Counted from the whole stretch's first letter, positions 1 through 54,835 are shown. The stretch: DNA of 54,835 nucleotides, filler included, from Sphacelaria rigidula (GCA_964200075.2; 5 parts of 5 records of this genome joined end to end with filler, not necessarily neighbours in it); one strand, 5' to 3'. Made by a program: numbers and translations. Notes: generated by a model from the sequence alone, not told the origin.

Positions 1-65
1 AGCCATCGTTTTCTCCCTACTGTCTGATGCATCAAACGATTTCATGCCAACTTTGTTCACGTCTC
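1..65 (-). mobile_element. LINE fragment, same family as 32964-33836
   Basis: Reverse complement contains TTTGATGCATCAGACAGTAGGGAGAAAACGATGGCT, matching 33591-33626 (TTTGATGCGTTAGACAGTAGGGAGAAAACGATGGCT). Confidence 0.8.
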
Positions 66-3000
66 GCAGGGGGAGATAGTGCGTTACCATCCCCTGATCG
101 GGGAAATGGCGGATTTCTGGACCCTGCCGCAGAACCCCGTCCTTGCTGCCGGCGAGAAGATGGCGAATCAGCTGTTCTTTCTCCGAAACGTTGAAATTCT
201 TGCGTTTCTGCCCCTGAGAGGCACTCCCAGCAGTGGACATGTCCCACCAGCAGATGGGAAGGCGTTTGACCAGGGCTTCAAAGTTGGGGTGGTGAAAGCG
301 GGCGTCGTCTGCTGCGGTGGAACCCACTTTTTCCGTAACCCTTAAAAAAGACAACGGTTCTGCGCGCTGCGTGCCAGCGCGGCGGAACCAAAAGAAAAAA
401 GCGTTCCGAAAAATAGTTCTGTAGACCCGAGATAGACCGCATTTTGTCCAAACCTTGCTTTTTTTACCGGTCAGAGGGAGTATATGATTTGTCGTTCAAG
501 GTGAAGGGGTGATAGCTCATCGGGTACTTGTAGTCTCAACAGACTGTACAGTACAACAGTACAGTGCAATACTGTAGAGTTCAGTGCTATCAGTCAAGCA
601 GCGCAAGCAGCGTTTCCCCCCTTACCCACCCAGGGAGGAAACAGTATTATTCGCGACGTAGTTGGAACGGGGAAAGTATTATCTGCGCATTCGACCCCAA
701 AAGTCTACTGCACAGGTGTTTCTATAGCTTGCGGTGTAGCGGTGTGTTTCAGGAACGTCCTACGAACGGGGTGGAATCATCTCCAGGTGGTGGTCCAAGT
801 GGTGAAATAATCTCCACTTCGTAGCCTGAAATCCATGGTTGACACATTTTCGAAATAACGCCAACGCAAACCTAAACCCCAACCACGATCAAGTCATACC
901 GAAAACCCTCGGGCACGGGGGGTGCAGAAGGTGTCGAGAGTGACCTAGCAAAATGTGAGTTGGCATACCTCAAATCGGCGCCTGTGGCGCCGGTTTGAAC
1001 AAAATGCGTTCTCCGGACGCGAGGAGCAAGAGAGACTGTTGTCAGTCAATCCAATTAAAGATTCAATCTCGGATGTCGGACTCAAATCAGTACAGTCGTA
1101 TGTCTAAGCCATGGATTTGGAGCTACGAACCGGGGTTGAAAACTACAGCCGTCGTCACCCGTCTCGCCTGTCCTCATTAGTAGTACTGACAGTGGAGTGC
1201 AACACAGTTCAGAAAAATGGACCAGCGCTTGTCACGCATAAGCCATGTGGCGCACAATTATCATCTTCAAGTGCATCTTACGATCGTGGGTGTGCCATAG
1301 TAGGATGGTTGGCTCAGCTCGTATGTCGTGTGATCAGACGCACGGTGTAAAAAAACAGAAGAATACATTCGTGAAAACCGGGGCGACCGTATTTATTATT
1401 AATACTTCGGTGGGGCGATGACGAACTCCTTCACGACTTCGCCCACAACGATACATGCTTACAACAGTAGTCGACCATCTGAGGATCACTGCATATTGAC
1501 ATCTGAGTCTGAGACTCATTTTTCAACTGAACATGATGCCGATTCAGCAGATGGACACCCCCGGGCGTTTAAGGGGTCAACTGTTTCGTGCCACAGGCAT
1601 CTCCAACTTAGGCCGTGTCTTACATAAAAAAATCGACCCGAAAACATGCGGTCGATTCGAACTGGTCGTTACGAGGCCGAATCAGATACGTCCACGGCAT
1701 TTATGTTCCTAGATGGCTTCGAGTCCATTTTATAAATAGTTGCGCGCGACGGGCAGGGTCGAAAACAGAAAAGCTTATCTTTTTCGAGCGAAACGAGCGG
1801 CGGAATGAACGTAGCGGCACGTAACTCCCATGTTGCAGACAACCGTGCCAGATACTACCCTTTCACAGAGGTACGCAAAACCCAAATGGTTCATTCCTGC
1901 GGCACAGATCACGAACTGAGCGCAGGCATACATACACTGCAGTGAGCGATAGAAACCGACATCACTACTGTTTTGGCATGATGCATTTCTTCTTGTTGGC
2001 GAAAACTCAGGCATCTAATTTTGTGGCAGGTCCACCGACGGAGTTGCGTGTCGGGGTGGGCGATCGAATTGCCAACGCGCTCATGGACAGTAGAGGCGGT
2101 GAAAAACTGCACATGGTTCAAATCTGCTTCGCATCCTCCTGTGTGCAGAGAGTCAGAAAGTTGTGCTGTCTGTCAAATCTGCTGTATGTCGCGTTGCCCG
2201 CTTCTTTTCCACCTCGCGGCTGCAAGCTGCGCGAAACACACACCACGTGGACAACAGTACAGTACAGGCCGCCACTTTTGTACAGTCTGTACTGACTCCT
2301 TTGTTCTGGTCGATTTACTAATATAAGTAGAGGAGTACCGCTTCACGAATTTCGCTTCGCTTTTTCGATTCAAAGCGTGCAAATTCGCTTGGACACAAAC
2401 ACAGGAAATCGAAGTGAGTCAATTCCGCCGCACGAACTCGTTCGAATCGGGAAAAAGTTGGTGAGACACCGCCTTATTCCTTTTTCGCCAATAATCCGGG
2501 AAACATGCGCCTATACACAGAATTCAAGATGGAAACGCATGTCAGGGCGCACAAAGCCGTAAGGAGGTGGATTCCGTGTCGCACAATGAATAACGTAGGG
2601 TACCAACTGCACAGGGCACTACAGGACAGTGGTCGGTGCAGCAGTACAAGCTGCTGGGGATAGGACTTGAAAAAATCCGAGCCATCGCAGAATCAAGAGC
2701 TCTGGGATATGTGATATCTGGATGTGAAACGGAGGTTCGTTTCAACAAGTATCCGAAGTCGCACGCACACAGCAACCATGACATGCCTCTCCAAAAATCT
2801 AATAGATGGTCTGCTGCGTAGTACGAGTATGGATTTTTTCCACTTTACTTGAAATACGCCAGGTTGTCGGGGCAGGTGTAAAGTGATTTTGTAATGTGCT
2901 GTCTACTACTGTCTGTCCGTTGTATTCGTGTTGACCGCCCTGTCCTTGAGGATCGTCTTCTCAACCAAACAGAGCACTGCATGTAGAACCGACCGTATTC

Positions 3001-3285
3001 TGGATTGGAACACGCCCCCATGAGAGACGCACGAACCTCACAAGACCCATCAACAGGGACAACAAATTCGAGTAAGGCGATTGTCTGTACTGTGCTGTGC
3101 TACAATGTAGACAAGCTCCTCCAACAAGCACTGCGCATCTGCTTCCCAGTCAACACCGTACCATCTGTGCTGCGTGCAACGGGTACCGTCCTGCTTCGCG
3201 ATGTGCGCACCACTTCCCACACAAAAACAACGAAAAACTTGTACTGTACGAGAAAGTTCACAATACTTACAGAGCGTGAACTTAC

Positions 3286-3367
3286 CAAGTTCCGTGGATT
3301 GAGTCGTACTGGAGCAGGTAGCCCGCCGTCTCCGCGCCTCCCACAATCTCATTCACAAGGACGATCT
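3286..3367 (-). CDS. GAPDH: Glyceraldehyde-3-phosphate dehydrogenase, exon 2
   Basis: CAG acceptor at 3370-3368 with an ACTGAC branch-like motif upstream. The phase-1 join gives (E)IVLVNEIVGGAETAGYLLQYDSIHGT(W), then donor GTAAGT at 3285. Phases are consistent with exon 1; intron is 446 nt. Confidence 0.93.
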
Positions 3368-3813
3368 CTGCTCAGCCAGCGAGGCACGTGTCAGTTGCGC
3401 CGAGCAGCATTGGTGGGGTGACGGTACTCTCCTGTCTGAGCGGAGTATTATAAGTAATCTCTGTACTATATATACTGTTTGTACTATACTGCGTACACAT
3501 GTTGCGATCGCAAGTGGTCACGAAACCGAAACGGTGCTGAACTGAACTGGATTGGACTACTGTGCTAACCACCGAACACCGAAGATTGCAAAGTGAGAAA
3601 TACACAAGGTTGCAGATGCATGAAAGGGCTGGACTGGTGCCTTCGAGCCTCCAGTCAGTTGGGTTGGTTGCGGTAAAAACCTTCGGTAATGTTGAGAGGG
3701 AAGGTTTCGGCACGCCACCTACAGCAGATTCGCTTGGGTTTAGTATCCAGGATTTGTAAGTAGCGGAGATCAGGAGATTGTTTCTGGTACATCATCGAAA
3801 ACATGACACTTAC

Positions 3814-3892
3814 CAACGTCCGGCATCTCCCACAGAAACCGGAACAGGCATCGCCCTATCCGCCCAAAGCCGTTGATCGCGACCTTCACCAT
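3814..3892 (-). CDS. GAPDH: Glyceraldehyde-3-phosphate dehydrogenase, exon 1 (Gap3/ArsJ-associated-like)
   Basis: Minus strand reads ATG(3892) MVKVAINGFGRIGRCLFRFLWEMPDV plus G, then donor GTAAGT at 3813. INGFGRIGR is the GAPDH Rossmann-fold signature. Too short for the ORF track. Confidence 0.95.
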
Positions 3893-5465
3893 GCTTCTTC
3901 GCAGCTGTGCTATAGGGCCGAAAAAGGACGGTTAATCAAAAGCTGTTGTGATGGACTGATTGTTATAATACCGTCTGTATCGTGCCTGTCCTGAAAGGTC
4001 GTGTGCGAACCTTTATCTGAACCAGTATTCACATGGTTTTGCCGAACATTTGAACTGTGGTCATTCCAATCATCTTGATTTTAGACTGTGGTCGAATTTG
4101 CCCGCTGTGACCCTCTTTACTTGGTTTTAAACTACCCCGGCACCCGATATCCAACTAGGGTCCCGTTTTCTTGTCATTTTCTACGGATCTAAAATAAGAT
4201 CTTGGGAGCTGCTGGTTATTGCAGCTGGTTGGAATAAAATGAAGAACGTTTTCACAATGATGATCGCATTAAGTCCATGACAAATGACAATCAACTGAGT
4301 GCGGTCGGTATATCCTTGTTGTACTTGCCCATCCATGAACGCGATGGTTTGCACCCGGTTGACTTCTGGTGATTTGGTCGACCACACGAGCAAGCATTCG
4401 TGCGAGTGACGTTGTTCATCTTTGCGTACAAGGTCAAGGTTTGGCAGGACGCAATTTCATCTGTTATAATGTACAACCCTGCACCCCGGGTCATGATACT
4501 CCTAGTCGCTACAAGCAAAAGTACTTGTGCTACTGTGGCGATATAGTATGTGATTCGGCCTCTTGGCAACCTTTGATGGAATGCGTGCCGTATGATCGGA
4601 GACGGCACACGACAGGAGGTACCAGCAATGCCAGATATGTGTGGATCCCTTTCATGTCGTCACAAAATCCTGATTGTGTGGGCAAGGATATAGATGGCTC
4701 TTTGCATTTGCTGCTACCTGAAAATTCACGCAGTACTAGTAGTGATGATGTGGGTTGTGCACCACCCATCTGCACATCATATTCATGTCTCCGCCTTGCG
4801 TACGCCCAGCTGCTGCGTACTGTCGACGATAAATACTCCGAGTCACGACATGTTGTACTTCTATAAAATCTGATACGGTCTGCCATCTACCATCAATGAA
4901 ACGTGCTAAAAGTATATTCTACGGCCACTATTCCGTTATGTTTCTATCGAATTTGAGCGTTTACCTCGGCTTTGCGCGCGAACGCACTCATGATGATTCA
5001 GTAACAAACGCGCCGAACGTCGAAACTGGGCGAAAAATGATTAATGCAAATGCGCGCTTGCTTTTCCTGCTCTTCATACCGAACAAGGGATAAGTCGGCA
5101 GCATATAATATTGTAGGTCCAATTTTTTCACTGTCGGCTACACAACGAATTACTATCCAGATACCTAAACGCCAAAGCAATATAATTCGAAAGCTTGTAG
5201 AACAAACTGGATATATATGCTGAGACGAGATGATCGTCTACCCTCACACGCGAGACACTCCCGCCGACTGGAAACATTCACAAGGCATCCGCGGTACTCT
5301 TTCGCTCCCTTTCTGACGTCTGCACACGAGATACCGCTAAAATATTAACTGCAACGTGCAAACACTGTTGTAGAAACGCCGGACTTCGCGGGTGATTCTG
5401 CTTGCCCGCTCTCTCCGCTCTTCGTTTGAGGGCGCTGGGGCGGCCACTGGTGCAGCAGCAGCCGT

Positions 5466-5549
5466 CCGTAGCAGATATAGATACAAACGGTTCGGCAGAA
5501 ACGTCGACCGTAGCAGACACAGATACAGACGGTTTGGCAAAAACGTCGA
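5466..5549 (+). repeat. 42-bp tandem duplication (2 copies)
   Basis: CCGTAGCAGATATAGATACAAACGGTTCGGCAGAAACGTCGA followed by CCGTAGCAGACACAGATACAGACGGTTTGGCAAAAACGTCGA. Confidence 0.85.
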
Positions 5550-5739
5550 CCGCAGACTCTGCGCTACCGCCTTCCACAAAGCCGAAAGTCTAAAGGCGGC
5601 TCATGTTGCAGACCGGTGTGGTTCGCAGCAAGTGGCAGTGTGGCGTGTGGAATGTAGTGGGTGGCGGGGTGGTGGGCAGTGGGGCCATGGGCGGTGGCAC
5701 GATATGCTGTCTACCCCCCCCGTAAAATAAATAAATAAA

Positions 5740-5885
5740 TATATCGACCACATCAATGTCCGATATTGATATTGACTTTGATACGTATCGACAAGTATTG
5801 GCTTGGGAAGCGGCGATACCGATACGCCGTATCGACCGATATTATCGAAATCCTATCGAGTATCGATATCCGATTTTCAACACTG
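5740..5885. mobile_element. Terminus of an hAT-like DNA transposon (one end only)
   Basis: Dense ATCGA/CGATA subterminal repeats ending in CAACACTG (CAGTGTTG terminus). Partner end and TSD not found. Confidence 0.5.
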
Positions 5886-6161
5886 TTTTGAGGTTGTTGA
5901 CGTTTGAAACGGTATTCAGCCATCACGGCAATGCACGGTAAAATTTGGATGATAACCGTCACTCTGGTGCTCGTCGGTGGAGGAACCAGCCACTGTGTGG
6001 AGATTATCTTTGAAAACGAACAGACTGTATCCATCAGGGTTAAGGTTAGATCACTCGTCAGGAGAAGGGCGACGTGTGATATATTGTGTGATATGTTATA
6101 CGTCACGCTTTCGCTGCCAAACTTCGTCATTCACCCCTTTGGACCGATTTAACGGGTTTAA

Positions 6162-6259
6162 CCCTTAGACCGCGAGATTATTCTTTCTGGATCATGCATA
6201 CCTTTTTTCACTTGAATTTGATGCCGATTCAACAGAGGAATAACCTCGCGGTCTAAGGG
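6162..6259. mobile_element. 98-bp piggyBac-type MITE
   Basis: TTAA|CCCTTAGACCGCGAG...CTCGCGGTCTAAGGG|TTAA: 15-bp perfect TIR with TTAA TSD. Second copy at 47480-47577. Confidence 0.9.
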
Positions 6260-6944
6260 TTAAACCATTTTGGGGTGAACCGGTCTGACCGCAAAAAGCA
6301 CTCCGTTTTTTCAGAAACGGAACATGTAAACCCCCGACGAGGGATTCCAAGAACCGACTATAACCCGTTCATTTTTCAGAGGTGCACACCTCTGTCCATG
6401 AAGCATGCCAGAGGGATTTGAATGCTTCAAACCGTGCGTCTGAGTCCGACTAGCGTTTGCCAACAAAGCCCCGGTACGAGGCGTTAGGAGATGAATGAGA
6501 AACAGGCATTTCCATCGTCCCGTTGGTATGCATAACATGTCATGTCCTAAACTGCACCGACGATCATCTGATTTGTACGTCATGTCTGCTAGATGCTGTA
6601 CTACTGTAATACGATACTAGGAGCTGGGCCAGCCAAGACATTCCTTCGGCACACGACTACTTCAAACTTCCTCAGTTTCCTGGATCAGCACGATGGAAGT
6701 ATATCGCTGTGAACTGCTGACCAACCCGCTGATGCACGCTCTGGCGCGAAAATATTGTAATAAATATGATCATATACTCAATAAAAAATGACCTCAACGA
6801 CAGAATCAGGTTCAGGGCAATCCGTGCTCTACTGCTCGGTGTGTTGGCCGTGGTGCATGGAAAACAAAAAACGCTCATTGTCGGAAGGTCAAGCTGCAGC
6901 ACAGTACCTCCTCATAACGGGGGCCATCTTCGACGTCGATCCTC

Positions 6945-7287
6945 GACACTCTCTACGATAGCCCCCCCAGAAAAAAGTGGCTGGTTTGGGGAGGCAGAAT
7001 TTACACGTGAATCGAAATGGGAAAAGTCTAACAGTGAGCAGCTGGGAATTCCCAAGCTTGGGTTCGTTGTCGCCAATGTCGCCCTCAAGAGGCGCTTCAT
7101 GCAGCCTGAACCAAACATCAGGTGCTGCACGATCATTTTCATCATGGCAGTTTTGGGCTGGTTTTGGGGGCGGGGGGCGTACTCATATGTTGCTTGCCTT
7201 AGTCATTTGACCATTGACCACGCATCCCTTTCGAGACGGAGCACGGTTTCACGGTTTGGGGGGGGGAGGGGTATCGTAAAAATTATC
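6945..7287. mobile_element. MITE with GACACT(T/C)..TACGATAGCCCC-type TIRs, interrupted by a LINE 3' fragment
   Basis: Left end GACACTCTCTACGATAGCCCCCCC; right end GGGGTATCGTAAAAATTATC. Left half matches 10999-11127 in inverted orientation. Flanks CCTC/CTTC may be a 4-bp TSD. Confidence 0.6.
7170..7252 (-). mobile_element. 5'-truncated LINE 3' end
   Basis: Reverse complement matches 33760-33836 (GTGCTCCGTCTCGA.AGGGATGC.TGGTCAATGGTCAAA.GACTAAGGCAA.CAACA.ATGAGTACGCCCCCC). Confidence 0.85.
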
Positions 7288-8781
7288 CTTCCTTTTTACT
7301 TCAACCTACCACGCCGCTAGAGTTCCGGTAAAGGCGGCACAGTTTGGAGGACAAAGGACTGCCAATTTCGAGCTGATAAAACAAACGCGAGGACGTCGGA
7401 GCTTCACACTCATCGTAGCATTCCCTGTACACTTCGCTCCTGATGGATATGATGTTAACCACACGTGGCTCAGGTGGCAGAAGCATACTGCACCTTGAAT
7501 CATGCGATCATCAGCCGTCCGCGAAGAAAAGTACTTTATACCGTACTGTACTACCAATCGGGTCTGTCGCTTTCACCCATGGAAGAAAAAATACGTCGTT
7601 CCACCTAAACACGTGGGTACCGTCCTCTGCTATTGATTAATCCGTACAATTCGTACAAAAATGCACCCAAGTCACCATAGTATCTTCCCCACGTGCACCC
7701 AACACATGTAATACATGTGACAACGCGTCCACTTTGTGATTCTACATGCACACACAGGCGATGTTGATATGGTGAAGTTGGATAGCCATGACAACCAACT
7801 CTCTTCGGTTTCACTCAGTGTTCTCATAATGGTAAGTACGACCAACTACAATCGCCATCAAACTGTCTAACACACAACGCACCATCAAACACACCAACAA
7901 CTGTCCGATTCGACACAACAACACCACGTACCATCACTGTAATCTGACAGCATAAAAAGGAAGCAAACGAAATTACCCTGAAAAGAGTAGGCAAAATACA
8001 CATCAATGCAATCACGTTTTTTACAAATATTCAACTGCTTGTTACTGCAAATGCTGCTGCTGCTGCTGCTTCCCTCCGTGTTTGAATAAATCGCTGGTAT
8101 GCTAGGCCCGGTTTCGCTAATCAACACCCCAACCTAACAAAGCAGCGCAAGCACTGCACCCACCGAATGCATTTCCTCCGCTCTTGTCCACCCCGCAAAC
8201 ACCCGTACAGCAGTCACCATTACGACGCCTGGCCTCCGAAGCGCTTGCTGCACTCAGAAGGACTGTACAGCAGCGGGTGCCACGTAAAACATCATCGTGC
8301 CGCGCCGTACTGAAATACGTTTCGGGTCCAACTCTCTCAAATAACGGATACACTGGCGGTAGACGGGTGTGTCAATGAACTAGCCGTCGATGCATGCACT
8401 CTCGCAACGAGTCAACTTCCATCACGATTCGCAAGCAAATCACAGCAACAATCAAGGTACTGTACGAAGAAGATGGTGTAACCGTAAAAGCCAAAGCCAG
8501 CGGCACCGATGTACGTACAGTATTGGACACAAACTCCGGGTCGGATTCCACCTCACCACAGTCGCATTTCAATGTTTCGCAATAATTCCCGCTCTTAATC
8601 ACAGCCCTTTGCGTCTTCCACACATCCGAATCCCACGAATAATACGGTCATCTCCCGAACAGTGAAACGTCAACCTAGTCAAAACGCTGAAACTGAAACC
8701 GTTCAGCTACAATCAAAAACAAGCCGTCGCACACCCACAATACCCCAAACCACCGTCTATCCGAAAAAGTACGTCAGTTAT

Positions 8782-10644
8782 CTATCGCCGATGGTTGTGA
8801 TTCGTTTTGCTGTCACCCGCCGTCGACGCCGCCGCCGCCGATACCCTGTTACTCTTGCGCAGCGCAGACGCCAGCCCGGATGCCGCATCGATCATCGCCT
8901 GACGAGGGGGAACCCACGGCAGACGTCCCGAGCCCACACTCGTACGAGGGACGGCACCGGCGGTAGTTACGCCTCCTCTCCGGCTAAGGGTGGCAGAGCC
9001 GACAGAGCCGGCACACGGCACACGGTGCTCCTCGGAGGTTGCCCTGCTGGTGCTACCGTTCGCAGCGGTCTCCGTCGCTGTCGTGGTAGTGGGGGACGCA
9101 CCGGCGCCCATCACCGTTGTTCTCGTTTTTTTGGTCATGACACTTACATCTGCGCTTTTTTTGGTCGTCACGCTGCGGCGACTACTGGAGGGCGAACGGT
9201 GTTGGGAAGGATGGCGGTGTAACGAATTGCCAGCATCGTTAGAGGCACCACCTACACCTACGCCCGGCAGTCGGTGCGGCGGCGTCACAGCTCTCAAACT
9301 CGCCAGCAACTCCCCCTCGTCGCGAAGCGCAGGGGTGTTAGACGACGCCGAGGCATCAGAGTCTTGTAAACGGGCCAAGTCTGCTGCGGCGTTGCTGATA
9401 CTGCTGTTGTGGATGCGCTCCTGCCCGTTGTCGGCTACCTTGGCAAAACCCTCGGAACCACCCACCTGCAGGTGCGGCGGCGGTGGCGGTGTCGAGAGCT
9501 CCGAAGGCCGAGCCCCCGGTTGATCAGACCAGGCGCCGACAACTCCACCACGAGGTGAACCGTTACCATTCACGCCGCTGCCACTTCCGCTGCCGTAGGA
9601 GCGATAAGGTGAGCGGGTGGCACTGCTCCCGCCGTCGCCGCCACCACGGCCACCCCCGTCGTTGAGCTGCTGTCGGCGGTCGTAGTAGCGCGCGCCATCT
9701 CCTCTTACACTGCTTGAGAACCCCGGCAGTCGCGGAATGCCCCTCGTCTCCCCGCTGTGATGGGCCATCGCCTCTAGTGGTGTCATCATCTTTCCCCGCA
9801 GGGACGACGGCGACATGGGCGACACCGCCGCCTTGCGGTTCATCCCCGCGCGCGGCGACGTTGGCTGTCCACTGATCGCGCTCCCGTCGAACGACGACAT
9901 ACCCGAAGTCTGCGTTCGATGGCGTTGGAACGGGTGGCTGTGAGCACTACCAGGCGTCACTGCCGCCGCGCCGGTACCTCGCACGCCAGCATCAGCTCCG
10001 ATGCCAGCTCGGTCATGTGTTCCTACCCCGTGAACCCTAGCGCCATTTTGCGGGGAAGCTGACGGTGCCGCCTCTGGCGTGTGTGTATTTTGAGAGTCCG
10101 GTGACGTATTTCGGAAGTTCGATGACGTGTTTCGGGAGGTCGCGAGACCGACCAGAGCGCGCAGAGCCTCCTCCTGCTCCATGTCGAAGCCCCCGCCAGG
10201 CGAATTCGGAGCAGAAGGAGAAGGCGCGGGTAGATCTGACAGAGGGCTGTCGTCGCCATCGCCGTTCCGAGTGCGCTCCAGCTGGCACTGCGCCCACATC
10301 TTGCGAGCACGCCTGTAGGCCCGCTGTTCGGGTGTCATAGCTCCCGAGTCCGCCGCGAAAACTAAACTATTTTCCGCCCCCGTTGCCTCCTTTGTCCAGT
10401 CCGGAATGTTCCCTGCGATATCGTCAACCCCGCTCACCTCCGCCGATGGCCTCATCACTCCCGACCCTCCCCCGCCCGTCCGCACGCCAACCTTCCCTGC
10501 CACGGCGGATGGGTACGTCTTCCGCCTGAAACTGACAGGGTCTGACTGCGGGCGATTTCGATTCCGTTCGGCAGTCCGCTCTTCCCTCGTCGTCGAACGC
10601 TTACCAGGCAACCCTCCACCGTCACCGTAGTACACGAAGTCAGA
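8782..10644 (-). CDS. Large terminal exon of an unknown low-complexity (G/S/A/R/P-rich) protein
   Basis: About 620 uninterrupted GC-rich codons. C/T-rich tract and TTAG acceptor at 10646-10645, in frame with the ORF; TAG stop at 8782. Upstream exons lie beyond the contig end. No domain recognised. Confidence 0.75.
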   Translation of the reverse strand, partial: SDFVYYGDGGGLPGKRSTTREERTAERNRNRPQSDPVSFRRKTYPSAVAGKVGVRTGGGGSGVMRPSAEVSGVDDIAGNIPDWTKEATGAENSLVFAADSGAMTPEQRAYRRARKMWAQCQLERTRNGDGDDSPLSDLPAPSPSAPNSPGGGFDMEQEEALRALVGLATSRNTSSNFRNTSPDSQNTHTPEAAPSASPQNGARVHGVGTHDRAGIGADAGVRGTGAAAVTPGSAHSHPFQRHRTQTSGMSSFDGSAISGQPTSPRAGMNRKAAVSPMSPSSLRGKMMTPLEAMAHHSGETRGIPRLPGFSSSVRGDGARYYDRRQQLNDGGGRGGGDGGSSATRSPYRSYGSGSGSGVNGNGSPRGGVVGAWSDQPGARPSELSTPPPPPHLQVGGSEGFAKVADNGQERIHNSSISNAAADLARLQDSDASASSNTPALRDEGELLASLRAVTPPHRLPGVGVGGASNDAGNSLHRHPSQHRSPSSSRRSVTTKKSADVSVMTKKTRTTVMGAGASPTTTTATETAANGSTSRATSEEHRVPCAGSVGSATLSRRGGVTTAGAVPRTSVGSGRLPWVPPRQAMIDAASGLASALRKSNRVSAAAASTAGDSKTNHNHRR

Positions 10645-10889
10645 CTAATGTCGAAACAGGGATGAGCAAGGAGGGGGTGGGGGTGGGGGTGGGGTGCTAT
10701 GACAAGCGAGCAGGTGCGCGAGAGCACGTTGACCACCAAAGGGTCGAGATACGTGGTAAGTGCACGGAGGCATGAAGAGCAAAAGCCCATGGACCCCACC
10801 CCCCCCCCCCCCCCCCCCCCCCGCCCACCCAGAACAAAGGACACGAGAAAGAAAACGAGACGGGAGCGAACACGAACCCACAGCCGAGA

Positions 10890-10989
10890 NNNNNNNNNNN
10901 NNNNNNNNNNNNNNNNNNNNNNNNNNNNNNNNNTTAATTAATTAANNNNNNNNNNNNNNNNNNNNNNNNNNNNNNNNNNNNNNNNNNNN
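10890..10989. other. Artificial contig linker
   Basis: N run, TTAATTAATTAA (stops in all six frames), N run; 100 bp total. Confidence 0.98.
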
Positions 10990-10998
10990 CCGATCTGC

Positions 10999-11127
10999 TA
11001 GAACGAACCCAAACGTGGGAAATCCCAGCTGCTCGTTGTGCTGGGCTTTTCCCATCTCGTTTTACGTGAAGGTTTTGCCTCCCAAAACCATGAACTTTGG
11101 GGGGGGGGGGCTATCGTAAAAAGTGTC
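10999..11127. mobile_element. Partial copy of the 6945-7287 MITE, truncated at the contig start
   Basis: Inverted match to 6945-7075; ends GGGGCTATCGTAAAAAGTGTC. Confidence 0.7.
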
Positions 11128-11129
11128 AG

Positions 11130-13290
11130 TCAAGTAACAGCAGGTCGCAGTGCCCCGAGTCAGTGCTGCCGCTGCGGCAGACCTCTCGAAGGCCGACACA
11201 GCGGGAGCGCGGCCACAGGAGCCGCGCCGAATGAAGGGTATTTCGTACCTGAAGGGCTTCTGAGACTTCTCGCAGTAGCAGCGACATCAGGCACGCGCGT
11301 GGCTATGGCCGAATATATCATCGCCGCGAGGTAGAGTCAAATCCACCACCGCAGCCGATGCTTTGGCAAGTCCAACCTCTCCTGCGCGCCGCTCACCGCT
11401 ACAAGTCCTCCGACACTTTTTCGAAAGAGAAGCGACCGTCCCTGCCACGTACTTCACGCCCATGATCGGCGTCGATCACGACAGTGATGGCAATGGTGCC
11501 GACTTTCCACGTGCTGCGGCGTACGCGGGGGCAACATTTTTGGAAGGCGAGTTCGTGAGTGGGTGCCCTCCTGCGCAGGGGGAGAGGGGTTTGCCAGGTG
11601 GCCCACTAGCCGACGCCGGTTCCAGTGAGAGGTTGTGCGACCTCAAATTTGCCGACGCTTCTTCCGGACGCATCCGCCGCTGCAATACGAAAACGGTGGT
11701 GGCCAAGACCTCGACAGGATCAGTCCTGGGATTCTGGTCCGGGGTGGTAGCCAAGACAGGGCTCTGGCCGCCGCCCCTTGTGGTGATCGCGCGGATACCC
11801 TTGTGGAGGCACAACCAGTTTTGGCGTTGTGATGGAACACATCACCCCACCGCTTGCCGTCGCTACAACCGACGGCACCGATAAAGAAGAAAAACGGGCG
11901 CTGCGACAGGAAATTGGGGACAACTCTACGGCAGAACCTGACGACCGTGACTCGACTACTGCCTTCGGCGACAGGGCGATTGTCGGATCGATGTAGCCCG
12001 TCATGGTGAGCAGCATGGTGATGGTAGCTACGGGATCGACACATCTACCACAAACGGTGTCGCCACCTTTCTCAGAGCTTGCCCTCATCCAGTCCCTCGC
12101 ACCCATCGCCGGGGGATAATGGCGCATAACTCCATACTGGACCTCATCCACAAAGCGGTTTCGGGTGGGAGGGCTTCGCTCGTGTCGATAGCAGGTGGGG
12201 GCTTCGCCAATACTGCAGCAAAGACTTCAGAGTTAGCAACAGCGGCGGCGGCGGCGACATCAGTGGAGACAATAGCTGGTATGCCCGCGTTGGAATCGAG
12301 GATCGTCATCGGTTTGGCAGCGGGGAGGAGTGAGGGTGGGGGTTCAGGGAGGTGATAATGATCTCCTCACCCCGGACGGCATGGTGTTTGGCGCCGCCCC
12401 CGCCTGCATGGCGGAAAGTCATCATGGCGATGAGACGGGCGGCGTCGAGCGGGGGCTGGAGTCTATGTCCATAAGGGGAGTACGATCGACTGTCCCGTCA
12501 GCGAACACACGATTCATGGCATACCCGTCGCATGGATTGCCGAGTGTCGTGACCGCCACCTCGGAACGGCATCGACGGGCTCGAGTCTGCCGACGCCGAG
12601 AGCTCGGGCGTCACGCCAGTCGTCGAGGCCGCATGTAAGGCGGGGTCGATGGTGACGGGTATCGACAGTCCTCCCCCGGGAGTAAGCCTTCAGCTTTCGC
12701 TGCTCTTCAACGCCGTCTCGATGAAAATTACGTCGGGTAGTAGCATCAAAATTGAAGGCATCGGGTGCGCTTTTGATCTCGAGGCGTACAGCACTGTGAG
12801 ATTCATCCCTCACCTCGACATGGGGATGGGTGATGCCGTTGGCGTCGTTGCCGTACATGCACCCCGCACCGCGATCGGCTTGGCGTCAGATGCATGTTCT
12901 GCATATCACGCGCCGCCGCGGGCGTCCGTCGATACCCCCGTTGCTGCCTTAGTAGCCCCCTAGCAGCGTCCCGGTGGGATTTTGAGAACAATCATGCGCG
13001 GCGACGTGTATCGCCGCAATCTAGGGGCTAGGGTGCACACCAGAAATCGATGGTGGTTGCCACGCGCGAGCAACACCACCAGAACTCCACCCGACGGTGT
13101 CAGGCAGCCGGTTCATTCGGCTGCCGACCACGCTGCTGACGAGGAGTCGGGGCCGGGACCACCTAGGAAGCGATGGTGGTTTTCACTCGTGAGGCATTTG
13201 ATGGTCGCCGCGGCGGCGGTAGGGCCTGGGCAGGGGCACCGAGAAAACATCGACAGCAACGCACAGTCAGCTGAGCTATGCGAATCGATC
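11130..13290 (-). pseudogene. Decayed GC-rich coding-like sequence of unknown identity
   Basis: Chain of overlapping minus-strand ORFs with S/P/T/A-rich translations (e.g. 12085-12309 continuing by frameshift into 11720-12151), broken by stops. No domain recognised. Confidence 0.3.
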
Positions 13291-13642
13291 CAAAAATATG
13301 AAGGTAAAAAAAAACGTGTCCAAGCTCTTCCTGATGGAAAGATCAAGCTAACCAGTCAGACACAGAGGATCCGTCCGGTCGATCGTACGAGATTCGCAGA
13401 AGCGCAGAAGAAGGCCTTCCGAGTACCTTTGCTCCGTGAGCTCTTTCGAGCCAAAATAGTCTTTTCGCCCGAAAGAGCGTACTGAGGGTTTCGTTTGTTG
13501 TATCGGTTTCATTTTCAATATTTTTTCAGGCGAAAATGATGCTGATTCCAGATGTGGACATCCAAGCGGATACTTTCTACGATAGCCACCCCCCAAAACC
13601 AGCTCAAAAGTGTCACGAAAAAAATGGCCATACAGCGCCACA

Positions 13643-13923
13643 CAGAGGATTCTATAAAATGAGGTTCATCAATGAAATGAGGTTCGAGCCCGAAACAGTA
13701 CTTTCTCCACGCTTTCAGCGATGGTGCCCAATGACTTTTTTGTCGGCCTAATGCCCCTCAATCGCGTAGATACTTTTTCAGCGCATTTTACCGACTCTGT
13801 GAGCTTACAGCGCTGACCGAACTGTTGTTTTCCCTGATATCACCCCCCCCCCCTAAAAAATAAGGTACTGTTTTGAGCTCGAACCTCATTTCATTGATGA
13901 ACCTCATTTTATAGAATCCTCTA
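13643..13923. mobile_element. MITE with about 58-bp TIRs (CAG/TAG ends, hAT-like), no TSD
   Basis: AGAGGATTCTATAAAATGAGGTTCATCAATGAAATGAGGTTCGAGC.. occurs inverted at both ends, with an internal AAATGAGGTTC doublet. Flanks are not duplicated. Confidence 0.85.
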
Positions 13924-15138
13924 ATGTTTCGAAAATTCCGACTGGGTTGACGGTTGGTAGACTCCTCTCCACAAAGCTCTGCACCGCGCCATCAATCGCC
14001 GCTCGCTCCCCAAACTGCTGCTGCTTTGACACAAGTCCTTGATGGTTTCATGGCCGCTATGGATGCCGACCGCGCCTCGGGGAAGTCAGGCCCGGATTTA
14101 CTCCGTGATCTGGAGCGCCGCATGACCGGCTACTTTGATCGCAGCACTCAAGGGAGTGCTATCCAACGACTCAGTTTTTTTGGTGTCGCAACAGATGTCC
14201 CCTTCGCGGACTACCTCCGAGAATTGAAGCTTCTCGTTTCCAGTAGCATGGAAGTAGGTCGCCAGACTGGCCCATCAGACGCAATGTGTCAATCATATGT
14301 GAGGAATAGTGTTTCCGAGCAGTTCCCGACACTAATGCCGTCGCTGTTTCCAGGTACTTTAGCCCACCGCAAAGTGCTTTATCCCTCTGTGGATGCGATG
14401 TGGAGCGCGTTTGTCCATCAAGAAAATAATTTGACGCCAGCCATTCGCGGCGACAAGTATGCTTCAGCTCGTTCCCAGTCTGCTTTTGCACCTTCTTCGA
14501 CCCCTTCCGGGTCCCGTCATCGGTCTCACACTTCGCTTCGATCCTCGTGGGTGCCCGCCTCCGTGGCCGGCTCCGTTATGAGCGTTGCAAACAAGGGAGA
14601 TCTGTTCAGCGCCAGCTTCGACGGATGGCCGTACTCCGCTGAGACTTAGGATGATGTTTACACTGTTTTTACCTCTGCGTTTACTACCGATGACCCACAT
14701 CTGTGGAACCCCCTCCTCTCGTCTGCTGCCAGACACGAGGCTTTCAGCCGCCACGCAAATAGTTGCATAAATTGCAACACCCGAGGGCACAGTATGCGCG
14801 ATTGTACTTGCCCTTGTATCAACTGTTTCGACCTCATGAACTCTGAGCTGCAGGACAATGAGCCACCAGCATGGCTCCGATGACAGAAACGCATGCGTGA
14901 ATACCGCACACCCAACCGTCATTCTTGCCGCCCTTTCAACAACCGCGACAACACTCGCTCAAATCGTGACAGTCGCCCCAACAACTACGACAACTCTGGC
15001 TCTCAGCGAAGAGAGAGTTCTTCTCACCGTCACCGGAATTCCGCCGATAGACACCAGCGCACGGGGCCGAATTACAATCACTCGAACCCCAACGCCAGAA
15101 ACCCTGGTTCTTGTATGACTGATCGTACCGATCGATGA
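13924..15138 (+). pseudogene. Ty3/Gypsy gag (5'-truncated) with CCHC zinc knuckle
   Basis: ORF 13954-14649 continues past an in-frame TAG into CINCNTRGHSMRDC (14764-14805) and then an R/N-rich tail. Homologous to 43545-43800 (LTQVLDG..MD.DRA.GK.GP.LL.DLERR..GYFD). Confidence 0.8.
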
Positions 15139-15922
15139 CATGCCGACGCCGGCGTTTTTACGTCTTCTGCGCCGCCGACAGCACACACGAAGACTACTTC
15201 AACACCAACCGCGGAACGAGTGACCAAACTTTCTCGCTCAGCCTCTCCGGCACTATGCAGGAGTTCTAATGACGGCCGCTCATATCGACCCCCGTCCTAA
15301 CCTCTTCGCACACAGCGTGACAGTTGCGTGGCTCACAACTTAGCCCTACCCTCGGCTCTAGACTTGGTCCTCCGGAGCTGAGCGTAAGTCTGAGGTATGG
15401 GAACACCAACCGCCCGTCTCTGAGGCAAAGGGCTCCCTCAGCAACCGCACGCACAGGCAGTAGTGTAATTCACTCGACTGGTTCAGGTATCGCTAGTCAG
15501 AATTTGACCGCTTCGGACCAGGTAACACCCACCCCGGTCGAACGAGTTCATTCTTCGCGTTCATTGCACCATGCGAAGCTACCCCTGAATGGTTACCACA
15601 TAAACCATCCTACTATACCTTCGATTATGACTCCTCAGCCAAGCCTGCCAGTGGGCAGTCCACAAGCTTCGCCCGAGCATGCCCCGATGCTGACCCCATC
15701 CACTGAACTGGACGCAGTCGGGTTTTCCCCATACATATTGGAAGTTCCCCGCCCTTTGTCACGGCGAGAGAGGAAGCCCCGTGAACATGCTCCCACTGAA
15801 GCGCGCGCATTACAAGTACACCTCCCTCGAGTGGAAAATCTCGTCCTCACTCTCTCCAAAATGCGACGACTTTGAGCTCGATGAGTTTATCAAGTGTCCG
15901 AGAAAAATCCAAATAAGATATT

Positions 15923-18900
15923 TTGGATATTCCTACCTCTTCTGCGGACTACACTGAACAAGACGGATCTACTTTAGACGTTGATCCCTTCCTTCCTAAC
16001 ACGGTCATATATGAAATTGCTTATGACCAGCCGAGCTGTGCTCACTCTGGGGACTACACATCATCCACCAAACTTTCTGGTGAGAAAATTGACCCCCCGG
16101 CGGATCACCCGCCCTCCATTTTCGCCGTCAGCACTACTGATTCCGATCAACTTACCTTGGCTGAAGACTGTCCGGATCTTATCGGCGGTAAAGTGTCTGT
16201 TGACCCTGCCACTTTTACTACTCGCGTAGCGCTCCATTGTAGACCATACGCAACCACGACTGCCAAATGCATCTCTTTGTTAGACAGCGGCAGCCCACAA
16301 ACATTTATTCGTGAATCAATGTGGGAACATATGAAACAGATTGGCGCTGCTTCAGCAGCTTGCGAAATCACCACTAAACCTCGACTATGGGGCGGTTTTG
16401 GTGACTCCACCGCACCTTTGACCACACGAATATCAGTTCGTCTCAGTGTGCAATTATTTCACAACACAACTCGTTCTGCCAGCCTTGCAGTCTGGGCATA
16501 TGTTGTCCTCGACAGCACCATGGCTCACGCCTTACTCATGGGCCGAGATAGCTACATGCGGTTTGATCAACGCACCTACCGCACACTACTACCATTATCG
16601 CCACAGTCTGCGTCTCGTGGAGAACTCAACCTTGAACATTTCGGTACTCTTCACGGCGCCTTGGCCTATCAAAAAAATGAACAAGCTACCGGAGCTGCCT
16701 ACCACCTCCGATACGATGGTACTGCTGGTGTGACCCTCTCCGATGATCCTCAACTGCTAGAAGTTGCCTTAGGTCGCCGAAATGGCATGCCTGCCCTTAC
16801 GGGACATTACTTCGCTGAAATGCTTCCTCGGGTTGGTGCGCCTGCCGGCACAGAACACTTTGTCTCCGCAGGAAAACAACTTTTTCCACTCACGGGACAC
16901 GCTAACTTGGAACCCGGAGATGTTTTGGGTATTGCTGCTGCTCCCCTCATGCACATTACACTTGAGACATGTGCCACTGAACCTTCTATGCCCAACTCGG
17001 CGCCTCCGACAGACGCTTCTGTCAATTGCGTCGATGGGCCTTACTTCGACGTAACCTCTTCGTCTCCATCACGTATCCACATCGTGGACCCTGCACCGTC
17101 AACGTCCGATCCTCCTGCTGAAGTGCTACAACACCTGTCTTCAGAATCTCGGACAAGTTTCTTGCACATGTGGGATCAACTTCCATCCCATTTACGTGAC
17201 ATCAACTTTGACCTACATGGACCCGGTTGGGAGCCCGCTGTAATCAAAGAATTGAGCGATGTTTTATTGGAGTACCAAGACAGATTTTCTCGATCCAAAA
17301 CGGATCTGGGGCATTGCAAAACGCTGCCCTTTGAAATCAGCCTTCAACCTGGCGTTTCGCCAATCTCTTCTCGACCGTATCGGACGAACCCCATCCTTAC
17401 CAAAAACGTTAACGCCATTTTAGATGCGTACTTGGGTGCCGGATTAATCCAACACTCCTCTTCTCCGTGGGCCTCACCGCTAGTGGTAGTCCCCCAAAAG
17501 GATGGAAACATACGCATCACCGTGAATTATCAACGGCTAAATCGCGTCACTGTAGTGGGAAAACTTCCCATTCCTCGCATAGATGAAGTGTTCGACTTTC
17601 TAGGCGAAGGCAAAATATTCAGTACCTTCGACCTCGCTTCTGGATTTTTCCAGAACGCCATCCACCCTGATACAGTCCCACCGACAACGTTCTGTACATC
17701 TTCTGGACTCCACGAATGGCTCCGTATGCTACAAGGTGCCGCCACTGCACCAGGTTGTTTTCAACGCTTAATGCAACGCGTTACAGAGAATCTCGAACAC
17801 GTCATCATGTACTTGGACGACGCTATCGCATTCGATGCCTCCTCTCTTGCGCATGTGCGCACCTTACGAGAGTTTCTTTCTCGCCTGCGGAAGCACGATT
17901 TGAAACTGTCTCCATCCAAAGCTCGCCTTGGCGCGACTGAACTGGATTTTCTGGGACACTCAATTTCACCGGCGGGTCTACACCCCGAAACCAACAAAGT
18001 CAGAGCAATGGCTGAATTGCCGATGCCCACGAACATTACTCAGCTCCGCTCATTGTTGGGTGGACTGTCCTACTATCGCAATTTTTTGCCTAACCTGTCC
18101 AAACGGATTCGCCCCATTACGGACTTGCTTGAAAAAGGCGCCGCGTTTGTCTTCACCAAAGATATAAAAGCTATCGTGCGCGACTTGCTAAAAACACTCA
18201 CCGAAAAATCGGTCCTTTGTTTCCCGGACTGGGATGCCGTACAAGACGGCTTCCGCCTCTTTCAACTACATACAAACGCGAGCCGACGGGCTCGGCGCGG
18301 TCCTGAATCAGCCTCAACTCGATGGCTCTATTCGACCCATCCTCTATATCAGTCGCGCCACCCTTCCAAACGAGGCCGACTGGAGTCCACTGGAGCTGAA
18401 AGGCGGAGTCATCACTTGAGTGATGCTACGGTAGGGGTCCGGAAATAATTTCTGAGGTTAGAATTGTTAGGAGCACCTCATCTCATCCAAAACACGACTT
18501 ATGAAAATTTGCGAGAGTACGCCAGGATTACTACTCCAATGTGCTGGGGATATGCCGAATAAATCTGCAAACGGGGATGCCCTTGCCCATATTCTTGTGC
18601 GTCTAGAATCGTTAGGAGCCCGTGAACCAGACAAAATTTCGCGAAAAAAGTGCACCCCTACCGTAGCATTGCTCACTTGGGCCATAAAGCGCCTTCGACA
18701 ATATTTGTTCCATGTGCCTTTCCAAATCTACATGGATCACGGAGCACTTGAACAACTCGCCAAAGTTGGCGAACATAACCCGCGCGTGCAACGCTGGTTG
18801 GAGTTCCTGACAGCTTATCAGTATACTGTCAAACACCGCCCTGGCGAAACCAACGGGAATGCTGACCTTCTCTCCCGCCTGCCCCTTCCTCCAACGGCTG

Positions 18901-21692
18901 TGGATTTCAGCCCCGCTTGTCGACTAACTGAACCCGATGAACCCGGCGTGTATCCTATCCGGCGTTTCTTAACGCCCATCTACGCCCTTGACCTTCATTG
19001 CCCAGAGACGGGTATGCACATGGGCGGCCCCCGCCCCCTACCGTATGATGCAGTCTTGAATGGGCTACAACCCACCGACGCCGATTTCGCCGATTTCCGT
19101 ACTATCGGTCCTCGCGCAAATATTGCAGTTTCGCCACCTCCAGTTGTCCATCTCATTTCCGACAACACGCACTCTCGGTCTGCCGTCCGCGCTAACCCTC
19201 CCCGTACCCCACCGCCACCGTCAACGCCTACTGCTCCTGCAAGCAGCGTAGCGCCGGCTCCCCGCAACACCGCACCACGAGCCTTGACAACCCTCGCCAC
19301 GCGCAATTCTCACAACAAGCGCCGAGCGCGATCTCCGGCGCGCACTACTGCGACATCGCCGTCCGCCGCGGCCCCGCCAGTACCCAACCCTTCTGATGCT
19401 TCCGATGCTCACATCGACGCTGGCACCTCCCCCCCGTCGCCTGTTCCACCGCTTCCTGAGCCACCATGTCTGATCGGCTCTCCGGCGGACGGACAACTAC
19501 GCGAATTTCTCGCCAGTTACTCCCATCGTGATTGGGCTCGTGAACAACACGCAGAACCATTATGCCGTGCAACCATGCGGTACCTCCGTGCTGGCTGCCC
19601 TGCTCCTATCCCGACTAATGTATTGGCCCCGACTGGCACACTGCCACCACCAAACGCCGCCGAGATGTACGAACTCGCACGCAAAGATACTATCTTCACG
19701 ACTGATGACGGAATCGAATTGCTTGTCCGCCGCCCTACGCTCCAGCGGGGTGTGACTTCACCCGCGCTCACTGGACGTCATGCACGACTACTCGACGATG
19801 AACCCACACGGGTATATGTTCCATTTCGGATGCGACCGTGGGTAATGAAAGGCTGCCACACTGACCTGTCTTGCCACCTTGGTGTCACGCGCACATTAGC
19901 GTTACCCGAACGTATTTACTGGTGGATCGGTATGGAAGTGTCCACCCGCTTCTGGATTCGGCGCTGCTTCAAGTGTCATGCACGCAAAACCTCACGACAG
20001 ACTATACGTTGGCCAGTTATTTCAATGGTACTTCCCAACGCTCCTGGTCACCTCGTGTATTTCGCCTATTTCGGCCCTTTACCGCCCACTGACCGTGGCA
20101 ACACCTACATCTTACTCTTTACCGACCGTTTCAGCCATCACGCAGCCATGTACGCAGTCACCGCTGGAGACTTCACAGCAGCGGGCACAGCTAATATCTT
20201 AGTTTATGTTTCATGACTACAGTATATCGAGTACTATGGTTGCCCGAAACGGCTTCTCGCCGACAATGGTCAGCAATTTTGCTCCGATCTCTCGGACGAA
20301 CTGTATACGCTCCTGGGCATTCGAAAGATAGCCACGAGCGCTTATCACCCTAATGGTAACGGTGGCACTAAAAGAGTTTACCACACCATGGCCCAGATGC
20401 TGTCTATGGTAGTTAACGATCGACAAAACGATTGGGATCTCCATCTCTCACATGTCATGCTGTCTTATAACAACTCGGTCAACGCTGCTTCCGGCCTTTC
20501 CCCGAACGAGTTACATCTCGGCCGCTACTCCCGCCTGCCCATCACAGTGTTCGAGAGACACACCTTTGATGGCCACCAAGGCTTGGATCAGGATCAGATA
20601 CCCTACCATGACCTGGCGCGTGCACGCCAGCGCAAAGCTTTCACTCTCGTGCGTGAACAACCCGCTATCAACGCCTCGCGTCTTGAGAGATCTAATAATG
20701 CTCTCTATCATCTGATGCACAAACGACCTACTTGGAAGGTTGGCGAATGGGTCTGGGTTTACAACAGTTTGTCAACCATTCGCCAAGGCGCCGACAAAGC
20801 TGCCAACGAGATAGTCTTGAAGACGAAGCTATCCCTCAACTGGATAGGACCATTCAAGACTCTGACCGTAGGGCCCTCGCCATCATCACCTGATGGCGAA
20901 CCTGTTGGGGACAAACTGCTTTATCTCGATCTTCCTCGCGATCTCCAAGGACATGACGCCAAATCTCGCTCCTCTGTGCACCGTTGTAAGGCTTGCATCA
21001 ATCCGCATGACAGTAGAGACATGCCCAAATATCTGCCTGCCGGTCTTACGCAGTACGTTCTTAACAGCTATTGGACCAAGCCACCGCCTTACCACGTTAC
21101 TACCGAAGATGTGACGGAACAATCCCTTCGTCTCGCCGTCTCCCACATTTCTGGACACCAGATCACCCGCGGTCGAAGCGGTAAAATTGCTGCCATGTAC
21201 AAAACTCACCGGCAAGGCCTTCGGAGAGCGTCTTGGGAACGCGAATCTGACCTCCAGCTGCACCGCCGAGCTATTCTCCTGTACTGGACACAACCTCAGC
21301 AGCAACATCATGCTAACAACAAGAAATATCGCAACATACGCCGCGGCACAGCACCACGCGAACTTCACCGTGACAAAGGTTTACGCTTTGTCGCCGATGG
21401 CTATGAGTTGGTAGCCACCCAGCATTGGAAAGAAAAGATCCGCACAAAACAGAAAACCCTCCCCGAAGGCGTCTACCTCTGGTACAAAGGCAGCGACAAC
21501 CTCTAGTGGCTAGGCCAGACCCACTCCACAGACCTCATCGCACCTGACACATACATTGTGCGCTTCATCGATGACCCCGGACCCGTGCAGCTCAAGCTCC
21601 GCCCAGAGCTCTATACCACCAGTCCATCCGCACCACGAGGGTCTTGGTGTCCTCAGCGACTCAAATCCAAAGGCCCCCGCCGCGGAATCTAA
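15923..21692 (+). mobile_element. Ty3/Gypsy pol pseudogene: protease-RT-RNase H-integrase-chromodomain-extra domain
   Basis: Protease LLDSGS; RT SPWASP/DLASGF/YLDD; RNase H (T)NAS..GLGAVL/ELKGG/DHGAL; integrase CH..CHLG..YWW..CFKC, FGP, DRFS, DNGQQF, AYHPNGNG; chromo-like ISGHQ..YKTH..SWERESDL. Frameshifts near 18285 and 20210, stop at 21504, MITE insertion at 18418. Confidence 0.95.
18418..18674. mobile_element. 257-bp Sola2-like MITE inserted in the Gypsy RNase H
   Basis: ACTT|GAGTGATGCTACGGTAGGGG...CCCCTACCGTAGCATTGCTC|ACTT. Removing it restores GGVITWAIKR. Confidence 0.9.
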
Positions 21693-21876
21693 CATAATAT
21701 CCATCGCACACATGATGTTAACGCACCGCTTTAAGCTCCCACAGACCTTCTGTTTTCCGATCGACGAGATTTTTCCTTTCTCTTTTATTTTTCCTCCCCT
21801 GTCGGCGTCGCTTGGCGATGACGCTGTAAAACACGCCACTCACCACGTAAGCTAGGCAACCAGGTTACCGCTTTTT

Positions 21877-21976
21877 NNNNNNNNNNNNNNNNNNNNNNNN
21901 NNNNNNNNNNNNNNNNNNNNTTAATTAATTAANNNNNNNNNNNNNNNNNNNNNNNNNNNNNNNNNNNNNNNNNNNN
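21877..21976. other. Artificial contig linker
   Basis: N/TTAATTAATTAA/N, 100 bp. Confidence 0.98.
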
Positions 21977-22215
21977 GTGGAGAACGATTATGTCGTGGGT
22001 ACACAAAATTCGACCTAACGGTCGACGAGGGAAAGGGACTGCTGAACCCCTGTCCCGATAAAAAAAAAGGCAAGCACCGCAGAAGGAAGGTAGAGTACTA
22101 AAAAAAAAACTCCTGTGTTGACCTTTCTTCTGTGTGACATGATCCTTGCTGGTGCGCCCACATATACCGAAAGGTATAGACTGGCGCCCAGAATAGATGA
22201 GACGACAACACACAC
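21977..22215 (+). mobile_element. SINE body, truncated at the contig start
   Basis: Matches 22430-22668 (GTCGACGAGGGAA.GGGACTGCTGAA..; GGCTGGTGCGCCCA..; CAGAATAGATG.GACGACA.CACA). Confidence 0.8.
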
Positions 22216-22255
22216 TATGTAGGAAATTGGAGGATGATTTTGTACCTATCGCAAT

Positions 22256-22668
22256 GCCCGTCGCCCCGGTCGCTCGGTTGGCAACCTCGAAACCTTCTGA
22301 CGGTTGGGTCGGGGGTTCGAAATTCGGAGCGATCTGGGATATTCTCATGCCCCAACAGTGAAGAGCGACCATATCGTAGAGCGACCATGTCGTAAAGCGA
22401 TTGTGTCGTAGAGTGACTATGCCGTAGAGCGACTATGCCGTGGGTACACAAAGTATGGCTTATGGTCGACGAGGGAACGGGACTGCTGAATCCCTCTCGC
22501 GATGAGAAATAAAGGCAAGCACCGCAGAAGGGAGGTGGAATACTAATAAAAAGTGAGAAAAGAAAACTCATGTGTTAGCCTTCCTCCTGTGTGACCTCGG
22601 CTGGTGCGCCCATATATACCGAATGGTGTAGACCGACGTTCAGAATAGATGGGACGACAGCACAAACA
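22256..22668 (+). mobile_element. tRNA-derived SINE, full length, with an internal 16-bp tandem array
   Basis: A-box-like GTCGCTCGGTTGG and B-box GGTTCGAAA head; five GAGCGAC(C/T)AT(A/G)(T/C)CGTA-like units at 22363-22442; body shared with three other copies. Confidence 0.8.
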
Positions 22669-22942
22669 ATTTACTCAGTATATAATTTCTCGATATAAAA
22701 TATGACGATAACATACACCATACGAGGCGGATTTCGAGGTCTGTCGCCCATGCTTTGTGCTGAATAAATAGAAGCCATTGAGGTGGGTGACTTGCAGAGT
22801 TCTCGGGACGGCGCTGTTACCATGGGTACGACCAACGGTGCCCAAAAAGCAAATGCCAGACCCTATGTCCCTTTTTGGAATCCTGGATTTTTTCGGGGGG
22901 CGGGGGGCGGGGGGGTGGGGGGTTACTAAATCCCATACTAAA

Positions 22943-22944
<2 letters not shown>

Positions 22945-22992
<48 letters not shown>
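22945..22992 (+). repeat. (AAT)16 microsatellite, possibly a retroelement tail
   Basis: Perfect AAT run following a G-rich tract. Confidence 0.95.
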
Positions 22993-22993
<1 letters not shown>

Positions 22994-23194
22994 GAAAAAT
23001 ACGTAAACATAGAAGTTCGCGTCATTGAAGCTTTAATTCTTCGAATGACTTCGGAGCGAAGTTAAGGTCAAGTTATATTTCTGGGCTTCGGCGATACACT
23101 GCACGTCACACTTCCACGACAAGAACAAGACCAGACGAATACGACAGTGCTCTGAAATGCTTCCTAAATCAAGCTAAACGCATCTATCTGCACC

Positions 23195-23351
23195 CACACG
23201 CGGCCATTTGGCTGCCCCTAAAATTCCAGAGCAGTCAATTTTCGAGCCTCCCGAGGGTATGAACGCCCCGCTCCCAGAGGAATTAAACGCCTCGGGAGGG
23301 CCGCGCATCCCTCCGGAGGCATTTTCGGCAGTGGCAAAATGGCCGCGTGTG
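23195..23351. mobile_element. 157-bp MITE with CAC termini and 2-bp TSD (CMC/EnSpm-like)
   Basis: CC|CACACGCGGCCATTT...AAATGGCCGCGTGTG|CC; the interior is also partly palindromic. Confidence 0.7.
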
Positions 23352-23845
23352 CCGCCAATTCGCGTCCCCTGTACGTCGCAGCTTGTGGTGGCAGAGAGGG
23401 CCACTAACTGAAGGCGCTACCTCACTCAAGTCGCCCCCAGAGGGCTATTCATTGAGTGTTCCCTAATGTGAAAAAAAAACTCCTACGACCGCCGGAGGGG
23501 GGGGATACATGGGGTCTGGAAATTTTGTGTTGGGCACCCTTCGTGCGACTCATTTTTCATAGTACGAACACTAATCTGAAGTAGACATACTCCACCACAT
23601 TCCTCATAACGTGTTTCACTACAAGACAATTGGAGCGGCCCCAGTCCATAACAGAAAGTCCTGGGGCCGCAACCACGACGAAACTGACAATACAATTACT
23701 GCCCACTACTTCATGACACATGTAGGCAGAAAATATGGGATGCATCAGGTACACCCCGTCCAAAGAGGGGGGAGGGGTTGCGGACTGAGAGATATGCCGC
23801 ACTTGATTCCCTCGTGAACTGCGACGACTACGTACGCCGCTGAAA

Positions 23846-24192
23846 GTGCGTGTTGTCGTCCCATCTATTCTGGACGATAGTCTACACCTTCCGGTACATG
23901 TGGGCGCATCAGCCAGGGTCACACAAGAGGAAGGTCACACAGGAGTTTGTGTCTTCTTCATTTTGTTTTAGAACTCCACCTTCCTCCCGCGGTGTGTATC
24001 GTAATATACATCACGAGAGGGATTCAGCAGTCCCTTTCCCTCGTCGACCGTGAAGTCAATTTTTGTGTACCCACGGCACATCGCTCTCCACTGTCGGGCA
24101 CTGTGTGAGAGAAAAAATACCAGATCGTGTGACTGCACCGAGATTCGAACCTACGACCCAACCGTCACAAGGTTTCGTGGTTTACCAACGTG
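23846..24192 (-). mobile_element. tRNA-derived SINE
   Basis: Reverse complement has GTTGGTAA...GGTTGGGTCGTAGGTTCGAATC head and the same body as 22256-22668. Confidence 0.8.
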
Positions 24193-24299
24193 GCAAAGTA
24201 TGATGAGTTGATCAGTCTCGGAAATAAAAGAGGCGTTTTTAACGCGGAACGTCATTCTTGTCTGCGGCGCGCGCGACCGAACGATGGATACACTCAGGA

Positions 24300-24430
24300 C
24301 AACTTACGAAAACCGTAGCAGTTCAAGCGTCATCTGCTGCACCCGAACGCATGTTTGCTGTAGGCAGACTTGTCGCAACCATGAGGCGCAGCCGTCTAAG
24401 CGGGAATCGGGCGGTGGACATTGTGTTCCC
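24300..24430 (+). pseudogene. hAT transposase C-terminal dimerisation domain remnant
   Basis: TVAVQASSAAPERMFAVGRLVATMRRSRLSGNRAVDIVF fits the hAT dimer motif (LAIPASSA.SER.FS.G...T.RR.RLS....LVF). Confidence 0.8.
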
Positions 24431-26717
24431 CGCCACGAGAGCATGGAACAAATCCTCTGGCCGAAGAAGCACTGCTGCGGTACCCCGGAATATGAGCCAC
24501 TGCTGTTCATGTCCACTGGACGATGCTGGGGTGCAGAATGCCTTCAGATACTGGTTGCAGGCTGCAGGGCGCCCGTCCGTAAATAAATCTGGCGTTCTAG
24601 TGTCGTATCTCTGATGGTTTATGGGTAGTAGGTAGGACGGTACAGTGTCCTATTTAGAATTAGTACAGATTCATTAGTCGTACCCGCAAGTAGACACAAA
24701 TCGACATTTATGTGTTTATAACGAGGGATATATCGGTACCATACAAGGAGAACGGTGCAAAGTAGTGCATTCAGTACTAGACGTCTTGCTACTACATATT
24801 ACAGGGAACAACTTTGCTTCACAAGCTACTGATCTTATGACTATGATTATCGAAGATCCACTTGTATAGCAACGAATCACGTATTTTTGGGACCTCGATT
24901 TTGAAAAAAAATGGGGAGACTCGAATTCGTGGGCTTAAAATTGGGGTGACCGATTTATGGTACAGACAGTACAGTATAATATCACAGATTTGTGAAACGA
25001 TTCTGTACACAGACGGTCATTTTCTGCGTGAGTGTGGTACTGCGTACTCGTGCATGAAACCGAAGGGCAGGCAGGCGGTAAACAATCCTTCGAGTGCGGT
25101 GTCGTACCTTGGTTCCTTAGGGTACTACAGTGCAGGGCACTACATCAGTACAGTACAACATGATGATGCCGTGTGGTAGTACATAGTGTCACAGCCGGTA
25201 TTGCGAGAACAGAAAACAAAGAACAAACAGGGCGCGAGCAGAGTTCAGTTGCAGTGCCGTACATCACCCCTCAAGTACAGCGACAACAGCTAGGAGAGTA
25301 CAGTAGCGTTCCTTATAGTGATACATATGGCAGCGCACCGCAGCATAAAATATTACCATCGCCGCAGGGTACGGCGTCAGCATTCATTTTATCCGCTTGT
25401 CAAACCCCGTGCGAAGTTGCTTCGGCAGCTGCGGTGGGCAGTAGGCATTCCCTGTGCTGTCGCGAGACTGTCTTCTGCTGCCGTTGCAAAAATATCAGAC
25501 GCCTCGTACTCTAGGATTGTACCTCGATGCACGTACTTCACTTGAAAAAATCGGGGGAAACCGTTCCGGGATCGTGACTGCCCGATTCCTCAGGGCTCTT
25601 TACGTTACACGTTACACGCTACGTCACAAATGTGACGTACAAAAAATGTATACGTACATCAAGTCACATTTTTGTACGGGTACTTTACGTTACGTCACAT
25701 TTGTGATTTTATTAAAAATTTATACCTTACGTTACGTCACAGTAACGTATTATGAAACGTTTCACGTAACGTGTGACGTATTTGGGAACATTACTGTGAC
25801 GTGTAACATGAAATGAAACGTTACACTTCGAGCGTGTTGAGGGTAAATCAACGCTACGTACGACGTTGTAAGGTTTCATGTACCGCAACTTGGTACGGTG
25901 GCTGCCTTGTTCGAGCATGAGGCGCGTTCTGCTCGCTACGTTGACATGTAAGAATGCTTTTCAGCTAGTGTATCGTTCATGCGTCCCTGACTCACACGTT
26001 GAAATTCCAAAGAAATACATGAGTACACTATTGATGCACGATAATCAGACAGTGAGATACCAACATGCGCGCAGGCCATGATGTACACATACAAACGCAA
26101 GTATGTACAGATCATACGTGAGTGATACCCGGTAGTCGGTTGGCATTTTGTAGGACACCCAAGACATAGCAATCCGATTCTGTATTGTTATATTTGTCTG
26201 CTCTCAGCAGGGCATGTATGCAGAAGATCTATATTCTATACGTATAATACACATGAACTGATGATGCGGTACGAATCCAGCCGCGTTCGCAGGGCGGACA
26301 TCATGAAGGTAGAAACACATACATCATGACTCATTAGAGAGTGTCAGAAACACAAAACCGGCCGGAAAAACTCAGGGTCAGGGTTTAGAGGTTGGGATTT
26401 AAGGCCAGGATATGACGAATTCCCCTAGGTAACCCCGAAAACTGAACCCTGAGAAGAGACATGCACAGCAACTCAGGATTAGTTTTCATTTTTTCAAATA
26501 AACGCTGAGTTGCTTAACACCTCAAAGCGTTGGTGCCACACTCAGGGTTATGAAATGGAACTAGACACTCTGCCCCATAACGACCAAGGTTACAAAACAC
26601 AGCCGTAGGAAAAATATTGTACGTGAGGCGATGGCGGATGCCGTGAACGTCCGCGACAGCGTCGGTGATAGCAATTCGTTCACGAGGGTGACTCAAGACA
26701 AGACTCCGAGGAGCACT

Positions 26718-26983
26718 TGGAGGCGAATGGGGCAGCCGAGACACCAGTCGACCTGGCTTATGATGATGCAAAAGGGCGGGAGTCGGCCGCTCAAGCAGCT
26801 GCTACGAGGACTTGACAAAATGGCCACCCAACGTGAAGCTTGCGTTAGCTCGCGTAGGTACACCACCGTTTTGTGGCCATTCTGTCAAGATCCTCGTAGC
26901 GGCTGCATGAGTGGCCCACTTCAGCCCTTCCACGTCATCTTTAGCCGGGTCGGTAGGTGTCTCTGTTCCCCCGTTCGCCTCCA
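26718..26983. repeat. Imperfect inverted repeat (about 110-bp arms, about 45-bp loop)
   Basis: 26718-26827 aligns with the reverse complement of 26873-26983 with about 22 differences by hand count. Confidence 0.85.
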
Positions 26984-27142
26984 CGCAGCAAGGATTACTG
27001 CGTATAGTGAACCTTTATCGAGAGCTACTGTACTTTTTCAAAGGATGCAAACGCACACACACGGGCATGTGCACATTTTATTACAGACAGTGGTACAGTA
27101 CAGAACACTTACTACAGAAAGTATACAAAATTGTCAACAGAG

Positions 27143-27197
27143 AGTACAGTACAGTACAGTACAGTACAGTACAGTACAGTACAGTACAGTACAGTAC
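27143..27197 (+). repeat. (AGTAC)11 microsatellite
   Basis: Perfect pentanucleotide run. Confidence 0.95.
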
Positions 27198-27344
27198 AGA
27201 ACAGTACAACTCTCAATCACCTCAACTCAATAGTATTGTACGACACACCGACATGTGCAGGCCTTGTGAATGACTAGCGGGCGCCGAGGTGCACTGCCTG
27301 TGTGCCCAGCGCTGTATACTGTGCCGGGTTCGTATCCGGAGGCT

Positions 27345-27570
27345 GTGTTGACGATACTGTCGCCCCATCTATTCTGGACGCCGGTCGACACCTCGCGGTA
27401 TATGTGGGCGCACCAGCCGGGGTCACACAGGAGGAGGGCCAGCACAGGAGTTTTTCCTTTTTTCATTTGTTTTCAGTACTCCACCTTCCGTCTGCGGTGC
27501 TTGCCTTTAAATTTTATCGCGAGAGGGGTTCAGCAGTCCCTTTCCCTCGTCGATCGTCAAGTCGAATATA
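27345..27570 (-). mobile_element. SINE body (5'-truncated)
   Basis: Contains CCCATCTATTCTGGACG...GGGCGCACCAGCC...TTCAGCAGTCCCTTTCCCTCGTCGA as in the other copies. Confidence 0.8.
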
Positions 27571-28842
27571 CTGCTGTCACGTATTCAACGGTACGGGGAC
27601 AACATAAACAACTTTGGTCATGCTAGGATAGGATGGGGGGTATTTTGGGCCGTTGCTTCCACTAAATTGAACTTCGAATCGATTTTAGGAGCAACGACCT
27701 TCAGAACGGGCGTGTTACCGATAAATAACGCTCATCGCTCATCCATACTCCTTGACGCCGTTTTACCCAAATACAAGCGCACGACGAGGATGTCAGATTG
27801 TCCGAAACATCTATGAGTCTTATTTCCCTGGAATCAAACATCCAACCTGTCGTGGCACGACTCTGTACATGCGCTCGCGCGCTGTACGGGTAACACCGCA
27901 TGGGTGGGCGCAGAGTACAAGCGCAGAGAAGCACGGCGCAACTTGTACCTTTTGAACTCATGACACCGATCACGGGGCATTCGGAACAGAAAATACCAAA
28001 CCCTGAAGAGTTGGCAACGGTCCACACCTACGTGGTGAATAAAAACAAGAACAAACCTGGGGTTTAAGCGTAAGCAATCAAATCGTTTCTCGCTGTTATC
28101 CCTGAGTTCTGATTTCCCCCCCGAAACTCTCTTTTGTGCCAAGAATAAAGGCAAAAACTTGCACAAACCCGTTCGAACAGAGACGGACGGCAGAAAAGCA
28201 GAAAAACAAAACAACCCCAACACAAAAAAAACAAAGCAAAATCAACGAAATAAAAACCAAACTACAGAACAGTAGTGTGCAGCCACCGAATTTGTCCACG
28301 AGGTCACAAGCTCGTGTCACCCTCCGCACCTCTTCAAAGGCACAAGATCTCTGATTACTTCGTGGTCCATATTTTGATACTTGTGACACCAGTACGTGAA
28401 ACGGCAAACGGCAACTCAAAATTATGCGTACTATGGTTGGGTGTGGTGTGGCGGTGGATGCTGCCCTGGTGCTGAACTTGCGCTTACATCGCGTGCGTAT
28501 CATGATGACGTATGTACACTCTTCTTGAACCCATGTATCATATCATGCGAGTAGAGTATATGCTAATCTCACACTCATTGTGGTACAAGTTGAGCGTGTG
28601 ACGGTCGTGACGGTCGTGACGTTCATTCAGACGTCACAAACGTACAATAATGTGATGTGTAACGTATAAATATGTTATACGTTACAGAAACGTTTCAAAA
28701 CACGTTACTGCGAGATTTTAAGAAATACGTCACGTCACGTCACGTCACATTTGTGACGTATTGAAAAATTGAACGTTACGTCGCATCACATTTTTTCATC
28801 CGCAAGTTACGTTACGTTACATTTGTGATATTCGAAAAACAT

Positions 28843-29663
28843 TAGGGCTGGCTGCTGACGCAGCCAGTGTACAGCATCCGATCAGTACACTGGTGGCGCG
28901 GCGAAGCCGTCGGCCTCCCCCGGCTGGTGAGAGGGCCCCGCCGGAGGCACTTTCTTACGCGATTTGGCTTCACTAGAGCATAAAAAATGAGTGTTTTTGG
29001 CGATTGTGACAGAGGCACTATTGCCGGGAAAACGATAGAAATTTCGAGGACAACGCCCAAATTTATTGGTTTTTCTTTTCTACATGGGGCAATGTGGCAC
29101 AAATTTTAAACTTCGCAACGCCCTCAAACTCCAGGATCTCCAGGATCGTGGGAGACGTAGTCTGTGCATATGAAAGTGAATGGAACTGTATGTTCCACCA
29201 AACCCCTTACGTTGAGGAGTATTGAAAAAATGCAAGTAACCAAGTAGAAAGCCCTACAAAACCAGCAGTTGGAAGCACAAGGCACAAGGTCACAAGGTGG
29301 TGAGCGGCACTCTTGTTCACTGGATTGGACAACCTCTCGCAAAAAAACAAAGGAACCAACGACACGGCAGCCCTGAAATTAAACCAAGAAGCCAAGAAAA
29401 AAACAAAAACAAAGGGGACACGAACCAGCATAGCATGCTAAAAGAGTACGTTGGAGATAACAATGGTGCCAAAGTTCGTGTGGGGTGTGCTGTGTGCTGT
29501 GTCTCCTTTGAGGCGGCCTGAATAGATGGGTTTCCGCTCGTTTCTTGAGGCGTATTGCGGAATCTACGTAGATGTGGATGTACTGCCGGGGCTGTCTACC
29601 AGTGCATATGCACTGGCAGTACAGATGCACTGGCAGTACGTACTGGATCAGTACCCAACCCTA
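28843..29663. mobile_element. 821-bp non-autonomous hAT element nested in the outer element
   Basis: AAAAACAT|TAGGGCTGG...CCCAACCCTA|AAAAACAT: perfect 8-bp TSD and TAGGG termini. Confidence 0.9.
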
Positions 29664-31774
29664 AAAAACATACGTTACGTTACGTCACAACCTTGTGACG
29701 TACGTTTGTGACGTGTGACGTGTAACGTTAAGAGCCCTGGATTTTTTCGCCCCCAATTTGGTCCAAATCCGTGTCCGTAAAATGCGTTCCTCGATTTTTT
29801 TTCCCCCAATGGTCGAAAAAATCGAGATTCGTGCGCGCCATAAACGTGGGTCTAGCACTGAAACAGGAAGACAGATGCAGTACCCAGAACAGCTGTGGGT
29901 GTAAAACGTGTGCAGTGGATTTATCCATCATGGAACATCAGCTCACCGGGGTCATCTGCTGTTGTGAAGCTCCCGATTTTCTTTCCCACCATTTCACCCC
30001 CTCTCCTTCCTCGGGACGAATCCGGGGTCTCACGGGGATCAAATCATCTTTCCCCAGGTACATGCCTCACGTTTTGGTCTCGCGGGTTGGACCAACTTAG
30101 CATGATAAAATCAAAAAGCCGATTTGGGAAAAATAACGGACTATTACATCAAATCAACCGAATTCATGGGTTAATGTACAACATTCACAGAGAAGATCGA
30201 GAGGGCAGTGATGATATGGCATTTCACTCGAATAACAATCCGGTAACACTGCGCGGAATTTCACCCGAGCAGTCATGGAATCATGTTGTAGGCGGAGGAT
30301 TTGGTTTTGGGACTATTAATTACACTGTAATGCGAGTGGCCAACACTTTACCGAGTATGTTCGGAATTTGACATATTATTTGCGGCAGGATAGCGCAAAT
30401 TATCGAAGGCCAAACTCCCAGATAATCGGACGACGGATCCGGATGCCTTCCTTCGACGGATAGGAAGCCCGACAACACCACCCCCCGAGAGATAACAAGA
30501 ACGCCCTGAAAAATCGGTGCCGGGCAACGGATCGAAACAGAAACATACCCGACGGGGTTTCTTCTCTCCACCCCATCCGGGCACCAGACAACCATAAAAG
30601 GGGGCAACTTTCTCTCATAATTTCAGTACAGGCAACTTACAACAGCAGTTGTATCCGTCATCCCCGAAAATCCTCAACAAAATCTCAACAACACGAACGC
30701 CAACAAACACCACACCACCAACACCACCAGAGAAGCAACGGTAACTTCTACGGCAACAGCAACACCACCCCATACCTTCACCAGTAGACACTTGGGATAG
30801 CTCTACCCCGATGAATATCCCTGCAATCAGTGCCCCAAGCACCAGCGGAGAGATAACCACTCCCCAGAAAAAGGAGCCACGGCTACAGCCCTGGCGAGAG
30901 GTCTTGGCCCCGCTGTACTTACTCCTTCGGGAGGAAGAAAATCTTGCCCTTGACTTTTTATTGTTGGATTGGTATAGTGGTAGAGATGAGGCCATTTTTG
31001 GAGCCACCCCGGCCGTATTTTGCTTGGTACACCGGCAATACGCTGCGCCGGCAAACGGGCAGCCTGTGGCTTTGTGTTCCTTGTAACACTTGTTTTTCCT
31101 CGATATACCAATTCGTTCAGACCCGCGTTCGAAACATATTCATCCGGCTCTCCCAATATGAAATTGAATACAGAAATTTCCCATTACTGCTTCACGGAGG
31201 AGTAAGGTCTACAGTACCCAACTTCAGATGTATTCTCCAACATAGTAACAAGAAATGCTCTTACGTACTACAGAAGTTGCTTTCTGCTGTGTTGGAACTT
31301 GATGCATTGGAAGATCGGTAAGGGCCAACGTTTTTTGGGCCACGTATTGCAGAAGTCTGAGCGTCGGTCGCGGTCGTTGCTGATGTGAGGTTTGCAATCA
31401 CTTGGAAACTCTAAATCTGCGAACTGTATTTTTCTACTGTACTGCAAACGGAGCACTGCAGCAGTAGTGCGCTTATTTATCATTATTATATTATGATAGC
31501 AACACCATTGTGATTGGCACAACCCTTCCGAGCTTTTCCGGCGGTGTCACCAACGGGAACCGTATGAAATTCGTTGGGAAAATATTTGAATTTGTACGAA
31601 CGTTCCTGAGGTTCCCAGAAAAACAGAAAAGCACAGGAGAGAGAAAGAGGCAGAGGGCAAAGTCGCTCAGGAGAACCAAACGGTGCAGTGTGACTGACAA
31701 CTGCATTGCAGTGTGTTTAGTCATTAGATTTCTGCACACCAGGTGGAGAATCACATAACGGAATCGACAACAAC

Positions 31775-31938
31775 ATGGCGTTGACAATACCTGCTCGTTA
31801 CAAACCCGTTACCCAATATATTCGGCGTGCAGAGAAGCTCGACAAGGCGCCTGAACCGGAGGCTCCCGTAGTGGCCTACTACTGCAGGTTGTACGCCGTC
31901 GAGCAGGTCTTTAATCTGTACGACAGGTCGGAAGAAAG
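31775..31938 (+). CDS. VTA1: VTA1/LIP5 (Vps4 cofactor, N-terminal MIT domain), exon 1
   Basis: MALTIPARYKPVTQYIRRAEKLDKAPEPEAPVVAYYCRLYAVEQ matches the Vta1 N-terminal motif (K.I..Y..RA.EL....P.VAYYCRLYA). AACATGG start context; donor AG|GTATGT at 31939. Remaining exons not identified before the contig ends at 32863. Confidence 0.85.
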
Positions 31939-32863
31939 GTATGTTTCATGGCTGCCGGTACGGTACTGTAATGCGCGCTGACAATGAAGAACGCTTCGTG
32001 TTTTGGCGGTCCCACCTACTCGGGTTATCGTGCTTGCGCTTTGAGAACGCTCAATATTTGGGGGAGTTGGGCTGCTGGCACCCACCTCTGATTTCAGTGT
32101 TGCCATGACGGGGACATGCCAATAAATTTGTCCTTTTACTGTCTGTTGTCTGTTCTGTACCATATTGTTCGCTTGCCTGTACTGTAGTGTTGAAGGCACT
32201 ACTGTACTACAGTAATATGTCTGTGTCGGGGCAATTTCATCTATTTCTGCAGGGATGGAGAAAAATTCGACAGTTTATTGAAACTATTCCGAAAAGAAGC
32301 ATGGTCCCCACGCTCCCATTGCACTCGACTTGACCCTTTGACCGCTGGAGCCGTTTACTTACTTTCATCGTCATAATTTTCAATCCCATCTCAAATAAAA
32401 ATGATGTCAATTGCCCAATTGAACAGCTCCGGCTTTGCGAGGGTTAGCTTTTTCGACGCCAGAATAGGCGATCTACTTAATCGGTATCATTTCCCTTATT
32501 ATGCAAGTGTAAATAAATGAAACCGATTCAACATACTGTATCATCTACCCTACGTAGCGGTCAGAGGGCCAGCGTTACATTTACAGGCTTTTGCTTTTTT
32601 CGCGCATTTTCTATTGGACAATGGTCCTGAAAAGGTATACCTTTTCGTTTTTTGCCTAGGAAAGGTACGAAAAATGGGCAGAAACGCGAAAACAGCCAAA
32701 CTCGCCACTTTGACCGTTTTCGCTCCGGAATTTTCACGCACATCGTTCGGGGGGGGGGCATTGGCACCCGGGACTAGAAAAAAAACGGATGAAAAACATG
32801 TTACTCGAGAGATATGGCCACGCGAAAACGGACATTTCGCATTCAGAAACCGCTTACCTTTTG

Positions 32864-32963
32864 NNNNNNNNNNNNNNNNNNNNNNNNNNNNNNNNNNNNN
32901 NNNNNNNTTAATTAATTAANNNNNNNNNNNNNNNNNNNNNNNNNNNNNNNNNNNNNNNNNNNN
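32864..32963. other. Artificial contig linker
   Basis: N/TTAATTAATTAA/N, 100 bp. Confidence 0.98.
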
Positions 32964-33836
32964 CACACACAGTTTTGAGAGCAGAGTTGGGAATGTACTC
33001 ACTTAAAACAAACAGATACATGAGGAAATTGCGCTGGCAATATAGCGTAAAGAACATGCAGAGAAAGAGATTGCCAGCTATAGTCGATAGGGCTGTATGG
33101 AAGAAAAGGACGAAAGGGCGTGCGATAAGGGGGGGTAGAGAATTCGAGAAAGCGTGGAAGGAGGTAGGAGGAAACCAAGACGAAATACTACTCATAGGTG
33201 AAGACGCGGGGTACAAGGTAAAAGTCAGAGATATGGTAGGAAAAAGGGAGAAAGGAGCGCTTATAGACGCAAGGTAGACGAGGAAGAACACCTGGAGATA
33301 TACGGGTGGTCGAGAGAAGGGATCGGGATGAAAACATATCTGCATGGCCCAATGGGCGCTGCGAAAAATGTGAAATTGCGATTTCGGGTGGGGGACCTGG
33401 ACCCGCCAGAAAGAATAAAGAGATATACCAGTCGTCGAAAGGAGGAGGAGGCACTGTAGATGGAGAGAACTGCCTCTGTGGCAAAGGAATAGAGATTAGA
33501 AGTCATATAGTGGCAGAATGTGAACTATACAAGGAGGAACGGGACGAGAGGGGAAAATGCGGGACGTGAACGAAGGTGGGATGTCTAACGTTTGATGCGT
33601 TAGACAGTAGGGAGAAAACGATGGCTATATTAGGAGATAGATGGTGGCCAAAGACGGCGAAACAGGACGGGGATACGATATGTAAAAGGTTTTTGTATAA
33701 TGTATGGAAGAAACGCAATGAGCGCCGGGATGTTGAAGGTGGCTCTATTAGGAGTAGGAACGGTGCTCCGTCTCGAGAGGGATGCATGGTCAATGGTCAA
33801 ACGACTAAGGCAATCAACAAATGAGTACGCCCCCCG
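32964..33836 (+). mobile_element. Non-LTR retrotransposon (LINE) ORF2 C-terminus and 3' end, decayed
   Basis: VLRAELG..L.....RKLRWQ (post-RT region) and CLCGK.IE..SHIVAEC..Y.EER (C-terminal zinc finger). Frameshifted; 3' end shared with 7170-7252. Confidence 0.8.
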
Positions 33837-34105
33837 TACCTCCCTTCGTGTGTGATGACCCATGAGATACAAGAGTAGTGCATTGATGGGTAATTGGTCG
33901 GCAAAAAGGTCATCAAGCATTAAATCAAGTTGCCCATGGGTGCTCGGCGTTGTAGTCGTAGTGAGGGCGACTATAATCCGTGCTGCTACACTATTAGCTC
34001 CCTGCAGAGCGGTACGCACCTCTACGCCATCGCCTCCATCAAATGTCATCTATTCATGTCGTATTGGCTGAGAATACACTACACCGCTTGCCTTAATTTG
34101 GGAGT

Positions 34106-34360
34106 GAGTCATGCTACGATAGGGGAGGGGGGTGTTCGATTCCACGAAAAAAATGGCTCATAGGTGCGTCAGATGACCCCACACACTCGCGATGCGCTTG
34201 TATTTCGGTAAAAGCGATGTCAAACAGTATAAATGAGCGTTATAAATCGGAAGCAAGCGCGTTCGAACTACTGTTGCTGCTATCAACGACGATTGCAAGT
34301 AGAATTTCGTGGAAGAAAGCGGCCCAAAATACCCCCCCCCCCCCTATCGTAGCATGACTC
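34106..34360. mobile_element. 255-bp Sola2-like MITE
   Basis: GAGT|GAGTCATGCTACGATAGGGG...CCCCTATCGTAGCATGACTC|GAGT. Confidence 0.9.
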
Positions 34361-35010
34361 GAGTTTGGAATCCCGGGGCCTCTGCTCGATAGATTGAACA
34401 CGTGTCGGGGAAACACACACGGGTGGCCACTGATGTGTGTTATGGGGACTTGTACGGCTATATGAGCCAGGGTATTTTCGTCACCTGATGTAGGGCGGCA
34501 AAGCCGAGGCTATGGGAGCTTACATGGTGACATTACTAGGAATATATCCATCACCACATCTAAGATCAGAGAAGCCTCTTGGCAATAACGCACTGCAACC
34601 CGAAAATATAGGCACCGCGTTCATGGGTTCGGGGGGTTCTATCATATTTAAGCTGAAATAAGCAATGCTTTGGTTGTCTTCAATTATTCTTGGGGATTCT
34701 TCTTCACGATTTTTTATGTATACACTTGCTCTACTCAAGCCCCATCTGCCGTAGAGAGTTCAATAAGGTTGTACTGTTTTGCATTTGTTGTTTAGGACTG
34801 GTCTGACCTTCATTTTTCTTCGTTGGCTTGCTACAGTACAGCCGAGGATAGCAGTACAGTGCAGAAGAGGAAAATATACAGTATGCGCCGTGCATCGAAA
34901 ATATTTTCTCTAGCACCAAGTCATGAAGCAAACGCAGTATATATCTCCTAGAGGAAGCGGCGCCCTAGTACACGGGTTCGTGTACGCAGGAGAGATAAAC
35001 GTTCACGGTT

Positions 35011-35397
35011 GAGTCATCCTACGATGGGGAGGGGGGGGGGGGGGGGACTGGGTTTCATGTTAAAAAAAGGCTCTTAAATGTGCAAGTCAACCTGCCGCAC
35101 CCGCNNNNNNNNNNGTAATACTGCACTTCTCGGGCTGGCAAGAGCCGGGGGGGGGGGGGTGGGGGTGGTATTTGGATTCATGATAAAAAAAGGCTCATAA
35201 ATCTGCCAGACAACCTGCCGCACTCGCCGTGCGCTTGTATTTGGTTCAAAACTGTGTCTATCGGTATGGATGAGCGTTATTTATCTATAACAAGCTCGTT
35301 CGAGCAACCGTTCCTGCTTTCAACGACGATTCGACTCGGAATTTCGTGCAAGAAATGGTCCAAAATACCCCCTCCCCCCCCTACCGTAGGATGACTC
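35011..35397. mobile_element. Sola2-like MITE spanning a 10-N gap with a duplicated segment
   Basis: GGTT|GAGTCATCCTACG...CGTAGGATGACTC|GGTT; interior similar to 34106-34360. Confidence 0.85.
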
Positions 35398-36834
35398 GGT
35401 TACGTTAGCTGCCTGCTGTTCCTTGTGTAGAGTGCTTGGTTGTGTCTGCCGTTGTGAAAGAAAGTGATGAAAGAAAGGGGTTTGCGTTAAAATGAGGCTC
35501 ACAAGCACCTCGAAATAAAAGTCCTGGTCTCACACAAAAGCAGCGGCTTGAGTCATGTTGAGCTTTCTTCAAACTGGCCTCAAAGTGCGTGCAGACAAAG
35601 CCCAAGTTGACCCCAGACAGTGGGAAAAAACAATTATGTTGTACAATACAAACGAGAAAGCCTTCACCCACATGCAGAGGCTCACCAGTAGGGACTCGGC
35701 TATAGTCCATAGGAGCAAGAGAATGTTGTCCAAAGGTCGTTGCTTATGTCCAAAACCAGAGTGAGGGAGGGTGGTAGCGTCAACCCATCTCAGAAAGACA
35801 CATCGTACAGGTATTATCATCGGCCACGCCTTGAACCAGAAATGGAACCAAGACATGCCTGGTAATATGCACAATACAAGGAAGGCCATAAAGGTCCGGT
35901 GTAGGTGCTGACCGATAGATTCGCCTCTTATAACCTGTCGAGCGCCGGTTGATGCTATGCGGGACGATGAAAACTAAAGATCCAAATCTCAAATGAAACT
36001 CGTGCACGGTACGCAGGCGGAATCAATCATGAGTTACACCCGAAACCCTTGACCATCCGACTATATACCTTCCGGTCACATCCGTTTCGATAGACCTACT
36101 AGTAATCCTTGAGAACCGTTCCTGCAAATACTATAAAAATAGCCCAGTCTGAAGCGTGAGTCCACAGCCGCTCTCAAGGAGCTGCCAAGACACACCTTTC
36201 ACAACAACCTCCCACACCACAAAAGGGGGAAAGCAGACCAAGATAAAACAGGAGGGAGGTCGCCTGGCATCAGACGTGTTACGGCATTCAGGATCAGTGC
36301 AGGACCCGAGCGGTCGCTGGAGCCCCACTTTTATACGGTTCACTTGAAGAACCTGGAAGAGATCCACACTAAACCCTCGTCCTGATGTCCGCAAGAGCAA
36401 GGGCTCACGTTGGACCGAGTCACTGTGTATACGAAATGGTGCAACAGTCAACCCAAACCATTTCACTGCCAGAACAAAACTATGCAGCAGTCAGTTCGAA
36501 TATTCACAAGAAGTGAACATCCGATTATTATACAATTATTAATCAAGAAACGTACTCCCCAACCAAGGCTCACCGGCAAGGACTCGAGTGGTCCGCGGGG
36601 ATAAGGGTAGTCCAATTGTTGGTTAGCCAACCGAAAACCAGAGAGTGAGGACGAGGGCAAGCCAAGAGCGCCACGCCTCTACTCGAGGAACTTGAGCACA
36701 TCATGGTCATTTCACATCGAGAACCCGAAGATGGAACCGAAACGAAAGTGCTACAGAGGTAGAGACCGTTGCGGTCCTGACGACAAGATTCAACCATCTG
36801 CCGAACGTCGGCTAATATCCCGGGAACCGTGTCG

Positions 36835-37830
36835 TGTGACGACAGCAGATTGCTAGTAGTGCAGCCACTAATGCTGTTGAGGGACTCCCCAGTTCCACTG
36901 GCCTTAGATTTCAGCTGTCAGCCTTTACGACATCTAATTATTCAGGAGTACCCTCCAGGCGGCTCTGTAAACCACATCAGGGTATCACCCCTGTGTCCAT
37001 GTCATCATCCATAGCATCACTACAGATCCTAAGTCATCATCCAATCATCAATATATACTCAACGTGACGGCGTGATTTCGTCACAGCACCCCCAAAGCGC
37101 GTTGGACGAGAATCGAGCAACAAGCTTGGCACTCAGAAAACTAACGCCAAAACGAACGAGAAGCACACTCAGAATACAACTTCCCGTAACTGGGAGGCTG
37201 CAATTCTTCTCTCAGAACAAATGAGGTTACAGTTGTCTCCGCTGGCTCTATTGTCGGTACCTCTGTAGTCGATATTTCCAAGCGGACCTAATCGAAGGCT
37301 TCTGAACCTTCTCGAACCCCACAGTTCACACCTCCCTTCGTCACCGCACCAATAGTCGTGGGGTCCTATAAGCTCCCGCTGCACACAGCTCCAGCAAGTC
37401 TCCAATCTGGATCAATCACGGGTCAGTCGTCTTTGCAGCTACCTCAGCTTGAAACCTCCTCAAGCGTCCGTGAAGCAATAATGTCCTAAGCTGTCCAGAC
37501 TCCTCTCTACTAAAAAAAGTCCAGCAGTCACTAACGATAGCACAACTAGCACGACTAGCACTACCACTAATATCGATATTGTGACGACAGCAGGTTGCTA
37601 GTACTGCAGTCACTAATGCTGTTGAGGGACTCCCCAGTTCCACTGGCCTCAGGTTTCAGCTGTCAGCCTTTACAACATCTCATAACTCAGGAGTACCCTC
37701 CAGGAGGCTCCATAAACCACATCAGGTTATCACCCCTGTGTCCATGTCATCATCCATAGCATCACTACAGATCCCAAGTTACCATCCAATCATCACTACA
37801 TACTTAACGTGACGGCGTGATTTCGTCACA
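36835..37830. mobile_element. TRIM-like non-autonomous LTR retrotransposon (251-bp LTRs, 494-bp non-coding interior)
   Basis: Direct repeats at 36835-37085 and 37580-37830, both TGTGACGA...TCGTCACA; 4-bp TSD GTCG. Confidence 0.92.
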
Positions 37831-40433
37831 GTCGTCACCTATATCAACCCACCCCATCTCCGAAAATCCTATTTGCCGAACACATGAACACATGTAATGT
37901 AAGCAGACCAAGTCAACCACGAGAAACATATCCGTGATCAACCGTTGTGCATGCACAACTCGGAACCTACACTGTTCATTCTCGCATGGTCTCAAAGCAC
38001 TGCAAACATACTAAATTTAATAGCCAAAACCGTATCCAATCTGTCGCGCATGTGGAACTCAGAACTTTACATTAATCCTCACACAAAACTCAAGCGCTGT
38101 AAACAGAATGAAGCAGCAAACGAGGGGCCCTATATCGGGAAATCCATGCACCACCGCTACCCGCGGTCGAGAATGAGGTAAATGCCAAATCAATTTTTTT
38201 TTCCCATTCCTCCACTAGTATACGGAATTGAACGATCATTTAGATATCTCCGGGTTTGTCATGAAGATTATCCTCGCAGCTGTAACAAAGGTTCGTCTGG
38301 GTGGGTTAGTGTCATGAAGACGCATATTAGTCTGTTGATGCCGCTTCAGATCGTTGTCGACTCTGGCCATGGCTTGCTTTTGTTTCGGTAGACAACGCTA
38401 CAGGTCTGTTCAGAGTTGGTCGGATACGAATGTGAACCTGTATCATCACAGGGATGGCTTTGGCGTTGATCGTGCTACACGATCAAAGCCCCCCCCCATC
38501 AACCACTTTCCAACTGCTCCCCTCTGCTAGCCAGCAAAAAGAAGTCTAACCATCGGTGAGAGATATTGGCTGGTTTGGGTTGGATTGATTGAGTGGGTAC
38601 TGGAGTTAGAATCAAGATAATCAAGAGGGAAGTGAAGAACCTATCCGCGTGAACCTCGTCTGATATTTGGATGCTGAGCAAGTCACACGGTATCTACAAG
38701 TTGTAGCAGCCTGACTGTTGTACACTTGTCTGCCAAGCTTGTGACTTGGGTTGCAAGCTGTGTCCTTGTATTATACTGCCGCTTGCTCTTTTTTACATTG
38801 GCGTTTGACTAAGGAGCTTCTTCTTTGGCTATTGCATTTCTTTCTTGTACCGATTTGTATCCCTGGCTGCCAGCTGTGTACTCCAGCTTTTTGATCATTT
38901 GCCCCTTTTCCCTTCAGGACAGTTCTAGTCAAATCTACCGCCCAGGTAGTCAGTAGCTCTCGAGCTTCTGCCCCGCGTGTCTCTCGGTAAAGTGTATCCG
39001 TGCCCTGCTACTTGCAATTGCTGTAGCGCTCTACGCCACATCTTGTGTGGTCAACGTTGGTTCAACGCGCACTGCTTGCTATTCTTGCCGTGCTGTCAAT
39101 TTGACATCACCTGCACAAGGCCCAACGGTATCAGTCCCACCTGCACGACTTGTGAATCTTTTCGTGATTCACCAGCCCGACTCGACCACGGCACCAAGCC
39201 ATCGTTGGCTCGTGTATTTGGCCTTGTGCTTCCCTTTCCTTCTGCAGAATAAGTACAAGTATTCTACTACAGGTTTGTACAGAACACCAGTGCACAAAGG
39301 CGCACTGTTGTTCATAGCCAGCCGCTGTTCCTGACCTGAGCTCCTGCCAAGCCAGCACGCTGCTGCTCTTATTTTTCAGTATCGATTGTACGCGACTGTT
39401 GTATCTTTCCTTCACAAAATTACTGAACAAGTACAGACCGTGTTCACACAGTGTGATAACGGACGTCTGTACACGAAGTTTGGATTGTTCCGGCACTTTA
39501 CCTTCATTGCTCGTAGCGACCTTGTTGTTATCAAAGCTTTAGCTTCGTTGCTTGTGGCTACTTTGTTCTTTGTCCTCTTGTGTACTTCGCACAGCCGTAA
39601 GCCAACGCGGTACATCACCGTGGTAAGTAACAGTACACAGCATAACGTACTGTGAGTTTTTTCTCCTTTGACCTCTTCTCAAACGAACAATTTTATTGTT
39701 CCGAGACTGTTTCGTTGAAACACTACTAGTTGAAACATTTCAACCTCCGTTACGTGCTCATTTGAACAGACAGCACTCGAAGTCGGTGCCCTTGCCTGTG
39801 CACTATATTTTTTTCGGCACCCGCTCCCAGCGTTGCCCCTGTTGTGCATCACATCACCTTTGTTCCACATACATACGTTGTCTCAACTTCGTTGGATAAC
39901 AAGCCTTCGCTCTGCACTACGCAGTCCGAGCTCGCGGTCTACAACCCAAGCTTTGTAAAAGTTTTTGTGCTGCCTTACGCTGCACAGTTTTCGTGCGCAT
40001 CTGAGAAGATATATCTATATTTTTAGTTCTTTTCATTTGCACACCGCCAGTCGTTCCTCAACTTGTGCTGGGATCATACGGTTATAGTCTGCCCGTGACG
40101 CTACATCCGGAACACGTGTAAGCTGTTCTTCCACGTACCAACGCTGCTACAGACACTCGGGTCTTCGCTTGTCTTCGGCGACATACGCCCGTTCTGCGCA
40201 CAACCCCGTGCTAGCTATTACCGCCACAACTTGAATAAAGTTGTATTAATCAGACCCCGGACATAGTTGTTACAAACCGCAACTCGCTTGAATAAATTAC
40301 TCGAGTGAATCAGGTCCCACGGTCCCCTCAGGCGCTATTAGGCCTCATTATCCAGTATTTTCCGGATCAAGCTTGGGCTTCTGCACGTAGCATCACCCGG
40401 GGTCAAACTACTGGCGGTTCGAAATCTTTCAAG

Positions 40434-43400
40434 ATGAGTGGCACTCCACCTTCAACACATCGCCGCACGTATGCGAGCGCTGTTCGTTCTTCGGGATCTG
40501 AATACCAACATTCGAGTGAAGCTCATTCTTCAATGCTTGAAGACCAGACTTTGACGCCGAGACCTGTTCTCTCACGTTCCGACCCGGACTCAGAGAACAT
40601 GGTAGTGCACCCGGCCGAGTCATTGGTTCCTGACGCGCATGTCAGTGAGCCCATAACGGTGGACTCCGTCGCACACCCCTCGCTGGCCCCTGCTCCCCCG
40701 AATCCCAATGTGAAATCCGGAGTTAGGATTGTGCCCTCAGTCGAGTCGTTGCCCCTGGACACACGTGTCCAGCTCGGCCCTGTCACGGTTGCTTCGTCGC
40801 TTGACGGCTGACAACTCTCGAGACGATTCTGTCCCGACGAAGCGCATCGCTTCTGGAACAGGAGACTTTGTCACACGCGCTGCTTCCGTTACGGACCCCC
40901 TTCGCACGACTCTTGATAGTCCCATGCGCCCTACTGCGCAGTCTAATGTCGGACCTGCAGTTGCGGCCATGCATGCTGCCATGCAAACTCTGCATCGCAC
41001 CTCCTCGGCGTCATCGCCATCACCAGCGCCAGCTCTCATCGAGGCATTTACGGCTTTATGCCACGCCACGCTCCAAGATCAGTCGGCGTCTGCTCATGTG
41101 CAATTCAATGATCATTCTGCACCTGCCACGCCCAAACCCGTACGTCTGGCGACCCGTTCGGCGACATTGCGTCCTCCGTTCGTCACTCATGATAAATTCA
41201 ACGAACATGGGTCCAGCCCTTCCTCAACGTCGCAGCAGAGCCATACTCGCGCTTCTGACCGGCGCCGCACACCGAGAGTTGGTCATGACCATGTCTCCCG
41301 TTCTAGCAGTTCTAAGGGCCACTCCCAGCAAAGCTTAAACTCATCACGCGCTTCCACACGCCCGAAGAATATCGCTCATGGGCACAAATATGAAGGTACT
41401 TCGCGCCATAGTTACAATTCATCCCGCGCTCCCAAGCGCCCGGTGAACACTAACCATGGCCGTACACACGACGAGGCCTTGCGGCCCAGATCAAGTTCTT
41501 CGCGCGTTAACTCGCGCTTGAACAACTCCGATCATGCACCTTCGCGCATCTCTACTGCTCAGTCTTTGTCGCACAACCGTTATGTACGCAATGATAACAC
41601 TGTGCATTCTGACGATACCCGAAGCATATTTTCGGACATGTCGCCGGCTCCGGAATCCTCACTTGCAGAATCCGACCGCACTTCATCGCACAACCGACGA
41701 CAACGCACTGACCGCGAACCACCGGCTCGTTCCGACGCTGCGCTTATTCGTTCTCTGCAACAACGTTTGACAGATCTCGAACGGTAACTCGCAACAGCAA
41801 CCATGGACACCAAGTGCACTACCGCTGCTGCCAAGCCTACGAGGGAGACCACCAACGCCGCTCCCACTACCGCCGCAGCCGCCACTACCGTGGTCACTGC
41901 GCCTTCTGCCGCAGCCACTGCAGCCACGGCTCCAACTCCTGCTGCCGCCCAGCCTGCAGTAGACACTGATGCGGATAGTGGTCTCACCACTGCCCCTGTC
42001 GGGGACGTCTCCGTGCGCTCGCCTCCTTCGGTGGAGGATCTTCCTCCGCTCGGCGACGAGCATTGCCCCACCGGGCTTCTCTTGAGATTATTCCAGGACC
42101 ACCCCCGCGCGGAACAAGAACAGCTCATTCAAGACTATAAGTACCAAGCCCCGGCGCTACCTCGCAATATACTAGACCAGCAACGCAATGCTGACGAGGC
42201 TGCCGCCCGACTCATTTTGCAGGAACATGCTGCAAAGCTGAAGGGTTTTCAGCGACAGGCTTCACTTGCCCTAGCCACCCAAACGGCGGCGCACAGGGCA
42301 TTGCAGGAAGGGCAGACTGCAGCCTTGACGGCACAAAGGAGGGTTCGCGAGCTACAAGATCATGTTCGGCGCACTACGCAAAAAGCAGATTCGTTGATGG
42401 CGCGGGTGACTCAGCATCAAGCCTCCCCGCCGCCTTCCGCCGACCACTTGCTTGAAGCTCGACCTCCTCGACAGCCCACGAAGACCAGGTCGGACTACGT
42501 GATTCCATGTAAGTCCGACAGGGCGTCATCTGTCGCGGCCGTCGCCGCCCCCACGCCGCCTCGTGCACCTGGCCCGGCGGTCACTGCCAGCCCCCCCACA
42601 CGCTTGCAACTTGTGTCTCACGAACGAGACTGGCTTTGTTGTCCTGTGTTGACCTATACCGGTCCCTTCGACCGGCGAAACCACCTGCACTGCTCCCCAA
42701 CCGCATGGGCCTTGATATCCCAACGTATTTTCTACACGGTTGGGTTGTATGTCGAACAGAACGACTTCCTCCCCAAGCCAGGTGTCTCGGTGCTCACCTT
42801 GGACCAACTAGTTTTGCAGACTACCGTTGGCGATCACCGGGACCACCACAGTTACGTTGAAGCGGTCGAGGAACTTTTTGCGGCGCTTCGCGCTGCCTAC
42901 AACACTCATCCCGGCGCTACCCTCAACGGAGACGAAGATGAAGATGGGTGGACTCCCGCAACATCCAACTGCCGGGGGCAGAAGAAAAATCACCGCCGCG
43001 ACGACGATGATACCGATGGAGGGAATTCACGCCGCCGCCATGGCGGTGGAGAATCTTCTTCAAGCAGTTCCGGACCGAACCCTCCGCCCCGCAAGCCGAA
43101 AGGCAAGCACACTGGAGGCAACTCTTCCGGATCATCGGCATCGGCCTGGAACCGGTCCGGTGCAGCTCTTCCCGCCTCGGGCTCGGAGACCCCCAGGCAA
43201 GTGGTTCCTAAGTTGGCTGATGTTTCGGCCCGCATTTTAGGTTTGTTCGATACGGATACACCTGACCGTCCTTTGTCCTCTACTGCAGCCCGCGCTTCAG
43301 CAACCGCCGCGGCTGACGAAGAACGTTCGGAAGCTCGCAAAAAAGTAGCTTCCGATAGAGCTGAGTCTGCCCGAGTAGCTGCAATACAAAAACAGTATAT

Positions 43401-43800
43401 TCAGATGGATGTGAAAACACTCTGGCACATAAAAACCATGCCTTCCGCGGATAACGAAGATTCGGGTCAGTTTATTTCTGCCCTCATCACGTCCATCCGC
43501 CGCACTGTTTGTAACATCCTTCACTTGGCGGATGTGACTGGCACACAACGTTTCGAAGATTCCGACTGGGTAGAGGGCTGGCAGACCCCCTTGCATAAAG
43601 CAATGCATCGATCGATCAGTCGCCGCTCTCCCGACCTCGCTGCTTCTCTGACTCAGGTTCTCGACGGATGCCTCGCCGAGATGGACCCGGATCGTGCCAA
43701 GGGGAAGACAGGCCCGGTATTACTCTTTGATTTGGAGAGGCGTTTGATCGGTTACTTCGATAAGAGTGACCAGGCTAATGCCATCCAGAGGCTGAGTTCT
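40434..43800 (+). pseudogene. Very long gag/ORF1 of a Gypsy element related to the 13924-21692 copy
   Basis: About 1,120 codons with one frameshift (near 40800) and one in-frame stop (41785). The C-terminal block is clearly homologous to 13924-14180. Truncated near the contig end. Confidence 0.8.
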
Positions 43801-43849
43801 ATAGCCTCTGCCAGGCGATCTGGACAAGAGGGCTATTCAGTGAGGGACT

Positions 43850-43949
43850 NNNNNNNNNNNNNNNNNNNNNNNNNNNNNNNNNNNNNNNNNNNNTTAATTA
43901 ATTAANNNNNNNNNNNNNNNNNNNNNNNNNNNNNNNNNNNNNNNNNNNN
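43850..43949. other. Artificial contig linker
   Basis: N/TTAATTAATTAA/N, 100 bp. Confidence 0.98.
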
Positions 43950-45403
43950 AAAAACAAAAAAAACACAAAACAATACACCCCCCCCCCCCCGCCCCCCCAA
44001 AGCGTGCACATCGCCGTCATGCGCTATGTACCTGCACAGTCGATACTTCCCGCCAAAAATAACAAAAAATACTGCTTGGTACAAAACAATAATCACGTGC
44101 AATTTGTAAATTGTGTGCAGCACGGCACTTTCTTCAACCCGTAACTACTACAAACGTTGTATTTCCCCATTGATTGGTTGGCTAAATGTGGCACTTCAAC
44201 TGATCAGCTCAGGAGATGGGCGTACCCGAGGCGAGGAATTGACAACACTTGCCAGAGGAAGCTGGCAAAGAGGAAAGGTGAAGAGAAGAAAGAGTGACAA
44301 GCGAGAGGGACCTGGATAGAGGAAACTTGTTGTTGAAAATGGAAAAAAAAAAAAGGAAACGGGAGAAAACGGGAGGAAGGGAAGGAAACGTACGCATAAA
44401 AGGAAAGGAATAACGATGTATAAAAATACTTGCTGCTTGGCTTCGGGTAGGCCGTCCCAAAACAAGCCCGTGCAGTCAGGTCGAGACAAAGCTATGCGCG
44501 GGGCATATCATTTAAACAGGAAGTGTCACCGCCATCTCTGCCCAAGCGAGATACATTGATACGAGTGGGGGAAAGGAGGTGAGAGGTAGAGTGACGGGGG
44601 AAAACCGTGAAGAAGAGGATGAAAATAAGAGAACGACAGACGAACGAGAGGAGGAGAACAAGGGGGCACTCAATATCATGCATGCCATAGTCATATGATC
44701 ATTGACCTCGCATCCCTGCAAAGCCGGGACGGAGCGCGCCGGGTGTTCCCCGGACCAGGCTAGCAATCTAACATCAAGCGCGAAGTGCCGTGGTGTGCTC
44801 GGCGAGTCGCATGAAGGGTGAGCTGCACCCTGCTGAGATAGTTCCGCCCGAAGCGTACCGATTATCTTGCATTTGGATGACAGCCAACAATAAGTTGCTT
44901 CAATATCTGGCATCGCCACTTCCAGAGACAGCCATGGCTGTACACTGCCTCACGGGTATCTCATCGTTTGAATACTGTGTAGTACGATCATCTCATTCTC
45001 GTGGAGCTGATTTTTTCCACCCCACAAAATATGATCTAGCCTGGCCACCATCATGGTTATGCCGCAAAAAAGACGCAAGCTTGCCAGAAATAGAGTAACC
45101 TGGTTGCCTTGCGGGGGGATAAAACAAAAATGGGAGGGAAAAAGAGAAGGAACCCGGTAACAACGAAGTCTATTAACAGGAAACAGGACAGGGAATAGCC
45201 CTTCCCATCAAGTAGCGATGTTCTACGAACAATTATTCCGTCAGTAAGCAGCTGACTCGTGCGGGATTCGTTAAGTTGAACTTCGGTAGTCACTCGAGAG
45301 ACCATAGCTTACTGAAGGACACGTACGTGAAATTATGACATCTCGAGTCAAATACACCAGATCAACTGCTCTCCCCCCACCCTGCTGACCAACGTTAACT
45401 TGC

Positions 45404-45551
45404 CTCCACCTCGAGGTTGATACCGGGGTTTGATCGCCGATGGTACGCTGCCAAAAATATCCACACCGAGTAGGTAGCAATCGCCACTATTAGGGACACC
45501 CACAGAAATGTGGCTCGCCGTTTGTGTTGTGGGACAACCTCATCCGGCGCC
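45404..45551 (-). CDS. Candidate exon encoding a transmembrane helix (unknown membrane protein, possibly a pseudogene)
   Basis: Polypyrimidine tract and CCAG acceptor, then APDEVVPQHKRRATFLWVSLIVAIATYSVWIFLAAYHRRSNPGINLEVE, followed by GCAAGT (possible GC donor). Confidence 0.35.
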
Positions 45552-46059
45552 CTGGAGGGAACAGGGGCACGCAATATGATTGGAAAGAAGGAATGAGAAC
45601 AGTAAGCCGACAACAAGAACAACATAACGCCTGCGCGAATCCTTGTTAACTGAAAGCATCAATGTTACGATTATTTTACAAATAATATTTTCATGTTCGT
45701 GTTCCTCAGTGTTGTGCTGGTGACAAGGTCACCTTGGCTATCGTTCTCTGTCAAAACAAGACACGGCGAAGTCAACAAAGCCAATCAGGCATTTCATCCT
45801 CGATATACGGGTAAACAGTTGTTGGTCGCACTCCAAACCCTCCCTCTTCCTCGGGACGAGCCCGTGGTCTAATGGTCTAATGAACTCAAGGGATCGACCC
45901 ATCTCTCCCCGATACATGCCTTGCATTTTGATCTCGTGGATTGGGTCAGCACTCCAGCACCGCGTCAACTCTCGTAAAACAAACTCAGTCAAGTACTTCT
46001 TGTCTACTCACGTCCTCACGGTTTCGATGGTGGAAATCTGATACTTGGAAGAAAAAACT

Positions 46060-46132
46060 CAACGCATATGGCGGAAATCGAACCCACGTTTTCTCCACTC
46101 CAACGGTGACAGTCCGACCATCAGATCATACG
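46060..46132 (-). mobile_element. tRNA-like SINE head or tRNA pseudogene
   Basis: Reverse complement TGATCTGATGG...GTGGGTTCGATTTCC gives A/B-box-like motifs; no intact cloverleaf. Confidence 0.4.
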
Positions 46133-47233
46133 TGTGTGTAGAGAGCCTCGAAGGGCACGTCCTCGAAGAACTCGGACTCAATTGTAGTCTGGAAACATCT
46201 TCCACTCTGTCATCCCAGACGCGGTAGCAGCACAACCTCGCTGTATGAAACTCGGCTTAACTATTTTGCACTTGCAAGTAGTGCTAGCTAGGAGCCGTCA
46301 TGTGGGGTCAATATTTTGCCCATAACCTCAGTTTCTAGTGAGATATTCGCCGGTCGTGCTATCAACTTCCACTCCCCGTTACAAACTCACGGCAGGGGTA
46401 TATCACAACAACACTTCATGGCGTTGATATCTCTGTCTTAGCTATTCAGTGCAACTTGAACTGTCTAACTTGGCAGCGTGTGAGTGCGATATCAACTGTC
46501 AACTATGTGCACGGTGTTTGAGCGGAGAAGATGCGGTCGAAACAGTCACTAAAAACAAGATACCATGCGTCGTGGTGTAGCCGAACATGGTTCTTGTTGT
46601 TTTCGAGTACAAGCTCTCTGGGTCTCGCACTGCAACTACGAGAGGTATCTCAAACTCGAGGTTCTCGGTATATTTAACAGTGAATTGCTGTCAAGTATAC
46701 CGGGACCCTCGAGATGAGATACCTCTATGGTGTGGTGTACAGGTTTGGTGCATATTGTTGTTGGGACAGGTGCTTGAAATTTCACGTGAGAAACGTATTC
46801 GATACCCAGACGCCCACCCCGGGGTCAAATGGTTCATTTTTTTCTCTTGGTGTGCAGTGCTACTGTAGTTGTTGTACTACTGCCGGTCGTTTAACGCGGT
46901 GTGCTTGCGCGTTTTGTGCTGTGTGCACTGCAACATAGTGCTACACTGTGGGCAGTCGGATGCTCGCATCGGTATTCTATCAGAAGAAACAGGTCGTAAC
47001 CGATTGCCGTGACATCGTCGGATCGCGAATCAATCACTCGATCCAAGACCTAGATGGGTGCTGCTACGTCGTGCTCGTTTTTAGCAGCGATGCATCCTCG
47101 AGATTTTTCATGTATTTGTACATTTATCATGGACAGGGTGCGGCTTGGTCTGTTTGGTCCCTCAAACACTCAGCTTTGTGCCCGTGTAATGCGTGGGAGG
47201 ACCGCGTGCGTTTTGGACTGCATTGGACTATAA

Positions 47234-47475
47234 CCCCGTTGGAACCGTTGATGGAAAAGTGACGAATTACGATTCATGTATTCTTGGGCAAGATATGGTT
47301 GTTTTCCTACAGCTGTTGATGATGCGGCCCACCAAAACGATGCACCACTCCAAGTTCAAGTATACTATTGTGACAGATTCGTGCGTCGAACTCGAAGTGA
47401 CGTTTTCCCGGTGACGAAAAGCTCGGATGTGGAAGTTTGTAAATCGTCACTTTTCCGTCAACGGTTCCAAAAGGG
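47234..47475. mobile_element. 242-bp piggyBac-type MITE
   Basis: ATAA|CCCCGTTGGAACCGTTGATGGAAAAGTGACGA...TCGTCACTTTTCCGTCAACGGTTCCAAAAGGG|TTAA. Confidence 0.85.
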
Positions 47476-47479
47476 TTAA

Positions 47480-47577
47480 CCCTTAGACCGCGAGGGTAGT
47501 CTTGTGTTGAATCGGCATCAATTGCAAGTGAAAAAAAGTATGCATGGTCTAGAAAGACTAATCTCGCGGTCTAAGGG
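47480..47577. mobile_element. 98-bp piggyBac-type MITE, inverted relative to 6162-6259
   Basis: TTAA|CCCTTAGACCGCGAG...CTCGCGGTCTAAGGG|TTGA. Confidence 0.9.
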
Positions 47578-48877
47578 TTGAGCACCCCTATGTTTTGGGT
47601 CAGGGTTAGAGTTAGTTTCGGGGTTGGGGTCAGGGGCACACCCCTGCAAGGACGGGCCCGATCGGCCTTGAAAAACGGCGATCCTGGCGTGTTACTACGA
47701 TGCGGCCCAAACGCATGCGGTCCTCCTACGCATTACACCCGTTCCGGTCTCGCGAGTTCGGCTTGTGTTTGGTCAGTTCCGGCACATTTGGAGGTGAAAA
47801 TTTCGCTTGCCTCTGACCTCAGTAACTCCGCCTTCGGGGAGCGGGGGTCAAATCCCAAACCCCTACGCTACGTACCTTTATCGGGTACTATTTCTCACTA
47901 TTATTTGCCATTTCCAATTTCGTCCATTTCCATATGAACATATATTTTCATTTTTGAGGTTGCCCTGGCCTCAGGCTGCGATTCGGATGTATGGCACATT
48001 TGGGATTCAGAACAGCATTCCATTTGCGGCATATACAACTGCGAAAGCCACATTGTGTATGGGCATAACAAGCACCTGTACACACGTAAACCGGAGGACC
48101 GTATGTTACAGTTAACTTGTCTGCCAACCCGTGAGCGATCCCGACATCCTCACACCTTTACAGACGAATCTGGTGCCCTAGATAACGGGATCCTACGGTT
48201 GGGAGAGCTCAGTATTCTGGAGCACTTGTAAGGCTCATATTTGTCAGGTTTGGGTTTTTAGAAATCTTCATATTTTGGAGAGCTCCAAACATTCCATCAT
48301 TATCGAGTTCTGCCGCTGCCGCTAGGTATCTCGTTACAGCGACAGTGCTGATCTTTTCATTGGCTTTCCTCCGCCGGCAAAATGAAGGACAGGATGATGC
48401 TGCCTGCCTGTGTATGGCGTTCAGAACTACGGTAAATATCTCTCTCGCAACCCCCGCTGTGAAACGGGGGGGGCAGTCGGAAAGGCAAGAGCGTGATCGA
48501 CCGGCCCTCCCGGAATGCAGTAGCAGCACACATAAATAAAAAGACCGACTATAGAAAGCTGCGTGCAATATTTTCAGCAATCTTGCTTCGTGTCACTTGT
48601 ACGTGCAGGTACACCCACCACACCGCCAGCTACAGACTTTATATCACTGCGGGTGAGGATGTCCCCTTGCATGGGAACCACCTGAACGCGGCGCAAATTA
48701 CCGTCCCCCATCTACGAACTGACGCGCTTTCACGCCGCATCCCATATGTTATAACACCACTCCACGCCCAGATGACATTAATATCCCGATACACACAGCA
48801 AATGCAGAGAAAATTCAAGTTGCTCTGTGTAGCTGACACACATACCTACCAACGGGTTCAAGTTATGGCGTGGACTC

Positions 48878-49115
48878 TGTTCAAGTGAGCGGGTACACCG
48901 AGTGAACTTGCACATGTGCGGATAGATTTATGCTGACCCACGCGTACTGGTAGTCGAGTGTGTGTGCCTGCCAGTCCATGCTCCGGGCAGCTACGTCGCC
49001 GCCGCTTGCCCTCACTCTACATCTGATCCCTCGTGCATAGGATCGACTCTGTCAAGGCACTCTCCAATACTACAAAAGGTAAAACTATGTATCCTTCGCC
49101 AAGGGCCATGGAATA
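48878..49115 (+). repeat. Copia 5' LTR
   Basis: TGTTCA...GGAATA; direct repeat of 52862-53099. Confidence 0.93.
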
Positions 49116-52100
49116 CACTAGTGTTACAACCGGTTGGAAAAAATGGCATATCAAGGTGGTGGCCCTGCTCCAGTTGTCGGTGAGCAGGGTGTCATGGAGC
49201 AATTGGGGATGGTGACTACAGCTGAGTTCCATGGCTGAGCTACTGCGTGACTTGCAGTTAAATCAAACTGCATCACGGAGTGAAGTAAACGACATGAGAA
49301 TAGTGAGTGAATTCGGGGGCGTTGAAACCAATGGCGTCCTCGATACTGATGGTTTCAAGAGTCCACGGAGGGAATCCAGATCAAATATCAGTACAGTAGA
49401 GCGACGAAGTGCTGGAGTTCGACGGGACCGCAAGTACATCGCAAGTCAAGCAGGACCAGAGGAAGGAGCTCGCGACGCGGGGGACAATGGGGCCAGAGAC
49501 GACGGAGCTAGGGGTTTTGTCCCCGAACGTCAGTCAGTCTGTGGGAACGATGCAAGTGGGAATGTGTCAGGAGTTCCCGTTATTTGACAGAACGTCCCAA
49601 ACATTTCAGGGGAAAATGCAGAGTTTGCTTGGTACAAACATGAGCTGATCAACTTCGCGAGGGGCGAAGGAATTGACTGGGTGTGTACCAAGGCCGACGA
49701 CAGTTCGCACGACGTAAATCTTGGCGACCCTGAATTGTCACTGGAGTACCTAGAAACTAGATATCGGGAGGACGAAGTGGCAGCCCAAGTGACGGCGAGA
49801 CGGATGCTTGTTGCCAGCCACGAAAAAAAGACACAGCAAGATATCTTGCTCAGGCTCCACTCACCTAGTGCAGTTTGGAGAAACCTTGCAGATGCCTTTC
49901 GCCCCGAAACGAATGGGGCAAGAAGCGCCTTGTTGGAAAAACTCGACGGAGTCAAGATCGGTGTTCGTGACAATCCAGAGCAGAAGCTACTCGAGATGGA
50001 AGAAATTGCACGAGAGCTTGAGTCATACGAGGAACATTAACCCCTAAGCGAAAACCATATCCTCTTGAAATCCTTCAACGCGTGCCCTACGAGTATCACA
50101 TCCAGAAGCAATCGCCGGAGACTCGAGAGGGGCTGCTGACATGGGGGGTCGTGCTGACCTCGGTCCGAAAGCGCTTCGAGTCGGCCACTTTGAAGCGGGA
50201 ACTTGCCCGGGGAAAGAAGTCATCCCCGGGCGACCAGGCTCTCCTCGCCAGGGGTGGGACCGGAAATCTAGCGATTCACACCGCAAGGGAAAACCGGGAA
50301 AACCGGGAAAATCCCAGGGCTCTGGTCAGAAAAATGGCGGGAGCCAGAGATCGAGTGTCTCTAGGTCGACATCGTCGGACGGCAAACCGGCGACTGTGAA
50401 GCTGATCCGCTGCCACGTTTGCGAAGAATACTCGACGCACCGCCCCATGGACTGCCTGAAGAGATACTGCGGGAGGTGCGGTCAACAGGGGCACAAGTTC
50501 TCGGACTGTCCGAAATCGACAGCGAAGAAAGAAGATGTGGCGATGGCGATGGGTGAGGCCGACGACAGCGACGACTCCTCCGTTTACTCGGACGCGGACG
50601 GGGGGGCTTTCACATCTTGTGACACCACCATCAACGTCAAAACGGCCGAGTATGCATGGTGTGTTGGGCAGGGAGGTGATAAACAGCAGGGTGAGGGCGA
50701 ACCGTGGGTATTTGAAACGCGGGATACCCAGAATTTCTCCCCCGATTCCTGTGGGATGACGGGGTACAGACAATGTCAGGGTACAATAGGGTACTACGGT
50801 GCGCGGGTGGTAGTACTTATCCGATCGTAGGCCGAGGATAAATGCTTAACCGTGGAGATGATCACCGCGGCAGCAGGACAGGTGGCAGGACAGGTGGCAG
50901 GACAAGACGCAATCGCTTCGACCCGGAACGAGTTGACCGAGAACAAGTATGTTTGCTTTGTTGATGGGGAAGACAGAGCAGGGCAGCCTCAAATCGGTTT
51001 GCGTTCACCAGTTGGACTGCATGTAAGCGAAGTAGAGGCAGAACCCACCAGTATGGATGACATAGCAAAATCAGAGTATAGAGACGCATGGTTTTGCGCG
51101 ATGCAGGCCGAACTGGGAGGTCATGAAAAGGCTGGAACATTTTCGATTGGCGCTGTACCGGAAGGACTAAATGTGATCTCAGCGAAGTGGGTTTTAGTTG
51201 GAAAACTGACGCAGATGGTACTGTGACGAAGGCAAAGGCTAGGTTGGTAGCACGAGGATTCGGACAGTATTTCGCGGTCGACTATTTCGAGACTTTCGCG
51301 GCAACGCCCTCCGTGGCCTCCATCAAACTGGTCATGACAGTTGCAGTTCAGGAAGAGTGGCCGTTGTACCATTTCGACGTAATACAGACTTTTTTTCAAG
51401 CGAAGATGGACACTGACGTGTACATGAGGCTGCCTGAAGGCTGCTACGGTTTGACAGACATGGCCGTTAAGCTCGAGGAATCTATTTACGGGATCAAGTA
51501 GTGGTCACGTCTTCTGTGCCAAACTTTATTGGAGGATGTCGGGATGGTGCAGTGTGAGGCTAACCCTTGTGCTTTCAAGATGGAAGATGCAGGAGACGTG
51601 CGTGTGATTTAGTCGTCCCTGTGGATGACATTCTGATCAGTGGTACTGGGGAAAATGTGCGAAAGGTGAGCAAAATTCTGAACGATTTCCCCACGAAAAA
51701 TCTCGGTGAGGTCACATGGTACATGAGGGTCACGTTGAACAGGGATTGGGAGAGAGGCACGCTGTCGGTGACGCAAACTACGTTCACGGACACGCTCCTA
51801 CAGCGTTTTGAGGTGAGGGGAACATTCGGAAATCCCTGCCTCTGTTTCTGTCAAGTTGAGGCCGACAACGGGCGAAGACACAGAATCGCCCATACCGTAA
51901 CGCAGTGGGGGGGCTGATGTAGCTGACAACAGTCACTAGACCTGACATAGCGAATGCAGTACGAGCCCTCGCTCGCCAGTCACATGACCCGTGCGAGAGG
52001 CACTGGGAAGCTGTGGTAAAGGTGCTGAAGTATATTAATAGGACGAAGGAATTTGGACTTACGTTAAGAGAGACCACGACAGGCTCTCAGTTTACTGTGA

Positions 52101-52861
52101 CGCAGGCTACGCGAAGAAGGAAACATATAGGCGTTTAGTCTCGGGGTAGCCGTGATGTACGGTGGTGTGGTAGTGTCGGCAACGAGTCGCACGCAACACT
52201 GTGTGACTCTATCAACCACGGAGGCGAAGTATGTCGCAATGGCCGAGGGGGCAAAGGAGGGACCGTCTGTGAAGGCAGAGTTGACGTTTCTGCGACCTCA
52301 GACTGTGTCGGGGTGTGGGGACGACCACGGTATTGTTTTGTACAAGGACAACGAGGGAGGGAAGACTCTGGCCGAAAATCCCTTGAGTTCTGAAAAGAGT
52401 AAACACATCGATATGAGGTATCACTTCATTCGAGAGCTGGCGGGGACGGGAAATATCAGGGTCGTGCATGTAGATTTAGGATGGCAACATGTCGATATTT
52501 TGACGAAGCCTCTCTCGATCAACTTGTTTGCGAGGCACAGACGGGTTTTGGTATTTTGGAAGGTAACAAGTAGATACGTTTTGTGTGTACCCTTGTGCTA
52601 GTTCCGGGTATCTTCATGTCTTTGTGATTCATTTATGCGCATATTGGCTTGAAGCACCCACGCTACTTTGAGGGGCATGGGTTTTGCAGGGCGTTCCTTG
52701 ACATGATGTGTATCTGTCTTTACCGGCATCCATGGATTCTCTATAATAGATGGAGCACAAGCAGTCGATGGAAGGGAGTTTCTGCTCGGATGGCCGGATT
52801 TCCTCCTTCTTTTTTTGAGAGAGAGATAGCCGCGACGACTGATGTACCAGTTCAGAGGGGT

Positions 52862-53099
52862 TGTTCATGTGAGCGGCTACACTGAGTGAACTTGCACATG
52901 TGCGGATAGATTTATGCTGACCCACGCGTACTGGTAGTCGAGTATGTGTGCCCGCCAGCCCATGCTCCGGGCAGCCGCGTCGCCGCCGCTTGCCCTCACT
53001 CTACATCTGATCCCTCGTGCATAGGATCGACTCTGTCAAGGCACTCTCGTATAATACAAAAGGTAAAACTATGTATCCTTCTCCAAGGGCCACGGAATA
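52862..53099 (+). repeat. Copia 3' LTR
   Basis: TGTTCA...GGAATA followed by GACCC. Confidence 0.93.
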
Positions 53100-54835
53100 G
53101 ACCCCTGCTGTAGATGGGGGCATTGAGGGGGAGTGAAGGCCATTTACTACAGATTTTGCTCTCTATCCCAACAGTTGATTGGTGCGATCAAACAATACCT
53201 ATTTCCTAGTTGCACCTGCCGGTAGAGTTTGGCATGCAGATATGCGCGCACTATCAGTATTTTTTCATCGCGTGTCGGAAGGGCACATCCGAAAGTGACA
53301 TTTCGTTCTACAAACAAAAATATCTGTCTGCGTTGCTCTGGGAGAGGTATCTATCGCTGGTTCATTCGCTGTGCTGGGTGGAATGGATTTAGATTTCGTT
53401 GAGGACATGGTCATAGAGACATACTGCAGTTGTGCATCAGCATCACTGTGGTTTAGTGCTCTGTCCACTTCTTCGAGTCCGTCGCGTTGGTGGTGAAGAG
53501 CGTGACATTGAGTCGGGCGTGACGTTGAGTTTCCTTCAACAGGGAAACACTGTGGAACATGACTATAGAAGTGTTTCGTACGACTGCCGGTATCCCGATG
53601 CAACTATGGCGGGGGGGCAGTACGTTTCCATATCATGGGAAGGGAACATCTCTGAATGGGCACTCCCTTCTCAGGCCTCGTTCCCGGGTTAAAACGTTCT
53701 GCGGGAGCGTCAAAGCGCACATGATTGAACGTGAGCTTTCCGGCTGTTCGGTGAACAGGCATGTCAAAAACCACCTCCTGACCCGTGGAAACCCTTGGAT
53801 GTTCCTGGACTGTCAGCCGGCGACACGGTTTGGAGGCGAGGGTAGTAGTCACAGGGTCGAAGTAGGTGCAACTCAAAAACGAAACCTGATTCCAAATCAA
53901 GGGTAGCCTACTATGTATTTTATATCTGGCGTCAACAGCTCACCACGAAATTCGAAAAAGTCGCCTGGCGCATCGATAGTTCGAGTGAGCAGTGGTTGGA
54001 GGCAGCTTACAAGGAGAAGAACTACCAGCGATTGTGTCATTATCGTGCAACGTAGCCTCAGCAGTCAGTCACTTGTCCTTCTCCTTATGGACGTTGGTGT
54101 GTACAGAGGTCCTCTCCCGGCGCTGATCACCCGGCGGGCTCGACGGCATGACCCAGAGCGAGCGCAGCGCGCGGAGGTGGCGCAAGTTAAGGGGCCTACC
54201 AAGCACGGACTGAAAACTTCCGCAGCATTGTTTCATTGTTCGAAAACTGGTGCTACAATATATTGTCAGTTTCGCCCCATAGTGTAACCAGTATCTGATC
54301 GGTACACCATTTTTTCCCCCTGTCGCAACACACTCAAGTACATCGCATGCTGTCGGGGCACACGCATGTCGTTCTCCCGATCACTGGGATGTTCCTTGGC
54401 GGTGTCTCGCCGCCGCTCCCCAAAATACATTTCGGTGGGAGGAATGGGTGTATTCAGTATGAATACGAGGTTTGTGTTGGCGGATGACGAACTATAAGGG
54501 ATGTACTCTGGCGTATGCCGAAGTTGAACTAAGATATAAGGGATCGCATGTCCAAGGCGCAAACGCCGCAGAGTTGGTTCAAGCGGGCGAGACTGGTCTG
54601 GTGCAAGAGCACCAAAGAAGCAGACAGTATCACTCGAGACCAGTTGACCAGTCAGCGACACGCCAGCAGTCTCAGTAGTACAGTAGTCCCTGGCACTTGA
54701 TCGATTTTTCCCACCCACCACCCTATCGCTCAAGGGAGGGAGGCACCAGGGTGCGGATTATATGGATGAAGTAAAAGGGGGGCGGGGGGGGGGGGGGAAA
54801 TCTTTTGTTGTTGGCTTAGCAGTTTGGTGGGGGGG

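Follow-up and report, generated by a model that had tools for sequence, protein, structure and literature searches.

The minus-strand segment between positions 3286 and 4003 of a 54,835-nucleotide stretch of DNA from Sphacelaria rigidula (GCA_964200075.2; this whole stretch, five parts of the genome joined end to end with filler, is called the window here) raises two questions: whether a brown alga has a working GAPDH gene of the kind found in bacterial arsenic operons and, if it does, what the enzyme is for. Brown seaweeds are rich in arsenic, which matters to food and feed safety, and their genes for arsenate handling are little described. In our view, the best explanation of the data is that the segment belongs to a transcribed gene of the ArsJ-associated GAPDH clade, serving arsenate detoxification together with an unlinked ArsJ-like exporter. 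We give this statement, taken as a whole, a probability of roughly 0.55.

The identity and structure of the gene are close to certain. The segment is almost surely the 5' end (i.e., 5' untranslated region, exon 1, intron 1, exon 2, and the first part of a long intron 2) of a nuclear GAPDH gene of a brown alga, which is intact and transcribed and belongs to the ArsJ-associated clade. All of these features lie on the minus strand. The coding part of exon 1 (3892..3814; 79 nt, i.e., 26 codons plus 1 base) contains the ATG start codon (3892-3890) and the Rossmann GxGxxG strand-helix. It is followed by intron 1 (3813..3368; 446 nt, GTAAGT...CAG, phase 1) and by exon 2 (3367..3286; 82 nt, i.e., 27 codons plus 2 bases), which encodes the N-E-I-V-G-G loop and the D-S-I-H-G-T-W end. 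Intron 2 opens with a GTAAGT donor at 3285-3280 and takes up all of 3285..1, which gives it a length of >3.28 kb (i.e., more than 3,285 bases); its acceptor and the later exons lie outside the window. The two exons together amount to 53 codons plus TG, and the window carries only the first 54 codons of the gene. The 5' untranslated part of exon 1 extends over at least 3893..4003, where the longest of the transcript contigs described below (X1; 1,819 nt) is colinear with the genome on 3814-4003 with 0 other letters; the contigs of the other three runs (X2 to X4) reach only 3917-3949 on this side. A stop at 3934-3932 shuts the ATG frame upstream. Since the frame is closed and the transcript is colinear with the genome, no N-terminal extension or targeting peptide is encoded, and for this reason the protein is probably cytosolic, as predicted from the sequence. 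The full product is a type I GAPDH of about 340 residues.

Each exon matches the Pfam family Gp_dh_N on its own (exon 1, E = 1.1e-7, profile positions 1-24; exon 2, E = 2.6e-4, profile positions 26-52). The exons are therefore consecutive and in order, and a two-exon GAPDH match of this kind is far beyond chance. In tblastn searches of the window, full-length orthologues from Ectocarpus (P0007), Tribonema (P0008), and Nemacystus decipiens (P0138) all matched exon 1. The Ectocarpus protein was 93% identical to exon 2 and 80% identical across 30 residues beginning 4 codons 5' of the ATG; its identity to the joined peptide is 94% over 53 residues. The same three orthologues revealed no further GAPDH pieces in the window, exons 1 and 2 being the only ones. 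A preliminary description of this DNA had proposed two phase-compatible GT-AG exons, and the sequence, the Pfam matches, and the spliced contigs confirm them, with the right coordinates and the right peptide; its exon edges at intron 1 were one base off the canonical GT/AG cut, a shift that leaves the mRNA unchanged.

Evidence for expression comes from four runs of one study (X1 to X4), which were used as contigs only and whose type is guessed as RNA. None of the runs found to carry this sequence is on record as RNA. Of the words in 3200-4100, X1 to X4 contain just 13 to 24%, against the full set in other runs from the same coded organism. When the four runs were compared with positions 1-4400, each gave one contig of 1,442 to 1,819 nt with a word depth of 84 to 131. 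The contigs of all four cover exon 1 and join 3814 to 3367, leaving out 446 bases (CT..AC on the plus strand) with 0 other letters, and those of X1 and X3 are listed on exon 2 (3285-3367). Past 3285, the contigs of all four runs continue for at least 255 letters that resemble nothing in the window, and the total run-on beyond exon 2 comes to 1,300 to 1,546 nt. Read on the gene strand, its first 30 letters complete the split TGG (Trp) codon, just as had been supposed from the TG at the end of exon 2, and then encode D-K-E-V-D-F-E-D-A-K; the Scytosiphon and Nemacystus orthologues have E-R-D/E-V-E/D-F-E-D-A at the start of exon 3. This 30-letter start of exon 3 has 0 matches across the window at up to 3 mismatches. 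Exon 3 of the gene is thereby known as its first 10 codons only, the catalytic part lying outside the window, and contigs of this length are long enough for a full mRNA. The gene is live (i.e., transcribed and spliced), with the run type guessed as RNA.

These contigs also bear on whether the two exons could be the remains of a dead gene whose GAPDH body has disappeared or been moved away by inserted transposons. The window holds exons 1 and 2 alone, repeat-like sequence is present in the 3.28 kb after exon 2, and an LTR retrotransposon is present at 15.9-21.5 kb, all of which would suit such a history. However, the contigs of four runs splice exactly, continue well beyond exon 2, and enter exon 3 with orthologue-like codons; moreover, both exons are open, and their joined peptide is the one that so closely matches the Ectocarpus protein. 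A dead fragment is therefore very unlikely, and this explanation is close to refuted.

As for the kind of GAPDH encoded, exon 2 alone has as its best NCBIfam family NF033735, the ArsJ-associated GAPDH (cut-off, 450 bits), with 23.8 bits versus 14.1 bits for generic GAPDH-I, while exon 1 alone does not discriminate (19.0 bits on NF033735; up to 24.7 bits on generic models). Full-length relatives from Ectocarpus and Tribonema were obtained by a search with the 53-aa open frame around exon 1 as the query. NF033735 ranked first, ahead of all other GAPDH models, for the proteins of Ectocarpus (493.2 bits), Tribonema (482.6 bits), Ascophyllum (P0148; 486.9 bits), Phaeodactylum (P0066; 486.7 bits), and Guillardia (P0092; 484.3 bits). 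The GAPDH of Chrysoparadoxa (P0011) reached 423.4 bits, below the cut-off, its match to the profile ending at position 299 of 323. On PRK15425, a GapA/GapC-type model with a cut-off of 662 bits, the Ectocarpus protein scored 259 bits, and the six proteins together ranged from 252 to 277 bits. Judged by its full-length orthologues, the gene belongs to the ArsJ-associated clade.

When one genome from each prokaryotic species was scanned, the 80 closest loci, which were kept, connected this clade with arsenic operons. The bacterial GAPDHs at these loci are 57 to 63% identical to the Ectocarpus protein, and an ArsJ match lies directly downstream of the GAPDH gene in 77 of the 80; among the three loci without arsJ, one (L044) is only 1,825 bases long. 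On NF033734, whose cut-off is 400 bits, two of the bacterial ArsJ proteins reached 630 and 585 bits, and one locus (L005) has acr3 and arsH upstream as well. One Leptolyngbyaceae genome (G001, to which L004 belongs too) was observed to carry two ArsJ-type GAPDH copies (L092 and L095).

We then placed the algal proteins in a tree of 48 rows, comprising 15 algal rows (i.e., 4 brown algae, Tribonema, Chrysoparadoxa, 5 diatoms, 1 haptophyte, and 3 cryptophyte rows), 22 rows from the bacterial loci, 1 additional copy from a cyanobacterium, and 10 further GAPDH paralogues encoded in five of those bacterial genomes. The 38 rows of the first three groups (23 ArsJ-type bacterial and 15 algal) stand apart from the 10 other paralogues with a support of 100/99, and the 15 algal rows form one clade (support, 100/100) inside the ArsJ-linked bacterial clade. 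No single bacterial donor or sister of the algal clade was singled out among the 48 rows (fork, 82/82, drawn open). The family scores and the tree, in which the window's gene is represented by its orthologues, both uphold the earlier assignment to the ArsJ-associated clade and not to GapC, GapC1, or GapA.

The motifs that the preliminary description had named turned out to be real signatures of this clade. The W that ends H-G-x-W is found in all 23 ArsJ-type bacterial rows, in 13 of the 15 algal rows, and in none of the 10 other paralogues; the extra loop residue occurs in 23/23, 10/15, and 1/10, respectively. The window's own exons show W-x-x-P after helix 1, the one-residue-longer N-E-x-x-G-G loop, and H-G-x-W. 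Farther along the protein, the Ser in S-T-G-S-A-T-A (S-T-G-A-A-K in others) is shared by all 15 algal and all 23 ArsJ-type bacterial rows and by none of the 10 other paralogues. S and T replace A and K near the phosphate-binding S-T-G-A-A-K in 15/15 algal rows, 21 to 23 of the 23 ArsJ-linked rows, and 0 to 1 of the 10 other paralogues. The catalytic Cys and His are present in all 48 rows. The algal clade alone has 3 to 4 extra residues before K-D-L-R-R, which are absent in all 23 bacterial rows.

The degree of identity to the bacterial ars-operon GAPDHs might be taken to mean that a bacterial contaminant, or a very recent transfer from bacteria, has been misread as an algal gene. However, both introns of the gene are of the spliceosomal type and open with GTAAGT, one of them being confirmed by the spliced contigs, and the position of intron 1 is common to six unannotated contigs of other organisms (P0001 to P0006), whose read-through frames lose their GAPDH likeness at that point. 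Algal proteins are also closer than any bacterial one (i.e., 64 to 82% identity), and they form a fully supported clade with an insertion of its own. The introns, the spliced contigs, the shared intron position, and the algal clade refute contamination or very recent transfer, to which we assign practically no probability.

The gene is a spliced nuclear GAPDH of a brown alga, and the nearest proteins are those of Ectocarpus, Scytosiphon, Cladosiphon, and Ascophyllum. Its orthologues also occur in diatoms, a haptophyte, cryptophytes, Tribonema, and Chrysoparadoxa, all in one eukaryotic clade, and the gene is neither peculiar to brown algae nor newly acquired from bacteria. Nor is it "hidden," as had been claimed, since models of orthologues have already been deposited for many brown algae: the 90% cluster around the Ectocarpus protein comprises those from several Ectocarpus species, Scytosiphon, Pylaiella, Laminaria, Hapterophycus, Cladosiphon, and Nemacystus, and a deposited Ascophyllum orthologue exists too. 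The Ectocarpus siliculosus entry (CBN75386.1) was deposited as "conserved unknown protein," and UniRef names it GAPDH; the products of Scytosiphon, Cladosiphon, Ascophyllum, Pylaiella, and Laminaria are unnamed. The window holds the same gene as these records, as the joined 54-residue peptide is 87 to 94% identical to them and the exon 1/exon 2 junction fits the protein; the deposited records are without a functional note on ArsJ or arsenic. We found no literature linking ArsJ or an ars-type GAPDH with brown algae or diatoms, although supplements (e.g., the arsJ tree of PMC9812998) may show stramenopile members, and the main text of a preprint on 60 brown-alga genomes has 0 mentions of arsenic or GAPDH. 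The extension of the ars-type GAPDH to red-plastid algae thus seems unremarked in the literature text searched.

So wide a distribution would also suit an enzyme with no dedicated arsenic role, namely, a GAPDH isoenzyme of bacterial ancestry that does ordinary glycolytic or gluconeogenic work in the cytosol of brown and other red-plastid algae. Many members of the clade come from transcriptome collections (mmetsp and eukprot), suggesting routine expression; the contigs of X1 to X4 reach their depth in runs with no known arsenate treatment; and the catalytic residues are all standard. On the other hand, the S and T near the phosphate-binding site are common to the algae and the ArsJ-linked bacteria and all but missing from the other paralogues, and stramenopiles already have GapC-type cytosolic enzymes. 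We consider an ordinary isoenzyme possible, if somewhat doubtful.

The gene neighborhood by which the bacterial and green-algal systems are defined was searched for in the window as well. No ArsJ was found in the 54.8 kb by tblastn, either with two bacterial ArsJ proteins (best E value, 1.9) or with 61 family representatives that include the eukaryotic clade described below (none at E <= 0.01), in accord with the earlier remark that no arsJ was seen there. Among 90 open frames of at least 75 aa in bases 1-15954, a scan that could miss short exons, Pfam detected no PGK or MFS (MFS_1) domain. The GAPDH gene is without an arsJ neighbor on the one side visible in the window, which ends 3.3 kb into intron 2. 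The Nemacystus model is a fusion of 2,198 aa in which the GAPDH is flanked by an unknown protein of 738 residues and by an RWP-RK protein, not by ArsJ; it probably represents three merged neighboring genes. A synteny search found none of the Nemacystus neighbor genes in the window. The lack of an arsJ or PGK neighbor, both here and in the fused model, favors the ordinary isoenzyme.

The remainder of the window was surveyed for other features. At its edge, positions 1-147 have a summed contig depth of 19,000 to 38,000 in X1 to X4, with pieces on 1-68 that show 6 other letters and then become unlike the window; a sequence that is abundant or present in very many copies thus lies there. What looks like a dispersed repeat at 1471-2499, inside intron 2, is matched by many short contigs of 90 to 95% likeness with joints that skip or go back. 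No Rfam families were detected in 1-6000, and the open frame at 1-495 (minus strand) had no Pfam match. The retrotransposon mentioned above is of the Ty3/gypsy type, its pol region at 15917-21503 (plus strand) consisting of three long open frames in a row that encode reverse transcriptase, RNase H, and integrase zinc-binding domains. A 620-codon open frame without a Pfam family lies at 8785-10644 (minus strand) in a G+C-rich stretch (0.58 to 0.59), and other long open frames without a Pfam family lie at 40714-43902 (plus strand).

A partner for the GAPDH was sought among eukaryotic proteins by searching 50% representatives with a cyanobacterial ArsJ query, which yielded 61 full-length hits. 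Of these, 29 form an ArsJ-like clade with a support of 100 in a quick tree; they are 36 to 47% identical to the query, and most have 40 to 100 extra N-terminal residues relative to bacterial ArsJ. We looked up 10 of the 29 clusters. Three have organism names (i.e., Chrysoparadoxa australica, a pedinophyte green alga, and the dictyostelid Synstelium), and six have none (four are nameless and two bear a JGI function label only). NF033734 is the only family matched by the Chrysoparadoxa, pedinophyte, and Synstelium proteins, at 371, 410, and 393 bits, respectively, against the cut-off of 400. The clade, which includes P0336, P0337, and P0358, thus brings together a green alga, an ochrophyte, and a dictyostelid, the presence of a non-photosynthetic amoeba being unexpected.

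Chrysoparadoxa australica, a relative of the brown algae, has both an ArsJ-like protein (P0358) and a GAPDH of the clade (P0011), and this co-occurrence argues against an ordinary isoenzyme; the two proteins score 371 and 423 bits, both under the respective bacterial cut-offs of 400 and 450. For the brown algae themselves, no ArsJ appeared among the named proteins in the 120 listed of 541 matches or among the named members of 10 clusters looked up, these named proteins all being bacterial; the Atlas clusters were likewise bacterial only, and no brown alga was named among the 10 looked-up rows of the 29 in the ArsJ-like clade.

Every phosphorylating GAPDH carries out arsenolysis, and clade membership alone is therefore no proof of a dedicated arsenate role. 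We see even chances that the enzyme has such a role with an unlinked ArsJ-like exporter. In that event, the enzyme would use arsenate instead of phosphate on glyceraldehyde 3-phosphate, as in Pseudomonas, and an ArsJ-like MFS transporter with its gene elsewhere in the genome would dispose of the unstable 1-arseno-3-phosphoglycerate. This would protect a marine alga into which arsenate enters via the phosphate transporters.

The N-terminal extensions of the ArsJ-like proteins invite a further, more speculative idea, which we think improbable. Brown algae, diatoms, haptophytes, and cryptophytes might keep an unlinked GAPDH3/ArsJ pair in which ArsJ sits on an internal membrane and arsenic is stored in a vacuole-like compartment, not expelled. 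The extension of 40 to 100 residues would place the transporter on that membrane and not at the cell surface, and 1-arseno-3-phosphoglycerate would be pumped into the compartment and fall apart there. If this were true, the pair would help to make brown seaweeds as rich in arsenic as they are, or would supply their arsenosugars.

Detoxification by export, which we prefer, can be set beside three kinds of known enzyme. The first comprises the GapC, plastid GapC1, and TPI-GapC3 proteins of stramenopiles. The Sphacelaria gene shares with them the type I GAPDH fold and the catalytic Cys and His; however, its orthologues fall far below the PRK15425 cut-off, and it has no TPI part and no presequence before the ATG. 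The Phaeodactylum orthologue (P0066) may be the published GapC4, which one passage calls mitochondrial, giving no accession.

The second is the arsenic operon of Pseudomonas aeruginosa, whose GAPDH forms 1-arseno-3-phosphoglycerate for export by ArsJ (Chen, Yoshinaga, Garbinski, and Rosen 2016, as cited in PMC7826186). The algal protein belongs to the same clade by HMM, tree, and signatures, and the same chemistry is presumed. Unlike the bacterial gene, the algal gene is nuclear, intron bearing, and monocistronic, with no arsJ, arsR, acr3, or arsH beside it in the window, and its clade has the insertion before K-D-L-R-R; its function in stramenopiles is one that we infer.

The third is the system of green algae, where ArsJ, a bacterial-type GAPDH3, and an unusual PGK (PGK3/PGK4A) are encoded by neighboring genes (Foflonker and Blaby-Haas 2020/21, PMC7826186) and where arsJ and pgk3 mutants of Chlamydomonas are arsenate sensitive (PMC7826186). 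A eukaryotic GAPDH/ArsJ pathway is therefore not new in itself. The main text of that article has 0 occurrences of stramenopiles, diatoms, or brown algae. In a passage of another article, Cyanidiales have arsJ alone, grouping with other eukaryotes (PMC9812998). The Sphacelaria gene, too, is eukaryotic and intron containing and encodes a bacterial-type GAPDH distinct from GapC and GapA/B, and the ArsJ-like transporters of the pedinophyte and Chrysoparadoxa fall into one clade. It is probably the same kind of gene as the green-algal GAPDH3. The green-algal genes adjoin, whereas no ArsJ or PGK neighbor was found here in the window. The gene widens the range of a published system and brings no new kind of mechanism. 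A single ars-type GAPDH clade in brown algae, diatoms, haptophytes, and cryptophytes would carry the pathway described in 2020 for green algae over to the main primary producers of the sea, with a named, testable candidate gene in the model alga Ectocarpus.
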